The translations under genes and the position numbers were made by a program. A stretch of 61,095 nucleotides of DNA, counting the filler. It is 14 parts of 14 records of this genome, joined end to end, with 100 filler letters (N's around TTAATTAATTAA, not from the genome) between each part and the next. Parts side by side here need not be neighbours in the genome. Positions count along the whole stretch, not along the records: positions 52,305 to 56,764 come from SRR7504441_20298; 13 more parts are not named here. One strand, given 5' to 3'. Numbering within the stretch: the stretch's first letter is position 1; the number at the start of each line of letters is the position of its first letter. Below, piece by piece: positions 1-61,095 of the stretch. Under the pieces are notes generated by a model, which worked only from the letters and a program-made list of their open reading frames with translations, made no database searches and had not been told where the DNA came from.

Positions 1-619
1 AGCTTTCGACGAGGAGGGCAACCAGAGGCTGAGGCAGAATCAGGTCTTCCTGTTGCTGCAGACTATGTCTCCTGGGGTGTCTGATGCTCAGCTGCTCTGC
101 ACACTGGTGCGTACTCGCCTTGCAGCCGCCCTGCTCAGTTTAGCTGTAGGTGGATGAAGCGGCTCAGAGTGCTGGTGGCTTCCAAGGCGCAGTGCACATT
201 AACACGTGCTGCCGCCACTCGTGGCATTGCCTGATCTCTTGTGCAGGCTGTGCGAGTGGCGCCAACTTTGCTCGCTGCTGTCAAGAGCCCTGCGCAGGCT
301 AGAATTGCAGTTGGTCACGTCGCTGAGCACTTCGCATGTCGTCGCGCAGCAGATTGGCTCCAGGCCAGCTGGACACTGCCAGTCCGGTGCAGCACTGGGG
401 TCCCCACAAAAGCGTGTGGCCGTAGGGCCCAACAGGGCAGGCTCTCCGTCGGCTAGGAGACCACAGACAGCGCGCGGACCGGCGGCAGCTCGGCGAGGGG
501 GGGCAAAGGTGGCGTCCAGCCAAAGAATCACCAAAAGTAAGAGGGTCAAGCCTGCACGTACTAAAGTTCGCCGACATAATGGCTTGATTGTGCCACCAGC
601 GGCAGGCTTGAACTATTGA
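1..619 (+). CDS. 3' part of a spliced gene, possibly EF-hand-like (5' end outside window)
   Basis: Frame from position 2 reads AFDEEGNQRLRQNQVFLLLQTMSPG; candidate short GT..AG intron near 107-149; distal exon ORF ends at 619. Confidence 0.35.
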
Positions 620-973
620 TAATCGTATGATAATCGTATGCATGATTGTACATGTAATCAAATAAATCGTCTTTGATAATTATACATGCCGCTCGTTTGT
701 CAATCATTTATCAGTGACAAACGAGCGTGTGACAATCAGATTATCTCGCTGATACCGTGTTCACGACAAACGAGTAGAGATAGAATACTTAGTGATAGAA
801 TTAGTATACGTAAGACTGTTTAATCATTTCGAGACTCTCAAGAACTAATTGATTCCACATGCTATGCATGTGTGTGCGGCTCTATAAAGCTGGACATCAA
901 GTGTGAAATTCAATTACTAGCCATGCAGCATAATCGATCATGGCTGTATCCATATGGGAAAGCAGCGGGCCAT

Positions 974-2353
974 CTAGAGCGCCAGATCGATCATTGCAAG
1001 CTTGTCCTGCAGCGAGGCCCTGGCCATCATCAGGATCCGGCGCTTTCTGGCCTCGCCCAACGCTCCAATCGAATTAAAAAAGGCCACAGACACCTTGTCG
1101 GAAAGGATCATCGAGGCCCACTCCTGATCCGACGCATCCTGCAGGCTCGACTCACCCGCTGAGCTGGTCCCAGCTGCTGGCTGCTCTTGCGACGGCTCGT
1201 TCCACTCGATCCGCCAGTTCTTGCCCTGCTGAGACTGCTCGAGAGAGCCCCAGCTCATGCCCTGCCCCTCTGCGTGGTCGGACAAAAAATACTCCTGCTG
1301 GCCCATCCCGAACAGGTGTACTGGCCCGCCAGAGCAGAGCGCACCCTCCCACTCGAGTCGCCAGTGGAGTCCGCCAGAGGATTCAACGATCGAGCCCCAG
1401 CTCATCCCGAGGCCCTGCCCATGATTGGAGTGGAAGCACTCGCCGTGGCTCCGGCTCTCGATGTGGATCTCCTGGCTGAAACGCTCGCCGCCCAGCCACC
1501 GGACAGGTCCACATCGTTCGATCCGCCAGTCCTGCTCCAGCAGCTGCTGCTGCTGTGAAGAGCCCCACATCATGCCCTCGCCTTCGCTGGCATGCGAGCA
1601 CAGGTAGGCCTCCGCCGCGACTCCAAACAGCCGGACCCTTCCATCGAGCACCGAGTCGGCCTGCTGCTCGGACGGATCCTCGTACTGCTCCTCTTCTTCG
1701 GAGTCGCTTGAACCACTGTCGCCTGACTCGCTGTCGCTCGACTCACTGTCGTCGTCCGACTCGCAGCGCGGAGGCGGGAGCACGCGGCACCAGTCCTGCG
1801 CCCGAATCGTCTCGATCGCCTCCTCGGCCGCGGCGGGCCCTCCTTGATCGGCCGCCCGGCGCACAGGCTTCTCTATGAAGTGCTCGACGATCCTGTCCGC
1901 CGAGCGCCCCAGCACGGTCAGGTCGGCCTCTGACTCATCCAAGAACCGACCGACCGCCCCGGGTTCGTCTTGGACATACTCCCGGGTGATGGCCGCCAGG
2001 ATGGCTTGCTTGAGCTCGGCAGGCAGAGCCGGGGCACGAGGGATTGGCCACGAATCGGCCATTTCTTGGTCGATCAGCGCGAGCTCTGCCGCTGCCTCCC
2101 CGCGCTCTTGGGCCTTGCGCATCCGGTGCTCCAGGCAACGCTCGACGATCGCTTCGGCGTGCGGGCCGAGTCCCGCGGCCAGGGCGTCGGCCGAGGACTC
2201 CAAGTAGTCGCCCACAGCTCCGTCGACTTGGTCGACATACTCGGCCCGCAGCGCGGCCACGATCGCCGGGCGGAGCTGGGCGGCCGCAGGGTTGGCAGTT
2301 GTCGAGAGCACGAGGTACTCGCCGTCGTCGGTGGTGTTCACAGCAGCTGACAT
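974..2353 (-). CDS. Hypothetical protein: two ~80-aa helical repeats, acidic linker, three beta-trefoil-like repeats
   Basis: 459-aa ORF; repeats AIVAALRAEYV..GAVGDYL / AILAAITREYV..GAVGRFL, then three G.GM.WGS...WR.E units. Confidence 0.75.
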   Translation of the reverse strand: MSAAVNTTDDGEYLVLSTTANPAAAQLRPAIVAALRAEYVDQVDGAVGDYLESSADALAAGLGPHAEAIVERCLEHRMRKAQERGEAAAELALIDQEMADSWPIPRAPALPAELKQAILAAITREYVQDEPGAVGRFLDESEADLTVLGRSADRIVEHFIEKPVRRAADQGGPAAAEEAIETIRAQDWCRVLPPPRCESDDDSESSDSESGDSGSSDSEEEEQYEDPSEQQADSVLDGRVRLFGVAAEAYLCSHASEGEGMMWGSSQQQQLLEQDWRIERCGPVRWLGGERFSQEIHIESRSHGECFHSNHGQGLGMSWGSIVESSGGLHWRLEWEGALCSGGPVHLFGMGQQEYFLSDHAEGQGMSWGSLEQSQQGKNWRIEWNEPSQEQPAAGTSSAGESSLQDASDQEWASMILSDKVSVAFFNSIGALGEARKRRILMMARASLQDKLAMIDLAL

Positions 2354-2421
2354 TGCAATGCCCAGTGCTGGAGCCTCTTGTTGCCAATTGCCGCTCTAAC
2401 GGAACTGAATCATCGGTGGAG

Positions 2422-3591
2422 ATGCTCCGGCCGCTGGTCGGCTGGCTCTCGGCCTGCTGCGCCGCCGGGGTGACCATCTCGAACGCGCGGCCGCGGGTGG
2501 ACGGGCGCACGGGGGCGATCCTGGAGCTGGGCGACGGCTCGCTGGCCAAGTTCGGGTCCCGCTACTATCTGTACGGGGTTAAGTACCGGTGCACCCCCTC
2601 GCCAGTCGGGCCTACCCAGGGCTGCGTCCCCCGGGGCGGGGACCGCCGGATCTGGTCCGGGATGAGCATCGGGGTGGCATCGTCGGCCGACCTGGTCAGC
2701 TGGCGGGTGGAGAGCTATGACGCCATCCCAGAGATGCACCAGCCCTCGGCCAGCTACCCGGCCAGTCAGTACGCCTGGTTCATGCCGACCATCGTCCACA
2801 ACGGCACGCACTACGCCCTCTGGTACTACATCGACGACTATGCCCGGGGGGTGGCGGTCAGCAGCTCGCCAGCTGGCCCGTTCGCAATCGTCCACCACTG
2901 CGTTCCAAACCTGCAGCTCGGGTCCGATTTCTTCTTCTGGACAGCCCCCGATGGGATCTACATGAAGCACAACGGTGGCTGTGCCGGCGACGGTGCCGTT
3001 GTCAGCCCCGGCGAGCCCTGCCCCACTGCCCCTGTCAAGCGAGGCCAAGGCATTTGCGTGGCCAAGCTGTCCAACAACCTAACGGATATCGCTGAGTCGT
3101 CGCGGCCGATCCAGGCCCCAGGCGAAGGCGGCGGGATCTTCGAGCGCGAAGGCCGATGGTACATCATGCAAGGGCACGGCTGCTGCTTCTGTAAGTGTGG
3201 CGACGACGCACAGGTTTTTGAAAGCAGCTCCGGGCCCTACGGGCCTTATCAAGCCACAAATAACATCATTAACTGCTCCCTGCCGGATTACCACGCCGGC
3301 CGGGACTGCGGCGGGCCTAACTCTCCGAAGCGAGGCCCGGGGGCCCAGCAATTCGGGGTGTTCGCGATTCCGCTGGCCGGGAACAAGACGGCCCACCTTT
3401 GGGTCGGGATCAGGTTCGGCTCGGCGCCTGATGGACTCAAATGCCACGAGTGGCCGGCCGGGCTGGGCAGGGCTGAGTGGGCCTGGTGCAGGTTTCAGTA
3501 TTGGGACGCCCTCAAATTTGATCAGCAGGGACACGTGCTTCCTCTCGAGTTCAAGGACAGCTTCGTGCTGGATATCCCGACAAATAATTAA
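2422..3591 (+). CDS. Secreted glycoside hydrolase, GH43-like five-bladed beta-propeller
   Basis: Signal-like MLRPLVGWLSACCAAG; YYLYG, SSADLVSW, VAVSSSPAGPF, EGGGIFEREGRWYIM motifs; in-frame 42-nt GT-AG intron 3450-3491. Confidence 0.75.
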   Translation: MLRPLVGWLSACCAAGVTISNARPRVDGRTGAILELGDGSLAKFGSRYYLYGVKYRCTPSPVGPTQGCVPRGGDRRIWSGMSIGVASSADLVSWRVESYDAIPEMHQPSASYPASQYAWFMPTIVHNGTHYALWYYIDDYARGVAVSSSPAGPFAIVHHCVPNLQLGSDFFFWTAPDGIYMKHNGGCAGDGAVVSPGEPCPTAPVKRGQGICVAKLSNNLTDIAESSRPIQAPGEGGGIFEREGRWYIMQGHGCCFCKCGDDAQVFESSSGPYGPYQATNNIINCSLPDYHAGRDCGGPNSPKRGPGAQQFGVFAIPLAGNKTAHLWVGIRFGSAPDGLKCHEWPAGLGRAEWAWCRFQYWDALKFDQQGHVLPLEFKDSFVLDIPTNN

Positions 3592-3685
3592 TTCCAGTGC
3601 CGACTGGTTTATAAAATATCCGCGAGAATCGATATACTTGTAATAACCGGGTCTAGCCGTATATAACCGTACATTAGTTTAACCA

Positions 3686-5269
3686 TTACAATAAACGAAA
3701 AACACTCAGGACTGCTCTATGATCGGAAGGCCACAACTCGACTCCCGAGTTGGTTCCATCGAGTGTGACGCTACGCACAAGCTCGGTATTGGCATTCACG
3801 GTGCTATGATACACAAAGTCGATCCGGTCGTGCACCCCGCGTTCCTCCTCCTCCGGCTTGGGAGACCAGGTCGTTTGACTGCCCTCTGCAACCTCTCTCT
3901 CTCGAGCCTCGCTAAAGCTGTCAGAAAGGCCCCGCGCCTCGCACTCCATCGAGCACGGCCACGCCACTAATCCCCAATAGTCCTTATGGCTCGCGCAGTT
4001 GAAATCTCCCGTCAGAAACAACGGCGCTGCCGGCTCTGCTGCGCACGCGCTGTCAATTTCGCCCAACACCGAGAGAAGCCCTGGGAGTTGGGTCTGGGCC
4101 TCGACCGCTTCTGCCTCAGCTGGGCTCTCCTGGTCGCAGTGGAGTACATACGGCGGGTAAGGGTGGTGAGCAAGGTGTACGTTGAAGAGCAGGACCCACC
4201 GGGAGTCCATCCTGAGCCTCCAACCTGAGTTTGAGCTGCCGGCCAACGATTCGCCGGGCCACCTACTGAGCACTGAGGTGCCTGACGAACCATTCCCGAG
4301 CGCATGCAGGCCGCAGAAACTGGCGATGAGCTTGGCCGTTGAGAGCGAGCATTCCTGAAGCCCCACAATGTCCGGATTGGCCGTCCGAATCACGTCTGCA
4401 GTCCGCTCCAGGCTGTCGCCTCCATTCCTCCATATGTTGAACGTCATCACTCGGAGAAGCTGCGAATCCTCCTGCGGCGCTGCCGGCAGCGCCGTATGGC
4501 CGGCCCACCAGGTGAAACATACGCCCCGGCCGTTGCAGTTGCAGCTGGACGTGATCGCAATCGGGCTTTCCGGGGCTGGCCATTGCATCGCTTTCAAGTA
4601 AAATTGGTCCCATCCGTACGATCCCGAGTTCTGGCTCACAAAGTACAGCTCCTCCGACCCGGCGGTGCCACACGCGGCTTTGTCGTAAACAGCCACCAAC
4701 AGTGCGGCTCCATCCGGGTCGGTGTTGTGCGCGTCGATACCTACCACCGTCTCCGTGGGCACTTGGGCCGAACTCAGCAGGCACTTCAGCTGCTCGGCCG
4801 AGCCGCTCCAGGAGCCGGCGCTCGACTGGATCCAGCCGAGCTCCAACGCAGGCGCCTCTGGAACGCGCCGTGCATCGAAGAAGACGAAGCACCGAGGGGC
4901 CGGGAGGCTGCAGCTGCAGGTAAGCGATACAAGCTGCCCCCTCTGCAGCCCGGCGCAGAACTCGACGGCCTTGTCGTAGAGCTCCGGCCACTCGCCGCCA
5001 GGGGCGCTCTCCACTTGATGGTACTGCAGGTCGAGTGGCTGTTGGCCTTCGGACTGCTCGGAGCTCCAATGGGCGCTGAAGATGGCCTGGCAGTCGGGGC
5101 CGTTGTTGTGGGCGTCCACCCAGACCATCTGCCCGCGTTGGAGTCCTTTGAGCGCAATGTCGGCCACCAACTGGGAGGCGGCTGCCCCCCAACTGTCCCC
5201 TCTCACCTCGTGGTAGCAGGCCATTGTGTTGGAGATACCCACCGGTACAGTAACGGTCTCTAACGGCAT
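3686..5269 (-). CDS. Exonuclease/endonuclease/phosphatase (EEP) domain protein with a duplicated N-terminal module
   Basis: LRVMTFNIW, DIVGLQE, NVHL, LTGDFN, RIDFVY, SDHRAV motifs; probable ATG at 5269. Confidence 0.85.
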   Translation of the reverse strand: MPLETVTVPVGISNTMACYHEVRGDSWGAAASQLVADIALKGLQRGQMVWVDAHNNGPDCQAIFSAHWSSEQSEGQQPLDLQYHQVESAPGGEWPELYDKAVEFCAGLQRGQLVSLTCSCSLPAPRCFVFFDARRVPEAPALELGWIQSSAGSWSGSAEQLKCLLSSAQVPTETVVGIDAHNTDPDGAALLVAVYDKAACGTAGSEELYFVSQNSGSYGWDQFYLKAMQWPAPESPIAITSSCNCNGRGVCFTWWAGHTALPAAPQEDSQLLRVMTFNIWRNGGDSLERTADVIRTANPDIVGLQECSLSTAKLIASFCGLHALGNGSSGTSVLSRWPGESLAGSSNSGWRLRMDSRWVLLFNVHLAHHPYPPYVLHCDQESPAEAEAVEAQTQLPGLLSVLGEIDSACAAEPAAPLFLTGDFNCASHKDYWGLVAWPCSMECEARGLSDSFSEAREREVAEGSQTTWSPKPEEEERGVHDRIDFVYHSTVNANTELVRSVTLDGTNSGVELWPSDHRAVLSVFRLL

Positions 5270-5344
5270 TGACCGCCGCAGAAGCGCGAAGCAGAAGCAC
5301 CTACGTGCAGTATTTCGATAGATGTAGTACATGAAATATAAATA

Positions 5345-5370
5345 TAAGTACATTTATTAGAAAGTCGGGG
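5345..5370 (-). repeat. Dispersed repeat end, identical to 34614-34639 in opposite orientation
   Basis: 26/26 match CCCCGACTTTCTAATAAATGTACTTA; both copies are at contig ends. Confidence 0.85.
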
Positions 5371-5470
5371 NNNNNNNNNNNNNNNNNNNNNNNNNNNNNN
5401 NNNNNNNNNNNNNNTTAATTAATTAANNNNNNNNNNNNNNNNNNNNNNNNNNNNNNNNNNNNNNNNNNNN
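5371..5470. other. Artificial contig spacer; the same type occurs at 9142, 13167, 17628, 23799, 27163, 30785, 34510, 38816, 42116, 47102, 52205 and 56765 (each 100 bp)
   Basis: N-run + TTAATTAATTAA (stops in all six frames) + N-run. Confidence 0.99.
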
Positions 5471-7243
5471 AGGAAGAAAGCAGAGGCAGTAGCTAGGCAG
5501 CAGGAGGAGCAAGCTAGGGCTGAGCTGGAGGCTATTAGGAACGAGGCAGAGGCAGCTGCTAGAAAGGCGGAAGAGTTGGAAAAGGCTGTAGAGGAAGCAA
5601 AGAGGAGGGAGGCCGAGGCTAGGAGGAAGAAGGCTGTCACAGCAACTAACCGGAAGGAGCAGCCCAGGACTGTGCAAGCAAAGTGGACTGAAGACCAGGT
5701 AAGGGTGGCGGTAGAAGCAAACAGGAGTGAGGCTGTGGCAGAGGCATCAGTTAAGAGGAAGCAAGCGGTGCACCGTCAACAGGTGGATGAGGCAAAAACA
5801 AGGAAGCAGGAATCGTCTGTCAATAAGGCGGAGCTGGAAGCCAGAGCAATGAGGCAGAAGGAGCTCGCTAAAATAGAAGACCAGACAAGCAGTCAAGGAG
5901 AGTTAACACGGACTGGAGCTCATACAGACATGTACGCTCGGGCTCAAACGCGTCCAGATCCTGTAGACACCCGAGATAAAGAACCAAACGGAATAATTCC
6001 GCTCAGCACCTCAAGCTTGCAGAGACGAGCTTCGGCAGGATCAAGGGCCAGGCACCTTCCTGAGTCTATCCTGCAAGTGGAAGCCGAAGCAAGGGTCCGT
6101 CGGCAGAAAGAGCTGCTCATAGAGCTACAAGCGAGTAAGCATGACCTGTCCTCTGACAGCACTCTGCCAGCTAAGCGCTTTAATGCGAGTGGCTCTGCAC
6201 GCCACTCGAAACAGCGCCACTCGCCAACGTCTCGCCGGATGGAGCGTCAGATGCAGGAGGAAGCAGAGGCGTTTGAACGGATTAACGATATACTAAGAAC
6301 AGCCGATGAAGGGCTGCCCGACAAGTTCAATGAGATTTTAGCAAATTCGGATCATGGCCTACCGGAGACGCTGCCTATCCAAGAGGATCGATCAATCGAT
6401 ATGGAGGCTTTCAACAGTAAGGTCAGCTCTGATACTCGCGTTACATTAAAAGCAGGCTTTGTGCGAAGTCAACTCCTGCAGCAGGTCTCACCGGCCACTA
6501 GGAATGCAGTGGTTGCTTCGATGCACGAGAGGCTGGCCCAGCCCTCAGATGCGGCCCGATCGGCCCACGAGGCGATCGAGGCGGTTCAAGCCCAGCTAAG
6601 CACAATGCGGCACCTGAGCAGCCAGAATCAAGCTCAGCGGCCAGAGGAGTGCACACAAAAGCCTACTAGCATTGCACATAGGGGTACCAAGGGTCGACCC
6701 GCTAGATTTGGGGATCAAAAGCCTGGTACTGTCCAGCAGCGAGTGGTGGCTCGACAGAGCAACACTATGGCCAGCCCAGCTACAATTGGCAGAAAAATGC
6801 GCCAGGTAAACTTAAATCCATCTAAGGCACCTATTAGATCTGTGTGCTGATTGGTGGACTGTCAGATGAAACTGTGGATGGATAAAGCCACCCGGTACTT
6901 TGGCACTGGAAAGAAGACAACCGTCTCACTCCCACAGCTGCTCAAGCTGATTGATGTTGATGGGATGCCAGGGAGCGCGGACCAGGACGAGCTTGCCAGT
7001 GCGCTTCAGCAACTCATAAACCAGTCTGCAAGTCCGATCCCATCCAAGTCAGTGGCAGAGCACCACACACCTCTGGAGATCCAGCGGCGCTCGGGTGATC
7101 GGAGGCGGCCGAGGCGCCGGCTGGATGAATTGTCAAGTGACCTAGGCAGACAGGAGTCTGAAATGCTGGAATTAATGGACAAACAGATTGCGGAGCAAGG
7201 CAGATCTGAGTCACTTGACGTTTGGCCCAAGACTAGCTATTGA
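5471..7243 (+). CDS. Coiled-coil / low-complexity protein, 5'-truncated, with an intron near 6806-6865
   Basis: E/A/K/R-rich ORF continuing into the 6851-7243 ORF. Confidence 0.6.
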
Positions 7244-7460
7244 AATGCTTGCAGATGGAGCCATATGGAGCCGTCCAGTAATCATTGTAATAGTATCAGC
7301 ACTAATCAGCACATGTACAGTTGACGTAACTAACTAACGTGCTTGACACATTCACGAGCGCTCGTGATCATGATACATACGGTATAATTCTGGTGCGTAA
7401 TGCGTCGATCTCCCGAGATCGGGGATGCCAAGCATATTGTAAGTTAATTGTAAGTGGTGT

Positions 7461-9005
7461 TCATCCTAAATCTAGATCGAATTTGCGCCCCACCCCTGCA
7501 TTGTACACTTTGCATGCTCGCGCATGTGCGTTGTGTCTGGAGCACTTAAGCTCGAGCCCATACTCGCAGACCGCCGGGTACTGCTGCCACCCGTCACTCA
7601 GAGAGCCACTATACGCAAAATCGACGAGGAACTGTCGAAACCGATCGCCAACGGCCTCGGCCTGCTTCGAGATGGCGAGCTGAGCCGGGGCACTCGGTCG
7701 ACCCCATGTGAGCCAGATATCGATGCCCTCGGCAGCATACTGCACCTCGTAGAGCCCATTGTACTTGAACGGCACCGCGAAGCTCCAGATGTTGAGATAG
7801 AGCGGTGACCGGCGGCTGCGGATCATGCGCCCTGAAGCACTCCAGAGCCCACAGAACAGGGTGAGGTCTGTCCCCATCTGCTCCCACCTCTGGAGCGGCG
7901 CTCCTGCATAGAGAGGCCACACCTTGCCAGGGCTGATCTGCGCTGCCGCCGCCCATTTATCAAACGAGCTGCGGCTGAGTGGCCAAGCAGGAGCACCCTC
8001 AGGCGGTGGCCCGAAGTCGCCTTGCTCACGGCAGCCACTCAGCAGCAACGGCACATCCACCGCTGCCTGCTCAGTGAGCGTAACGTTATCCATCACCACG
8101 AACTTGACCCACGGAGTGCCGCCCCCCCCGTTGGGCAGGCTCGGGTCAGGGATAGTGCCAAAGGCGGGGAGCTGCTGGCCGGCGCTGCTGGCTGTGTTGC
8201 TCAGGTCGAGTGTGGCGAGTGTGCGGGGCTCGAGGCCGCGCGCACATGCCAGGTCGGTGCAGCCGGTCGGGAGTAGCGCCGTCCTCCAGGCCGCCGCCGC
8301 GTCTGCAGGGCTGGCGCCGATCCGAGGCAGAGGGCTGAGCGCAGCTGCCGCGCTGAACAACCCGGCAGCAGCTGGCATCCGCTGGAGCGCTAGCACACTC
8401 ACCCCACCCGCACTGTGGCCATACAAGAGCACCCGGCGCGGATCACCGCCAAAGCTGTGGATATTCAGTTGGACCCAGCGGAGCGCCGCGAGCTGGTCGA
8501 GCAGCCCTAGGTTGGCAGTCGCGTGGCTCTCGTCCAGGTAGAGGAAGCCAAAGGCGCCAAGCCGGTAGTTTAGCGTCACGTGCACCACACCCGCGGCAGG
8601 CAGCTGAAGACTTGAGCCGTAGGAGGGATCGTCGAGCCGACCAGACCCGACCACGTACCCACCGCCGTGCACCCAGAGCATCACCGGCCGAGGGCTGGCC
8701 GCGGGTGCAGCCGGTGTGTAGACGTTGATGAACAGGCAGTCCTCAACGCCGACCATCCCCGACCAGGCCCAGCCAGGCAACGCGAGCGTCAGAGCCATGC
8801 AGAGCACTGAGAGCAGCCCCCAGGCCAGTGCGCACCGCGAGGAGCACGCAAAGCGGCTGGCGGGGCGGTCGATGTCCAGGTAGTTGGTCTGGCTATTGGA
8901 GGTCCGGGCTGAACGCAGAGCACACAGCACAAAGATGGCGGTCAGCAAGGGCAGCACGTATACTGCGTGGGGAAGGATGACAGCATTCATGACCGAGTAT
9001 GGCAA
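7461..9005 (-). CDS. Type-B carboxylesterase family protein with N-terminal hydrophobic segments
   Basis: EDCLFINVYTP, PVMLWVHGGGY, NYRLGAFGFL, NLGLLDQ, FGGDP, GHSAG. Confidence 0.9.
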   Translation of the reverse strand: MPYSVMNAVILPHAVYVLPLLTAIFVLCALRSARTSNSQTNYLDIDRPASRFACSSRCALAWGLLSVLCMALTLALPGWAWSGMVGVEDCLFINVYTPAAPAASPRPVMLWVHGGGYVVGSGRLDDPSYGSSLQLPAAGVVHVTLNYRLGAFGFLYLDESHATANLGLLDQLAALRWVQLNIHSFGGDPRRVLLYGHSAGGVSVLALQRMPAAAGLFSAAAALSPLPRIGASPADAAAAWRTALLPTGCTDLACARGLEPRTLATLDLSNTASSAGQQLPAFGTIPDPSLPNGGGGTPWVKFVVMDNVTLTEQAAVDVPLLLSGCREQGDFGPPPEGAPAWPLSRSSFDKWAAAAQISPGKVWPLYAGAPLQRWEQMGTDLTLFCGLWSASGRMIRSRRSPLYLNIWSFAVPFKYNGLYEVQYAAEGIDIWLTWGRPSAPAQLAISKQAEAVGDRFRQFLVDFAYSGSLSDGWQQYPAVCEYGLELKCSRHNAHARACKVYNAGVGRKFDLDLG

Positions 9006-9646
9006 GCTATAGCCGGCTACGGCTGGTTGTGCACATATCGGACTCGGTGCCCTCGCGTCAATGACGCCGCCATCACAGCCAGCGTCGCGTGGTGCGGAGA
9101 AGCGGGTCGGCGGTGCCGCATAGCGCAGACCCTGGAATGCGNNNNNNNNNNNNNNNNNNNNNNNNNNNNNNNNNNNNNNNNNNNNTTAATTAATTAANNN
9201 NNNNNNNNNNNNNNNNNNNNNNNNNNNNNNNNNNNNNNNNNAGCCCCGAGGCCGGCCGGTTAATGTAGTTCTACTATTCTAGACTGTTGGTTACTGTTGG
9301 TTAAGGATAGCCTAGACATGTTTAAAATTTTCAATTTGCTATTACATGTAATTTTATATCAACTAGTTACGTACATGTACATGTAAAAGTTTGCATCGTC
9401 ACATGATCATATCATCATGTACGTAAATGTTTCGAGTAAGAAATTCAAAATAGACTTATCAACTAGCTAGTACTCTGAAGTACTCTAAACTCCCCTCAAC
9501 AAAATATTAACGAATTACATGTATCAATACTTCGGAACCACTGATGGTGCGTAGATGGAAAGTTTTACTTCAATCAATCAATTCTTTTGGCAAAACTTCT
9601 CTTGCAGTCAGCCCAAACTAATTTGTATCATTTGTAAAAGTGCTTG

Positions 9647-11920
9647 TCACGATGCATTGGGTGCTGCCGCAAAAACAGCCTGTGAAGCTGCCTCCTGCCA
9701 GTGCAAAAGCGTGAGCGTTGTGACACCGATAGCGTATAGTGCGCTAGCACCTGCGATGCTAACTCCTTTGCCCGAAGTTCAACTTGCTCTAAGAATCTGT
9801 CCAACACCTAGAATCGAGAGTCAGCTCCAAGCTTGGGGTCGGTGATGAGTCACAATGATGTCTGCCTCATTGGAACTTTCAGTCCGAAGTAGATGCAGGC
9901 ATGCGAATGCAATCCCATACAATTTACGCGCTTTTTGGCCATCTGTAAGTAGTTCGAAGCTAGCCGCTTCTCGCCCCTACTAGCATGTCAGAGGACGAAT
10001 CCAAATGTGCTGTGCTACCATAGCGAGAGCGGTTTCATACAGGATCTCTTCTGCTGTTTGGCCATCCTCTGTATTGGGAAGTCCATCGGTAAGACCATTA
10101 GCCTTGTCATAAACTTTGGTGAACAGATCCTGCATTCGGATCAGTAATTCTAAAGGCAACAAACTATTTGTTGCAAGACCTTGGCTTCCGTGATGTGATG
10201 CGAATGACAAGCTGATCCAATCACATTCTGAAGAAGCTGAAGGCACTTTATGTACAGTGCAAGTGCATCACGCGGATTGTGTTGCACCTGGAACCCAGCA
10301 GCGTGATACAGCACTGCAATAGAGCCTACCATGGCATTGGCAATCTCCATGACTACAGTAGCCTGACTATGGCTTGCGTTTGCTAGATCTGCCTCATCCG
10401 AGGCTCGCTCCTGCTGGAGCACTTTTTTGTTGGCCGCAGCTGGCTTGTTCATCAAGTTGGACACCATTCTATCTATGCTATCCATCATCAAGCACTCGCC
10501 AGACTCCCCCCGGTTCTGTAGCACTAGTCCTGCACGCTTGATGGGTCCTGACGGCGGACTTGCCACCTGCAGCAGCAACAAGTCACTCCAAACCCATCCC
10601 TGCTTGGCACCAGCACATAATCGTCTGTCAAGTCAGCTGCTCGCTTGGTCTGTATCGGGCCTGGCCCGTGGGGGGCTAGTTCGATTGAGTTTGGCTGTTT
10701 CAGGCCTGCAACCACCCTCAGTCGCGCCCTTCGTGGCATGCGATCAAGCACCTGGATCAGCGATGGCTGGGTCCACCGTGACAGTCTTGCTCACCGGCTG
10801 CCGAGCCTCAGCACTGCTATTCGAGCTTTCTCCAGCTGCGTCGTCCGCATGCAGGAACGGGTGAGCCAGGCAATCGTGAGCTGACGCCCGGTGTGCTGGG
10901 TCCTTTTGAAGCAGCCTGGTCAGCAGGTCCTTGCATTGCGCCGATGTCACGCCATCACAACTCGGTGGGAGGCTCCACTTCTGCCAACAACCGCAGCTCA
11001 ATGACAGCCGTTGGCAATCAAGCTTGGTTCGTCCGGACCTTCTTTTTTATGTTCTCCAGCAGGTGGATGTAGTTGTCTCCATGGTACGGCGGCTTGCCAC
11101 TGATCATCTGGAACAGGATCGTACCACTCGACCACACATCGGCTTTCAGGTCGTACTTCTGGCTCGAGAGCACCTCAGGCGCCTGCGCCCGGTCGGCCAG
11201 CGGGGCTGGGGCACGCACCATGTACAGAGGCGAGCCGCACATTGTGTCGGCCAGCGTGGTCGGCTGGATCATCCGAGCAAAACCAAAGTCCCCGATCTTC
11301 ACAACCGCCTGCGCCTGCGGTCAGCCAGGCTGTGTGCGGGCCATCGACCGAGCCGGAGTCCTTTGAGAGCAGCAGATTGTGCGGCTTCAAGTCGCGGTGA
11401 ATCAGATTCTGGTCCTGAAGATAAGCAATCCCAGTGGCTGCCCACAGCGTGAGCCGCGACGGCCAGGCGGCCGACCGATGTGCCGCATGAACCCGCGGGC
11501 GATGTTCTCGGGCAGGTGCCCGCCGCGCTTCTTGAGGAATCCGGCCAGGTCGCCCCCGCCGCAGAACTCCATCACCAGGTAGACGTGCTCCCCGTTGGCC
11601 GGCCGCTGGACGGCGTGCAGCTCGACTATGTTCGGGTGGGAGTGCTCGAGCAGGATGCTGATCTCGAGCTGGCCCCGGGTGATCCCCTGGCCCCACTGGC
11701 CCCGCACCTGCAGGTTGTGCAGCAGCTTCTTGTTGAGCTTGCGCACCTCGACCGCCTGCACCATCCTCGTCCCCCGCCCGCCCCGCCCGCCCACCTTGAT
11801 CGCGACGGGAGTCCCGTCGGCCGTCCGTCGGCCGGCGTAGACGGTGGCGAAGGAGCCGGCGCCGATCTTGTTGGCCGGGGATTGGTCGAGCTCAAACTCG
11901 CCGACCGGGACCAGCGGCAT
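9647..11920 (-). CDS. ATG1: ATG1/ULK-family Ser/Thr kinase with C-terminal MIT-like helices, multi-exon
   Basis: IGAGSFATVY, HPNIV, MEFCGGGDL, IHRDLKPHNLLL, KIGDFGFAR, TMCGSPLYM|APE; C-terminal ALALYIKCLQLL and AEEILYETALAM; introns 11756-11794, 11669-11707, 11183-11218, 10981-11038 and others. Confidence 0.85.
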
Positions 11921-12142
11921 CGGACTGGAGCTCGCCGCAAGCTCTGGGCCCACCGGGCAGACTGCTAACTCGGTTCAGCTGGCGGGTGCGTCGGCGCAGG
12001 GGGACGCAAGCTGGCAATATCGGATGGTTGGTTGATATCAAGTCTTGTATTAAGTCCGTTGCCCGTTCCGTTAAATCAGAGTCCGTTGCGAACCAATGGC
12101 GCGCTATATATAAGAGGCCTCAATCACAGCAAAGGCGTGGGG

Positions 12143-12735
12143 ATGTCTAGGCCGAGCACCTCGGCTGGGACCAAGCAAGCCGGGCAGCTCAGCCCGGAGC
12201 AACTAGCCCACCGGATCCTGCACAAGGCCGACCGGATCACAGTCAACAGCCGGCTGACTCTGTCCGAGCTCGAGGCCTTCATGCCCGGCGAGCCGTTCAC
12301 CGCCTGGATCCAGCCAAAGTTCCGGGAATTTGACCGGGACAAGGACGGCTGCCTATCGATGCCGGAGCTCCAGGCCGCCTGCGCTGACTTCGTCCAGCAG
12401 TCCAAAGCCACAGTTGAACGGGTGCCGGGCTCACTGTTGGGGCTGACGCACTGATCGGTGCAGAGTGCATCGCCGCGCTGGGCAGACAAGCTCAACCCTT
12501 TCTTCAAGCCCGGAATGGATAAGGCCAACGCCTTGCTGATGGTGCCAGCTGCCGGCTGGCGCGGCTGACGACTGTGCGCAGCACTCGGGCTACGTGGAAG
12601 ATAAAGGCTAACGACGACCTTCGGGATGAAGCGAACGCCCCAGAGCCTTCAAACAGGGCTACTAAGAATAAGCGTTTTGATATGATGCGCACTCAAGATC
12701 AAGAGCGATGGCCTGTCCCTGAGAGCAGCCTGTAG
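12143..12735 (+). CDS. EF-hand protein (spliced; 3' end uncertain)
   Basis: FREFDRDKDGCLSMPEL canonical EF-hand loop; short introns downstream. Confidence 0.6.
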
Positions 12736-12782
12736 CTGCCAGACTTTGCACAACACAGGAGCTTCAGTGTATCCTTTAGTGT

Positions 12783-13166
12783 TTTATGGGTGGCTTGTCC
12801 CCAAAAGCTGCAAGCTTTGCACAGGAGACCATATGTTAGCAGCACAAGATCGGAGAGCGAAGTGATCGAACGCAGGTGCAAGATAGCCTCATCTAAGTCT
12901 TTTGCCATTTTCACAGTTTCCAGATGAGGGCTGGGAGCGCCCCCAGATGGGAACACCCTTGCGATCCGTGCCACAAGGTGGCATCTTTTGGGGACACCTC
13001 GCTGGCAGTTGAAACCTGCTCTCCTTGATGGACTGAGAATAGTCAGGCCCCCAACAGCGCGGGCTTCGCGGACTTCAACGTGCCTGGAGAAGGGCGAGAG
13101 CCCAAATATGGAACCACAGCACCGAGAGACCACATGACAGAGACTAGAGGAACTCAGTCCCTACTA
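12783..13166 (-). CDS. 3' end of an unknown gene running into the contig edge
   Basis: Frame MAKDLDEAILHLRSITSLSDL followed by a 38-nt GT-AG intron-like segment and a short terminal exon. Confidence 0.3.
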
Positions 13167-13268
13167 NNNNNNNNNNNNNNNNNNNNNNNNNNNNNNNNNN
13201 NNNNNNNNNNTTAATTAATTAANNNNNNNNNNNNNNNNNNNNNNNNNNNNNNNNNNNNNNNNNNNNAT

Positions 13269-15334
13269 TCACGCTAAGCTTACACGCTTTAGATCTGATT
13301 GCCCAAAGCGACCACGCTTAATGACACTAATACATTCTTTCTCAGCGCCAGGGGCTGCTCTCTTCTTTGCGACCTTATCGTCGTGTACTGGCCTCCGATT
13401 CAGCGAGCAAGTGCAACTGAATGGCCGTGGGCACTTTTTGAGCTGCCCGTGGTGAGGTTGGGTGAGCCCGCTGTGCGCATAGAACACCGTCGAGATCCGA
13501 TTGGGCGCCGCCAAGTTTGGGCTGTGCTGCCTCGAATTCGCATGTAGCAGCTCCCGCGCATTCATCAAAACCATGCTGCCGCTCGGAAGCTTGAGTGACA
13601 CACCTGCTCCAAGGCTCACTGCAGTCACGGCCGCTGGATGCAGCCTCACCAGGTGTCTCCGCGCCATCAGCTAGGATATCCAACAGCATGTACCGCGACA
13701 TGTCTGCCTCAGTGCACAGCACGCACATGGCAGCCGCTGCCCCTGCCATGTCACTGGAATCCCTGTGTGGGTGGGTCGCGTGGTCGATATTCACTTCGCA
13801 TGCCGCAAACAGGCTCGCAAAGTGCCCCGGAAAACGGCAGTCAGCCCCTTGAATGCTCGCAGCCCTTAGTACGTCTGCAGCCCCTTTGGCAACAGCACAC
13901 ATCTTCTGCCCAGCCAGCTGCCAGCCAGTCAGACCCTCTCCGCTGGGCACGCGCACCTCGGCTAGCTTAAGCACAGTCTGCACAAGATCAGCCTGCACCT
14001 CTGGCGGCACTGAATCTGGCAGCGGCATGCTCGGGCCTTTGTGCCCAAATCTGGACATGATACAGCCAAACCTAAAGCCGGCGCCAGCAGTGGCCGGATT
14101 GGGGCCCTGGCACACGCTGCAATGAGCCGACTGCTCAGCGGCCTGCTGGCGCCGGCTCAGCACTTGCTGGAGCGTGGGTGGCTCATCTGGCTGGACTGGA
14201 CTGGCAGGAGGGGCGGGCGTCGCAGGCTCTTCCGTATCATTGGTCAGGCCAGCGGTGCACAGATGACACAGGTAGTCGGAGTCGGCCGAGACCCGGGTGC
14301 GGGTGTGCCTCTGATGGCGCCAGGCACACTCTGTATGCGACCAGCGCAGGCAGCGGGAGCACTCGACCATCTCCTGCCCATCGTCCAGGCCCACACCTGA
14401 CAGGCCACAGGCACAGTCGACCACCCAGTCCTTTGAGGGGAGCAGCAGCTTGACTCCACCCGGCAGCGGCATTTCGGGGCTCTGACAGTAGCGGATGAGC
14501 CGTCTGCGGGTGGCGTTGGCCTCGATCAGCTTGGCTAGATCTATCCCGTGCGCCTCGGCCACCTGTGCCATGCTGCTGCTCGCCCCCCGCGGCACCTCGT
14601 GTACCTCCAGCCCGGTCAGGCCCTTTGCATAGGCCAGCACACCTCACAGCCGTCAGCTGCGGTGTCCGGAGGGATCAGCAGCTCCGTCGCCCGCCTGAGA
14701 AGCACGTCCAGACTGCAGCAGCAATCAGGCCAGCCCCGAGCCTTGAGTGCCTGAGCCCAGCCAGTCGCGGCTTGTTCATCGCCAGCACCAGCATCGGGTC
14801 GATCGCCAGCCGTTTGGCCACGCTGCGCACCGTCTCGTCCTCCTCGCACAGGTATGTCGGGCGCTCCGGGCCCAACTCCTCCTCCGACGGCACAGCCGGC
14901 AGCAGCTCAGTGCCCATCAGATATGCCCGTGAGCAGCCCCGGTGGCGGGCCGTCCCATGGCTGCCCAGCTGGGCCAGGCTGCCCATCGCGGCCGCCGCTT
15001 CCTGCCCCGGCAGGGCCTCCCATAGCACCACGCAGACCGCCGCCCACACCCCGCCGGGCAGCTCACAGCAGAGCACAGTGGCCGGGGCATCAGCCCGGGA
15101 GAGCTCAGTGCAAAGCTCGAGCAGCAGGTCCAGGTCGCACTGGCCCAGCTCGCCGGCCCGGTCCTCGATCTTGGCCAGACGCCGGGCCTCGGCCTGCTTT
15201 CGGCCCAGCACCGACACCGGCACGCAGCTCACCGCCAGCCCTCCCAGCCCGGTGCGCACCGCCTCGGCCAGCGCCTCCATGCTGGACGCGCTCGCGAGCC
15301 CCCAGGCAGGCAGCGGGAGCGGTTCGCCTTCCAT
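13269..15334 (-). CDS. TET/JBP-family 2OG-Fe(II) dioxygenase (animal-TET-like) fused to two LysM-like domains and a PHD finger
   Basis: CSVCQGPNPATAGAGFRFGC, HPHRD (HxD, 13759-13767), ELLHANS (His 13542-13544), NRISTVFYAH..LTQPHHG; PHD DCACG..DDGQEMVECSRCLRWSHTEC..YLCHLC; introns 14713-14750, 14605-14642, 13918-13956, 13604-13649. Confidence 0.85.
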
Positions 15335-15402
15335 TGATCCGCCCAGCCTCCCGCCACAAGCCGTTAGATTCGGTTGACCCCGCTCGGCGGCGAGGCAGCA
15401 GT

Positions 15403-16216
15403 TTGAGGACACTGGCGTGGCGGGCGTTCGACCAGCTGACGCGGCGTCGGCCGCTTCTGGTCAAGTGCACGGCAGGTCAGGCCGGGGGCCGGTGTCTGGC
15501 TGGAGGGGCCCGCAGGCGGGATCCTGGCCGGGCTGGGCGACCTGGGCGCCCAGTGGCTCGAGCAGCGCGGCACCGGCCGGTTCGAGCCGGACCCGCGGCG
15601 GCTGGGCGCGCTGGTGCTCTGGCGGGTCAGCTTCCACACCCCGGTGGTGCACGTGTGGTGGGCGCCGCCCCGGTCCCAGCCAACGCCCCGGCCCAGGTTC
15701 AACACGCTGGATCGGTTCGTGACCGGCACCGGCTGGGCATCCGTGGCAAAGAAGATAGCAATGGACCAGCTGCTGCTCTCGCCTGCAGTACACAGCTTCT
15801 TCTTCCCATACATGGCGCTGGCCGAAGGTGCCCGCTCCAACCTCGGGCGCCCGATGGCTGCGCCGCAGGTAGGACGGCCGCCGAGGGTCTGGAGCGGTTT
15901 CAACTCAACTTTGTGTCGCTGATGAGCACGAGCTATTGCTTCTGGCCGGCAGTGCACACTGTCACCTTTACGAGTGTGCCCCTGCATCACAGGTGCCTGG
16001 CTCGATGGTACAAGACTCAGCAACGCGTGCAGGGTGATGTTTGTCAATGTGTGCTCGATGGTGTGGATGGGGATCCTCTCGCACTACAATCAATCAGCTA
16101 CTAAAAAGTCGAAAAGCTTGGACAGTGCAGCCGACCGAGCCAACACTCTGTCTGATGATGACAATGGGTACTCCAATGAGGTTGAACCTAAGTGCGTGAC
16201 GGATGCATCTAGCTAG
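15403..16216 (+). CDS. Mpv17/PMP22-family membrane protein, 4 introns; start codon unclear
   Basis: AWRAFDQLTRRRPLLVKCTAG|GILAGLGDLGAQ, KKIAMDQLLLSP, FWPAVHTVTFTSVPLHHR|VMFVN. Confidence 0.85.
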
Positions 16217-16350
16217 CATGCTCATTAGATCGATGACGCAACAGAATATTCGCACTCGCTGATCGACGTACTGTACGAGGACCGGCTAGAAACCCCACCG
16301 ACAATGTTTAAATCGGCATTCGAAATTTTGTGCACGGTTGCAAATGCCCT

Positions 16351-17298
16351 TTATTGCTCTTCTGTGGTGGATTGCATCTTTTTGAGCTCATCTCTAAAGA
16401 ATTCGATTTGGCTGTTGTTGTCTTCGATCGACTTCATGGCCTTAGAGTGCTCCTCCCGAATCCGAGTGAGCGTATCGTTATTCTCGCGGGCGGCTGTATG
16501 TTTGGCTGCCTCGAGTGTGTCCGCCTGCCCGAGCTCAGCGGCACGCCCACGCCGACCGCGCACCTCATTCTGCAGGACTGCCACTTCCTTCTCTGCTTCC
16601 GCTATCTGTCAGAGCAGAGCTCAGCGACGCGAACTGGCAGGGCGCACGTGGCTGCGCAGGCTCAGGATCTCCTCGTCGCTCTCCCAGGCAGTGTTGGTAA
16701 CATGGTCCACACTGCCCTCGAACACCGTGCGGTAGGCGTCGATTGTCAGTCGATACTGGTCCTGCGCCCGCTGCAGCATTGTCCCCCGCTCGATGCACTC
16801 GTGGGTCACCCGCCGGATTATATCATCTGCCCGCCCGCTCGCCCTCGACCGCGGGGCCTCGCACCGAAACAGTTGGTGAACAGCTCCCGACGCACCGGGC
16901 AGATCCCGTCCAGCCTGGCCTGCTTGTCTGCGAGATCGTGGTCCAGTTTGTTCTGCAGCGCCTTGAGCGCCGGCTCCCACCGGCCGGCACCGTCAGTGTG
17001 AGCGCGTCGATACGGGGCGATTCGTTGGCCAAGTCGAGCGCGCGGCCCAGATTGGCCGGCGGGCGGGACGACGAGCTAAGCTCCCCCCTGCGCCGCAGCT
17101 CAGGCGAACCTGCAGCACCGGCGCACCGGCGGGCTTTGTTGTGGTTGAGGGCCTTGGGGGCCGGCTGTCGCGCAGACTGAGCGGCTGCTGAGCGGGCAGG
17201 CGCACCGTCGGGCGCTCGACCCCGTGCGAGTACAGGGGCGCGTTGGCGGCCTGTCGGGCAGCCGAGATGCGGAGCTCGGCCAGCAGACCGCCGCTCAT
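16351..17298 (-). CDS. Axonemal dynein light intermediate chain (p28/DNALI1)-like, 6 short introns
   Basis: Spliced KLDHDLADKQARLDGICPVRRELFTNCF|DDIIRRVTHECIERG. Confidence 0.8.
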
Positions 17299-17382
17299 CG
17301 CCACTGATATTCTGGGAAGCGACAACGGACTTCAGCCAGAGCATGGAAAGAGCAGCGAGGCGGGCCTTGTGATGCTGCGGTG

Positions 17383-17627
17383 ATGTCGTTGCACTCGCGC
17401 AACCAGCTGCTGCCGCCCTCGCGTGGCCCTCTGACCAAGGAGAACCTCGAAGCCTGGGGCAAGACCTCGTTCCGCGACCTCGAGGATCCCAACTCGACCC
17501 GCTCGACCTTCCGGGTGCCCCGCACTGTTCTCGTGGCCGCACCGGCCCCGGGCACTCAGTGAGTGGGTGCTACTGCAGAGGAGGCGCAAGCATAAGTTTC
17601 GGATCAACGCCAAGGGCTCAATCACCC
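17383..17627 (+). CDS. 5' exon(s) of an unknown gene cut by the contig end
   Basis: MSLHSRNQLLPP... ORF divergent from the DNALI1-like gene, followed by a GTGAGT donor. Confidence 0.4.
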
Positions 17628-17727
17628 NNNNNNNNNNNNNNNNNNNNNNNNNNNNNNNNNNNNNNNNNNNNTTAATTAATTAANNNNNNNNNNNNNNNNN
17701 NNNNNNNNNNNNNNNNNNNNNNNNNNN

Positions 17728-18925
17728 CTTCTCCTTCTTCTCCTTCTTGCTCTTCTTCTCACTCTTCTCCGCAACCGCACTCGCTGCCTTTGCCCGCTTG
17801 GCCTGCGAAGGCGACCCGGATTGCTCACGTGCCCTTTTCTTGGACGATCCCTGCTTGTCTACCTGCATGGGCGCATCGTCGTCGTCCTCCACCTCGTAAT
17901 CCTCCTGACAGCACCGGTCAGCGCGCCCGGGCCAGCCGCTCGCACCTCGTTCATCCACTCGTTGAACTCCATTGAGTCTTTCAGGAACCGCGCATGCAGC
18001 TTCCACTGAGCCGGATTCATCGGAGGCTCCGCCTCGCCCTCCACTTCGCTCTTCGGGAGCCACTCGTCGTAGCTGTCCGGGTAGTACCACCAGTGCGCCA
18101 GCGACAGGTCGCGCCCGGGGCTCAGCTGCCCCCAGGCTCAGCAACGGCCGGTGCGCAGGCCACCTCGACTTCTCTGCAGTAGTCTGCCGCGTCGTCCTGC
18201 GCTGGCAGGTCTGGCAGCATGATGTGCGTGGCGTCCGCCTCGTCCTCGACCAGCTGCCCACCGTGCGAGAAGCTGCGCACCACCTCCGCGCACATCTTGG
18301 CCGTCTGCCCCGCCGATCGGGCGCTGGCCAGCTGATGCGCCACCTGAGGGTCCAGGCTGGGCGACAGAAAGAACTTTCGGACTTTGATCAGCCCGCGCGC
18401 CTCCACCTCGCGCAGCACCGCCGAGTACCTGCCCAGCCCGGTCCGGCCCCAGCGGCTGGGGGGGGCACATCTCCATGTTCTTGTCGCGCTTCGACGGAGT
18501 GGTGAAGTCGAACCGGCGGGCGCCGTCGTCCTGGGCTTTGATCTGGCAGAGCTTGTCCAGGATGGCGAACAGGCTGCCCTGCTCCGAGTAGTCTGTGAAC
18601 AGCCGTGCCTCCAGCTTGCTGGTCATACGCGGCTTGGGCGACTGCGCACCAGCCAACTCAGGGGCAGGGCGGCTGGCCGTGCACCGAGCGGCCGAGCGTG
18701 TCCTCCATGTACTGGCGGAACGACCAGACCACCATCCCCAGCGCCTTAGCGTTCTTGACCTCCGGCTCGTCCGGGTGCTTGTCTTGCAGCGCTTCGCAGA
18801 CCGGTTCTAGCTTGCTCACCACGTGCGAGTACTCGTAGAATTTCTTCTGGCAGCACACTGGCCCAGCACCGATCAGGCCCAACCTGCCCAGCAGGCCGCG
18901 CCCCACCCTTGAGGCGAGCTGCCAT
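17728..18925 (-). CDS. SMARCC: SWI/SNF subunit SMARCC1/2 (BAF155/170), N-terminal module, 3'-truncated
   Basis: KKFYE, FRQYMEDTLGR, RRFDFTTPSKRDKNMEM, HWWYYPDSYDEW, LKDSMEFNEWMNE|EDYEV; about six 37-41-nt introns. Confidence 0.85.
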
Positions 18926-19566
18926 CGCGCTCGTCCCCGCTCTCACACACCCAGGCCTGTATCAGGCGCGTCGACCGGGGGAGTCGAGTGCGGTTGTGAG
19001 CTGAAACCACTCCTGCCCGGTGCCGCCAAGGCGTTCGAGTCGGGCTGTCAACGGACCTGTCCGTTGAATTGAGCGGTCTTGTCAGGCTTCATTTAGGACA
19101 TGTACGTACGCATGTATGCGTGCGACGCGTGCGAGTCTCAATCATTCTCTAGCTTTGATCCGGGCGGTACTTGGTCGCTCGCACGGCCAAGGTGGCGCAC
19201 GTGCACTTGACTGCACCCGACTCTGGAGCCACGCGACTCGGCGACTGCGTAGTTGTGCTGTGTGTGTATAGTGCGGCCGCAGCGCAGCTCGCTCTAGGCC
19301 GGATGCCGCGCCGCGCGCGAGATGAAATACCTGCGGTTCGAGAACGAATCCTTCGCTCAACTTCTAAAGGGCTCCATAGTATGAGCCTTCTCTGCAACTC
19401 TGCAACTCTGAGTCTTCTTCCGTTGCCTCTCTCCAACGGCAAGGAGCGTTGTTTGGCCATAGAAGCCACACTGCCTGGCAGTCGCAAGGGGCACGCCTGG
19501 AGCAGAGCTGCGCTGTCGGATGTACGCTGCCGCATCATCTAGGTTGAGACAGAGCGACATATTATA

Positions 19567-20379
19567 ATGACCAGTAAATCGCGCAAGCGCACCCAGTCCC
19601 GGCGGGATCCCTCCCCGGCGGATCAAGGCCGCAAGGACCCAACCGACATCCCCAACCCAGGCCCGATTGCCACCGCCCAAATCCCAAAGGCGAAGCAGTC
19701 CACCTCGCCCAATTCCTCGCCCAAGCTACAACCCCAACATGACGACTCGGATGAAACAGACGGCAAGGCCCATTTAGGCAAAAACAAGCGGCCGGATTTG
19801 ATCGGAACCCGGCCATGCGAGCGATTCCTTAACGGGCACTGCAACTTTGGCAAGGACTGCTGGTTTGTGCATGACGTAGAGGCCCGCGACCAGGCCAGAG
19901 CCTCGGGCTCGGGCCCCAGCCCGGCCCAGCTAAATAAGAGCTCAACGGACTTGGAGCTAGACGGCCCCCCCAAACCTAGAATCTCGTTAGCCCCCACAAA
20001 CCCGTGGGGCCGGAAGGCGTCGGAGGACGAGTACGGGGAGGAGCTGGCCATAGGCGACAACATGAGCGAGTCTGGGCTGGAGCTGAGCGACAGTCTGAGC
20101 TACAAGTTAGGAGTGGATCTAGACTCGGCGCGGCCGCATCATGACGCGGGGTCTTACCAGTCAACCGACAGACCCAACGGATGCGATAGTTCCCTGCCGC
20201 CGGCGACCCCAAGCACCCAGCCGGCGCTGGGAGTGTTTAGTGTGGTGGACATGTTAGCAAACGTGAGGAGTACCTTGTTCCAGGACGCCATCTCACGAGG
20301 CGTTTGTATACCAGGATTTTTGCATAGTAGTGCCCACAATAGAGGCCAGAATTTGGACCAGCAGGTGTCGTCAGAATGA
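19567..20379 (+). CDS. CCCH zinc-finger protein, otherwise low complexity
   Basis: CERFLNGHCNFGKDCWFVH (C-x8-C-x5-C-x3-H). Confidence 0.7.
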   Translation: MTSKSRKRTQSRRDPSPADQGRKDPTDIPNPGPIATAQIPKAKQSTSPNSSPKLQPQHDDSDETDGKAHLGKNKRPDLIGTRPCERFLNGHCNFGKDCWFVHDVEARDQARASGSGPSPAQLNKSSTDLELDGPPKPRISLAPTNPWGRKASEDEYGEELAIGDNMSESGLELSDSLSYKLGVDLDSARPHHDAGSYQSTDRPNGCDSSLPPATPSTQPALGVFSVVDMLANVRSTLFQDAISRGVCIPGFLHSSAHNRGQNLDQQVSSE

Positions 20380-20768
20380 TAGCACCGACTAGATGTTGTT
20401 AAGTGCCAGTATGCGGCAGTAGGACCAGAACTACATTTTACGGATAGCCAGTGATTAAGTTTGCTCTTACACAAATAAATTAATGAAGCGAAGGATTTTC
20501 GGAAGTCGACATACCAACCCCGCCTCTAATCGGTACTATGTACGATCACACACTATAGTTGTGCCAATGATTTTTATTAGATTTTTATCAAGCTGCGGCT
20601 CAAGATGCGATGTGGCAATTCACGAATGTTTTGTCTTCGATGCGTGAGCGCTTGCCAGCTTATACCAGCAGAGCTGACCACGGCTGACAGCACTACAACC
20701 CTAAGCCTAGATCTACTTGTAAGATAAAGCTCCGAGCCTTGTAGAGGCCCCACCTAGGCTCTGACAGA

Positions 20769-21815
20769 TTACCTACGCAGCGCCGCTAGCCTGCCCGCCC
20801 ATCAGCCCGCCCTGAGGCCCGCCCGTCGCCTGGCAGACAGCTCGTCGTCCTCGTCGTCCCCTCCGTCGGCCAACATGGGCCCCTGCCACCAATCACGCCC
20901 GTGCACACATCAGTTGTGCCTGTTCCTGCTGCTGAGTCGCAGCCGGCTGGGCCAGCTGGCTGCTCTGGACCAGCCCCGCGGTGCCCTTGGCTCCTTGCAT
21001 CTGGTTCATCGCCAACTCATCCATGATCTGCCGCCCCCCGCTCCGCTCCGCTCCCAGGCCGGCTGGCTGCCTTGTTGACTTCCTCGCCGGCCTGTTCCTC
21101 CTCGTCTTCCATCAGCTCGTCGAACATGTCGTCAAAGATCTCCGCGGTCATCTCCTGCCCCCCCCCATCGGCCCACCCCCGCAACCACACCGGCACCCCC
21201 TTCTGTTGCTCCATTGCGAAAGCCGCTCCGAGCTGCTGCACCTGACACGCAGTTCGGCCGGGCCCCAGCCGGCCAGCTCGCCTCGACCGGATCCATCGTC
21301 TCGTTCACCGACTGCATCACCTCCACGCCGGACTTCATCGCCTGCCCCGCCCGGTCGGCCGGCCCGCCGGGCTTGCACATTCGTCATCGCCAGCGAGTTT
21401 TTCATGGTATCTGCCTGCATCGACATGCCGCTCAGCTGGGCGTTGGTCTGCCCGCCAGCTCGGCCCGCCGCCCCCGGGGCCGCGCGCCTGGTACAGCTTG
21501 GACTGCTGCTGCCGCAATCGGACCAGCTGCTTTGCCAGCTGCCGCGCGCAGTCCACCCGGCCGTTGGCGGCGTGCTTCTTCATCTCCTTCATGATCTTCT
21601 TCTCCTGCAACGGATCAGCCGGGCCGGCCGGGCCGGGCTGCCTCCATCTCGCTGTGCTTGATCTCTCTGCTGATCTCCCGGCTTTGCTTGCGGGTCTGGC
21701 CCCTTGGTGAGCGAGCCGCGGCCGCCCGGCGGCGCACCGAGCGCTTGGCGTCCTTGAGCTGCTCCTGCGGGGTCTTCTGGGGCTCGGCCTCGCCGAATAG
21801 CGAGAAGAATGGCAT
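20769..21815 (-). CDS. ESCRT-III subunit CHMP2/Vps2-like (Snf7 family), at least 8 introns
   Basis: KTPQEQLK, EKKIMKEMKKHA, ARQLAKQLVRLRQQ, IFDDMFD, IMDEL, LSAR|LAALRR*. Confidence 0.85.
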
Positions 21816-22290
21816 GGCGCCCCGCTCCGCCTCCGCAGGCCACCCCTTGGTTCCGAGGTGCCTTGTTGCAGCGCAAAGTCCGTTGTCTACACCTCTGCAA
21901 CCAACCGTACGCACTGTACTGTACTGGTAGCTTGAAGGGTTGAGTTTCCGGTTGTTTCCACTAGTTGTTTCCTAAGTAACTCGGTCGATCCGCGCATTTG
22001 GCGAACCTCCCCAGATTTCTCCTCACCCCGCGGTCCCCGCTGCAATTACGCTGCAATGGCTAGCCCCGCCGCCCGCGCCGCCCGCAGTAGCCCCGCAGCC
22101 CTGAATTCAGCTGCCTAGGTTTGTGCAAGATCGGGTGGCAAGCCTCTAGCTTGCTAATAATGGGGATAGCGAGTTTAGGTTTCGGTGATAAGGTAGGCGC
22201 CTAGAATCCAGATATTGGCAGTCCGCACCTCTCGCGGGGCAGAAATCGGATCCGTTGGTGTGAGAATCTGCTTCATATCTTGAGGCAGGA

Positions 22291-23314
22291 ATGGCGGCTG
22301 CCTGGTGGCGCCAGGGCATGCCCTCGCTCGCGGTGGTGGCGGCGGGGCTGCTGATGTGCGGGTTCAGCGTGGGGATGCAGTTCGACGCCAGGTACCCCCC
22401 ACCCCCCGCCGCCCGGCTCACCGGCCGGTAATGTGAATGATATGAGAATGCGAGGTTCGAGCTGCTTTTGTGGCTGCGTGAACTCTACAAGTTCTGCTGG
22501 GTTCTCCTCAAGGAAGGCATTTACAAGATTTGCTGTCAACTCCATGAAGACTGCGCCACCAAAGATGACAAATTTTGGAGGATCAATGATTGGCTCTAAC
22601 ACTTTGCGAATGGCAGGTTTTGGTGTTGCCTCATACTTCACACTTAAGCGCAAGAGCTTGCCTTTGGAATCTCTGTGGTGTGGATGGTCCGCAAGGTGAG
22701 GGATTTCAGTCATGTTGCCTGACTTGCTCTTTGTATTGTTGAATTCTTTGTCAGGGCTACGCAATCCCCCTCGCAGAGCCGATCCAAGTTCTCGGTCAAT
22801 GAGGGCTGTTGTTTGTTCGGCTACTAGTGTTCCATTGGCCCCGCTCAAAGAAGTGAGAGATTCCTGCTTTGTATCGTTGGTCTTGTGAGTTGCACGTGAG
22901 TTGCGAACCTCGGTGAGGTGAAACTCTGAGCGATAAATGTGCAGCTTCAAGTCACTGCCCCACTTGACGCGTGCCAGAAGACCAAATATTATCCCAGGCA
23001 GTGTTGCTGCAGAAGACAAAACCCTGACAGCAGGCTCCCTCCTTAAGCGCTTCAATGGCAAGGTAATGACGCTGTGTCTCAAGTGCTATGTTATTCATTT
23101 GTGTGGCTTGGCAGGAAATTAAATCGTTCAAGGATGTGTGCAGAGTTGTATCAAGCCCCCCTGCAAGCATTTGGTCCATTGAGACTGAAAGCGCTTTGGC
23201 TGTGTTGCCGGTGAGTTTGTGCACTGTAGAGGCAACATCTGACTTGCTGTGTGGCAGGTTGACCAAGTTATGCAGAATAGTGAACATAACAATGAGGAAT
23301 GGTGTGACAAGTAG
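22291..23314. pseudogene. Rearranged HtrA/Deg-type protease gene: + signal exon, inverted PDZ segment, + C-terminal exons; no protease domain seen
   Basis: Minus strand 22427-22990 reads ..PPKFVIFGGAVFMELTANLV..EPRILISFTLP; plus strand from 22994 reads PGSVAAEDKTLTAGSLLKRFNGK|EIKSF with introns 23063-23114 and 23211-23257. Confidence 0.6.
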
Positions 23315-23530
23315 TTTGATGTAGCTCAGTGCAGTCTGCGCGATCCAGTGTTGTACCAGCATTGCGGCATTCATGACCACTTTACTAAGTCCAATCATTT
23401 CTAAGATATTTCCAAGAAGTAAGGACTGCTTGTTGCTACCAAATATTACTACGTAAAAGAATTCAGTGGATAATAATTCATTAACAATTCATACACGACA
23501 TTGTACGATGTAATGATATTTGTCAACATT

Positions 23531-23798
23531 TTAGGAGGCTGCGGTTTCCCTTTTACATCCTCTTGCTAAGGTAGCCCAGTGAACCACATCTTTGTCAATA
23601 TCGGTGAGTAGATTTCGAATACACTTATCCACAAGCTCCTGATTAGCTGAAGCCAAGGAGCCTTGAATGCACAAATTCTTGGCCAGAGTGAGCCGAACAT
23701 TTGGGACCTATGCGGTCCATCAGGAGAAGATAGGGAGAACACTAAATGAGCTAGGCATTATCGACTCACCAGGTCTTTGCTCAGTGCCAGCAGCGGTG
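23531..23798 (-). CDS. C-terminus of a HEAT-repeat protein (PP2A-A / PP4R1-like)
   Basis: LLALSKDL|VPNVRLTLAK..LLTDIDKDV; intron 23708-23769; not in the ORF track. Confidence 0.65.
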
Positions 23799-24098
23799 NN
23801 NNNNNNNNNNNNNNNNNNNNNNNNNNNNNNNNNNNNNNNNNNTTAATTAATTAANNNNNNNNNNNNNNNNNNNNNNNNNNNNNNNNNNNNNNNNNNNNCG
23901 CGAGACCCGCCGGGCCGGACGCCTTACGCCTCATGGCTGTACGCAATGTTGAGTGATTGCCAACGCGCGAGCCGAGAAAAGATTATCTTTTCTCTGTTTC
24001 ATTGATCTTTATCAACGCTTTATCAACGGAGCCTACGTACAGCTGCTGCTGCGTGAACAGGGTCGCGACCTTGACCGGACTCGCGCGTAACCCACGCG

Positions 24099-25799
24099 AT
24101 GCCAGGGCGGGCTGAGCGGCTGGGCAAGGCGCTGGACGAGGCGGCGTCGGCCCTCCCGCGGCTGCGGTCCGCCATCGGTCGGGTGGCCAACCGTGCGCTG
24201 CTCGCCCGGCTAACTGGGCCACCCGGGCGCCGATTGGTCGCCGACATGTTCAGGTTCGGGTTGTGCACGTCCCCGGTGCTCGCCGGCAGGCTCAAGGACC
24301 TGGCCTGGGCCATGCTCCGGCTCAACTGGCTCCGCGCCGCCCGCAGCCCCGCCCACCTGCTCCGGACCGCCCTAGATGCGCTGGGGGGCGTGTTCGTCAA
24401 GATCTCTCAGGTTGCGTCACACGGGTCGGGCGTGCTGCCCGCCGGACTGGTGGCCGAGTGCCAGGGCAGCCTGGACCAGTGTGCGGCCCCGGTGGTCCCC
24501 TGGTGCAAGCTCAGGCCGCATCTCCAACGGTCCCTCAACCTAAGCTCGCTGGACACACTCTTCTCCTCCGTGGACCCGACTCCCATAGCTTCGGCCAGCA
24601 TTGCGCAAGTGCACCGGGCCCGGCTGGCCTGCGGGGAGCCGTGCGTGGTCAAGGTGGTCCGGCCCGGGGTCCGTGACAGGCTGGCGGCCGACCTGGAGCT
24701 GGCGATGCTGCTCGCGCGGCTCGTGGACCTCTTCCTCGGGGACTTGGTGACCGACTTTGTCTCGATGAGTCTAGAGCAGACAGTAGGCCAGCTCCAGGCG
24801 GCCATGATGGCCGAGTGCGACCTGGCCGCCGAGCGCGAGCACATGGCCGAGTTCGGCCGGTGGCTAGCCGACTCACCGACGCTCAGGAGGGCTGGATTGA
24901 GAGGGGCAGTCAGAGTGCCAGTTAGCTACCCTGAGGGCTGCTCCGAGCAAGTGCTCACCATGCAGTGTATGCCCGGGGTGCCGGTGTGGTCGCTCCGGCC
25001 GGAGGACCGCGAGCTGTGGGCCGAGCCGCTCTGCAAGGCGCTGGCAACTGCCACGCTCTCGGTTCTCGATGCTCCTGTCTTCCACGCCGACCTGCACCAG
25101 GGCAATTTGCTTTTCTGTCCGGCCAGCCGCACCGTCAGCTTCATCGACTTCGGGGTCGTCGGGCAGCTATCAACGGGACTCCGGCAAGCGCTTCTATTGC
25201 AGGCGACTGCGTTCGCCACCAAAGTCCCCGATGCTGCACAGTTCACACTCGGTTTCCAGACGGCACTGCCAGACCAGACCTTAGACACAGAGGCGCTGGC
25301 TCAGGCGCTGCAGCCGCTGTTTGGCCAGCTCGATGAGCTGAATCCGTTCGAGGCCGGCTCGCTCACGGCCGTCGACCCCAAGCTTTACGCTCTGCTAGTA
25401 CGCGGGCAACTCGTCCTCCACCAGCACGGCGTGCGGCTCCCGCATCAATTCTCGCTGCTCATCAAGACCGCGCTGTTCGGAGCCCAGTACATTGCGCTGC
25501 TTGCCCCGCGGGAGCGGGAGTTCTTAGCCCAGCAGCTGCTTGTAGGTTCGGGAGCGTTTGTGATCTCAAATCTGAGTTGCGTCGGACCTTTGTTCACACC
25601 CGCAGTGCTCGGCTCGCTGGCCCGGCGGGTGCTGGTGCACGGGACCAAGGCGATGCAGCAGGAGGCGGTGCTGCTGCTGGCGGTGCTGGTGGTGGCTGTG
25701 GTGGCGTGTCTTATAGCGTCGGTGGAGCTGCAACAGTCGGAGCAAGTTGTGCTGCCGGTGGGCGCAGCGACAGCCCGGACGACGGTGCACATGATGTAG
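24099..25799 (+). CDS. ABC1/UbiB/AarF atypical kinase with C-terminal TM segment
   Basis: LGGVFVKISQ, PIASASIAQVHRA, VVKVVRPG, FHADLHQGN, FIDFG. Confidence 0.9.
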   Translation: MPGRAERLGKALDEAASALPRLRSAIGRVANRALLARLTGPPGRRLVADMFRFGLCTSPVLAGRLKDLAWAMLRLNWLRAARSPAHLLRTALDALGGVFVKISQVASHGSGVLPAGLVAECQGSLDQCAAPVVPWCKLRPHLQRSLNLSSLDTLFSSVDPTPIASASIAQVHRARLACGEPCVVKVVRPGVRDRLAADLELAMLLARLVDLFLGDLVTDFVSMSLEQTVGQLQAAMMAECDLAAEREHMAEFGRWLADSPTLRRAGLRGAVRVPVSYPEGCSEQVLTMQCMPGVPVWSLRPEDRELWAEPLCKALATATLSVLDAPVFHADLHQGNLLFCPASRTVSFIDFGVVGQLSTGLRQALLLQATAFATKVPDAAQFTLGFQTALPDQTLDTEALAQALQPLFGQLDELNPFEAGSLTAVDPKLYALLVRGQLVLHQHGVRLPHQFSLLIKTALFGAQYIALLAPREREFLAQQLLVGSGAFVISNLSCVGPLFTPAVLGSLARRVLVHGTKAMQQEAVLLLAVLVVAVVACLIASVELQQSEQVVLPVGAATARTTVHMM

Positions 25800-25851
25800 C
25801 CGCAACTTTTTACACTATTTCAGAAAGCGACTAGATTTAACCAATAAACGC

Positions 25852-27045
25852 TCAATCTGACCACAAGTTGGGCCGGTTGGCGTGTGCCTGCATCTGGATC
25901 CGCCTCATCAACCACAACACCCGCTGCATGCACTCCGCACACCCCACTAGCCCATCCACCGCCCCGCCGCACTCCTCGGCCCACCCCAGCCCCCGCAGCC
26001 CATCCCCGACCTCCCCCACCGCCTGCATGGCCTCCTCGCCCCCATCCGGCCCGATCAGCTCAAGTGGCTTGTGGGGCATGATCTTATTCCTCTCCCTGGC
26101 GGGCAAGCACGCCGGCGACGCGAGCCGCTCCGCGTGTGCCTGCTGCCCGGCCATCCGGAGCCCCTTGAGGAAATCGCCCCAGATGAAGTCGGCGTCAAGC
26201 CCGAATGTGAGGTGCACCGACCCGTGTCTCGCAGTCCGGGCGGCATGGACGGTCCCTCGAGGCAAATACAACACGTCTCCAGGCCGCAGCTCGGCATCCC
26301 AGCAGTCTGCCAGCTGCGACTCGTTATACCTGTAGTACAGCGGGTGCCCCGGCCGCTCGGACACCCGGGTGGGCAGGTCCATCCCGGCCCCCACCGGCGC
26401 GCACACCCGCCATTGCTTGCTGCCCTCGGTCTGGACGATCAGCACGTCCTGCGGGTCGTGATGGGCAGAGAGCCCCGGGGTGCCGGCCGGGGCGCTGTAC
26501 ATGTTGACGTTCGGCTCGAACCCTATCTGAGCCCGGACCGACTCGGCGAGCTCGGCCACTGTCGGGTCGGACCGCTGCATCTTGTTCACCACGAGCATCC
26601 CGCCGGCTGCCGACTGCAGCACATCAGCCGTTGAGCGCAGCACGGCGTGCTCGTCCGGGCTGCCGTCGGTGTATCGAACAAACAGCCCAGCGTTCGCCTC
26701 GCTGATCCGGCCAGCCACCCGCCCGAGCAGCCCCGGCGGCACCGCCTCGCCGGCCAGCGCTCCCCGGAACAGCCGAGCTTCGGCCTGGTAGACCGCCCCG
26801 AAGCTCGGGCGGGCCAGCAGCGCGCCGAGCGAGCTGGCCGGCTCGCACCGCTCCTCGCGCGCCCCGGCCACCACCAGAGCGCCGACCAGCCGATCATCCG
26901 CATCGTCACCAGCGTTTGCCGTTAGTCTAACACCTGATCTCCCGCGTTGCGGCCGGTTGAGCCAGCAGCTGCAGAGCGAGAGAGTCAGGCACTCGCTGCA
27001 TGCTGGCGGTTGCCGGGGCAAGCAGCGAGGCGGCCCCAGCCGCAC
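25852..27045 (-). CDS. JmjC/cupin ribosomal-oxygenase-like (YcfD/NO66-type) 2OG oxygenase; start uncertain
   Basis: NVNMY, LSAHHDPQDVLIVQTEGSKQWRV, LRPGDVLYLPRGTVHAA, SVHLTFG. Confidence 0.85.
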   Translation of the reverse strand: MRLGPPRCLPRQPPACSECLTLSLCSCWLNRPQRGRSGVRLTANAGDDADDRLVGALVVAGAREERCEPASSLGALLARPSFGAVYQAEARLFRGALAGEAVPPGLLGRVAGRISEANAGLFVRYTDGSPDEHAVLRSTADVLQSAAGGMLVVNKMQRSDPTVAELAESVRAQIGFEPNVNMYSAPAGTPGLSAHHDPQDVLIVQTEGSKQWRVCAPVGAGMDLPTRVSERPGHPLYYRYNESQLADCWDAELRPGDVLYLPRGTVHAARTARHGSVHLTFGLDADFIWGDFLKGLRMAGQQAHAERLASPACLPARERNKIMPHKPLELIGPDGGEEAMQAVGEVGDGLRGLGWAEECGGAVDGLVGCAECMQRVLWLMRRIQMQAHANRPNLWSD

Positions 27046-27304
27046 GGCACAAAGTATTCGTCGGCGGGCTGGAGCTTGAGCTGGAGACCCTGCCCAGACC
27101 GGCCGGGTCCGGTGAGGCGCTCGTCGAGTTTTATCGGGGCGTTGGGCCGGACGGAGGCGGCCNNNNNNNNNNNNNNNNNNNNNNNNNNNNNNNNNNNNNN
27201 NNNNNNTTAATTAATTAANNNNNNNNNNNNNNNNNNNNNNNNNNNNNNNNNNNNNNNNNNNNCAAGACAAGCTGCCACAGGCCTAGTTAGTAGAGTCTAC
27301 TGGG

Positions 27305-30300
27305 GTGGGGGACCACCTTGGCACCCTGGGTGCTGCAAGCTCTTTTCTGCACCGCGCGTTCTTTTGGCAGCGCACCTCGTGCCGGGGGGAGATGAATGGC
27401 CGGAGCTTAGAGGCAAGCCGCCGGACAGTGGCGATCCCCGGGGAGGTCGTCCTGGTGCTCTGGATCGTGGTGCTGCTTCCGAGCGCCGCAGCAACCTGGC
27501 GCGACGGCAATCCGATCGCCACCACTGCCATTCTGAGCCTGAATGGTGACGATTGGCGGGTGGACGGCGTGGGCCGAGCCTTTTCGCCGAACTGCACCGG
27601 CGGAGGCCCGAACGGTGACAATGGCGGTTGTGCCATCTGCAAGCCGGGGACGAACTACACGGCGCCGGCAGTGGGACCGCACGGCTGGTATAGCGTCGAG
27701 TCGCTAGGGATGGGCGACAGCTGGACCCAGGCCGACTGCGCTGAATTGTGTGCAGCCACCGACGGATGTGCTGCGGCTGTGTGGACCAGCAATCCACCGG
27801 CGGGGACCGGCTGCGGCTTCCGCACCGTGGCGGAGGTCGGACAGGGTAAACTGACAGCCAACGGCAGCACTGGGTGCGTTCCAGTGGGCTTGGGCAGCGT
27901 GCGAGTGTCGATAGCAGCCACGGTGCCCGGCGATCTGGTGACCGACCTGCAGCGGGCTGGCAAGGTGCGAGATCCGTTGTCGTCCAATAACCACAAGGAC
28001 CCGTCCCAAGTTCAATGGTGGAATGGTGCCAGTTACAGTTACTCTAAGAGGTTTAATCTGAGCACCTCCGTGCTTGCATCTGCCAGTGTGCGGCTGGTGT
28101 TCAGCGCAGTTAAAATGGGCGCCACAATCAGCCTGAACCGCCATCTGCTCGGCAATGTGACCAATCAGCACCTTCGGTACGAATTTGAAGTATTGCCTCT
28201 GTTGGTGGCTGGATCGAACACAGTCACAGTCCGGTTTGACAGTACGATTGACACTGGTGGGCGCTTCATGGCATCGAGTGGAGGCTGGGACTGGGCTCCG
28301 TATTCGAGGATGCGTGACCATGGTGGCCGCGCCGTGTGGACTCGGGGGATTACTGGGTCAGTCTACCTCGCAGCCACTGGCCGGAATACGGTGGCCATCG
28401 ATGCGTTATCCCCTGCCATACTGTACAAGGGAGCCCTTCCGACCACGATGCTGCAGGATGACTACAGCCACGTGTTTGATGTGAATGTGACTGTGCATCT
28501 TGCTGCACCGGAGGCGTCGGGCACCCTGACAGTTGTGGGGAGCTGGGGCAGCTCCACAAGTGTCCCACTCTCGATAACTGCAGCGGATGGCGGCACCAAG
28601 GCAGTCGCGGTGCTCCTTCCCAGTGTCAGCAGCGTGAAGTTATGGTGGCCTCGGGGGATGGGTGGAGACCAGGTGCTTTACAACGTCACTGCTCAATTCG
28701 CCCCGTCGCCGGGCCTTGGCGGTGCCACTGTGACTGCGACTAGGCGGGTGGGGTTCCGCACTGCATTCCTGACCACCGGGAATGATACCGATAAGGAGTG
28801 GCTGGCAGCAAACAAGAACGGTAACGGTAACGCCATTCCGGCCAACACAATGATGTTTCGCATAAACGGGGCGCCTGTCGTTATGCGGGGTGCCAATCTT
28901 GTGCCCATGGAAGCGCTCGATGGGCGATACGTCGAAGGGATGCACCGTCAGTTGGTCAAGTCGGCTGCGGCTGCGAACATGAACATGATTCGTGTCTGGG
29001 GCGGTGGGATCTACCCCTTGGCAGAGTTCAGCGACGCGTGTGATGAGGAAGGCGTGATGACATATATCGACCTGATGTACGCCCAGGGTGGCCATGGTGC
29101 CGTCCAGCCTATCACACACGCTGACCAAGAGCGTGAGCTTCGGTACCAGGTCCGACGTCTGAGCCACCACCCATCTATCATCGGCTGGAGTGGGTGTAAT
29201 GAGTGCGAGCAGACGCCCGCGTCAGTGATGACTACTGTCGCCGAAGAGGATAATTCGCGTGTGATACGTGGTGCTTGTCCATTTGGTCTTTATACCAGTG
29301 GAGTGCACACGCTCACTGGTCTGCCCAACGGGAATCCTCTAACATGGACCCAGAACACAGGCACACAGAACTGTGATAATCATGCGCTGTGGTGCAATAA
29401 AAGTAGCGGCGTTCCGTGGCAGGCTGGAGCTGAGCAGCACGGTCCATACAACAACGGCGACGGTGGGATGTGGCAGACTATCAACAGTGGCGGTGGCGGC
29501 GGGCTGTTTATCGATCCGGCAGTTATTGTCGCTGTGCAGCCTGGTTTCCAGGTTGGACCGAGCCAACCTGGCTACTTCAAGAGTGAGACAGGCTGCACTT
29601 CGATGTCTTCGTTCGAATCGATGTCGGCCACGCTCAGCCCTTCAGAGTACGGTGTCAATACCGAGCCCTTTCGTGAGCGTAACTATGCGGCTAATAGCTT
29701 GGTTCTAAGCTACTTTGGATCCGATCGCGATATGGGTGCGGTCGGTGTAGTGGCCCTTCAGTCACAGACATACCTGAGCATGCTGGCCGCATCGCTCGAG
29801 CGGAAGTCTGACATTGAGAGCTGGCGCAGTACTGGCATCTGGGGCATGCTTATGTGGCAGCTGAATGAAATTTGGCCCACCGGAGGCTGGGGGAGTCTGG
29901 AGTATGGGACACCGGTCAAGGGGCAGGTGATCGGTGGCCGTTGGAAGATCATGCACCATGCGCTTCAGCAATCAGCCTATGCAGACGTGGTCGCCTCCTG
30001 CGGCAAGGAAATGACTAGCACCGGAGCCGGTGAGTATGGCAAGGGCGGCATCGCAGGTTCGATCGCTAACGGATCCGCGCTGTGCTATGTTCGCAACGAT
30101 CTGCCGCAGCCATTTGTGGGCGTAGTGACCGTCGACGCCATCCATTACACCAATGGTACATCAACGCGTCTCAGTACAGCGCCAGTTGCGCTTGGACCCG
30201 GCGGCGGCGCGGTGGGATTCTTCTGTGCCTTGAACAGCACTACAGTTTCTGCGAGCAAGCCTAACTGCCCTAGCTTCAAAGACCTGTACAGCAGGGCAGG

Positions 30301-30670
30301 CTGTGTGAATGGTCCAGCGGACTGCATGCTGAACGTCACCGTTGCAAGCCGCGACCATGTGGCTGTGAGCCAGAGCATGCTGCCCCTCGGCCTTCCAAGC
30401 AACTTCAAATTGCCGACTTCGTTTGTTAGTCACGATGTTCAGCCTGCAGCTACAGGATCATCGTCCGTGGCAATCACTTTGCGTAGCAACGCGACTGCGC
30501 TCTACGTATGGCTTAGCACAATAGAGCAGGGCCGATTCTCGGATAACGCTTTTGTCCTCATGCCTGGACTTGAGAAAACTATCGAGTTCCTCTCCTTCAT
30601 GGAGACAGGCGTGTCGGCGACGTCGCTCATGGCTTCGTTGCGTGTCGAGCACCTAGGCATGTACATGTAG
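27305..30670 (+). CDS. GH2 beta-mannosidase-like enzyme with a PAN/Apple-like insert, intronless
   Basis: ATVPGDLVTDL, GWDWAP, LWWPRG, RGANLVP, NMNMIRVWGGGIY, RRLSHHPSIIGWSGCNE, WQLNEIWP, FSDNAF. Confidence 0.9.
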   Translation: MGDHLGTLGAASSFLHRAFFWQRTSCRGEMNGRSLEASRRTVAIPGEVVLVLWIVVLLPSAAATWRDGNPIATTAILSLNGDDWRVDGVGRAFSPNCTGGGPNGDNGGCAICKPGTNYTAPAVGPHGWYSVESLGMGDSWTQADCAELCAATDGCAAAVWTSNPPAGTGCGFRTVAEVGQGKLTANGSTGCVPVGLGSVRVSIAATVPGDLVTDLQRAGKVRDPLSSNNHKDPSQVQWWNGASYSYSKRFNLSTSVLASASVRLVFSAVKMGATISLNRHLLGNVTNQHLRYEFEVLPLLVAGSNTVTVRFDSTIDTGGRFMASSGGWDWAPYSRMRDHGGRAVWTRGITGSVYLAATGRNTVAIDALSPAILYKGALPTTMLQDDYSHVFDVNVTVHLAAPEASGTLTVVGSWGSSTSVPLSITAADGGTKAVAVLLPSVSSVKLWWPRGMGGDQVLYNVTAQFAPSPGLGGATVTATRRVGFRTAFLTTGNDTDKEWLAANKNGNGNAIPANTMMFRINGAPVVMRGANLVPMEALDGRYVEGMHRQLVKSAAAANMNMIRVWGGGIYPLAEFSDACDEEGVMTYIDLMYAQGGHGAVQPITHADQERELRYQVRRLSHHPSIIGWSGCNECEQTPASVMTTVAEEDNSRVIRGACPFGLYTSGVHTLTGLPNGNPLTWTQNTGTQNCDNHALWCNKSSGVPWQAGAEQHGPYNNGDGGMWQTINSGGGGGLFIDPAVIVAVQPGFQVGPSQPGYFKSETGCTSMSSFESMSATLSPSEYGVNTEPFRERNYAANSLVLSYFGSDRDMGAVGVVALQSQTYLSMLAASLERKSDIESWRSTGIWGMLMWQLNEIWPTGGWGSLEYGTPVKGQVIGGRWKIMHHALQQSAYADVVASCGKEMTSTGAGEYGKGGIAGSIANGSALCYVRNDLPQPFVGVVTVDAIHYTNGTSTRLSTAPVALGPGGGAVGFFCALNSTTVSASKPNCPSFKDLYSRAGCVNGPADCMLNVTVASRDHVAVSQSMLPLGLPSNFKLPTSFVSHDVQPAATGSSSVAITLRSNATALYVWLSTIEQGRFSDNAFVLMPGLEKTIEFLSFMETGVSATSLMASLRVEHLGMYM

Positions 30671-30884
30671 TTACATTTGTTTAGGAATACGCTACTATCA
30701 TAGACTAATAGCCATTCCGCACGTGACATTCTTCTGGATTTAATCAACGGAAAGAAAACGAGGAGAGAGCGTGAGAAGAACTGANNNNNNNNNNNNNNNN
30801 NNNNNNNNNNNNNNNNNNNNNNNNNNNNTTAATTAATTAANNNNNNNNNNNNNNNNNNNNNNNNNNNNNNNNNNNNNNNNNNNN

Positions 30885-31757
30885 TTGTTTTGATTTATGC
30901 TCATTATTCAAATCCCCTTTTGCACCTTGCTCAGCGGATGGGGCACGTGTTTCCTTACTCCAACAGTGCCCTTCTCTTTGCTTCTCTTCCGCTTCCTCTT
31001 CCTCTTCCTCTTCAGCCTTCCGGTATGCCACCTCGTCTGCCTTTGCCCTGGCCATCTTTGCCCTCGATTCCTGCTCAGCATGCCTCTTGGCCAAATCTAC
31101 TTCTTCTGCAGTGGCAGCAGTGGCAGCAGGTAGATGGGTCTCAGCTGCAAGAGCTTCGGTAGCTGCACTGACGGCCTCAGCCAGCGGCGCATCGATTTCA
31201 GATTCCTCTTTTAACCCAGGGAGTGCGACCTCCTCTTCTTCTACATCGCTGCCGTGCGCCAAGTCTTTGCTGAATCTCTCGACCTGATGTAACGTGTCGG
31301 CTAAGTCCCTGCACGACTCAGCTTGCTCTAGGATCTCGGCTAGGTCCTGAGCCGCAGCCCGTCTGTAGTTATCCGGCGCGTGGTGTGTGGCGGTTACTTG
31401 GTCATCTCCAGCTGATGCGCACTCGCGTGACTCTGTTGATACCACGCCGGGCAGCTGCGGCTCCAGATCCGCCGTCGCCTGCCCAACTGTTGTTTCCTTG
31501 CGCGAGTTTTGACGGTGCTTGGCAATTTCACTGTCGATGTACCGCTGTTTAGCCTTGTACATGCGCTTGGACGGACCTTTGGCTTCCAGCATGTATTGCT
31601 GGGTTTGCATGAGCAGTGCATTCATTGCTGCAGGCTCCCCAGAGTGCAACACCCCTAGCTCACTGGCCGACAGTAGATCAGGGGACGCGGCCTGTTCCGC
31701 GTGCATCAGCGAACGTGGTGGATACTGTGCGCTGCTAGCGCCAGCCGGTTCGGGCAT
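30885..31757 (-). CDS. Hypothetical acidic/coiled-coil protein, 3'-truncated
   Basis: ORF of about 290 aa running into the spacer. Confidence 0.55.
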
Positions 31758-32196
31758 TCCTCAGCCGCAGACGCAGGGCACCGCACGCGAGGCCGCGCGG
31801 CGCCTTTATCTGCCCCGGCTAAGTGGTGCTTGTGCGGATCTGTGCTCCCCACCGCGTGCAACGCCCGTTCTGAACGTTAGTCTACTAACGTCTACTAACG
31901 TCTCAACTTAATTCAGCTCAATTATCTAGAGGGTGAGCGCTTGAGCATGCATTATTATAAGCAAAAGTGAAGTGAATTAACTCAATTGAATTGACTCAAT
32001 TGAGTCACTGAACAATTTTGAAACTAGTACCTAGGTACCATGAGTAAAACTTACTTGCATGATACTTGCATGATCGCCTACGATTCAGCGGCTAAGCACA
32101 ACTGATTTGGATAGCTACTGTAGATTATCATTAGAATTTTGCCAGAGTTGACCACGAGCGCGCGCAGTAGCACCAACGACCTGTGGGAAGAGCGCT

Positions 32197-34360
32197 CTAT
32201 ACTGACTCTATCCCAGCAAGATTTCCACCATCAACCCATGCACGAGTAGCTGCCTGCAGCTTGAAGAGATTTTTCCTGTCTAAACGCTCAAGTTGCTTGA
32301 TAACAGCCCGTGCAGTTCCTTTCAGGCTGTTGTCGTTGCCCCGTGGGGAGGGGTAGAGCATCTCAGATTGTGCCAACTCTTGAGCAAAGACTGGGAGCTC
32401 CGCTTTGACTTCAAATCTGCAGCAAATAAACATGAGTTTGATCTGGCAAGGCAGAGAACTCACATTTCTTCCTTGAGGCTTTTGACAGGAGACTCGACTG
32501 GGGCTCTTGCCGGTAGTTCCCGGGGAGACTCCAACTGGCTGCCCCGTGGGGATCTGGGGTCAGCTCCCAGGAATGGGCTTGCTATCTTCTCTGTGCTGAT
32601 GCCTGGCACGCTAGGCTCTGTCATGTTTGCATACGGTAAGGTGAGGTCGAGTTCCCTGGGGGAGCATGCTGGTGTCGTGCCCCAAGAGGGCACATGCTCT
32701 CTCGGGCTTGTGGCCCCGCCCTCTCTGGGGCTTGTAGCTTCACTGTCTGGCTGCTCGGCCGCTGTGAAATCGCACCAATTTTCGAGCTCTGTTGGTCGTA
32801 GAGCTCGTAGCGTCTCAAACTGCTTTGACACCTGTGCCCGAGACAAATACCCAAGCAGGCCAGCTTTCAGCTGTTGAGTTGCAAGCGTCTGCTGTTGTCC
32901 CTGTTTGCGCTGTCGCCGTGTCTTGTACCCCCTCGCTGTCTTTTGAATCATGCACGCTGCTGCAGCATTAATCTGAGCACGGTACATACTGTCATACTCA
33001 CTTTCAGTAGCCACCACCACTTCATCAGGCCCAGAGCTACAGCCAAAATCTGCATAGGTGGACTGTCTTTGCTGTCGTGGTGGGGTCTCTGGTCCCTGAT
33101 GGTTGCTATTGCCAAGCGAGCCACCAAATAGTATCATTTGTGCCGAATGGGGTTGCAGCTCTGGACTTTTGGTCCTCCTGTGGTTCGCCGCATCAGGTGG
33201 TCTGGGCTTGACTGGCCTGCGCTCTGTCGAACGGGCGGACTGGTGCCGCGAAGGTGGATGAAACGTGGCTCTAGTGCCTGTGTCCTCTTGCTCAGTGCCG
33301 AATGGTGTGCGCCCGCTACGCGCAGACAGGTTGCGTGCATTCGACCCACTAGCTGGCCTTGACCTCGCTGGGTTGCTAGGCTGAGCTGGGCGGCCACGGC
33401 GAGTCGAAGCAGGCTGGGCCGTCGCAGGCCGCTGCTGGCGAGCGGGGCGAGCGCTGGTCGGTCGGGCCGGCCGCCATTGCGTGGCTCGGGCCTTGGCGGT
33501 GCTTGGGCGCTTCTTGCGTGGCTTGGATGGCCTCTGAGGCAGCAGGATGCTCGAGTGGTTTCTCTTGGCGTGCTGGTCGCACTTGCGGACCATTAGCTCC
33601 TCGAGGTCGTTCCCGCGCTGCTGGGCTAGTTCGCCCAGAACCTGCTTCCCCATAGCCCGCAGCGACACAGCACACTGCATCCACGCTGCAACAGAGCACC
33701 AGCACTCAGCACCCAGCGGCCTGAGCCAGGCTCACCTGCGGGCAGCAGCACGTGCAGCGACTCCGGAATCTGACTCAGATCCGCAATTTGTCGCATCGCT
33801 CGCCGGTTGTAGACTATCGCCGGCGACTTGGCCCGGATCGCCTGGAACAGTGGCGACGGGGCCGGCTTCTCTAGCTGCTGGATCACCTTGCTCGCCTGCT
33901 CGAGGGCCGAGTGCGGCTTGCCCAGCGTGTTGTGCACCGAGGCTATGTTGAGCCAGGTGGTCAGCCGCCGGCCCAGCTTTTCGGAGGTGTCCAGCTTGAG
34001 CGCGGCCTGGAAGCACTGCAGTGCGCCGTGCAGGTCCCCCTGCAGCTTGCACTCCAGCGCCGCGCTCAGGCTGCGGTCGACCACGTCTGGCCCAGGCGGG
34101 GGCGCCTCCGCGTTGCTGCGCGGGGTGTCGCGCGGCGATCTTGGGTCGAGATCGGACTTGGCGACCCGCGGGCTGGCGAAGGGCGTCATCCATGGGGTGG
34201 AGCCGGTGCTGGAGCCGGACCGGACCGAGATGAGCGACGCGCGGTCGACAGCACGGTCGATGTGCCGGAGCGGGGGCACCGGCCGCGGCGTGTTCTCCCG
34301 CGACGGCTCCGGGCCAGGGATGCCCATCTCGTGCCGGCTCAGCTGCCAAAAGTGCTGCAA
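32197..34360 (-). CDS. TPR- and IQ-motif protein with low-complexity regions, multi-exon
   Basis: TPR-like GDLHGALQCFQAALKL and WLNIASVHNTLGKPHSALE; IQ AAACMIQKTARGYKTRR. Confidence 0.6.
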
Positions 34361-34723
34361 GGACTTGTGTCCATTCCGTTGTATTTTGAGCTGGTGTCCG
34401 TTGTTCGGTCAGTTCAATCCAAAGGTCTGTAGATTTCGAAGGTCTGCCATCTCGCTGGCCGGGTCAGTAAGCGGGCGCAGCGGGTGGGCGTGCGGCCGAT
34501 AGTGGCCCGNNNNNNNNNNNNNNNNNNNNNNNNNNNNNNNNNNNNNNNNNNNNTTAATTAATTAANNNNNNNNNNNNNNNNNNNNNNNNNNNNNNNNNNN
34601 NNNNNNNNNAGGGCCCCGACTTTCTAATAAATGTACTTAGATGCATATAACCACCCTAAGGGTGTCTAGATAGTCTAGCCAACAGGTCAACAAGGCCGCA
34701 CCTGTACATTTCAACTCTTTCGC

Positions 34724-36992
34724 TTATGAGGCGGCAGTCGAGTTGGTTGCGAGCCCTTTCTTCTTGAGCATGAATTCGATAACTGGATCCCGACCGCGGA
34801 ACTTTCGGAACAGCTCAGCCGGGTCCTCTGAGTTGCCTGCCGAGTAAATGTGCTTCCTACACGCTTTTGCGGTCTCTGGGTCGAATATATTGCCAGTCTC
34901 TTTGAAGGCCTCGAACGCATCTGCATCCAGCACCTCCGCCCACAGATACACGTAGTACCCAGCAGCGTAGTGTGAGCTCGAGAACAAGTGCTGGAAATGG
35001 GCTGGCCGGTGCCGCATCACAATCCCTTGAGGCATCCCAAGCCTAGCCAGTTCGGTCTCCTCAAAGGTAGCCAGGTCAAACCCGCTAAAGTCCGTTGTCA
35101 GGTGCATACCCATATCAAGCAGCGCGCAGGCCGTGTACTGCCACCGCAGCTAGTCAGCGCTCAGGCAGAATAAGTGTTATCGGCAGCTGCACAAGCTGTA
35201 CCTCGATTGTAGCAAATCCTTGGTTAAACTCTTGGGCCGCTTTGAGCTTCTTGATCAGCTCGTCGGGGACCGGCTCGCCAGTTTGGTGGTGCAGCGCAAA
35301 CTCCTCAAGAACCTCGGGTTGCTCCAGCCAATGCTCCATTAGCTGCGACGGCAGTTCCACAAAGTCGGTTAGCACGTTGGTGCCTGCGAGCCTGGCGTAG
35401 GTGCAATCGGATAACATGCCGTGATGTCCGTGGCCCATCTCGTGGAAGAGCGTGCTGGCGTCGTCGAACGAGAGCAAGGTCGGATCCCCGCGCGCGAAGT
35501 TATTGTTGTTGCTGATGATTGGGATCTTGAGGATCTCAGGTTGATCGGGTGAAAGGTTCTTTGTCTGTCCTCGGTACTCTGCCACACAAGACATCGTCAG
35601 AGTGCCGGAGCTGCAGGCAGGCTGACCTGACATCCAGGCCCCGGAGGACTTGAACGGCCGGGCAAAGTTGTCCGAAATGAAGATTGCCACTGTCTGGCCG
35701 TTCTCCTTGACTTGATACGCCTTAGCATCAGGGTGGTACAGCTGGATGTCTGGCCGAGGCACGTACTCCAGCCCATAAAGCCTGTTGGATACGGCCATCA
35801 CCGCCCGCGTGACGTTCTCGAGGGTGAGATACGGCTGTCACCCGCAGCCAGTCAGCGCTAGAATGAGTGTCATTAGCAGCTTAGGTGGGTGTACCTTGAG
35901 CAGTGACTCGTCAAAGTCGTATCGCGCCTTCCGGACCTTCTCTGCATAGTAGCGCCAGTCCCAGGGCATGATCCCTCCCTCGAGCTCCACCCCCTCGCTC
36001 TTCACATACTCTTCGAGCGCCGCCCTCTCCCGATCAGCAGACACTTTCGCCTTTGCCCACACTTGCTCCAGCAGATCCATCACAGCCTTTGGCTCTTTCG
36101 CCATCATGTCTTCGCACTGGTAGTGCCCAAAGCTTTCCTTCTCGTGCAGTTTTGCCTGCTCGTGCCGCAGCGCCAGTGCCTCCTGAGCCAGCGGGAGGTT
36201 CGCCCTAGCCGACTCTAGCTCGCCGCGCTTTGTCCAGCCGGCCCAGGCCTTCTCACGCAGGTCCCTTCGATCGGCGAACGTCAGGAACGGTTCGACGATC
36301 GACCGACTCAGCGTGATCACATGAATATCCGGCGCCGGCCGCTTCTGGCCGGCCGCCTTCTCTTCGGCCGCAGTGCGCGCTGCAGCGACCAGGCCTTCGG
36401 GGCAGCCGGCCAGGTCGCCAGCCTCCAACGAGAGCGGCATCTGCCATTCCTCTTCGTCCGCCATCACGTTCTGCGAGAAGGCCGTCTGGATCTCGGCCAA
36501 CCTGGCCATGATCCGTGCGTTCTCGGCCTGCTTCTTGGTGTCAAACTTTGCCCCGTGTCTGCAGAAGTCGGTATAAAGCCGCTCGGTGAGCCGGATCTGC
36601 TCCGGCCCGAGCCCGGCCCGGTTGGCGTGGACCCGCTCGATCTTGGGGAACAGCCCGGCCAGCGTGTAGTACCGGCTGGTGTGCCCGGCCAGCAGTGGGG
36701 CCATCTCGGTCTGAACCGCCTGCATCGGCTCGGTGTTGAGGCTGGAGCATAGGTTGGAGAATACCAGCGAGATCTTGGAGAGCTGGCCACCTGCCCGGTC
36801 CAGCGCAGCTATCACATTGTCAAACCCCGGCTCCGCGGTGTCGTCCACGATCGCCTGGAGCTCGTTCAGCTCTTGGGCCATCGCAGCATCGAAGCCGGGC
36901 CGGAAGTGGCTTGGCTCGATCCGCGCGAAGGGAGGCATCCCGAATTCGGGATCGGAGACCGTCCAGTCCTCGAGCAGCGGGTTGGTGCTCAT
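34724..36992 (-). CDS. M3A metallopeptidase (peptidyl-dipeptidase Dcp / oligopeptidase A-like), 3 introns
   Basis: NPLL, PWDWRYYAEKVR, TLFHEMGHGHH (HExxH), DFVELPSQLMEHW, YAAGYYVYLWAEVLDAD; introns 35835-35894, 35579-35626, 35138-35201. Confidence 0.92.
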
Positions 36993-37106
36993 CCTGCAGC
37001 GCTGAGAGAACACTGAAGCCCGGGCGGTGAGCCGAAGCAAAAGCCGAGCAATGACGGATGCCGAGCTGATGAGTCCGAGCAATTCCGTTACTCAGCGGGC
37101 ACGGGG

Positions 37107-38628
37107 ATGAGAAGAGAAACCCCGATGCGGGTGTGCGCGCAGTGCGGCCAGGCCTTCGGCACGCCGCTGGCCGCACGGGCGCACTCGGCCGAGTGCCGCC
37201 CGGACCCGATGGAGCTGGTCCTGCAGGCCGAGGTCGAGCTCCGGCAGGACCGGCCGGCCCGGGCCCTCGAGCAGACCACCGGCGCGCTCCGGATCGCCCC
37301 GCGGCTCGGCCGGGCCTGGCTGCGGCGGAGCCAGGCGCTCCGGCGACTCGGGCGGTGGGCGGACGGGCTGGCGGCTGTGGAGGAGGGTGAGCGGTGCGGC
37401 GAGTCCCAGGCTATCCGGCTGGAGCGGCAGGCGGTGGAAGAGGGCCTGGCGGCGGTGCTCGAGGCTGTGTCGGGGCTGCTCTCCGGGGGAGGATCGTGCC
37501 TGGCTCAGATGGCCGAGATCGATCCGACCAATCTGACAGCCCGGGTGCAGCTAGCAGCGGCCGACCAGCAGCGGGCTGCGAGCCGGGTCGCGCTGGAGGA
37601 TACTAAGCGGGAGCTGCTTGACTGCAGGGAGCTGGACCGGGCGGACCGGGCGGGGCAGGCACTCGGGCCTCTGGAGCGCCGCCAGCTGAATATACCGCTC
37701 GGAACCGGGCCGAGTAGGGCGGCGCTCGGGGCGCTGCTGCACAGGGCACTGGCGGAGTGCCATGCCGGGCTGGGCGAGAAGGAGGCCGGCGCGGAGGCGA
37801 TGGCCGCAGCCTGCCGGCTCAAGCCGGCTGACCGCGACCTGTGGCAGCGCAGCCTGGAGCTGGCAGGGCAGCTGGATGGCCAGCAGGCCGAGCAGGTGCT
37901 CAGAGAGGCTGTTGAGCTGGGCGTCTGGCCAAGCGCGATGCAGCGGCCGACTCAGTTCGTGCCCGGGCTCACGGCCCGCGCTTGGCATGACTGCGCCCAG
38001 CAGCCAGTCGCTCAGGCGCTCGAAGCCGGGTATAGCGCAGTCAAGCAAGAGCTGCTCACGTTGCTCGGACGGTCGGACGCCTTCGGGGTGTACGATTCAG
38101 TCGCTGTGACCAGTGGCGAGTGGAGCGACGTGACTTTTATTCTAAACGGCAAGGTCGACGGCCCAAACTGCGCCCGGTGCCCGTTGACGGCCGGCCTGTT
38201 GCTCCAGCCGGCAGTTCGTGAGGCCGCCACCAGCTGTGTGCTCGGGTCGGCGTACCTCTCCAAGCTGGCGCCCGGCACACACCTGGCTGCGCACTGTGGG
38301 CCTACCAACGCCAGGCTGCGCTGCCACCTAGGGCTGATTGTGCCGGCCGGGTGCTCTATTCGGGTCGGGCGGGAGTGCAGGACGTGGCGCGAGGGTGAGT
38401 GCATTCTGTTTGATGATAGCTTTGAGCATGAGGTGTGGCATCGAGGCGACTCGGACAGGGTGCTTGTAGTTGTATGCTTTGAGTGCTCATTGTGGACAGG
38501 TCGTGCTCATTGTGGACATCTGGCACCCGGGCCTGATCGGGCGCGAGGCCCGGGCGGCGGCAATCCAAGATCCACACTTAAAAGCGCGGTACGAGGCCAT
38601 TTGCCGAAGTGATCGCTTGCTCGGGTGA
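37107..38628 (+). CDS. TPR-containing aspartyl/asparaginyl beta-hydroxylase-like dioxygenase
   Basis: SKLAPGTHLAAHCGPTNARLRCHLGL, WREGECILFDDSFEHEVWH, R|VVLIVDIWHP after intron 38460-38499. Confidence 0.9.
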
Positions 38629-39235
38629 GAGAGCTGCACTTTTGATCAATCAAAACTAAAACCCCTACGAGCAAGTTGTAATCTTATAGCACCAGTAATC
38701 GTATACAACTAAAAACTAAAAACCAAAGCTTGTTCAAGAGGGCATGGAGCTTGTCGGGATGCAGAGTGGATGCATCTGCTGCACTCTGAGGGGCGACCTC
38801 TTGAAAAGTGTCAAGNNNNNNNNNNNNNNNNNNNNNNNNNNNNNNNNNNNNNNNNNNNNTTAATTAATTAANNNNNNNNNNNNNNNNNNNNNNNNNNNNN
38901 NNNNNNNNNNNNNNNTCGATGCCAGCTGGCGTGGACGCCCGCTTGATTTACTGTTTCGCGAGTGTGTACTTTCGACTCCCGTCGCGTCCCGTCATCCCGT
39001 CATGACATTATGAGACTTTCAAAGTGCAAGCTTCAGCCTGATCCCGGTCCGGCGTGGCGTCTTTTGCTCCATCTTCGCCCGAAGTTATTGCATGTGAGCC
39101 ATTGCAAAGCCTGGCATCGTATGTGAGCGGGACGACAGTTCACGTCGAGTCGAGTCTCACAGAGCAAACTCCTGCACAATGCCCTGCTGCCGCAGTGCCG
39201 CCCTGTGTCTGCTATAGTAACATGCCGCGCTGGTG

Positions 39236-40084
39236 ATGTTCAAGCTGAACACGCCCGCCGGCTGGTCGGCTCCGGGGCTGGATCCGCGGTTCAGCGCGCC
39301 GGTCCGGCTCAACGCGTACGAGCGGCATCAGCAGCTGATGAAACACTACGGGCGCGGGAAGGTGGAGCCGCTCCCACCGGTGACCACCGACGCTGACGTA
39401 CTTCGGGAAAGCTTCCGGTTCATCCGGGACGACAAGGCAGACATGGCCGCGGAGGATCAGTACCGCGTGACCATGGCCCGCCGGTATTACGCGAAGCTGT
39501 TTAAAGAGTATTGCCTGGCCGACATGAGCCTGTACCGCGAGGGCAAGGTGGGGCTGCGCTGGCGGACCCAAGAGGAGGTGGTGTACGGCAAGGGTCACTT
39601 TGTGTGCGGGAACAAGCAGTGCAAGGACTGGCGGGCCCTCCGGAGCTTCGAGGTGCCCTTCAGGTACAAAGAGGCCGGCGAGAGCAAGAGCGCCCTGGTC
39701 AAGCTTCGGGTATGCCCGGAGTGCGCGTTCAAACTAAACTACACCAAGCTTAAAAATCTGCCCAAGGAGCGGTACCAGCAACTCAAGCAGGTCCTGATGC
39801 AGGCCAAGCAGCGCGGCGCCTACCTGGCCGATCTGGAGCCTGAGGCCGCCCAGCCAGCGCAACGAGCCGCCGAGCCGCCGAAGAGGGAGCAACCAGAGGA
39901 GGAGCAGCCAGCCGCCAAGCGGCAGAAGCCGGATGATGACTGCGACTGGGGCAAGAAGCCTGAGCCTGAGCCGGAGCCTGCAGTGGTGGTGGAGGGGGGC
40001 GAGGCGCTGTGGCAGCAAGCGCCCAAGCTGGAGAAGACGGCCGACGACGAGTTCGATGAATATTTTGAAGGCATGTTCCCCTAG
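39236..40084 (+). CDS. FRA10AC1: FRA10AC1 homolog
   Basis: YYAKLFKEYCLADMSLY, GLRWRT.EEVV.GKG.F.CGNK.C, SFEVPF.Y.E.GE.KSALVKLRVCPEC..KLNY. Confidence 0.92.
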   Translation: MFKLNTPAGWSAPGLDPRFSAPVRLNAYERHQQLMKHYGRGKVEPLPPVTTDADVLRESFRFIRDDKADMAAEDQYRVTMARRYYAKLFKEYCLADMSLYREGKVGLRWRTQEEVVYGKGHFVCGNKQCKDWRALRSFEVPFRYKEAGESKSALVKLRVCPECAFKLNYTKLKNLPKERYQQLKQVLMQAKQRGAYLADLEPEAAQPAQRAAEPPKREQPEEEQPAAKRQKPDDDCDWGKKPEPEPEPAVVVEGGEALWQQAPKLEKTADDEFDEYFEGMFP

Positions 40085-40394
40085 CAACCAGATCCGCTGG
40101 CGAGAGTGACTGCATGCACACGGAGGCCTATCTAGAGCTCTCCGAATTGTGGTTGCTCCAATTATAAGCTAAATTCAGTAGTTATCGTCCAATTATAACT
40201 TAAACTCCAAAGTATCTCTCGTCCTTCCATGCGATACTCTCATCAAGCTGATACTCTCACCAAGAATTTATCGATGAAGGCATCATCTACACGTACGGTG
40301 CCGCAGTATGCGAGTACATATGCTGCAAAGTGCGCTTCAGTCCTTTCTCCCGGCCAACTCGAAGTGACGGGCGCAGGAGAAGCGTCGGCAAATA

Positions 40395-41690
40395 ATGCCG
40401 TTCCTGCGGCCGGAGATGAAGCCGGACATCTGCCGGCTCCGGCCAGTCCGACCCACCACCCGCCCGACCCCGCCCAAGCCGCGCGCCGGCCGGCCGGGGC
40501 TGCTCCAGCTCTACAGGCAGTCGTGCCGCACCCCGGCCGGCTCGGCTCGGACAGTCCAGACCGCCTGGCGGGGCCGACGGGAGCGCACTCGGCTGCAACG
40601 GCAGCGGCAGGCGGCCACCGCCGTGCAGAGCGCCTACAGAGGGCTCTGCGCCCGGCGCCACGCCAACAGGCTGCGGCCAGTCGTGCGGGAGGCTGTAGCC
40701 ACACTGCAGCGCAGCGCGTGGGCCAAGGCGGGCAGGGAGGACTCGCGTGCGCTGGCCGAGTTGCTGTCGGGCGAGACGCGGAGCGGCGCCCCAGCCACGG
40801 TGTGACCCGGGGCGGCCGGCGACGATGCCGGGGGCAGCCGGCGGTGATGGCCAGCCGGTTGCTCCGTCTCTCGCTGTCGGCAGAGGCCAAGGCGGCCGTG
40901 CTGGCCCGGCTGGTAGCCGAACACGGGCCGGCAGTGGCGGCGGAGGCGGTGGGGCCGGTGGAGCTACCGGAGCACCCGGAGACGTTGCAGCTGGCCGGAG
41001 TGATGCGCAGCGCAGTCCCGTCGGCTCCAGCTGAAGCGGTGTGGGCACTGCATCGGTGGGCAGCCCCTGCCAGCCTCAAGGCGCTGTTCATAGACCAGAT
41101 GGTGGCCCATCCGCAGCTGCACGCCGAGATGGCCTGGGCGTTGGTAGCTGGCCCGGTGGCCAGGCTCAGCCGCGTGCAGGTGGGCAGCTGCGAGGCTGGG
41201 CCCGGGGCTGAGCGCTTCAGCTTCAACTGGGGTAAGAGCGAGCGGGCCAGGGTAGCTGAGCTGGGCCGCTACTCGCACCGCGGTGGGCTAACAGCCAGGT
41301 GCGCGGTGCGTGGTAGCTGCCTCACTGGGCCTGGTCAGTCACTTGGAGCGGGCGATGGGCTCAGGCGATCTTGAGGCGGTTCGGGCAGCGTGTGCAGCGC
41401 TGCAGGAGCGAGCTGACGGCTCGATGGGCCGTGCCAAACTAGAGAACCTGCTGACTGGAGGAGAGCGCCCGCTGACCGGCCCGGTGCTGGCGGAGCTGAT
41501 CCGAGCCGGGTTAGATCCTGGAGGACGCGTATGCTCGGAGGTGCCTGCTGACCAGAGGGGCGCGACGGGGTGGCAGAGACTAGCGGGATGGCTGTGCGAC
41601 GAGCTGTCGGGGCTAGTGGGCAACCAGGACCACGCCACTGAGCCAGCGCAAGCACCAGCGCTGGGGCAAGCGGCTGACGCACTGACATGA
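40395..41690 (+). CDS. IQ-motif protein, multi-exon
   Basis: ARTVQTAWRG and ATAVQSAYRG IQ motifs; 38-40-nt introns join three ORF segments. Confidence 0.6.
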
Positions 41691-41812
41691 CATACACGAA
41701 TTGTGTTAAATCTTGAAATACCGTAGTACTAAAAAAGTATATGTACATGTATGCGGCTACAATGGACTGAATCAATAATCAGTATTGAAAGTAACGTAAT
41801 TCCGGGCGGGTA

Positions 41813-42067
41813 TTAACAGACATACCCGGGCGTGCACGGACTTGGCATGGGACTTGGGGGTGCATCGTCGGACGAGGTCTGGAGCAAAAGCAAGGCGTTC
41901 TTCTCTTTCGGAATCATCCCGCACACCGTTTCGGCGACTTTCTCTTTGGTCAGTACTTGCTCCATGAGCTCGAGCAGGCTTGCCACGCCTTTCCGGACCG
42001 CTCCATTCACAAAGGTTGTCAGCTTATCCTCAATAGGCTGAAGCAGTCCTTGCAGTCCGCCCAATTT
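41813..42067 (-). CDS. Terminal exon of an unknown gene
   Basis: KLGGLQGLLQPIEDKL... preceded by a ..GACAG acceptor. Confidence 0.45.
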   Translation of the reverse strand, partial: KLGGLQGLLQPIEDKLTTFVNGAVRKGVASLLELMEQVLTKEKVAETVCGMIPKEKNALLLLQTSSDDAPPSPMPSPCTPGYVC

Positions 42068-42069
42068 CT

Positions 42070-42115
42070 GTCTAGACCGGTCCACGCACCTACCTGGACC
42101 GGTCTAGACCGGTCC
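42070..42115. repeat. Nested palindrome / inverted repeat at a contig end
   Basis: GTCTAGACCGGTCCA / TGGACCGGTCTAGAC arms, and a perfect 20-nt palindrome GGACCGGTCTAGACCGGTCC. Confidence 0.85.
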
Positions 42116-42271
42116 NNNNNNNNNNNNNNNNNNNNNNNNNNNNNNNNNNNNNNNNNNNNTTAATTAATTAANNNNNNNNNNNNNNNNNNNNNNNNNNNNN
42201 NNNNNNNNNNNNNNNAGCCCGCGGCATCCAGCCACAGGCCGGCCAAGGCGCGCCGGTGGCCTGCCGAGGGC

Positions 42272-44685
42272 GTGATTTATGGGCAGGAGGTAGACTCAGG
42301 TAACACGCCGACGCCGCAGTCCAGGATACCCCGGCCCGGCTCCCGGAGCGTTACGCCGGCCGGAGACGAGAGCGTTGTGGAGCAGATGAAGCGGCGGCTG
42401 CGGAAAGTCAAAGAACGAGCCGGGGCGCAGCAGCAGCGGGCAGCGGGTATGGAGTCAGCCGAGCTGGACCGGGCGCAGGCTGACCTAAAGCAGCCGCCCT
42501 GGGACAGCCGCCAGCCGGGCTCAACTGGCAGCCCCAAGCAGCCGTTTAGTCTCCGCCAGCCTAGCAAGCGAAAGACGTACTATGGCGATAGGATAGCTCT
42601 CTGGCGAGAGGACCCCATAAGAGCCGGTGCCTGGCCCGTCCCGCTGCCCCATGCTCACTGTTTATGACACAGGCTCTACTCATGGCGAGACCCCGGCACC
42701 CGAGCCCGAGCCTCCACGCAGCCGGAGTCCTCGTTCCCCAGCGAGCCCAAACAGCTTGTTTCATCAAAATCCAACCACTGGGTACATTCGGGCACCCTCG
42801 CCTCTCGGGATCGGCTCTCCGCAATCCCCGCTGGAGATTGAGCGAGCAGCCGAGACGACCGAGATGCTCTGGAACCCGTTTGATAGCCCGGAGGCTCGAG
42901 CTGTGGATCAGAACGAGCTTGCAGAACAGCTGGCGATTGCAATCCAGCAGCGCGACCAGTCTCTAGCCGACCTGGAGCGCGAGCGGGCAGAGTTCGAGAA
43001 GGTGTTTAGCCGGACCGAGTCGTTTGTGGGCAACGTGGTCAGCGAGCGCGACCAGCTTCTGGCGCAGAAAGAGCAGCTTGAAAGTGAGAAGCTCCAGTTG
43101 ACGATTCAGCTCGAGATGATCCAACCAGGTGGCAGCCAGACCCCAACCAGCCGCTCAAGGCAAACCAGCCCCAAATCGGCTGCTGGCAGCCATGGTGTGG
43201 ACGGCGGGATTGGCAAATATATCAAAGATGGGCCGAGCAAGCGCAAGGTTCGGACCATGGCGGCATTCAAGCTGATCAACCGGCGCAAGGAGGGGCTCTT
43301 GACACGCGCTGAGTTGATACGAATCATTCAGACCGACTCGGAGGTGCGCGAGTTGCTGGGGCTGGACCAGCACGAGCCTCCTGATATAGATCCAGCTGAG
43401 TGTGGCTCGGATGCCGTGAGTTGGGAGGAGTTTGCTGCACTGTTTGACTTGGACTTGAGCTCCAACCGCAGAGACTTTGGCACCTCCCCGATGCGAGCTG
43501 TCAGCTCTCCCACGTCACCGGGCCCAACCAGTCCTAGTAGAACGCCAGCGAGGAGTTATGCCAGCCCGCCAGGATCGGCCGGGCTGTCGCGATCGGCTGC
43601 GATGGAAAACATCTTGGGCGATTTGAATGAAGTTCAGGCAGGCTTGGAGCGGATGCTGAATGTGGAGAAGAGCTTCGAGTTGACCAACAGCGGGCATGTA
43701 CTGCAGCAGCTCGATGAAGTGCCCTTAGACCCACCTGAGTGCCCTTCTCCGGTACAGGCAGAAAAGTTTGCCCAGGCCATTGCAAAGCTGCAAAAGCATG
43801 TTCAGGCAAATCCAGCCAATCATCCAAGCTCTTTGGTGCACACCAAGCCAGCCGTGGATGCAATCTCCAGAGTCTCAGATCTGTCTCCAGAGGCAGGGCT
43901 GACCTGGTCTACATCTTCTGATCCTGCTCTTCTGTTCCAGGAGTCCCAGAGTGCTCCCATGTCGCCTGTGTTCGACCAACTCAAGGTGCTCCTCTCTAGC
44001 TCCTCGCTGACTCTTAATGACCCGGGTGCAGGCCCAGCACGACGAAGCAATGGCTAAGCTCGACCGACTCCAGCGCACGCTGCCAGCTGTCGGACTCAGG
44101 CCATTGCTTGATCGTGATCACTCCAGCGCACAGATGTCGGGAGCGAGTCCTGACGCACTCTCATGGTCCAGCCCTGCCAGGAGCAGAACTCGCCCGAGGC
44201 CCGGCGATGACGGCTCTTCGCATCGTCAAATAGACCAAATGATCCGTGCGGCGCAGCAGTCCACTGCAGCAGCTCTTCGGAACGCCGAGCGTGCGCATAG
44301 AAAAGCGTCGCGCAGCCTTGAAAGTGTCTTTATGGGCACAGAGCGCTTTGAGTCACAGCCGCGGACATCGGCGAGTGTGAGTGCTGCTCGCCGACGTCTC
44401 AGCAACTTATATCAGCAGATTGATAGCAGTGAGGGTGGGGTGGACCAAGTAGGAGGTGATGTGCCTGAATCTGCATCAAAACTTAGGATTGATTTGACAG
44501 GATGGATTCGGAATGGCAGCTTGAGTCCGGTTGGGACCGTCTACACGCCATCTTATACTTTAGATGACTCGATGCTGAGCGACGTCGATGATTATAACTC
44601 GCGAATGAGCAAGCAGCTGATCCGCCGGTCCAAGCGCGAGGTTCGTAGATCAAAATCATTTCTTCAGGGCTTGAAACCTCGATGA
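42272..44685 (+). CDS. Coiled-coil, S/P-rich protein with a degenerate EF-hand pair, multi-exon
   Basis: Three consecutive ORFs; AFKLINRRKEGLLTRAEL..VSWEEF. Confidence 0.6.
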
Positions 44686-44963
44686 CGCTGAGCCGCCCGC
44701 AGATAGCCCGCAGAGTGGTCCAGGATGCTCATGATTTGTGTTTGATTTGTGGTTAGCGCTACATTATTTGTGGTTACAGTGTACACTGTAAGTATGGTGT
44801 GGCTAGCTGAAACTAGATTATTAGACAACTGACTTAATACTTTACAACCCTTTGCCTACCTTCTGGACAGTTCAAAGAATGTGCGAAGTGATTTGTTGCG
44901 TAATTTGTTGCGTTTTAGTACATGCGCCGGTTTTACGCCGGTTTGGAATAAGAGTTATGGCTT

Positions 44964-46998
44964 TTAATCGTGAGCTGGATTTGCCGCACTATGGAAATCA
45001 CGGAGCTCGTCCCGCCATTGCGTGTAGCTTTTGGTGGACATGTAGGCTTGCGCCGACAGCTCCTGCTTGTCTAGCCGATCCTCGGTGAGCAGCCGCTCAT
45101 ACACACTGTTGACTAAATTGGGGTTGATATGCAAACTAAAGTTGAGATGCTGGAAAACCTGCCACGCACGGCGTCTGTGCTGACGGCCGCCCAAGCCAAA
45201 TACCTCAAACTCAGTCGCAAGGACTTCCTGGGTGGAGACTAGCATTTTTGTGGCGATGTCTTGCAATAGGTCCTTAATCCGCCTATCCAGCACTCAGGCC
45301 AGCCACCTGACAGGGCTACACAGGAGGCTGCTTCGGGATCCATCGCATGTTCGGCTGCTCATTATCGTTCTGTGAGTCCTCTGGGCTATCTGAGTCTGAA
45401 GACTGGCATGCCTGCGGCACCCACCACACCTGCGCCAGATTCGCCCAGGCCATAGCTGCAGGTGACCCCCTCATCGCCATCGTCTAGAAACTCGTCATCG
45501 AAGAAGCCCTCGGTTGTGTTGTACGGCCGCTGCGTGTAGTCCTGCGAGGCGAGAGAGATCCCTGCCCCTTGTGGTGCCGCACACTCGTTGTTCAGCTTGG
45601 CCGCGAGCAATAAACAGCAGCCTGCCCCCCGCTCACGCCAAACAGCCTAGTGTTTACCTGCAAACACATTCCTGTTCGCCTTGGTCACCACGCCCTTGAG
45701 CACCAGCAGCTCAAAGTATAAGTGTGCCAGCGCCACAGTGGCGTACCTGACCCCGAATCAGCACATCCAGCGGCAGGAGCCACTCTATCTCTGGGCAGTG
45801 GCAGCAGGCAATGTCGAATATCCGTCGCTTCACTGCCCGGATCTTGGACAGTGAGATGTCTGGTCGGAGCACTGGGTGGTGGTCGCAGCTCTCATGCTCG
45901 AGCATAAACTGCTCGTTCAGCTCGTTCTTCAGGTCCTTCTCCCGCACATACGGCACAACTGACACCACAAAGTGCCCCGGCGCAAAGCTGAGCACCTGTA
46001 CCACCCGCAGGCTGACCGTCCGCCGCCCAGGCAGAGCACCGTCCGGTCTTTGGATTGCTTGAGCTCCGGATCGTCCAGGTGGAACGGGTCCAGCTGGCCG
46101 TCCTCGTTGTTGAAGAACTCGAGCAGCGGCACGTCGTCGTCAAGCACCTCCTTGTATGACTTACCTGGGTTCTTCCTCTTTACTTCAGAGTCGCAGCACA
46201 GCTCGCGCGCCGACATGGTCGCCGAGAGGCAGCATTGCCCCCCTAACTTAAGCAGCTTATGATACGTGGCCCTGGCCTCCTGCAGAAAGCCTGCGACCCT
46301 GGTCACAGCCGCCAGTAGGGGCGAGCACCTTCCTCGGCCGCCTCCTCAATTTCCAGGTGGGCCTCCTCGGCGTCTTGCACGGCGATATACTTAGCCCTGA
46401 TGCAGCTGGAGACGGCCACCGGCGTGGCAAAGCCTGTCCCGGGGCTCCTCCCGGCGCAGAGCCGCCAGAGCACCGGAAGTAACGTGGAGTACCGCGCGGC
46501 GCGACTGCTTAAGCTTCTCCCTGAACTCGTCTGGGTGCAGCTGCCGGTGCAGGATCTCCGACAGGTACTCATCCCCCGGCTGGTCCGCGTCGTCGGCCGG
46601 CTTGAGCAGGGGCGACGGCGGGTTCCAGCCCTGGGACTGGTCCAGTGCGATGTGCATCAAAAAATCTGCGGCCGCCCAGCGCGCCTCGTCGGTCATGTGG
46701 TCCTCGCACTCATCAGACGAGTCCGAAGAGTCCCTGCCACCGCCCGTCGGCCCGCCCAGCGGGCGGCGCACCGTTGCACCGCCGGGGCGACGGCCCGCTC
46801 CTCCTCCAGCGGGTCCATCTCTATGTTGAGGAGGAAGTCGGCCGCGGCGCTCAGCCAGGGCACCGCCTCCTCGTTGAGCTCCGGGTTGGACCCGAAGCTC
46901 CGCCATACACTGTACCGCCGCGGTTGCCCCCCCACACCCTCCCCAGCCATCGGAGCCTGGCCGCTCTGGACCGGTGCCCGGCTGGCCCTGCTCCTCAA
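44964..46998 (-). CDS. CABLES-like cyclin-box protein, multi-exon; start uncertain
   Basis: AAADFLLNIEMD / AAADFLMHIALD, LDDPEL..KDRTVL, SVVPYVREKDLKNELNEQF, ISLSKIRAVK, LAAKLN, VLATEFEVF..LNFSLH. Confidence 0.8.
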
Positions 46999-47201
46999 AG
47001 CCTGGCGGCAGGCCAGAATAACGGCAGTTGCAAAACATGTCGCGATACGAATTGGCCTGATGAGCGCGAGGAGCGGAGCACCGAGGGGGCCTCCGGGGAG
47101 GNNNNNNNNNNNNNNNNNNNNNNNNNNNNNNNNNNNNNNNNNNNNTTAATTAATTAANNNNNNNNNNNNNNNNNNNNNNNNNNNNNNNNNNNNNNNNNNN
47201 N

Positions 47202-47267
47202 TCCGGGAACCGCTACTGCATCAACATTGTCTCCGTGGCCGGGCTGCCGCCCCGTGAGGCGGAGTGA
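47202..47267 (+). CDS. C-terminal fragment, possibly methionine sulfoxide reductase B
   Basis: GNRYCIN resembles the MsrB RYCIN motif; only about 21 codons visible. Confidence 0.35.
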   Translation, partial: SGNRYCINIVSVAGLPPREAE

Positions 47268-47546
47268 GCAAATCTTCTACCAAGCGGCTTCGCGGCTTGC
47301 GAATGGTGCGTCTTTTTTAAAACCACTTTAATTGGATTATAGAATTATAGATGCGTTATAATCGATATCATACATGTAATCAGCCAGAATCACATACGCG
47401 TGCATGTAACTACTCGTGCATTTATTCGAGAGGAGGTCGATTTATTTCAGTGTCTGTAAATGGAGAGGACATTGCATATTGGCATAATTATATTGACGAG
47501 ACCATCGCTTTGAACGCTCCCAGGCCTTGCATGTCGACTGTGCAAA

Positions 47547-48571
47547 TCAGGGCTTGGGCAGCCAGAACGCCAGGCTGCAGCAAGCGGAAGCGAGCATCAT
47601 CTTCTTCGGGTTGAATTTAACACAACCAACTGGCGCGCTGTGGCCCGTTAGCCTGATCGGTGCCCCGCCCGCCTGGGTCTCCCAGGCGTACACCGCGCCA
47701 TCCTCCGAGCCGGAGAGCACAAACTGGGCGTCGGGGCTGAAAGCAGGCTCGAGCACCATCCCGGATGTGTTGGTATGCCCTGAGTACTTTCTGACTAGAT
47801 TCCCCTCAAACGCATCGACCAGCATCAGCTGCCCGTCCAGGGTGGCCGCCAGAATGTGGTTGCCGCACGGCGAGAAGCAGAGAGAGCTCCACAGTGCCTC
47901 AGATTGGCCCTGCATCGGCTGGTTGAACGTGGCGAACGGGCCTTTGTCATAGTTCTTCACGTCATAAAGCTTAATCGTATTGTCTCCAAATCCCACAGCC
48001 AGCACACTCCCTTGCGGGTCGAACGCCAGCGCCGACCGCCGGGTGCCCGACCTGATCAGGCCTTGGCATTGGGGGGCGCGCACGTCCCAGAATCGTACAG
48101 TGCCGTCCAGCGAAGCGGAGGTGAAGTTATCGCTTGTGGGGCTCATCGCCAGAGAGACCACCGGCTTGCGGTGCCCTTTAAAGTATCGCAGGTACCGCAG
48201 GTCGTGCAGCGATAGGTACCCTGCGCCCTCCGCTCAGCCTGGGCCCTGGGGGCGGGCGCACTGATATCATCGGACCAGTCCACGTTGCTGGCGTGCACCA
48301 CCGATTTGTCATCGTGTGTGAACCGAATCAGCGACACCCCGTACTTTTTGCTCGGCAGCTGCTTCTCCCGGCTCCCGTCGGTGCAGTTGTACACGTTGAT
48401 CAGCTGCCGACCGCTGGGCGGCCGTCGGGGCTGGCCGGGCACCTGGTCGTTGCCAGAGGTGACGCAGAACTCGCCGTTGGAGGAGAAGTCGAGCGAGTTC
48501 ACCGGCTGGCTGTTGTCCTTGAACACCCGCGCCGTCTTGAGCGACCCGAGCACCGCCCCATCCAGCCTCAT
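47547..48571 (-). CDS. WDR82: WD40 protein WDR82/Swd2, 2 introns
   Basis: SKKYGVSLIRFTH, IRYLSLHD..LRYFKGH, SASLDGTVRFWD, IKLYDVKNYDKGPFATF, VKFNPK.MMLASAC..LAFWLP. Confidence 0.93.
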
Positions 48572-48673
48572 CGGCCCCACCCAGACCCCCCGTGTCCGGC
48601 CGTCGAGCTCGCCGCTTCCGTTGCTGCGGAGGGGCCAGCGCGGGAGCAAGGGGGTGGTGCACACAAGAAATCC

Positions 48674-50872
48674 ATGCCGCCGCCGTGGAAGCCCAACCCC
48701 AAGCTGGAGGGCAAGCTCGGCCCGAACGGCACTCCGCTCTCGGCCTGCGCCGCCTGCAATGGCAAGCACCGCAAGCACACCTGCGGCCACGGCAAACCCG
48801 CCAAGGGCTCAAAAGCCAACGATCCACCCAACCCGCCGCCCTCCTCCGGAGCCCGGCAGGCTCCAGCCTCCGAGGCCCGGCGGGCGAGTCCCGCTTGCCA
48901 GACCCCTAGCCGACCGTTCGAGCCACCCAAAGATCCGGAGGTGGCCGCTCGGCTCAAGGAACGACTAGAGGTGCGCTCACCGCCGGCTGCCGCCCACCCC
49001 GAGGCCAGCTCGAGCCGTTACCCGACGAGGACGAGCCGCTCGAGCTCGAGCTTGACGAGGACGGTCGGCCGGTGCGCCCCCAGAGAGGCCCGGGGCTGAC
49101 CGAATGGACAGCTGAATCACAACTTTTGTGTTAGCTGCGTTGGGGGTGGTACGGCCGGCCTGCCGGGGGCGACCGCTCACCGGCGGGTCGCAGGCGATCT
49201 GTTGTGCTGCGATGGCTGCACTGCCTCGTTCCACTACGACTGCCTCACCCCTCCGATAGAGGTCTGGCCCCGCTGGGTGCTGAGCTTGAGTGGGTGCGGG
49301 CCAGACGGGCTCGTACCCAGAGGATTTGGACTTCTTCTGCACAGTGTGCACCTTCAAGCAGAAGCCGCCCAAGAAGAGCACCAAGCCGCTCGCCGCAGTC
49401 ACTTGGTGGTCTTCACCAGATTGCCGAGCCGACTCGGTGTGGCCAGGGCGCTTCATGGGCTGCAACCGATGCAATTTGAGCTGCCTTCTGCTATGATCGA
49501 AGAGGTGGCCGGCGGCAGCCAGCGGGGCTCAGTCGGCCGCAGGTCAAGGGGAACAACAAGCTGTGCCGGCCTCACTTCCTCGGCGACCGAGAGGCGGACG
49601 ACAACTCTTTTGACATGTGTGGTGCCGTTTCCAGCTCCGCCAGCCCTCACGCGGTCCCAGGCGCCTGTACCACCAAATTCCCGCCGCGGCTGCAGACGCC
49701 CGGGCACAACCCGGCCTGCTCCGAGTGCAACAGCCGCATGATCCGGTACATCCACATCCCATCCAGCTATGGCTCTGTGAAAGAGAAGACTCCGAATCAG
49801 ATCGCCGCGCTGCAGGCCCAGAGGGCCAGGGCTAAGGAGCAGCGGTGCGCCCCCCGCGGGTGGCCTGCTCAGCTGGCGGCTGCAGCAAGCTGGAGCGGAA
49901 GGAGGAGCGGCGGGCCAAGGCAGCCGGCGGCCGTGCCTCGCCTCTAACGGGGGGCTGCAGCGCGCTAGGACCTCCACAGCCCAGCAGGAGTCCAGTTCGT
50001 CCGAGGAGCTATTCGAGTGCGAGTCAGGCTGCGGGTTTGAGCACGCTGACCGGCAGAGAGTAGAGGCGCACGAGCGGACCTGTGCCAAGATGCCTGCAGT
50101 GAGCTATCACGAGACTGCTGGGCTTGACAGCCGGGGGCAGCGGCAGGGGATGGGGCTGCCCAGGGATAGATCGGGCCGGCGGCGCGACCGGCGGACCGAC
50201 AGGCGGGACTCGCGCAGGCGGCGCGAGGCTGGGAGTGACCTGGAGTTGTTTGAGTGTGAATCGGGATGCGGGTTTGAAAACACTGACAAGAACAAGGTCG
50301 AATTCCACGAAAAGTCGTGCGAAATGATGAAAGCCCAACGGAACGGGGCCGCCCGGCCGCCTAGGTCACGCAAGGCTGACCGGCGGAGGGACCGAGGAGG
50401 TGGGTTGGCGGGGCTGAGCCAGGATTGAGCCGGCACAGGAGGAGGGGAGCGCGCAGTGGTGGTGACCACGTATGAGCCGAGCGCGCCCGATCAGACCAAG
50501 GAGCTGCTGAACAAGCAGCACGCCGATAGCCTGGAGCACTTTGAGAAATTCTACACGCTGGTGCGTTCAAGCATGGCCAGGGCTGAGTGGCCGGGAGGTG
50601 TCCAAGCTGCCTCGCAAAGAGAGAGGCGAGTCGGCTAGAGCTAACGACAACCTCGAGCCGGCAGAGGAGCTGGCCGATCCAGTCCGGGCAGACACGCTGG
50701 TGGAGGAGGTGGCGCGATTGGTTGAGGTGTGCTGAGGTGGTGGCAGTTCTGTTCTTGGCAGAAGCTGATGAGCATCTGGGAGAAGACCCAACAGATTGAG
50801 GAGCAGCTGGGTAGTTGACTGATGCGACGGTCTGTGCGCCGTCGGGCGTGGCAGAGAGATGAGGAACATGCG
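48674..50872 (+). CDS. PHD-finger protein, PHF12/Rco1-like, with two extra Cys/His repeats, multi-exon
   Basis: NHNFCVSC..GDLLCCDGCTASFHYDCLTPP..FFCTVC, QPMQFELP; two copies of FECESGCGFE....VE.HE..C. Confidence 0.7.
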
Positions 50873-51155
50873 CGTGGCGCGCAGGAGCGTTGTCATACGT
50901 CGAAATCGTGCAAAGTAAATTGATCTCGAGAGCGATACTGTATTTAAAATGTAATTTAATGTCTCTGACCAGTCTACATCTTAACTGTATTTAACTGCAT
51001 TCTATATTACAATTTCTATATTATGATTTCAGTACCTAGAGGCAAGCCTACGTGTATGTAATAGTCCCCAAGCGCCTGATGTGTCATGTGTCAGCATCCA
51101 CTGCACACGTGTACGTATATTCACAAGCAGCTTGGGCAAGGATCCAGCAGTCTGC

Positions 51156-51777
51156 TCATTGCACCGCGCAGACCGACAGATCCTTATGCTCCCAGCACAG
51201 CTCAAAATCCTTCACCGCGCCCCCGTGCTCTTTGTGCCTCAGCGCGCCCTTGGTGCACTGGCCTACGTAATACTGCACCCCCTCGCTCCTCTCAGGCTTC
51301 TTTTGTTGCCCGAGAAGCGAATCCTCGGGCTGGGTAAGGCAATCCCCCGGCTCGCTCTGCAGCTTGCCCTCCAGCTCTAGCTCTGGGCACCAGCCCTCGT
51401 CCTCCGGCTCGGGCACAGGCGCCGCTTCGGATTCACGGAATCGGCCGCTTTCTGTCCTGGACACGGAGGTCACCTGTGGTGGGCTTGAGAGGCCCTGACG
51501 TCCCAGGCGCTGCCCGGCCGTCTCACTGGGCAGCCGGGGCCGGGGCACGCACCACGCACAGCCGGCGGGTGGCCGGGTCCCAGGAGTAGGTGCCCTCCCT
51601 GTGGAGCGTGTGCGCACAGTCGGTGCCGGCTGCAGTGCCCCAGCGCTCCTCGCTGGTGACGCTGTCGGCCGGGCGAGCCCTGAAGCTCAGCTTGACGCGG
51701 ACCGGTCGGCTGGCTGCGGTGGCGTAGCACCCCTCGGTCTTCACCGTAAACTCCTCTCGCCCACAGCACCCTGCCAT
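51156..51777 (-). CDS. Hypothetical protein, spliced
   Basis: MAGCCGREEF exon joined to the 51156-51617 frame through intron 51510-51552. Confidence 0.5.
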
Positions 51778-52304
51778 GTCGCTAACGGCACGTCGAATGA
51801 ACAAGCGGCGATCGCGAGAGGGCTTAGGTCGATGGGTTTTATCGGGTGAAGGCCGGCACCAGAAGGCTTGACACGCGGTCGCTCACAGAGGTGGAGGAAG
51901 ACTTGCTCCAACGTGAGGCCGAAACGACCGCGGCTCGAGACAAGGCCGAACGAGGCCGAAGCGGAATCTTTGGCTCATCGATATCAGCGAGGAGGAGGAG
52001 AGTGAGGACGAGCTGGACGAGCTGGGCGAGCTGGGCGAGCTGGATGATTTCGCGCACGCCGATGTAAGGTGGCCACCGTCGGCTGAAGGTGTGTGTTTGA
52101 TTTATTTTTGTTGTGATTTCTGTCGTTTGGACAGGCGTGGACAGGCATGCCCATGCAGGGGAGCCGATGTCTCGTACCGTGAATCATGAGTCGGATGGGA
52201 CTGANNNNNNNNNNNNNNNNNNNNNNNNNNNNNNNNNNNNNNNNNNNNTTAATTAATTAANNNNNNNNNNNNNNNNNNNNNNNNNNNNNNNNNNNNNNNN
52301 NNNN

Positions 52305-52625
52305 GGGGGGGGGGGGGCACCGCAGCTGGGGCACGGGGTGGTCCGATGCGGGCACTGGGATCGGACGTGCCGGACCAGATCGGTGCACTGCAGCCCCTGG
52401 ATCCCACACCCGAGCGGGCAGGGCAGACCCCCCCGGCTCATCCTTCAACGGAACATCATGTGCCCGCCCCACAGCCTAGGCCCGTGCTGCCTGGCTGTGC
52501 TCAGCAGCCTCTCGGCTTGGATTCAGTTCCGTTGCTCGAGTGGGGCTCGGCTCATCTTGGTGGCGTCGGCTTGCGAGATGAGAGCCCTCTGTTGATCCGC
52601 CCGGGCGACTTAGGCCAGCAGGCAT
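52305..52625 (-). CDS. 5' part of a TRAF-type zinc-finger protein
   Basis: PCPLGCG...DLVRHVRSQCPHRTTPCPSCG. Confidence 0.55.
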
Positions 52626-52691
52626 GATCTCGAGCGAGTCGATCAAGGTGCCCGGCCGGGGGTCGGGTCGGGTCGAGCGGGCGGCCAGCTG

Positions 52692-54356
52692 ATGGCCGAG
52701 TCGGTCGGTCTGGAGACTGGCGAGCCAGTCAACTCCAAGCTGGCCGAGGACACCGAGTTCCGGACCCGCGAGGTGATCCAGGAGGCGGCCAAGTTCATGC
52801 GCCATGCCAAGCGCACCACGCTCACCGCTGCCGACGTCAACAACGCCCTCAGGACTCTTAATGTGGAGGCACGCCGCCGGGCCGGGCTCGGGCCGACCGT
52901 GGTGCAGCCTCTCTACGGGTACAGCAGCTGCGGGCCAGACCGACTCAAGTTCGGGTACGCCGCGGCCAGCAGCGTCTACTACACTAGCGACAAGGCAGCC
53001 GGTCCCGGGGCCGGCCGCGATCGGTTGCAGGAGCTGCCGCTATCGGATGTGGTCCACATGGAGTTGCCCCAGTGCCCTCTCGAGCCGATGCTCCAGTGCC
53101 ACTGGCTGGCGGTCGAAGGGATGCAGCCGGCCACTACCGCCAACCCTTCCGGTCCGCCCTGCCGCCCCCTGGCGCTTAGCTGCAACCAGGCTCTGATGAG
53201 CTCACCAAGGGTCGCAAGCGCAAGCTCGGCGAGGAGCAGCCGCCGGTGGGTCGGGCCGGGGCCAGGCCGGAGCTTGGGCAGCTGGTGACCAGCAAGGTGC
53301 GGCACGTGCTCTCTAAGGAGCTCCAGCTCTTCTTCCAGCAGGCGGCTCGGCCGGTTGAGTGAGCTGACTCTTGGGGGCAGCTGGTGAACGGAGTGCGCGC
53401 CCCGGGGAGCGAGCTGCAACGGCGGGTGCTCGAGACGATCTCTAAGGAGGCCGGGCTGCACCAGCTGCTCCCGTACATCTCGCAGCTGGTCGCAGACGAG
53501 GCGCTCCATGCTCCATCCGGAGGTGAGCCGTGTGGCAGGTCTCCAAGCACCTCCGCGAGCTGCCGCTGCTGCTCTCTCTGATCCAGCTGGTGCAAGCGGT
53601 GCTGGCCAACACCGAGCACCTGCACGTGGAGCCCTACCTGCACCAGCTGATGCCGCCGGTGCTCACCTGCCTCGTGGGCAAGTCACTCTGCCACGCCGCG
53701 TCCGAGGACCACTGGAAGCTGCGCGACACCGCCGCCGCCACAATCCGGACAGTGGCCAACCGGTGGGCTGGCCGGCCGGGCGCCGGTTGACTGGTCGGTC
53801 CAGGTTTGGAACGGCGTACCCGAGCTTGCAACCGAGGATCACCCGCACGCTGCTGCACGCCCTGCTCGACCCGCTCAAGCCGCTCACCACCCACTACGGC
53901 GCCATCGTCGGGCTCACCGCGCTCGGGCCGGACACGGTCCGCTCGCTGCTCCTGCCCAACCTGCTGTTCTACACAAAACTGCTCGGTGCGTGCCGGGCGC
54001 CGCTGCCAGTGAGCCGGGCACAGTGCCAGAGCTGGAGCCGGTCGGCAGCCAGAAGGCGCTCGAGGCCTCCAAGTGCTTCTTCGCGCTCGGGCGGGCGGTG
54101 GGCGCTCTGCTGCACCACCAGCCGTTTGCCGTGTGCAGCAAGGACGGGCTGGTGCCGGCTGCCGCTAAGGGGGGGCTAAGTGCGGGGGCAGCCCGGGAGC
54201 GAGGAGCTGTCGTGGGACCAACTGGCCGAGCTGTTCGGCGAGCAACTGCTCCCGTTCGTCGGCCCGCCCGAAGCCACAGGGCTGTTCGGCTCGGGCGTGC
54301 CCACGGTGAAGGCCCGGAGCAGCTCTCAGAAGCAGAGAGCTCCCGCGTTGAGTTGA
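52692..54356 (+). CDS. TAF6: TFIID subunit TAF6, 9 introns
   Basis: IQEAAKFMRHAKRTTLT..DVNNALR..NVE|PLYG, HWLAVEG.QP, HVLSKELQL, GLHQLLPY, EPYLHQLMP.VLTC, DHWKLRD, LQPRI, TTHYGAI.GL. Confidence 0.95.
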
Positions 54357-54568
54357 GTTGAAGATTTCTAGGCTCTAAACTGACCGAGTACACGCTGCTG
54401 TGCTCGTGTATCAGTCGTAGCGCTAGGACCGGAAATGTGTACTAGCTAGAATGACCAAGTGTTTGCCATGTTATTGATTTTCTTTTTTCTTTTCGCGTTC
54501 CCAAAATTAGAGTCCGATCTCAGACTCTCAAGCTGTCCTTTGGAGGGCAGGAGGAGAGACGGTGAGCC

Positions 54569-56581
54569 ATGGAGTCCGACTGGGGCTGGACCGAGAGCCC
54601 CAGCGGCGTGCGCGAGTTCCTGGCCGAGCTGGCGGCCCGCAGCCGGGGCCGGCTGGTCCAGCGGCACAGGAGCCTTCTCCGGGCGGTGGCCCAGCTTGCC
54701 TCGACCGGGGCCAGCCTCCCTCAGGCCCTCCGCACCCTCGCCGACCGACCAGCCAGGCCGCCACAGCTGCCGGCCCGGAGGGAGCTCGGCCCGCTGGCCG
54801 GGCCCGGGGAGGCCCAGCCGCCGCTGGGACCGGATCTGCTCGAAATGGGGTTCGAGCCGAACGCGGTGCGCCGGGCCGAGGCGGCTGTGGGGACCAGCGG
54901 GTGGCGGCGGAGTCGGATGATCCAGGCGGTCCGCTGGCTGCTCGACCACGCCGGAGAGCCGTCGATACACTCACCGCTCCCGGCGCCGCCCGAGCAGCAG
55001 CCGACGGTGCCCCGGGAGGGCGGGGAGGCCTGGGCCGTGATTGTGGCCGGGGATGAGGCGGACGACTCGGAGGTGTTCGGGCTGCACCAGGTGTTCAACT
55101 TCTGCTGCCGGCAGCTCGGGCGGGAGCGCGTGATCCTGATCGCCAACCTGCAGGAGCTGAGAGAGCAGCGCGCCCGTGCCGCCCAGACAGGCCTGCCAGA
55201 GCTCTCGCCCAACAGCGGGCTCGAGCAGAACCGGCGATTCCGGGCCGAGCGGCTTGCCTCGCTCGAGCGGAACTGGGGGCTGCTCGAAGGGCCGGCCGAC
55301 TACGACTTTGAGCGGGCCAACCCCAGCACCGTGCTCAGAGTGCTCGCAGGCCAGCCGGCGGCCGAGGGCGACAAGGTGCTCCCGAGCAGCCTGGGCGCCC
55401 TGTTCTTCTGCTTCGCCGGGCACGGAGGCTCGTTCCGGTCGGTCCCGCGCAACAGCTCAGTACACCAGCGGGTGGACTGCGACCTTTGTGGCCAGCCGCA
55501 CCCGGCCAGGCCGACCCGAGAGGAGAGCCAAGCCGACTGCCGCTGGCTCGAGTGGCTGCATCAGGACTGCAACTGCGCGTTCGTCAAGGCGGAGGCCACG
55601 CAGTCCACCGAGCACGACCAGACGCTGGCCCCCACAGACCTGGTCTTCACACCGTTCGGGCCTGCCACTGTGGTCGCTCGCCAGCCGTCCGAACCGTATG
55701 AGCTCTGCGCTGCCACTGCCGGAGGCCGGCCGGTGATCCACAGGCATCTCTACCAGATAGAGCCGACCGGCCCCGGCTGGCGGAGCGCCGGTGGCGGGCC
55801 CGGGTGGCAGGCTGCGGCGGTGGGGCGGCTGTTTGAGCTGGTGGCAGCCAGGCGGTGCCCTGCAGGCGTGCTGCAAGCGCTCTGGCGATCGCTGGGGGAC
55901 GCGCGGTGCTGGGTCGGGCTGGTGCGGGCGGTGGGCGGGGCGTGCGGGGTGCGGCGGGACTGGATGGTGCTCCAAGTTGGGCCGCGCCAGTGCAACCACT
56001 TCCACTCTTCGCTCAAGACCCGCGAGTGGGTGCTAGGGATGCCGCACCCGGCCGACGACCGGGGGATCTTCGGGCCGGTCTCGTGGGGCTACAGTGAGTA
56101 CGACCAGCCCTGGAGCTTTCTGGCCTGGCAGCATATCTTCGAGGGGCTCGGGCAGGTCCGGGCCCGGTCGGCGCACACCAAGATCCTGGTGCTCACCGAG
56201 GCCTGCTACAGCGGCGGGGCGATCAAGTTCCTCAAGGACGCCACCCTCTCGCTCTGGCGCGAGCTCGACCAGTGGCCGCTCTTCCTGATCGCCACTGCCG
56301 GCGAGGCCCAGCAGAGCGTGGCTGGGCTGCTCCAGCTCTTCGTCGGCAAGGTGCGCGAGGCACTCGAGGGCGAGGGCTCCGGGCGGCTGCTGGAGGTGTT
56401 TGAGAGCGCAGTTGAGGCGTACTGGCGGGTGAATCAGTTTGTACTGGACGCAAACGCCAAGATTGTGCGGCAAGCCTCCCGGAACGTGCGCCGGATGGCC
56501 GAAGTGCATCACTCGTTTGCCGAAAAGAGCGGGATACAAGACGCCCACGTGAGCTGCTTCTTTACGCAACCAAAATCATAG
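54569..56581 (+). CDS. UBA domain + clan CD (legumain/C13-like) cysteine peptidase with a large insert
   Basis: UBA LLEMGFEPNAVRRA..AVRWLLDH; WAVIVAG; FFCFAGHGG (His 55421); VLTEACYSGG (Cys 56204); LIATA...QQS. Confidence 0.7.
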   Translation: MESDWGWTESPSGVREFLAELAARSRGRLVQRHRSLLRAVAQLASTGASLPQALRTLADRPARPPQLPARRELGPLAGPGEAQPPLGPDLLEMGFEPNAVRRAEAAVGTSGWRRSRMIQAVRWLLDHAGEPSIHSPLPAPPEQQPTVPREGGEAWAVIVAGDEADDSEVFGLHQVFNFCCRQLGRERVILIANLQELREQRARAAQTGLPELSPNSGLEQNRRFRAERLASLERNWGLLEGPADYDFERANPSTVLRVLAGQPAAEGDKVLPSSLGALFFCFAGHGGSFRSVPRNSSVHQRVDCDLCGQPHPARPTREESQADCRWLEWLHQDCNCAFVKAEATQSTEHDQTLAPTDLVFTPFGPATVVARQPSEPYELCAATAGGRPVIHRHLYQIEPTGPGWRSAGGGPGWQAAAVGRLFELVAARRCPAGVLQALWRSLGDARCWVGLVRAVGGACGVRRDWMVLQVGPRQCNHFHSSLKTREWVLGMPHPADDRGIFGPVSWGYSEYDQPWSFLAWQHIFEGLGQVRARSAHTKILVLTEACYSGGAIKFLKDATLSLWRELDQWPLFLIATAGEAQQSVAGLLQLFVGKVREALEGEGSGRLLEVFESAVEAYWRVNQFVLDANAKIVRQASRNVRRMAEVHHSFAEKSGIQDAHVSCFFTQPKS

Positions 56582-56899
56582 CCGGTTCAGTACTCGTAAA
56601 GTACTGTACGAGTAAGATAGTTTTTAGCGTTTAGTTGATGCGTCAATCTCTCGAGAGATACTTTGTCTTCATGTGATTAAGAATACGTACGCTTACAAAA
56701 ATGAAAATGTTTGCATGAAATCAGGAATGCGAACTCGGATGCGCTGACCGTTGCGCCACGCAGANNNNNNNNNNNNNNNNNNNNNNNNNNNNNNNNNNNN
56801 NNNNNNNNTTAATTAATTAANNNNNNNNNNNNNNNNNNNNNNNNNNNNNNNNNNNNNNNNNNNNTCCATGTAATTAGTATTTCTTGTGGATTCCGTCTC

Positions 56900-57817
56900 G
56901 CTCGGTCGCGCGTGTCTGAATGCGCGAGTGACCACTCGGCAATCATTGGGCTTGGCCACAGAACCTAGTGCCGACTGCGTGTTGTGGCAGAAAGGGTCCA
57001 CAGAGATCCACGCTGTGTTTGTGGAGGCAAGCGCAGCATGCGACCCGACGTGCATTCATGTCCATCTGACAGCGGCGCCGCGTGGCCTTCAGGCAGACTG
57101 TCCCGTTTGTCTTGCTGGTACTGTGCCAGTTTGGTACGGGGCCGAGCCCTGCCGAGCCGCCTCTTGCCTCAGCGAGTGCGCCAGATCATCGCAGGACTTG
57201 ACATACGTGTCCTTCTCCTCCAGCTCACAGATCGAGTCCTCGCCGCAGCACTCGTACTTTAGTGGCGGGCTGATGTCGTTGTCATAAAGCCCGACCGCAG
57301 AAAGGTTGGTCATCCCGTCGAGCAGCCCTCTAAACCGGCCGGCAGGCGCCAATTCAGAATTGTCCACGATCTGAACCACCCGCATCTGGTGCTGCTCGGG
57401 GTAGAATAGCGGTTCGGGCAGTGAGCGCAGGCGCTTGTTGCTGTGGATGAACATGTGGGAGAAGTTTGGCAGGTTGTCCAACACACGGTCTGGCAGCAGG
57501 TGCATGTGGCTGTTGTGGCTCATCGTCAGCACTCGGATATCGCCAGCACAGTCGAGACTGCCCAGCAGGAACGCAGGATGCAGCTTAGAGACGTTGGCGT
57601 GCACCAACCGGACCTCGCACGGCGGGCAGGGCAGCCCCGGCTGCGCCCCTGTCTCGCAGCCGCATACGTATGGGTAGGTCTGGAGGTCGCGGCAGCAGAG
57701 GTCGGCTGTGCCGTTGTTCTCCGTGCTGTAGTGGATGCAGGGCACCGCCGCCACCAGCAGGCAGCACCACGCCACGAGCACAATCAGCACGAGCGTAATC
57801 TTGTGTCCAGCCGGCAT
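56900..57817 (-). CDS. Secreted/membrane leucine-rich-repeat protein; 3' end uncertain
   Basis: Hydrophobic N-terminus; LRR-like VLTMSHN..LPDRVLDNLPN and LDGMTNLSAVGLYDNDI. Confidence 0.6.
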
Positions 57818-57848
57818 GAGGACGTAACGGATCCATCTCTCAAAGCTC

Positions 57849-58650
57849 ATGGGCTCACCCGAGGAGTGCCTTCACGTATCCGCGGGCGACTTCGAGGTGA
57901 GCCGTCGATTCGGCGAGCGCGGAGGCCTGGGGCGGTCCAGATCTATGGCGGCCAGCTGCAGCTCTCCGCAGACTACCGCAAGGCGGCCGAGGACGTCGAA
58001 AGCGGCCAACACGCCGACTCGCTGAACCTGCCTCCGGCCTCAGCTCTGGTGATCACCAAGCGCCCGTGTGAGTGCTCGACGAGGCGGCACAACCTAACAC
58101 CGCGCCATTTGTCCAGCCTTCGCCTACGAAGCAAGTTTCAACATCGTGCGAGCCTGCCTGACGCTGCCATTCACCATAATCGAGTTCACCGGCTGGCTGG
58201 CCTTTATGACGGTCGCTCTGACCGTTCTGTCCATTTGGACTTCGATCTTCATCTACTTCATAACCCATGGGTATGTTTCGCCCAATGACGACGCTGGGGC
58301 CCCACTGAGGGCTTTTGCTCAGCTTTCCAGTCTGGCACTTTCCTGCAGAATTTCGTGGAACACAGCTCCCTCCGGCTTACGCAGTCCACGACTAGTGTAA
58401 TCAAGAGCGTCGTTTCAGACCACAAGCTTCAGGCGCCTCTTGGCATTCCTGGAACAATGTGTGTCGGCCAGCGCGCGAGCGAGCGTTTCTGCGCGAACTG
58501 AACCACAGCACCTTCGTCTACGTATATGCTCAGAAAGTGTCCACTACCCGGACGATAGCGCGAGTTTGGCAGCCATAGATATATCACAGGTCCATGCAGA
58601 GGGAACGGCTTCACACCCTACTTAGAACGTTCAGTTGCGGCCAGCAAATG
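57849..58650 (+). CDS. Hypothetical membrane protein, spliced; 3' end uncertain
   Basis: MGSPEECLHVSAGDFE|IYGG via a 44-nt GT-AG intron; later TM exon WLAFMTVALTVLSIWTSIFIYFI. Confidence 0.4.
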
Positions 58651-58821
58651 TATAGCATCGTCGTCACAATAATTTCCCGCATTTCCATCCAAGTCATTCT
58701 TGAAACGTACATAAACACGGGAGTAATACCTACGCCTCGAGCGAATTAGAGTTTTAGTTTGATGTGAATTATAATTCTGACGTTAACTCATAGCGCGGTA
58801 ATAGCAAGGGGCCATGTTAGT

Positions 58822-60112
58822 TCAAAGCTTACTCGGGACAGTTTTAGCATGCAACTTGTTATATTCATCGCTCAAGATTTGATCGACCCTCACTGGTTGG
58901 TTGGCTCGCAGTTTGACCAGTTTCTGCAGCTGTTTTCCAAAGACCACTTCACGCTTACCAGACTCACAAGCCTCGATTGTGAGGGCCGCGGCCCGCTCCG
59001 CCGTCATCATCTTACTCAGCTCTGCTTCAGTCACCCCAAGTCCCACCCTGCCCACCCCACGCGCTCAGCCGCCTGCAGCTGTATCAGGCGCACCGGGAGC
59101 CGTCTGGGCCTTCCAAATTGCCAAGGATGCCGGTGTTCACAGGCCCAGGGCAAACAATCGACACAGAGATTTCCTTTGGCTGCAACTCGCAGCGCAGAGC
59201 TCCGAAAAATCCATGGAGCGCCCACTTGGAGGCGCAATAGCCAGTCTGCGTGGCGGCCACCATCAGGCCCAATGCCGAGCTCACCACCACAATCCTCGAT
59301 TGCCCTGGCACCAGTGACGGCAGCGCTGCCTGCGCCACCGCTGCCGCCCCCATAAAATTGACCTGCATCATGCGTTGGACCAGCCCCGGGGCCGACTGGC
59401 TCAGGTGGCAGTTCTGCGACATGCCAGCGTTCAGCACAAGCCTGTGGATCTCCTCCCCAAACTCGGCCTGTGTCACTGCCACGAGTCGTTCGCACTGCCT
59501 CTGGTCCGCCACATCCGTCGGCACCACCAGCAGCTGGCTATGCGGGTGCGCCGCCCGGCAGGCCGCCGCCACCTTCTGTAGCTCGCTCTCGCGACGGCCG
59601 GCTAGCACCACCCGGCAGCGCTTGGCGGCGTATTGAATCGCCACCTGGGCCCCGATGCCGCTCGACGCCCCGGTCACCAGCACCACGGCTCCATCGGGCA
59701 GCTCAGGTTGTCCCAGGGCCGGTTGGGGCAGGTCCCGTCCGAGCAGCCGCTGAATCGGGGACGGGTCCAAGTACTCTTCGAGCATCGCTATCAGGCCGGA
59801 CGGCAGGCAGCGCACAGCAATCAGGCAAGGCATTTCGACGGCCTGGCCCGCCACAGTCAGCCGTGTGGTGTGCTGCTCGATGAATCCGTCGCTGGTGGGC
59901 ACCACCCGCCGGTCCAGGTACTCGGGCCGGCCGAGCCTCGCCAGCGGGCCGGTGCTGGCCTGTGCGGCGAATTCAGGGTAGCCTATCCCGTCCTGCCGAG
60001 CGGCCGGCCCATACCGCACGCACAGCCGGGCCTCCGGGGCGAACAGCGCGCCGGCCGCCGCGTACTCGCCCTTCTCAAAGTGCCCGAACAGCCGGTCGGC
60101 GAGCGCCTGCAT
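58822..60112 (-). CDS. SnoaL/NTF2-like domain fused to a classical SDR (DHRS7-like)
   Basis: VLVTGASSGIG, LVLNAG, VNFMG, SS, YCASK, CPGPV; N-terminal ALFAPEA..IAMLEEYLD; 46-nt intron near the 3' end. Confidence 0.85.
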
Positions 60113-60200
60113 CGCCTTCGGCCGCCTCGGGTTTTTGCCGTTGTTTTTCGGGGCTCCCGCAGCAGGTGGGCTACGTGCAGCGGGGTCTCGCGTGCTGAAG

Positions 60201-60507
60201 ATGCCGGACGCCCCGACCCAGCCTGACGGCGGTCGAGCCGAGGGCCCGCCGGTGCTGCTCTTCCCGTCGCTGGCTGGCTCGGTGCTCGAGTGCCAGCAGA
60301 GCAGGGTGCCTGGATTCCAGGGAAAGCGGATATGGATGGCGGGACTGGACATGCTGATCACCAAGAAAGGCGAGTTCAGGCTGTCGGTCAAGGACGAGGA
60401 TCAGCTTTCCAGCCAGCAGATCACTCAGCCGTTTGTGCAGCACATCGTGCTCCAGCCGAATTCTGATGGCAAGGACATCGGGGGAATTGTCGTGCGGCCC
60501 AAGGAGC
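60201..60507 (+). pseudogene. N-terminal fragment of an LCAT/PDAT-family acyltransferase, truncated
   Basis: PPVLLFPSLAGSVLE, RIWM, GIVVRP; similarity is lost after about 60507. Confidence 0.65.
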
Positions 60508-61095
60508 CCAGTCCCGGGAGAAAAGCACGACCGCAAGGAAGTTCTGAAGGAGAAATACCACGATCTCGAAGATGTCGTCAAGAGGCGTTTCAAATCGTGC
60601 CGTGAATCACTGAGTAATAATTCAGTCTGTGCGGTATTCGCCAAGTCTGGGTCTCGGAGGATGAATATTTATCGCCGACAATTGCGGAATCTGGTAGTGT
60701 TCCTGGCGCTCGGATGCCTTTCACTTCTGGTCCTTATATTGACAACTGGAATGGCAATGGACTACAACATCATAAAAACATTTGCCTGGGGGTCGGCCAG
60801 ACTGGTGGTCGTCGATGAGGCACTCACACTCAGCTTGGGTGGGGAGACTGGCGCGAAGCTATTACAGAACATTGCTAGCGGCGGGAACAGGGTCTGGATA
60901 GGAATGCTGACCTATGCGTATGCAGGAAACTTAGACAACCAAATAGGCACGCACTGCTTTATGTCGTATGACGAATGCAGGCATTGGACCGTGGTCCCTG
61001 GGGAGTACACTGCTGTGTCTTCAACGTGCGATCTGGGGTTGCTACCTTCAACTTGCCAATCGTGCTATGATGCTGGATGGAGAAGCCTAATTACC
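60508..61095 (+). CDS. Membrane protein ORF open to the window end (not in ORF track)
   Basis: Continuous frame PVPGEKHD..MNIYRRQLRNLVVFLALGCLSLLVLILTTG..AWG..RVWIGM..CQSCYDAG. Confidence 0.6.

Follow-up and report, generated by a model that had tools for sequence, protein, structure and literature searches.

The minus strand at 13269..15334 carries what is probably a genuine nuclear gene, interrupted by introns, from a marine flagellate that has not been cultured; it encodes a compact TET/JBP Fe(II)/2-oxoglutarate dioxygenase. As predicted from its sequence, the enzyme is most likely a chromatin-targeted 5-methylcytosine oxidase. In alignment with human TET2, the core keeps the Tyr and the His that contact the flipped base in that enzyme, as well as the Cys and His positions by which zinc links the Cys-C segment of TET2 to its β-helix. 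The family itself is known, but no other case of a TET core combined with a PHD finger and two LysM-like units emerged from the present searches.

All positions refer to the window, i.e., the whole stretch of 61,095 nucleotides that was analysed. It is not one locus, but 14 contigs of 3.2–6.1 kb each with N...TTAATTAATTAA...N linkers between them, and these contigs may derive from more than one genome.

Gene model and host

The TET-like gene resides on a 4.4 kb contig (13267-17627), with its stop codon 2 nt from the contig end. In three-frame translation, it extends from an ATG at 15334, the first past an upstream in-frame stop, to a stop codon at 13269-13271, and all four coding stretches of the four-exon model are open. 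The peptides quoted in the preliminary description were all recovered on the minus strand, including the LysM-like strings at 14860-14667 and 14604-14437, and two stop-to-stop ORFs (13375-14643 and 13269-13670) share the catalytic domain between them, as had been stated there. The N-terminal region (14891..15334, minus strand) comprises about 148 residues without a recognisable domain and gave no Pfam match at E ≤ 10 except one at chance level.

The frame switches three times within the gene, in a way compatible with tiny introns of 31–47 nt, and three introns are therefore required. Four short introns had been proposed at the outset; three follow from the frame switches, but a fourth, in-frame intron, which may still exist, was not found. 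One candidate, inside exon 3 at a GGCCTGAC motif, was rejected because the PHD finger would thereby lose its final pair of Cys.

Enumeration of in-frame introns gives two options for the first switch (zone A, f1 to f0; 14682..14750, minus strand): a 38 nt GC-AG intron (14750-14713) with a CCTGAT branch-like motif, or a 32 nt GT-AG intron (14713-14682) with a GCGAC motif. The acceptor at 14713 has no GT donor that would keep the frame. Both options preserve the LysM score, whereas GT-AG options from 14788 drop it to 5–6 bits. Intron B (14605..14642, minus strand) is a 38 nt GT-AG intron whose branch-like motif (CCTGAC; GGCCTGAC) resembles those in the introns of a kinase gene (contig 3) and of an M3 peptidase gene. 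Acceptor alternatives exist at 14623 and 14596, and among introns A to C it is the only one with one favoured end pair. Intron C (13604..13649, minus strand; GTGAGG...GCAG) is 46 nt long, or 31 nt if 13619 serves as the acceptor, and without its removal the HxD exon could not continue into the frame with the distal His and Arg. If it were retained, the frame would end at the stop codon at 13375-13377, and both of these residues would be lost.

Parts of the exons are covered by contigs of three RNA libraries, those of X11 and X17 lying over 14902-15344. Run X1, either RNA or DNA (its RNA label is a guess), has a contig that covers 13396-13724 and is colinear with the genome, i.e., unspliced at intron C. 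The sequencing-run contigs contain no exon-exon joints and leave most of the gene without cover.

By Pfam, the neighbours of the gene are ordinary host genes, encoding an Mpv17/PMP22 protein and an axonemal dynein light chain, and no transposase is found on the available flank. A tblastn search of the whole window with P0009, a metagenomic homologue described below, returned no paralogue. Genes in the window are compact, code on both strands and use GT-AG introns, which in genes other than the TET-like one include tiny introns of 34–64 nt. Pfam matches among the window ORFs include the chromatin genes TAF6, SWIRM-associated, PHD and JmjC. An intron-bearing microbial eukaryote is supported as the host, in keeping with the protist origin first suggested. 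PDB searches with the WD40 and dynein light-chain ORFs gave nothing informative on its identity. Near-identical pieces occur in marine, seawater and one air metagenome, with a share of sampled words of no more than 0.13. Scans with Rfam and for tRNA genes found nothing in the window. In the 215 ORFs scanned with Pfam from the 61-kb window, no DNA methyltransferase was seen, and a 5-methylcytosine substrate in the host is therefore putative.

The catalytic core and its partner domains

Three collinear blocks of the predicted protein align with human TET2 (chain residues 131-168, 231-276 and 388-440), and no other TET/JBP structure in the PDB was matched. In a PDB-wide phmmer search, two ORF pieces matched TET2 in collinear order with E values of 5.5e-4 and 3.4e-5, and a profile made from P0009 and two window pieces (A1) found TET2 at E 1.1e-12, with nothing else related at E ≤ 10. 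The Pfam Tet_JBP profile (PF12851) matches the first half of the predicted double-stranded β-helix over profile positions 68-107 (17–18.1 bits) and the second over positions 119-163 (19.4 bits); each exon piece was scored alone, and both fall under the gathering score of 34.9 bits.

The TET2 Cys-C-like segment (14047..14163, minus strand; SRR...CxxCQG...GAGFRFGC) is aligned with TET2 residues 131-168, including the Arg-Arg pair and three Cys. Its Cys-rich motif, CSVCQG...FRFGC (14163-14047), is followed downstream by GADCRF and then HPHRD. Both of these belong to the first half of the β-helix (13705..13842, minus strand; TET2 231-276), which holds the GADCRF Cys, the His-x-His-x-Asp motif (HPHRD at 13773-13759, HxD codons 13767-13759) and an Asp at the position of TET2 Asn1387. 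The second half (13443..13603, minus strand; TET2 388-440) reads GVSLKLPSG...LHANS...RISTVFYAHSGLTQPHHG at 13603-13443 and includes the distal iron His (LHANS, codon 13544-13542), the 2-oxoglutarate Arg (NRIS, codon 13499-13497), the Ser, Tyr and His of RISxVFYxH and the His of PHHG. Beyond it lies a conserved C-terminal tail, CPxPFSCxCS (13404..13433, minus strand), common to the gene and P0009.

The HxD...H iron triad and the 2-oxoglutarate-binding Arg are present and all aligned to TET2 residues. In TET2 numbering, the identities fall at R1261/R1262, C1273, C1289, C1358, H1380, H1382 and D1384 in the first part and at H1881, R1896, S1898, Y1902, H1904 and H1912 in the second, with Asp in place of N1387. 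The roles and numbers given for these residues are those of the TET2 structure, the offset of +1125 from the chain index being self-consistent across the alignments. The positions that we take to be Cys-C zinc ligands (CxCQG...FGC, the Cys before HxD, His-x-His and the PxHG His) are present by the same alignment. The HxD Asp and the distal His lie about 55 residues apart, and the long insert of vertebrate TETs is absent. AlphaFold models have a mean pLDDT of 39.5 for the 323-residue exon and 31.0 for P0009 with a three-row alignment, values too low for use, so that the β-helix fold is putative.

The preliminary description had called the protein an animal-type TET, with an intact triad and 2-oxoglutarate Arg, collinear with the TET core and free of the long insert. 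Its assignment to the Fe(II)/2-oxoglutarate dioxygenases of TET/JBP type agrees with the alignments, as do the collinearity and the missing insert. "Animal-type" appears to hold at the level of motifs only: the Cys-C zinc and Arg positions and the C-terminal motif are kept, but the Cys-N half, the CXXC domain and the long insert are absent, no metazoan TET was found at E 1e-3 among 1.84 billion proteins, and the language-model neighbours of P0009 are from Basidiomycota. In place of the Cys-N half, the PHD finger is followed by a Pro-rich stretch of only about 30 residues before the Cys-C motif, and the TET2 alignment starts at chain residue 131. Neither a CXXC domain nor an RNA-binding domain was detected by Pfam.

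The PHD finger (14257..14415, minus strand), which had been noted from the start, precedes the catalytic core. Its ligands, as read from the translation, have the canonical C4HC3 spacing (CxC-x15-CxxC-x4-H-xx-C-x19-CxxC), with a Trp two residues before the His. It scores 23.5 bits against Pfam PHD (PF00628; E 5.7e-5; gathering score 24) and matches PHD fingers in the PDB from E 3.1e-4. In the search of 1.84 billion proteins, 133 of the 134 hits match best at the finger or in its surroundings; a PHD domain was present in 14 of the 15 hits scanned.

Two LysM-like units are found further upstream: unit 1 (14667..14860, minus strand), which is split by intron A, and unit 2 (14437..14604, minus strand). 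Against a profile of seven E. coli LysM sequences, hmmsearch gives 11.4–11.9 bits for unit 1, whose ORF is the best of 837 window ORFs, and 6.2–6.5 bits for unit 2. Profile-profile comparison by hhalign with the seven E. coli domains (columns 2-33 of 46) gives 89% for unit 1, 70.5% for unit 2 and 94.5% for both together, against a maximum of 24.9% for 120 random window segments and of 4.2 for shuffles (40 per unit). MltD (E 2.2) and a LysM receptor kinase (E 0.72) match the region in register. The proposal of two LysM-like domains is thus upheld by profile-profile comparison but not by Pfam LysM (PF01476; gathering score 20.9 bits), which matches neither unit at E ≤ 10; the sole nearby Pfam match is LysM3_LYK4_5 on unit 1 (E 0.2). 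Which option holds for intron A determines the C-terminal strand of unit 1. None of 136 proteins (P0001-P0136: the 134 hits, nearly all PHD, and two cluster members) exceeds 3.2 bits with the LysM profile.

Taken together, these parts suggest an enzyme that would flip a 5-methylpyrimidine out of DNA and hydroxylate its methyl group. The base would most likely be 5-methylcytosine, converted to 5hmC and perhaps to further oxidised forms, and the PHD finger may recruit the enzyme to chromatin, or retain it there, via the histone H3 tail.

Relatives and alternative readings

Among 1.84 billion representatives, a single relative was found, so that the evidence from conservation is thin. This is P0009, a 173-residue fragment from a 1142-nt ENA metagenome contig that forms a singleton cluster. 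It shares 40–49% identity with the TET-like gene over the β-helix (54% in the second half) and scores 43.9 bits against the Tet_JBP cut-off of 34.9. By tblastn, it matches both frames with a combined E of 3e-29, residues 1-89 falling on 13986-13684; it is collinear across the position of intron C and has no intron there. The structural neighbours of its Atlas model (pTM 0.71) are Tet_JBP clusters, and its language-model neighbours are Basidiomycota Tet_JBP clusters with a score of 0.95. Word-seeded protein searches with the large ORF and P0009 returned nothing, which is weak evidence given their filter. JGI metagenome contigs gave no relatives, either by a two-sequence alignment scan or by a degenerate DNA pattern for the VFYxHSGLTxPHH motif, and the window exon yielded no usable match in the ESM Atlas.

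The same fold and chemistry could instead serve a thymine hydroxylase that makes 5-hydroxymethyluracil in DNA, like JBP1/2 and CryTJ1/AmpTJ1. We regard this as unlikely, although protist TET/JBP enzymes often act on thymine, as outlined in PMC11572971, and Naegleria Tet may prefer thymine in vivo according to PMC12344493. Also in favour, an ABC1 kinase encoded on another contig has named relatives in Symbiodiniaceae only (46–47% identity), and no DNA methyltransferase was seen among the window ORFs scanned. On the other hand, the base-contact residues agree with those of TET2, a 5-methylcytosine enzyme, and the change from Asn to Asp would, judging from known structures, favour the C4 amino group over a carbonyl. 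The chromatin genes, compact two-strand gene arrangement and GT-AG introns of the window are unlike core dinoflagellates, and the dinoflagellate TET/JBP homologues are termed highly divergent in PMC11572971. A substrate in RNA, such as 5-methylcytosine, or some other substrate than DNA is highly improbable; action on RNA has been proposed for some TET/JBP clades (PMC4738411), but the PHD finger and the TET2-like pair of DNA-contacting Arg suggest chromatin, and the protein has no RNA-binding domain.

Very unlikely, in our estimate, is a decaying pseudogene or assembly artefact in which the frame switches are frameshifts rather than introns, and no active enzyme is made. This reading gains from the absence of exon-exon joints in the contigs, with the X1 contig colinear with the genome over 13396-13724, from the junction whose acceptor at 14713 has no in-frame GT donor and from the fragmented assembly (3-6 kb contigs). 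Nevertheless, every catalytic and zinc position is intact, the four coding stretches are open, and each switch has intron-like ends and a branch-like xTGAC/T motif, with sizes as in other genes; moreover, P0009 is conserved on either side of switch C. At intron C, a chance indel from assembly is improbable, because the sequence recurs in the X1 contig, which is independent. There is also very little to recommend a mobile-element gene, which would belong to transposon biology rather than host chromatin regulation, even though fungal TET/JBP genes are often transposon-borne (as outlined in PMC12730594), as in Basidiomycota, the source of the language-model neighbours of P0009, and the contig breaks off directly beside the gene, so that only one flank is available. 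The available flank holds the Mpv17/PMP22 and dynein light-chain genes without a transposase, the window has no paralogue, and the protein has host-type chromatin modules. A host gene for a chromatin-targeted 5-methylcytosine oxidase is thus the preferred reading.

Comparison with known systems

TET proteins with the Cys-rich, zinc-tied core are regarded as an animal invention, and their protist, fungal and algal relatives as more distant TET/JBP proteins. A protist enzyme with the Cys-C and active-site positions of TET2 would be a new data point on the origin of animal DNA demethylation. It would also offer enzymology a minimal, insert-free TET2-like core, represent a different solution to targeting, with a PHD finger and LysM-like units in place of CXXC, and suggest oxidised methylpyrimidines in an abundant but uncultured marine lineage. 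It is rather doubtful, though conceivable from the sequence, that the protein comes from a so far unsampled branch of the true TET subfamily beyond animals, as the first outside Metazoa with the zinc-tied Cys-C scaffold, and that its LysM-like pair might read a glycosylated oxidised base. If so, the animal TET core would either predate animals or have moved between animals and marine protists, and reading by the LysM-like units (a sugar-binding type) would create a hypermodified-base system that propagates itself, comparable to that of JBP1 and base J.

The closest solved structure is that of human TET2 (PDB 4nm6, 5d9y, 5deu), with which the TET-like protein has in common the iron triad, the 2-oxoglutarate Arg/Ser, the base-stacking Tyr, the RISxVFYxH His, the Arg-Arg pair and the Cys-C Cys/His. 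In contrast to TET2, it lacks the Cys-N half and the long low-complexity insert, has CxxC instead of CxC in the zinc motif and Asp instead of Asn1387, and carries two LysM-like units and a PHD finger as its N-terminal modules. Naegleria Tet1 and the Basidiomycota TET/JBP proteins (e.g., Coprinopsis CcTet) are likewise compact β-helix enzymes without the vertebrate insert; they are not known to have the Cys-C zinc segment. Neither the sequence searches nor the profile gave a match at E ≤ 10 to NgTet1, which is presumably present in the PDB copy used.

Other fusions of TET/JBP with chromatin domains are also among the closest known systems. A fusion of TET/JBP with LysM was not found in a literature search of titles and abstract openings. 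Among the kinetoplastid enzymes, JBP1 contains a J-binding domain, and JBP2 has a SWI2/SNF2 domain as its fusion partner. The kinetoplastid JBP1/2 and the dinoflagellate CryTJ1/AmpTJ1 are protist TET/JBP enzymes with the HxD...H...R motifs, as in the TET-like protein, and modify DNA after replication (as outlined in PMC11572971). They differ from the proposed 5-methylcytosine oxidase in that they hydroxylate thymine.

A TET/JBP catalytic domain divided over two reading frames

Three-frame translation of the minus strand places the first in-frame ATG of the TET-like gene at 15334 and its stop codon at 13269-13271, 2 nt from the edge of a contig of 4361 bases (13267-17627, 64% G+C). All of the peptides quoted in the preliminary description are present, and the catalytic domain is indeed divided over two ORFs: 13375-14643, which holds a 323-residue exon with the HxD motif, and 13269-13670, which holds the last exon with the distal His and Arg.

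When the exon pieces were scored separately and unspliced against the Pfam Tet_JBP profile (cut-off 34.9 bits), the HxD exon matched positions 68-107 of the profile with 17-18.1 bits and the last exon matched positions 119-163 with 19.4 bits; each piece is below the cut-off, and the two profile segments are consecutive. Besides PHD fingers and two chance-level rows, human TET2 was the only solved structure matched by the HxD exon (overall E 5.5e-4; the two matched pieces cover chain residues 131-168 and 231-276), and the last exon matched TET2 chain residues 388-440 with an E-value of 3.4e-5.

An exhaustive HMMER search of the 323-residue exon against 1.84 billion representatives (E<=1e-3) gave 134 matches, of which 133 were strongest in or around the PHD finger; 14 of the 15 scanned with Pfam had PHD and no Tet_JBP. 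Only one of these representatives was a catalytic-domain relative: P0009, a singleton of 173 residues encoded on an ENA metagenome contig 1142 nt long. P0009 scores 43.9 bits against Tet_JBP, above the cut-off, shares 40% and 49% identity with the halves of the catalytic domain, and has a C-terminal CPxPFSCxCS tail in common with the TET-like protein. In tblastn, it aligns in frames -1 and -2 flanking intron C, one of the frame-switch zones of the gene (combined E 3e-29). A profile of P0009 and the two window pieces matched TET2 with an E-value of 1.1e-12 and nothing else related among the solved structures at E<=10. The structural neighbours of the Atlas model of P0009 (pTM 0.71) are Tet_JBP clusters, and two AlphaFold runs gave mean pLDDT values of 39.5 and 31.0, too low for the models to confirm the fold. 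On these sequence comparisons, membership of the TET-like protein in the TET/JBP family can be regarded as established.

Short introns, transcription and genomic setting

Four introns had been proposed, but three were found, in the form of three frame changes, each bridgeable by a very short intron. The best defined is intron B (14642-14605, 38 nt, minus strand), a GT-AG intron in which a GGCCTGAC branch-like motif lies 10 nt upstream of the AG. Intron C runs on the minus strand from 13649 (GTGAGG) to either 13604 (46 nt) or 13619 (31 nt); either acceptor keeps the frame and leaves the catalytic residues untouched. Intron A, also on the minus strand, is either 14750-14713 (38 nt), with a CCTGAT branch-like motif at acceptor 14713 and in-frame donors that are GC only, or 14713-14682 (32 nt), which is GT-AG.

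Very short introns are normal for this assembly and seem typical of the organism. A protein-kinase gene on contig 3 (11150-11360, minus) has two GT-AG introns, 34 and 36 nt long, within conserved kinase motifs, with a GCTGAC/GCCGAC branch-like motif near each AG, and the introns of an M3 peptidase gene are 60 and 64 nt (35835-35894 and 35138-35201, minus strand). The two M3 peptidase introns are ~70% alike, with a common 3' half (...ATTCT...GCGCTGACTxGCTGCGG...CAG), a likeness that brings introner-like repeated introns to mind; the window contains the motif GCGCTGACT just three times.

Contigs from RNA libraries cover 14201-14351 (sequencing run X18), 14902-15085 (X17) and 15043-15344 (X11, oligo-dT) at 95-100% identity. 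These are a weak sign of expression, since DNA can contaminate RNA libraries. No splice joints were seen in the contigs matching the gene; the sole contig crossing an intron (13396-13724) is colinear with the genome and comes from X1, a run called RNA by guess. The unspliced frame ends at a stop at 13375-13377 and is without the distal His and Arg, so function would require splicing. An X1 contig matching 13267-13414 extends ~53 bases past the contig end at 13267, which indicates that public data contain the 3' flank that the gene lacks here.

The window of 61,095 bases consists of 14 contigs of 3.2-6.1 kb and 56-68% G+C, joined by thirteen N...TTAATTAATTAA...N linkers (5371-5470, 9142-9241, 13167-13266 and ten others). 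It represents several loci rather than one, and because the contigs are concatenated, genes on opposite sides of a spacer are unlinked. The contigs may come from more than one organism. Near-identical pieces occur in marine and seawater metagenomes and metatranscriptomes in small shares (<=0.13 of sampled words).

A Mpv17/PMP22 gene on the plus strand lies head-to-head with the TET-like gene, less than ~100 bp away (15335-15440, in which no ATG for it was found), and the same contig carries an axonemal dynein light-chain gene and no transposase. These close neighbours point to a compact-genome flagellate as the host. An intron-free ABC1 kinase ORF on another contig (24075-25799, plus) has as its only named relatives Symbiodiniaceae plastid-type ("chloroplastic aarF") kinases, at 46-47% identity, which hints that the host may be plastid-bearing or alveolate-related, a lead rather than an identification. 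By Pfam, the remaining contigs carry eukaryotic nuclear genes of an ordinary kind, including TAF6, a SWIRM-associated domain, JmjC, a second PHD finger (ORF at 49100-49738), WD40, Fra10Ac1, an M3 peptidase, a GH2 hydrolase and the ABC1 kinase. Two encode further 2-oxoglutarate oxygenases: an aspartyl/asparaginyl beta-hydroxylase with TPR repeats (37017-38612, plus strand) and the JmjC protein (25852-27210, minus strand). No DNA methyltransferase was found among the 215 window ORFs run through Pfam.

LysM-like units and a PHD finger

The two segments upstream of the catalytic core that had been described as LysM-like, unit 1 (14667-14860) and unit 2 (14437-14604), have no match to Pfam LysM at E<=10, and the sole LysM-type Pfam match is that of unit 1 to LysM3_LYK4_5 (E 0.2). 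A two-row profile of the units gave in-register but non-significant matches to the LysM domain of MltD (E 2.2) and to a LysM receptor kinase (E 0.72). A further profile was built from seven Pfam-verified E. coli K-12 LysM domains (MltD x2, NlpD, Kbp, MepM, LdtC, LdtE). In hmmsearch with this profile, the score was 11.4-11.9 bits for unit 1, with an E-value of 1e-5 for one sequence, and 6.2-6.5 bits for unit 2 (E 4e-4). In hhalign, over columns 2-33 of 46, the values were 89% for unit 1, 70.5% for unit 2 and 94.5% for the two aligned together. All of 120 random window segments of 52 residues stayed below 70%, with a maximum of 24.9, and 40 shuffles per unit gave maxima of 1.0 and 4.2. The units had been preselected for their LysM look, so some agreement is expected; a partial guard is the ranking of all 837 window ORFs of at least 40 residues, in which the ORF of unit 1 came first and that of unit 2 third. 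The likeness spans the first strand, both helices and the conserved Asn; the choice of intron A ends determines the last strand of unit 1. Among P0001-P0136, 136 library proteins that are nearly all PHD matches, none has a LysM-like unit (best 3.2 bits).

The PHD finger (14415-14257, minus) is a canonical C4HC3 (CxC-x15-CxxC-x4-H-xx-C-x19-CxxC) with a Trp two residues ahead of the His, and scores 23.5 bits against Pfam PHD (E 5.7e-5; cut-off 24). Its nearest solved relatives include an Arabidopsis PHD protein, Bye1 and DIDO1. Bye1 and DIDO1 are H3K4me3 readers. Since the finger resembles these two and has the Trp, a putative role in reading the H3 tail is a reasonable inference.

Likeness to TET2 and predicted activity

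In the alignments to TET2, adding 1125 to the chain index gives the TET2 residue numbers Cys1271/1273, Cys1289, His1382 and Asp1384. The TET-like protein keeps Arg1261-Arg1262, the Cys pair (as CxxC, versus CxC in TET2), Cys1289, Cys1358, His1380, His1382, Asp1384, His1881, Arg1896, Ser1898, Tyr1902, His1904 and His1912, whereas Asn1387 is replaced by Asp. In TET2, these residues serve in iron, 2OG, base and zinc contacts. The Cys-C segment, which lies upstream of the region that forms the Pfam domain in TET2, is to our knowledge specific to the animal TET subfamily.

The designation "animal-type" holds at the level of these motif positions. The Cys-N half of animal TETs is absent, with ~30 Pro-rich residues between the PHD finger and Cys-C, there is no CXXC domain, and the beta-helix is compact (~55 residues from the Asp to the distal His). 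No metazoan TET was matched by the 323-residue exon at E 1e-3 in the HMMER search of the 1.84 billion representatives, and by language-model comparison P0009 has Basidiomycota Tet_JBP clusters as its neighbours (score 0.95). Together, these features count against full membership in the animal TET subfamily, and "animal-type" is best read as a motif-level rather than a phylogenetic statement.

The Fe(II) and 2OG residues are intact, as are the base-contact residues by analogy with TET2. The enzyme would flip a 5-methylpyrimidine out and hydroxylate its methyl group. 5-Methylcytosine is favoured as the predicted substrate because the base-pocket Tyr and His match those of TET2 and because the Asp at the position of Asn1387 would accept an amino-group hydrogen bond. 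The main rival is hydroxylation of thymine, the substrate of JBP enzymes and of dinoflagellate CryTJ1/AmpTJ1 (PMC11572971).

The core carries the PHD finger and the two LysM-like units fused upstream. No paper joining TET/JBP to LysM was found in the literature searched, where one search phrase may miss the usual spelling, and the architecture may already be listed in two surveys by the Aravind group, from 2009 and 2011, which are outside the literature covered. Fusion of TET/JBP to chromatin domains is a known theme (PMC4738411), and the TET-like protein is rated as a variant within the known TET/JBP family, with an architecture that is new as far as found.

Follow-up and report, generated by a model that had tools for sequence, protein, structure and literature searches.

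Two similar introns at different sites of one peptidase gene from an uncultured marine eukaryote

The peptidase gene and its three introns

The window, by which we mean the whole stretch of DNA that was analysed, is 61,095 bases long and consists of 14 contigs of one assembly. Its minus strand carries, from 36992 to 34724, the coding sequence of a Dcp-type M3 peptidase with three GT-AG introns. The source of the gene is an uncultured marine eukaryotic microbe. Parts of the gene were found in seawater or marine metagenome and metatranscriptome runs, and the closest named homologues are those of diatoms and dinoflagellates, by which measure the host is not a fungus.

Four exons, all on the minus strand, are defined by the gene model, by Pfam and by alignment to homologues. 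Exon 1 (35895 to 36992) holds 366 codons from the ATG and exon 2 (35627 to 35834) has 208 nt; exon 3 (35202 to 35578, 377 nt) contains the HEMGH zinc motif, and exon 4 (34724 to 35137) has 414 nt including the TAA stop. The first intron, i1 (35835 to 35894, 60 nt), lies in phase 0 between the codons of LLK and PYL. The second, i2 (35579 to 35626, 48 nt), is in phase 1 and splits the E codon of WMS-E-YRG, while the third, i3 (35138 to 35201, 64 nt), is again in phase 0, between TIE and YTA. It is i1 and i3 that we treat as sisters. An earlier note on this DNA had given the coordinates, strand and lengths of all three, and they were correct on re-check.

Once i1, i2 and i3 are excised, a clean open reading frame of 698 codons remains. 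The positions of the Pfam profile PF01432 (length 457) continue over the three junctions (129|131, 203|215 and 325|330), and against six homologues the junctions LLK|PYL, WMS-E-YRG and TIE|YTA are seamless. An in-frame TGA is present in i1, and both i1 and i3 have a branch-like CTGAC motif 17-21 nt from the 3' end. As expected of U2-type introns, all three segments combine GT...AG ends with a branch-like motif near the 3' end, and their removal restores both the frame and the homologous protein.

Contigs of four sequencing runs were placed on the gene, with i1 and i2 outside their cover. In RNA run X1, one contig passes directly from 35137 to 35202, skipping the 64 letters of i3, and its short side is 29 letters. 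In a different study, a contig of the polyA RNA run X4 ends at 35139 and is followed by 14 loose letters, 13 of which agree with the beginning of exon 3. The probable DNA run X2 has a contig in which i3 is retained, reaching 27 nt into the intron. i3 is removed from RNA: the splicing assumed in the earlier note is seen for this intron in RNA contigs of two studies. Splicing of i1 is predicted from the gene model. No intron-only contig occurred among the matches listed; the cover of this organism is thin, and that result has no bearing on copy number.

Similarity of i1 and i3

A scripted global alignment and MAFFT produced the identical alignment of i1 and i3, with 65 columns, one gap of 5 nt and one of 1 nt. 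Identity is found in 46 of the 59 ungapped columns (78 %, or 22 % divergence), exactly the number that the earlier note had reached approximately by hand, and 8 of the 13 mismatches are transitions. The similarity is uneven. Seven of the eight positions in columns 6-13 differ, while outside them 40 of 46 aligned positions are identical (87 % identity for columns 14-65). All six mismatches from column 14 onward are transitions, as had been said of the core. The global alignment matches the two introns at nt 1-5 and over their last 3 nt, and the local profile alignment of i3 to the i1 model runs from model position 14 to 57 of 60. The two introns are homologous, with exact boundaries in the global alignment.

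The most conserved part is an 18-nt block that includes CTGAC, located on the minus strand at 35842 to 35859 in i1 and at 35144 to 35161 in i3, with 17 of 18 letters identical. Next to it in i1 is a 22-nt block containing a 5-bp mini-hairpin (35860 to 35881 in i1, 35167 to 35188 in i3, minus strand), which agrees at 18 of 22 positions and whose four differences are all transitions. Motif scans of the window with three mismatches allowed find both blocks in i1 and i3 only, giving 2 matches against 0.01 expected for one and 2 against 0.31 expected for the other.

The two introns are separated by 693 nt within the gene; they have the same orientation, and both are in phase 0. The exons around them are unrelated: the adjoining codons are not related and no exon repeat exceeds 5 nt, so that the flanking exons are indeed not duplicated. 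The exon bases just upstream agree at four of five positions (TCAAG before i1, TCGAG before i3).

A likeness of this kind could be due to chance and inflated by splice signals and base composition, and the signal-like GTACA, CTGAC and CAG do account for 13 of the 46 matches. In 20,000 rounds of shuffling with the first 6 nt, the CTGAC block and also the last 3 nt left in place, however, the score of 27 obtained for i1 and i3 is never reached (mean 5.1, sd 3.5, maximum 19.5, z 6.3), a comparison with shuffled sequences that the earlier note had proposed. With a model made from the sequence of i1, i3 scores 23.9 bits (E 2.3e-6), and nothing exceeds 6.9 bits elsewhere in the 122 kb of two-strand sequence, all other introns of the window included. 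A model of i1 and i3 together gives 62.3 and 56.7 bits for the pair and 8.7 bits for the next place in the 61-kb window. Moreover, signals of the same kinds are present in i2, which gets no score at all. The chance reading was thus tested and rejected, and we give it next to no weight; by sequence comparison the likeness of i1 and i3 is far above chance.

The middle intron had been put forward as a possible third homologue (35579-35626). Raw global scores are 5.5 for i1 with i2 and 14.0 for i2 with i3, and we judged kinship by profile searches rather than by these scores. In the window, i2 is absent both from the 23 matches of the i1 model and from the 33 matches of the joint i1 and i3 model at E<=10. 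The model of i2 itself has 52 matches at E<=10, none of which falls in i1 or i3, and unrelated places score up to 10.3 bits. We therefore rejected i2 as a third sister intron, given no similarity above background in three model searches, and regard it as unrelated to the pair.

Copy number, ends and folding

No third copy was found in the window by blastn-short, by profile searches with i1 and with i1 plus i3, or by the two motif scans with three mismatches. A weak match at 13319-13348 (6.2 bits, E 0.89) is AT-richer, sits where a contig begins and does not have the GT..AG shape of an intron, and we attribute it to chance. An intron finder combining codon log-odds with GT..AG ends returned 77 candidate clusters with no coherent splice consensus and was left unused as a null. 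Exact patterns were also scanned in two collections of viruses and prokaryotes (viral_contigs and genome_contigs), in which copies are not expected and blanks weigh little. The long two-block pattern and the 22-nt block had 0 matches in either; the 18-nt block had three viral matches which do not extend past the 18-mer under the i1 and i3 model and which we likewise ascribe to chance. On the same-gene reading given below, the rest of the genome would have no other copies.

We found no TIR or TSD common to both copies, and the earlier note, which had seen no clear one, was right at the level of the family. The ends of i3 form an imperfect 17-nt inverted pair (12 of 17), and GTAC stands at both i3 junctions; i1 has no counterpart of either. 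The sole boundary feature common to i1 and i3 is the obligatory AG before the intron and at the intron end. Neither intron folds better than its shuffles, with -17.4 kcal/mol for i1 (z -1.50, 14 of 200 shuffles as good) and -18.0 kcal/mol for i3 (z +0.58, 144 of 200 as good), and the consensus fold of the two is weak at -5.85 kcal/mol.

The similarity is uneven, with unrelated columns 6-13 beside a remainder of 87 % identity, which raises the question of whether the two introns had separate origins and only afterwards came to resemble each other. The cause would then be ectopic gene conversion over columns 14-65 or selection for a shared functional element, for instance a small RNA carried in the intron or a hairpin that controls splicing. 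Of the six substitutions from column 14 onward, three sit in the 5-bp hairpin and keep its pairing, one of them turning G-C into A-U. Conversion, however, requires prior similarity to start, and the hairpin covariation count, which has no power with two sequences, is equalled by 259 of 500 shuffles. The consensus fold is no stronger than given above, no Rfam family matches at E<=10 in 35000-36000, and i2 of the same gene has none of these features. Letters resembling C/D boxes by eye do not match the C/D-box consensus in either copy, and we rejected the candidate of an intron-borne small RNA. At 60 and 64 nt, i1 and i3 are too short for a typical intron-borne small nucleolar RNA beside the splice signals. 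Overall, we consider it improbable that the introns were made alike after separate origins.

Proposed copying within one gene and its relation to known systems

The best explanation in our view is a same-gene intron duplication without exon duplication, that is, local copying of one intron to a second site. We put its probability at about one half, a figure that jointly covers the reading of i1 and i3 as true spliceosomal introns that are paralogues of each other. Copying of an intron is supported because the similarity is far above chance, begins at the GT and ends at the AG, and lies between unrelated exons. That the copying was local fits better because there are only two copies, close together in the same gene and orientation, and none elsewhere in the 61 kb. 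A dispersed family is disfavoured because a sparse one would rarely hit one gene twice and an abundant one would show in the window. The lengths of i1 and i3 are near that of i2. Divergence in columns 6-13 speaks against a plain copy of the whole intron and would need a later local replacement or a partial copy.

Under this same-gene copying, a pre-existing intron of the gene would have been copied exactly from GT to AG into another phase-0 site of that gene, which ends in AG and lies at a distance of 693 nt, with the orientation unchanged. The copy would have carried all its splice signals with it (5' splice site, branch site, 3' splice site), and therefore would have been spliceable at once with the reading frame kept. 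Since then, two indels and 13 substitutions over the 59 aligned positions would have accumulated between the two. Most likely the route would be intron transposition, in which the intron, once excised, inserts by reverse splicing elsewhere in the transcript that it came from; reverse transcription follows, and the cDNA recombines with the gene. At the DNA level, templated break repair may instead have used the nearby intron as filler. Within same-gene copying we lean somewhat towards the RNA route over the DNA route. Reverse splicing into a new site has, according to a 2012 review, no demonstration in living cells (PMC3443670).

Which intron may be the daughter can be approached through relatives. 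The i1 site is read straight through in four relatives with 65-73 % protein identity (P0244, P0337, P0242 and P0343), each of which breaks off elsewhere in a way that looks like an intron. The evidence for this absence of i1 is protein calls made on contigs, and RNA contigs with incomplete splicing would give the same picture; with that caution, the i1 site looks young or lineage-specific. The intron-like breaks are differently placed in the Dcp genes of the relatives, which suggests fast intron turnover in the clade. At the i3 site no genomic-looking relative spans the position, therefore parent and daughter are not distinguishable, and any direction of copying would be conjectural. A metagenome scan for orthologous loci returned 45 loci, only one of which is close: L001, at 67 % identity, spans 2,273 nt and holds a single open reading frame of 706 codons without interruption, flanked by short untranslated ends. 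It therefore looks like a transcript and gives no information on introns. The others either reach 34-44 % identity along the full query or match short parts of it, and have a bacterial look.

The same differently placed breaks would also suit another reading: an introner family spread over the genome, DNA- or RNA-based, of which i1 and i3 would be two decayed members. The other members would lie outside the 61 kb, and the double landing in one gene would be due to chance or to a local hopping preference. The host is a marine planktonic eukaryote, and introners are described as several-fold commoner in aquatic species (PMC9860276). They are reported from Micromonas, Aureococcus, dinoflagellates and ocean metagenome-assembled genomes (Gozashti et al. 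2022, PMC9860276), where family median lengths start at 30 nt, single members of 64-77 nt occur in the ocean genomes, and some families have no TIR or TSD. The pair resembles them in its end-to-end similarity at non-homologous sites, its marine protist host, its size within the reported range and its lack of a common TIR or TSD. It differs in number and spread, with two copies, both in one gene, in a 61,095-base window; the survey keeps families of at least four introns, and families range from 5 to more than 2,000 copies (PMC9860276, section 15). The DNA searched, the viral and prokaryotic scans included, yielded no third member. Nor is there the common TIR and/or TSD of the DNA-transposon type, or a stable fold, and 22 % divergence gives no sign of recent activity. 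We therefore see an introner family as possible, though less likely than copying within the gene.

The survey further asks that, at both boundaries, similarity begin no more than 5 bases into the exon or 10 bases into the intron, and it discarded intron pairs with similar host proteins (PMC9860276). For i1 and i3 the 3' side lies inside this limit, whereas the 5' side is borderline. The filter on host proteins, we infer, would drop same-gene pairs too. The exons here are non-paralogous, and a pair within one gene is a case for which the published filter was not designed.

Closer parallels exist in fungi. Collemare, van der Burgt and de Wit (2013, PMC3609843) described same-gene duplicated introns, which they read as possible intron transposition within one transcript. 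Like i1 and i3, these are similar introns within one gene only, the exons are not duplicated, and length and folding energy are ordinary. Confinement to one gene is established here for 61 kb rather than for the genome; within that window the duplication is one without exon duplication. The fungal pairs, from 24 fungal genomes, are near-identical (PMC3609843), whereas ours, from a non-fungal marine eukaryote, is 78 % identical, an older and more diverged pair. The fungal ILEs (van der Burgt et al. 2012, as cited in PMC3609843 and PMC3514964) are likewise spliceosomal with canonical signals and multiply without TIR or TSD, and a reverse-splicing RNA route has been proposed for them. They are, however, present in hundreds of copies, are about twice the length of regular introns and have stable folds (PMC3609843), whereas i1 and i3 fold about as well as shuffles and are the only two copies in the window. 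The earlier note had seen in the pair introner-like elements, produced by an intron-generating element or by local copying. The copying of one intron is supported, with local copying the better fit, and the introner-like label is not earned by two copies, where at least four are required, with no stable fold. Intron transposition has also been reported in Mycosphaerella (Torriani et al. 2011) and Oikopleura (Denoeud et al. 2010), as cited in PMC3443670 Table 1 and PMC3514964. There too recently gained introns resemble other introns, which is taken as indirect evidence of reverse splicing; those cases rely on presence and absence between populations or species, whereas here the hints are at the protein level and come from distant relatives.

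More speculatively, the pair may be the tip of an intron-generating element of about 60 nt without TIR or TSD, spread as RNA by reverse splicing with a preference for its own transcript, in a clade whose Dcp introns would sit at a different place in every lineage. We hold this to be unlikely as a whole. If true, an RNA-route introner would exist beyond the ascomycete fungi, the group that stands as the outlier without DNA-transposon signatures in the broad survey (PMC9860276).

The origin of new spliceosomal introns is still debated. Transposon-like introners account for bursts of gain, and intron copying by reverse splicing is a textbook idea with few clean cases, 14 events in a 2012 review (PMC3443670). 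Diverged sister introns whose boundaries are exact, whose exons are unrelated and which bear no transposon marks are the footprint that the reverse-splicing model predicts, found here in a marine protist rather than in a fungus. This is one small, old example that brings no new principle, and its value is that of a test case. It also points to a possible blind spot of surveys, in that filters on similar host proteins may lose intron pairs within the same gene.

Gene model and splicing of the peptidase introns

The gene lies in the piece of the window at 34610-38815, on the minus strand, from an ATG at 36992 to a TAA at 34726-34724. Joining 36992-35895, 35834-35627, 35578-35202 and 35137-34724 yields a frame of 2,097 bases (698 codons and the stop). 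The three introns, i1 (35894-35835, 60 nt), i2 (35626-35579, 48 nt) and i3 (35201-35138, 64 nt), are on the minus strand and all have GT-AG ends; i1 holds an in-frame TGA and i3, being 64 nt long, shifts the frame. All four coding segments match Pfam Peptidase_M3 (PF01432) at positions that run on over the junctions (3-129, 131-203, 215-325 and 330-456 of 457), and six full-length homologues align across the exon joints with neither gap nor overlap (LLK/PYL, WMS-E-YRG and TIE/YTA). The predicted product is a Dcp-type peptidyl-dipeptidase. It is closest, at 65-73 % identity, to unnamed marine sequences; more distant homologues are found in diatoms (~55 %), green algae (~52 %) and among bacterial Dcp (~48-50 %).

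Contigs of four marine sequencing runs (X1 to X4) were aligned to this piece. A metatranscriptome contig from X1 (381 letters, differing at 3 of 352) joins 35137 to 35202 and omits exactly the 64 bases of i3, its short side of 29 letters falling just below the bar of 31. A polyA metatranscriptome contig from X4, a different study (190 letters), fits 34964-35139 with no difference, and 13 of its further 14 letters equal the first exon 3 bases past i3. The X2 contig, which is probably DNA, fits 34962-35164 and so extends 27 bases into i3. Since X1 and X4 lack i3 and X2 contains it, i3 is in DNA and removed from RNA. i1 and i2, which none of these contigs cover, are introns predicted by the gene model. 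Record 17 of X3 (432 letters) matches 34822-35096 and, on the opposite strand, 34642-34794; it is probably an assembly chimera.

Parts of the peptidase gene turn up in seawater or marine metagenome and metatranscriptome runs, and the proteins nearest to an ABC1 kinase on a neighbouring contig are from dinoflagellates (42-44 %). Because of these marine runs and the nearest homologues of both proteins, we conclude that the host is an uncultured marine planktonic eukaryote. At 36992-37120 the peptidase (minus) stands head to head with an ORF (plus) with an Asp/Arg beta-hydroxylase domain (PF05118 at residues 337-487), open from 37017, the two open frames being 24 bases apart. On the other contigs most Pfam domains in long ORFs are complete within a single ORF (Exo_endo_phos 1-225/225, Asp_Arg_Hydrox 2-153/157, adh_short 2-190/195, ABC1 6-233/244, and a GH2-like ORF of 1,127 codons), though Mpv17 (14755-16104; profile 3-48/62) may be split. 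Introns look scarce in the sampled genes, against which the peptidase gene stands out with three in its 3' half.

Similarity of the first and third introns

The earlier note had counted by hand about 46 identities in 59 ungapped columns between i1 and i3, and a scripted aligner and MAFFT concur that this count is exact. The full-length alignment has 65 columns with one 5-nt gap and one 1-nt gap. Differences concentrate in columns 6-13 (7 of 8). The remainder, from column 14 onward, has 6 mismatches in 46 aligned positions, each of them a transition, as had been noted for the core. The observation that flanking exons are not duplicated also holds: there is no agreement between the two sites downstream, and the five exon bases just before the introns (TCAAG at i1, TCGAG at i3) are the same at 4 positions.

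We compared the alignment score with that of shuffles of both introns in which six bases at the 5' end, three at the 3' end and the CTGAC block stayed fixed. The observed score of 27 was reached by none of 20,000 shuffles (mean 5.1, sd 3.5, maximum 19.5). A sequence-only covariance model built from i1 and run unfiltered on both strands of the window scores i3 at 23.9 bits (E 2.3e-6; E-values are rough here, bit scores not), while the next best of the 23 listed matches scores 6.9 bits. Since that background includes all other introns in the window, the similarity is not general to the introns of this genome. Scans for the stretches best conserved between i1 and i3, allowing up to 3 mismatches, return the two sister introns and nothing else in each case: 2 matches for a 22-nt block (0.01 expected; 0 of 100 shuffles with two) and 2 for an 18-nt block (0.31 expected; 5 of 100 shuffles with two). 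By these three tests the similarity is beyond chance, and coincidence is a very improbable account of it. i1 and i3 are homologous copies, with the homology limited to the intron from GT to AG.

The middle intron i2, suggested earlier as a possible third member, is unrelated to the pair. It is absent from the matches of the i1 and the i1 + i3 models in the window (E up to 10), and the 52 places found at E up to 10 by an i2-only model include none in i1 or i3. The weaker blocks pointed out in i2 (TGCAGCT, CACT, CTGAC, GTGGCAG) are no better than background, since the i2-only model misses i1 and i3 yet scores unrelated places at up to 10.3 bits.

The window consists of 14 separate pieces (3.2-6.1 kb each, GC 0.556-0.675) and is not one chromosome stretch. 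The 13 identical linkers (5371-5470, 9142-9241, ... 56765-56864) are made of 44 N, a 12-base all-frame stop and 44 N; the pieces are joined artificially, so adjacency across linkers is not real. All statements on other copies apply to these 61 kb, where profile models and block scans with up to 3 mismatches found no third copy. One match of the i1 + i3 model at 13319-13348 (+; 6.2 bits, E 0.89) was rejected as probably due to chance, being without GT..AG intron shape. It covers part of the 22-nt block as a 10-base exact run followed by two short insertions, of which one coincides in position with the 5-nt insertion of i3, and sits in AT-richer sequence 52 bases from the contig start. Block-pattern scans of viral and prokaryotic collections, not the expected home of intron copies, were blank apart from three 18-mer matches, none extending.

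Intron positions in relatives

Relatives were judged from proteins called on their contigs. Four of these (P0244, P0337, P0242 and P0343) are uninterrupted across the i1 site (…DFDE..LKPY…), and the i2 site is likewise read through in P0244, P0242 and P0343. Each of the four departs from the family elsewhere, three of them starting with valine (a GTN codon), like an unspliced intron. In P0244 (5,930-base contig) 28 additional residues stand between DNFA and RQYKSSG, and the protein ends just past HEMGH; P0337 (4,039 bases) departs after HPDVQ, P0242 (2,559 bases) after RLAG, and P0343 (1,621 bases, from the species of P0001) after EYRGQ. Two of the four contigs exceed mRNA in size and are thus genomic; the shorter ones may be partly spliced RNA. 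A further protein, P0243, breaks ten residues ahead of the i1 site, about which it gives no information. Across P0241-P0244, P0337 and P0343 the Dcp ORF breaks at a different place in each protein, after AEKVRQ, HPDVQ, DNFA, EYRGQ, HEMGH, RLAG and YQTGD.

The i3 site, covered by no genomic-looking relative, is read through in L001, P0001, P0273, P0342 and P0347, all of which may be transcripts. L001 (67 %), the sole close record among orthologous metagenome loci, is transcript-like and uninterrupted. Given the read-through and the differing breaks, the closest lineages available, though distant (65-73 % protein identity), appear to lack an intron at the i1 site, and intron positions in the Dcp gene seem to vary between lineages. 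Such a pattern suggests that intron positions turn over rapidly in this gene within the clade.

Origin of the sister introns

As the earlier note had it, there is no clear terminal inverted repeat or target site duplication: none is common to both copies. The ends of i3 (35135-35151 and 35185-35201) form an imperfect inverted pair (12/17). i3 also has the palindrome GTAC where it starts and again over its 3' junction (G/TAC), which makes GTACA a direct repeat of 5 bases. No counterpart exists in i1 at the aligned positions, and no direct repeat flanks both copies apart from the obligatory AG. Neither intron folds better than its shuffles (i1, z -1.50, 14/200 as good; i3, z +0.58, 144/200 as good), the i1 + i3 consensus fold is weak (-5.85 kcal/mol), and no Rfam family matches the i1-i3 region. 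A 5-bp hairpin with a CAC loop occurs in both (35862-35874 and 35169-35181, minus; alignment columns 21-33). Of the six substitutions from column 14 onward, three fall in this hairpin and preserve its pairing, one of them a change from G-C to A-U. With only a pair of sequences the pattern carries no statistical weight, and 259 of 500 shuffles equal it. It is unlikely that the likeness stems from later homogenisation or from a functional element common to both introns.

We favor, with a probability of about one half, a local event in which one intron was copied to another phase-0 site ending in AG within the gene, because the profile of i1 and i3 fits that of fungal same-gene duplication introns. 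The part of PMC3609843 on those introns reports half without duplicated exons and suggests intron transposition within one transcript. Like them, i1 and i3 sit in one gene with exons unduplicated and have apparently ordinary size and no special fold; they also share one orientation, without common transposon marks. Fungal introner-like elements are, in the same source, about twice as long, stably folded and present in hundreds of copies, whereas i1 and i3 show no special fold and are the only two copies in the window. Of the two origins named in the earlier note, an intron-generating element or local copying, the latter fits better.

A dispersed introner family with only these two members in view is the main rival, appreciably less probable in our judgement. 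Sections of PMC9860276 document introners as far commoner in aquatic species (39/230 vs 35/1,367), families with median length from 30 nt, single introners of 64-77 nt in ocean MAGs, and some introners without inverted repeats or target site duplications. However, a sparse dispersed family would seldom strike one gene twice, an abundant one should show elsewhere in 61 kb, and the pair falls short of the four-intron threshold in section 15 of that paper within the 61-kb window.

For local copying, the most likely route would be reverse splicing of the intron into its own transcript, then reverse transcription and recombination; the relevant part of PMC3443670 credits reverse splicing with indirect support only. 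A fair alternative at the DNA level would be repair of a break with the nearby intron as template, perhaps with the shared TC-R-AG as primer. The dissimilar columns 6-13 are predicted by neither route and need later replacement or a partial copy.

The pair is an old, diverged case of same-gene sister introns, a known, rare class; introners in marine protists are well known. At the level of titles and abstract openings we found no description of same-gene intron duplicates in marine protists, and do not claim their absence. The pair is a neat, well-supported small case. Further copies genome-wide would make it an introner family, possibly with an RNA route outside fungi; no further copies would make it a clean example of local intron copying.

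Follow-up and report, generated by a model that had tools for sequence, protein, structure and literature searches.

Roughly a fifth of the very short introns in a 61-kb window of DNA, probably telonemid in origin, appear to begin with GC rather than GT, and comparison with the proteins of relatives, together with an intron catalogue, confirmed that such putative GC-AG introns are frequent there. The window, by which we mean the whole stretch of DNA that was analysed, consists of 14 contigs, all short, from a metagenome bin, and all positions run along it. We interpret these sequences as ordinary major (U2-type) spliceosomal introns of a telonemid nuclear genome in which GC is tolerated at the donor after an exonic AG, with G+C pressure as the cause, a reading to which we assign a probability of about 0.8.

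The G+C content of the window lies between 0.48 and 0.70 (per 2 kb). Across a query exon of the TAF6 gene, the relative P0004, which is Telonema subtile in EukProt naming, is 68% identical, and the next named match is Balamuthia, at 58%; the closest TAF6 relatives are records of transcript size. The telonemid TAF6 alignment, when used to search metagenome contigs, yielded just one distant locus (L001, 33% identity), and a search for CHMP2 relatives with a 40-aa exon 3 query found none; the CHMP2 orthologue used here, P0019, was obtained by representative search. The bin is probably to be placed in Telonemia, with Telonema subtile as its closest named relative, and it may be mixed, since an M3 peptidase gene on the contig at 34610-38815 has introns of a different style.

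The TAF6 gene, which carries the Pfam domains TAF and TAF6_C, was aligned in spliced form to two orthologues, P0001 and P0004. Our spliced-alignment script placed the first nine introns identically with both, and the four of these that start with GC are the four donors that an earlier note on this DNA, made from the letters alone, had listed for the gene. With P0001 as query, tblastn left three gaps, of exactly 13 residues at 52869-52907, 12 at 52995-53030 and 13 at 53342-53380; at 53501-53538 the frame changed. The features are as follows, a slash marking the exon-intron boundary.

52624-54356, plus strand: TAF6 coding region with 10 introns (4 GC, 6 GT), from Pfam and spliced alignment to P0001 and P0004.
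52648-52688, plus strand: GT-AG intron, 41 nt, AAG/GTGCCC; spliced alignment, and spliced in RNA.
52869-52907, plus strand: GC-AG intron, 39 nt, GAG/GCACGC..GTGCAG; in frame and stop-free, at a 13-residue gap against P0001; alignment to P0001 and P0004.
52995-53030, plus strand: GC-AG intron, 36 nt, AAG/GCAGCC..TTGCAG; in frame and stop-free, at a 12-residue gap against P0001; alignment to P0001 and P0004.
53152-53189, plus strand: GT-AG intron, 38 nt, CCG/GTCCGC; spliced alignment.
53246-53281, plus strand: GT-AG intron, 36 nt, CCG/GTGGGT; spliced alignment.
53342-53380, plus strand: GC-AG intron, 39 nt, CAG/GCGGCT..GGGCAG; in-frame stop inside, 13-residue gap; spliced alignment.
53501-53538, plus strand: GC-AG intron, 38 nt, GAG/GCGCTC..TGGCAG; frame-shifting; spliced alignment.
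53763-53803, plus strand: GT-AG intron, 41 nt, CCG/GTGGGC; spliced alignment, and retained in a DNA contig (X5 record 7).
53986-54023, plus strand: GT-AG intron, 38 nt, TCG/GTGCGT; spliced alignment.
54152-54191, plus strand: probable GT-AG intron, 40 nt, CTG/GTGCCG, donor not fixed; restricted predictor and sequence reading, the orthologue alignments giving 54131-54191 (GT) or 54135-54180 (GC) instead.

In CHMP2, whose best solved relative is CHMP2A (7zcg_B), spliced alignment to P0019 bore out all five GC donors proposed in the earlier note and added a sixth, at 20883-20919, that was absent from its list. At this sixth site an alignment with free donors favoured CA..AG (20883-20928), and the GC intron was obtained when donors were limited to GT and GC.

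20769-21815, minus strand: CHMP2 coding region with 9 introns (6 GC, 3 GT), all placed by alignment to P0019.
21696-21737, minus strand: GT-AG intron, 42 nt, TCG/GTGCGC.
21605-21641, minus strand: GC-AG intron, 37 nt, GAG/GCAGCC..TTGCAG; required.
21448-21487, minus strand: GC-AG intron, 40 nt, CAG/GCGCGC..GGGCAG; required.
21342-21378, minus strand: GT-AG intron, 37 nt, AAT/GTGCAA.
21242-21281, minus strand: GC-AG intron, 40 nt, GAG/GCGAGC..TGTCAG; required.
21155-21196, minus strand: GT-AG intron, 42 nt, GGG/GTGCCG.
21028-21070, minus strand: GC-AG intron, 43 nt, AAG/GCAGCC..CGGCAG; required.
20883-20919, minus strand: GC-AG intron, 37 nt, CAG/GCACAA..TGGCAG; required.
20791-20829, minus strand: GC-AG intron, 39 nt, phase 2, CAG/GCGACG..GGGCAG; read-through gives a stop.

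Eight of the ten GC introns are forced, their length not being a multiple of three or an in-frame stop lying inside them; the other two (52869-52907 and 52995-53030) are placed by homology alone. When only GT donors were allowed, the alignment score fell from 1484 to 1334 for TAF6 and from 667 to 443 for CHMP2, and the resulting models had odd intron sizes (27, 45, 50, 73 and 83 nt) and lost conserved residues.

Excision at the RNA level is seen for a single TAF6 intron, which has a GT donor. One poly(A) RNA contig, matching letter for letter (X1 record 1), joins 52645 to 52687, skipping 41 nt, which corresponds to the GT..AG intron 52648-52688 with the cut moved by 2, and a DNA contig (X2 record 3) is unspliced at the same place; since the RNA contig lacks the segment and the DNA contig contains it, removal takes place in RNA. 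DNA contigs from independent runs retain three TAF6 introns in all. None of the RNA contigs on the contig at 52305-56764 reached any of the four TAF6 GC introns; in an RNA contig of a relative (X3 record 5), the match ends exactly after 53341 and is followed by letters coding the next exon. Support for the GC junctions is comparative throughout, coming from transcript-derived orthologues of relatives, at about 63-72% identity, in which all ten GC segments are absent.

A further GC donor proposed in the earlier note, in a gene of the TET/PHD type, proved ambiguous: codon scores lean mildly towards the GC reading (6.1 vs 2.0 bits), but an adjoining GT candidate of the same length leads to the same downstream frame and fits equally well. 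A Pfam search brought up neither LysM nor any other domain by which the junction could be decided. Two other genes served as comparators.

14713-14750, minus strand: candidate GC-AG intron of the TET/PHD gene, 38 nt, CAG/GCACTC..CTGCAG, ambiguous; codon score.
14751-14788, minus strand: rival GT..AG candidate, 38 nt, CTG/GTGCTG..CTCAG.
16351-17298, minus strand: inner-arm dynein light chain p28 gene, all introns GT; Pfam, solved structures and alignment to P0029 and P0030.
16953-16990, 16827-16864, 16606-16647 and 16525-16563, minus strand: p28 GT introns, placed by the orthologues P0029 and P0030.
17165-17205 and 17088-17126, minus strand: p28 GT introns, from sequence reading.
11021-11974, minus strand: ULK-like kinase gene; comparison with ULK1, and predictor.
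11756-11794, 11669-11707 and 11183-11218, minus strand: in-frame GT introns of the kinase gene, with homology support.
11438-11475 and 11315-11348, minus strand: frame-restoring GT introns of the kinase gene, from the predictor.

The kinase intron 11183-11218 is an exact 12-residue gap against ULK1, and 27 surplus residues fall where 11756-11794 and 11669-11707 lie. In-frame candidates picked by eye were unreliable, as illustrated by 36597-36632 in the M3 peptidase gene, which was rejected as an intron when alignment to solved relatives showed it to be coding. A further in-frame candidate (48404-48442) lies in a WD40 open reading frame that had no solved-structure match at E <= 0.001, and the final count therefore excludes it.

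The final catalogue holds 48 introns, 38 with GT and 10 with GC donors (21%), in agreement with the estimate of 10 in roughly 50 given in the earlier note; it takes in only introns of 34-47 nt with a terminal CAG. Almost half of the entries (23/48) are predicted only, by rules that demanded 34-47 nt, a CAG end and, for GC donors, a preceding AG; these rules could conceal further GC donors and longer introns, leaving the catalogue incomplete. Among the 25 introns supported by homology, 10 are GC (40%) and 15 GT. At the level of this window, the GC-AG share (10/48) is above the 10% taken as the mark of G+C-rich protist nuclear genomes with many such introns, as in Emiliania huxleyi and pelagophytes. 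Predictors based on codon scores alone over-called GC donors and misplaced known junctions. When intron content was modelled as well, by a Markov chain, only 11 of the 19 known introns were recovered, and neither approach was used for claims about GC donors.

The introns are 34-44 nt long, typically about 39, with approximately 78% G+C and a CAG end. Mean length is 39.0 nt for 35 GT introns and 38.8 nt for the 10 GC introns, and G+C is 0.78 in both (p = 0.98), the GT set in these comparisons including the false intron 36597-36632. The CAG end is present in 22/22 orthologue-placed introns, even though the script required only AG. With equal length and G+C and a common CAG end, the two classes look like one population. 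In 8/10 GC and 27/35 GT introns (the latter again including the false one) there is a loosely branch-like motif whose A lies 11-20 nt from the 3' end. A polypyrimidine tract is absent, the last 15 nt before CAG being 40% pyrimidine, 14% T and 49% G. Hairpins joining the splice sites were considered and rejected (mean z 0.03, p = 0.88; 26 introns against dinucleotide shuffles).

The donors follow an unusual code. The GT consensus is G/GTGCGC, unlike GTRAGT, with GTGC in 26/38, GTGCG in 15/38 and GTGCGC in 10/38. An exonic AG precedes every GC donor (10/10), as the earlier note had stated, against 11/38 GT donors (p = 5.4e-5), or 4/15 in the homology-supported set (p = 5.5e-4). Also upheld is its observation that positions +3 to +6 vary at GC donors, where we counted five A and five G at +3; four C, four G and two A at +4; five C, three G, one A and one T at +5; and C in 7/10 at +6. 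Positions +3 to +6 of GC-AG introns follow a strong consensus in animals and plants, and the GC donors here show none past the purine at +3. The recognition that the earlier note called relaxed is unusual in its code, GTGCGC in place of GTRAGT, but the strict AG rule at GC donors looks like compensated pairing, not lost recognition. U12-type introns have the donor /RTATCCTT and AT-AC or GT-AG termini. The introns here do not fit this minor-spliceosome type: no hexamer of the ten GC donors is like TATCC, and the 38 GT donors have T 0 times at +3 and once at +4, and A five times at +5.

We propose that recognition of the 5' splice site would depend chiefly on G at -1, G at +1, a pyrimidine at +2 and a G/C-rich stretch from +3 to +6, and that the same machinery would splice GC and GT donors alike. 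A change from T to C at +2 would be tolerated after an exonic AG, since the AG would re-establish base pairing to U1; such pairing may account for the AG rule, and strong G+C pressure on the genome would probably be the cause of GC having reached about a fifth of donors.

It is possible, though on balance unlikely, that the telonemid spliceosome itself is altered, the U1 5' end and/or U6 pairing with G-Y-G-C-G-C, so that GC donors would be fully standard in this lineage and not weak sites that are tolerated. The canonical U1 5' end is ACUUACCUG and the canonical U6 box is ACAGAGA. The atypical GT donors described above fit such a change, as does the G/C-rich character that GC donors share at +4 to +6, and a similar donor in Ostreococcus, GTGCGTG, prompted its authors to consider a possible change in snRNAs (PMC2483917). 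Against it, a neutral +2 position should need no exonic AG, yet the AG rule sets GC donors apart from GT donors. In its widest form, which we advance only tentatively, telonemids may have recoded the 5' splice site, with U1 (and perhaps U6) pairing to G-Y-G-C-G-C, both GC and GT serving as regular donors, introns measured by a ruler of about 39 nt and a G-rich tract replacing the pyrimidine-rich one. No snRNA genes were found in the window, Rfam giving 0 matches at the gathering score and solely a chance-level IRES_Bip match at E <= 1.

Somewhat more doubtful is the idea that the GC donors are deliberately weak sites in particular genes, TAF6 and CHMP2, enabling regulated intron retention. GC donors occur in 10/19 introns of these two genes and in 0/29 elsewhere, a clustering that a plain mutational-pressure model does not predict; it was noticed post hoc, in genes chosen for their GC donors. 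Several GC introns are in frame or would bring a premature stop; an isoform of a relative, P0027, diverges from P0019 at the junction of CHMP2 intron 21448-21487, as a retained intron would; and Emiliania huxleyi has high intron retention alongside GC donors, according to the portion of the report available (PMC4028052). On the other side, homology supports introns in just two genes outside TAF6 and CHMP2, four in p28 and three in the kinase, 7/7 being GT, and the SWIRM gene, which shares a contig with CHMP2, has four predicted introns, all GT.

It is improbable that part of the GC set is not intronic at all, representing in-frame protein insertions or misplaced boundaries that truly use GT. 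Two of them, 52869-52907 and 52995-53030, can be read as insertions, giving peptides with ARRRAGLGPTVVQ or AAGPGAGRDRLQ, and the coding nature of 36597-36632 and the equally long GT alternative at the TET site also speak for this reading. Eight of the ten, however, cannot be read through, scores drop by 150 and 224 points and conserved residues disappear when GC is disallowed, and the two in-frame segments interrupt invariant motifs (NVE/PLYGY and YYTSDK/E), with the same size, CAG end and AG/GC start as the others.

Removal at the DNA level, an assembly artefact or an origin of the segments as mobile introner copies is highly improbable: many introns look alike by eye (GGCCGG-rich), but the DNA contigs keep TAF6 introns of which RNA lacks one, and longest-common-substring statistics equal the Markov expectation (mean shared substring 5.73 vs 5.59 +/- 0.11 for 45 introns under a first-order model; 8 pairs sharing >= 10 letters vs 7.5 expected), the sole 19-mer outlier involving the coding segment 36597-36632, so that an introner family was rejected. 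In the M3 peptidase gene, and only there, two introns share a module; they are 60-63 nt long and begin GTAC.

Gene finders limited to GT-AG would get roughly one in five of this lineage's introns wrong, and half in some genes, with frameshifted or truncated proteins as the expected damage in telonemid bins, which are used in positioning one of the deep eukaryotic branches. In telonemids, a deep-branching group with undescribed nuclear gene structure, the recoding, if true, would amount to an alternative and coherent code for intron definition. We found no description of a telonemid nuclear genome or its introns in the literature searched, and as far as we found, frequent GC donors are undescribed so far for telonemids and known in a few other GC-rich marine protists.

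The earlier note took GC-AG introns to be usually around 1%, which is true in general but has published exceptions among such protists. In Emiliania huxleyi, hand mapping of 241 junctions gave GC-AG for 56% (Feldmesser et al. 2014, PMC4028052), and this organism resembles ours in being a GC-rich marine protist with a large share of GC donors and the canonical AG acceptor, its GC donors likewise having been accepted since nothing else mapped. It is a haptophyte, of another supergroup, the accessible part of that report mentions neither ultra-short introns nor the AG rule, and the share in our window is lower (21% of 48; 40% of 25). The GC-rich pelagophytes Aureococcus anophagefferens and Pelagomonas calceolata have about 14-17% GC-AG introns, against 0.32% in the lower-GC Aureoumbra, and in the text available the authors ascribe the share to G+C content (10.1101/2024.10.30.620910). 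These marine picoplankton thus show a similar share with the same proposed cause, but their introns average 103-177 bp, compared with 34-44 nt here, and their shares are genome-wide predictions whereas ours comes from one 61-kb window. The window would therefore add a third, unrelated GC-rich marine lineage with a raised GC-AG share, here combined with introns of about 39 nt that lack a polypyrimidine tract, and comparison among the three could test whether G+C pressure drives T-to-C turnover at donors and whether an exonic AG is the price of that change.

Classical GC-AG introns share with ours the GC at +1/+2, the AG 3' end and the compensation by exonic AG at -2/-1. Their share in animals and plants is given as 0.3-2% in the text seen of the pelagophyte study (10.1101/2024.10.30.620910), so that the window exceeds it 10-40-fold, and it does so without the strong +3 to +6 consensus. 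The donor GTGCGTG of Ostreococcus lucimarinus introns outside chromosome 2 (Irimia & Roy 2008, PMC2483917) is close to the telonemid GTGCG, and many of the GT introns here have CTGAC-like branch motifs; the accessible text does not report frequent GC donors for that species, its introns are longer (median 111), and it is a green alga, whereas the orthologues of the bin point to Telonemia. The same source gives a mean of about 25 nt and 83.8% A+T for introns of Paramecium tetraurelia (PMC2483917), which resemble ours in their narrow lengths near a presumed minimum but are A+T-rich, in contrast to the roughly 78% G+C of the telonemid introns and their G-rich stretch before the acceptor.

In the TAF6 gene, a tblastn alignment with the orthologue P0001 left 13, 12 and 13 surplus residues at 52869–52907, 52995–53030 and 53342–53380, with a stop inside the third stretch, and showed a frame change at 53501–53538. 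Our own spliced aligner of protein to DNA penalised GT and GC donors equally and all others more heavily, and its sole demand at the 3′ end was AG; with it, we obtained identical first nine introns with P0001 and a second orthologue, P0004; these comprise five GT introns and four GC introns, exactly the four that the earlier note had proposed. A tenth intron near 54131–54191 is real, with an uncertain donor. Two more 'introns' drawn by the aligner beyond 54262 were rejected, both being contradicted by unbroken RNA contigs from 54204 to 54457. The introns placed in TAF6 and CHMP2 are listed here, a slash marking the exon end.

52648–52688, plus strand, TAF6 GT intron
52869–52907, plus strand, TAF6 GC intron
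52995–53030, plus strand, TAF6 GC intron
53152–53189, plus strand, TAF6 GT intron
53246–53281, plus strand, TAF6 GT intron
53342–53380, plus strand, TAF6 GC intron
53501–53538, plus strand, TAF6 GC intron
53763–53803, plus strand, TAF6 GT intron
53986–54023, plus strand, TAF6 GT intron
54152–54191, plus strand, tenth TAF6 intron in its favoured form (CTG/GTGCCG, 40 nt)
21696–21737, minus strand, CHMP2 GT intron
21605–21641, minus strand, CHMP2 GC intron
21448–21487, minus strand, CHMP2 GC intron
21342–21378, minus strand, CHMP2 GT intron
21242–21281, minus strand, CHMP2 GC intron
21155–21196, minus strand, CHMP2 GT intron
21028–21070, minus strand, CHMP2 GC intron
20883–20919, minus strand, CHMP2 GC intron (CAG/GCACAA, 37 nt)
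20791–20829, minus strand, CHMP2 GC intron

The best solved relative of the CHMP2 gene is CHMP2A, and a search of protein representatives found a 228-residue orthologue with the same N-terminus in a EukProt transcriptome (P0019). Spliced alignment to P0019 placed nine introns, with exon ends agreeing residue for residue, and contained all five GC donors previously listed for this gene; that list was nevertheless incomplete, since a sixth had been overlooked at the eighth junction, which aligned as CA..AG with free donors and as 20883–20919 when only GT or GC was allowed. An isoform of the orthologue, P0027, departs from P0019 exactly upstream of Q/TNAQL (the junction between 21487 and 21448 in the window), as it would if an intron ending in CAG were retained where the window has a GC intron.

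Read-through is impossible for eight of the ten GC introns, which either have a length not divisible by three or contain an in-frame stop; the exceptions are TAF6 52869–52907 and 52995–53030. When GC donors were forbidden, the best model score fell from 1484 to 1334 for TAF6 and from 667 to 443 for CHMP2, and the GC-free models required introns of 27, 45, 50, 73 and 83 nt and deleted residues that include the conserved VE, ADE, LQ and VNK. Moving the boundaries by one to three bases yielded only non-canonical termini, as judged from the sequence by eye.

The GC donor claimed for a TET gene fared less clearly. An intron at 14713–14750 (CAG/GCACTC..CTGCAG, 38 nt) does restore the frame, but the adjoining GT intron 14751–14788 (CTG/GTGCTG..CTCAG, 38 nt) restores it equally, and no Pfam domain was found at the junction region. 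Codon scores mildly prefer 14751–14788 as exon (6.1 versus 2.0 bits). The GC intron is somewhat more likely to be the correct one, and the site was excluded from the GC count. The gene itself (13378–15900, minus strand) carries a PHD finger and a weak Tet_JBP oxygenase match (E = 0.003–0.004), and because both lie below the Pfam cut-offs, its assignment as TET is tentative.

Small shares of the TAF6 contig are carried by five sequencing runs, four of which we examined. In a 190-nt poly(A) metatranscriptome contig, free of mismatches, 52645 is followed directly by 52687, and shifting this cut by 2 gives the 41-nt GT intron 52648–52688; a DNA contig spans 52620–52806 unspliced, and other DNA contigs retain 53763–53803 and 54152–54191. 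TAF6 is thus expressed, and it is from RNA that such tiny segments are cut, the observed join being that of this GT intron alone; the RNA contigs on this gene covered none of its GC junctions. A relative's transcript matches 53302–53341 and departs exactly at the exon end, continuing with letters that code for I-A-T-G-V-K-A-P-G-S, the next TAF6 exon, which agrees with an exon end at 53341 rather than at an alternative GT site 12 nt on. At 53773, inside the GT intron 53763–53803, one DNA contig of another run has G for C, which may be a population variant or a low-depth error.

For a census, we combined 22 orthologue-placed introns (nine in TAF6, nine in CHMP2 and four in the dynein light chain p28; 12 GT, 10 GC), three in-frame introns from gaps against solved kinases (all GT; one an exact 12-residue gap, two inferred from 27 surplus residues) and 23 frame-restoring predictions (34–47 nt, CAG end, GT or AG/GC donor, some by our own reading), every one of which has GT. 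The resulting 48 introns, 38 GT and 10 GC (21%), bear out the earlier estimate of 10 in roughly 50, and the GC share reaches 40% among the 25 with homology support. The catalogue does not cover every intron. Longer ones are left out (two GT introns of 60–63 nt in an M3 peptidase gene and a possible 50-nt GT intron at 33686–33735), as are unverified in-frame candidates and two doubtful GC candidates (33686–33720 and 46397–46433). Looser predictors over-called GC donors and were not used. GC donors account for 10 of 19 introns in TAF6 and CHMP2 versus 0 of 29 catalogued elsewhere, a post hoc clustering that is a lead only, because these two genes were chosen for their GC donors; the four predicted introns of a SWIRM gene on the CHMP2 contig are all GT.

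Catalogued introns measure 34–44 nt (mean 39.0), with a mean G+C content of 0.775 (range 0.59–0.93), and neither property differs between the GC and GT classes. All 22 orthologue-placed introns end in CAG; the preceding 15 nt are 49% G and 14% T, hence there is no polypyrimidine tract. GT donors read G/GTGCGC (−1 G in 32/38, +3 G in 34/38, +4 C in 27/38, +5 G in 23/38, +6 C in 23/38; GTGC in 26/38). GC donors read AG/GC-R-N-S-C, and the exonic AG noted earlier precedes all ten, compared with 11 of 38 GT donors (p = 5.4e-5), or 4 of 15 in the homology-supported sets (p = 5.5e-4). So strict a rule speaks for compensated pairing and against a donor position turned neutral. Divergent snRNA pairing, as the earlier note proposed, may be involved. 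None of the catalogued donors resembles the U12 type, and no snRNA gene was found in the window. Compared with shuffled sequences, the introns show no extra structure (mean z 0.03, 26 introns), and the idea that they are copies of one element was dropped, as shared-substring statistics fit a Markov model.

Published GC-AG shares are 0.3–2% for plants and animals and 14–17% for two GC-rich pelagophytes, Aureococcus and Pelagomonas, the latter figure being put down to G+C content (10.1101/2024.10.30.620910); in E. huxleyi, the share among 241 hand-mapped junctions is 56% (PMC4028052). An atypical donor, GTGCGTG, has been published for Ostreococcus (PMC2483917). A high GC-AG share is a known phenomenon; what is new here is the lineage, and the form is extreme, the introns being G/C-rich and ~39 nt long. 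For telonemids, our literature search turned up neither a nuclear genome nor an account of nuclear introns; the only telonemid genome paper retrieved concerns mitochondria.

The sequence is a concatenated metagenome bin and no single chromosome piece. Its 61,095 bases comprise 14 contigs of 3.3–6 kb, each separated from the next by a spacer (44 N, TTAATTAATTAA, then 44 N); genes on either side of a spacer are therefore not linked, and the contigs could come from differing organisms in the bin.

5371–5470 and 12 further places, spacers

G+C per 2 kb ranges from 0.48 to 0.70. Pfam matches to stop-free ORF pieces reveal eukaryotic genes (TAF6, axonemal dynein light chain, protein kinase, WD40, PHD/Tet_JBP, JmjC, ABC1, GH2, M3 peptidase and others). 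The largest TAF6 exon has its best relatives in four proteins of 431–435 residues from records of ~1.4 kb (transcript size), and one of them, P0004, is Telonema subtile according to EukProt, which suggests reading the bin, from this one gene, as telonemid; the next named match is Balamuthia (58%).

The M3 peptidase gene holds two A+T-richer introns of 60–63 nt with GTAC.. donors.

35835–35894, minus strand, M3 peptidase intron
~35139–35203, minus strand, M3 peptidase intron

They share a 3′ module, GCGCTGACTnGCTGCGG, present nowhere else in the window, and may represent a second class of intron, a duplicated intron or a contig from another organism. An exact 19-nt identity links the first TAF6 GC intron (52877–52895, plus strand) with this gene (36603–36621, minus strand) in the same frame (RAGLGP); the peptidase side is coding by alignment to solved relatives, and the 19-mer is the sole outlier in the intron comparison, where chance predicts ~0.12 matches even when up to 3 mismatches are allowed. 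Intron density is very uneven across the window: small genes have one intron per 60–180 nt (for example 20769–21815 and 52624–54356), and several ORFs of 436–1127 codons, among them those of GH2, ABC1, JmjC and a UBA protein, are uninterrupted (27287–30667, 24075–25796, 25855–27162 and 54566–56578).
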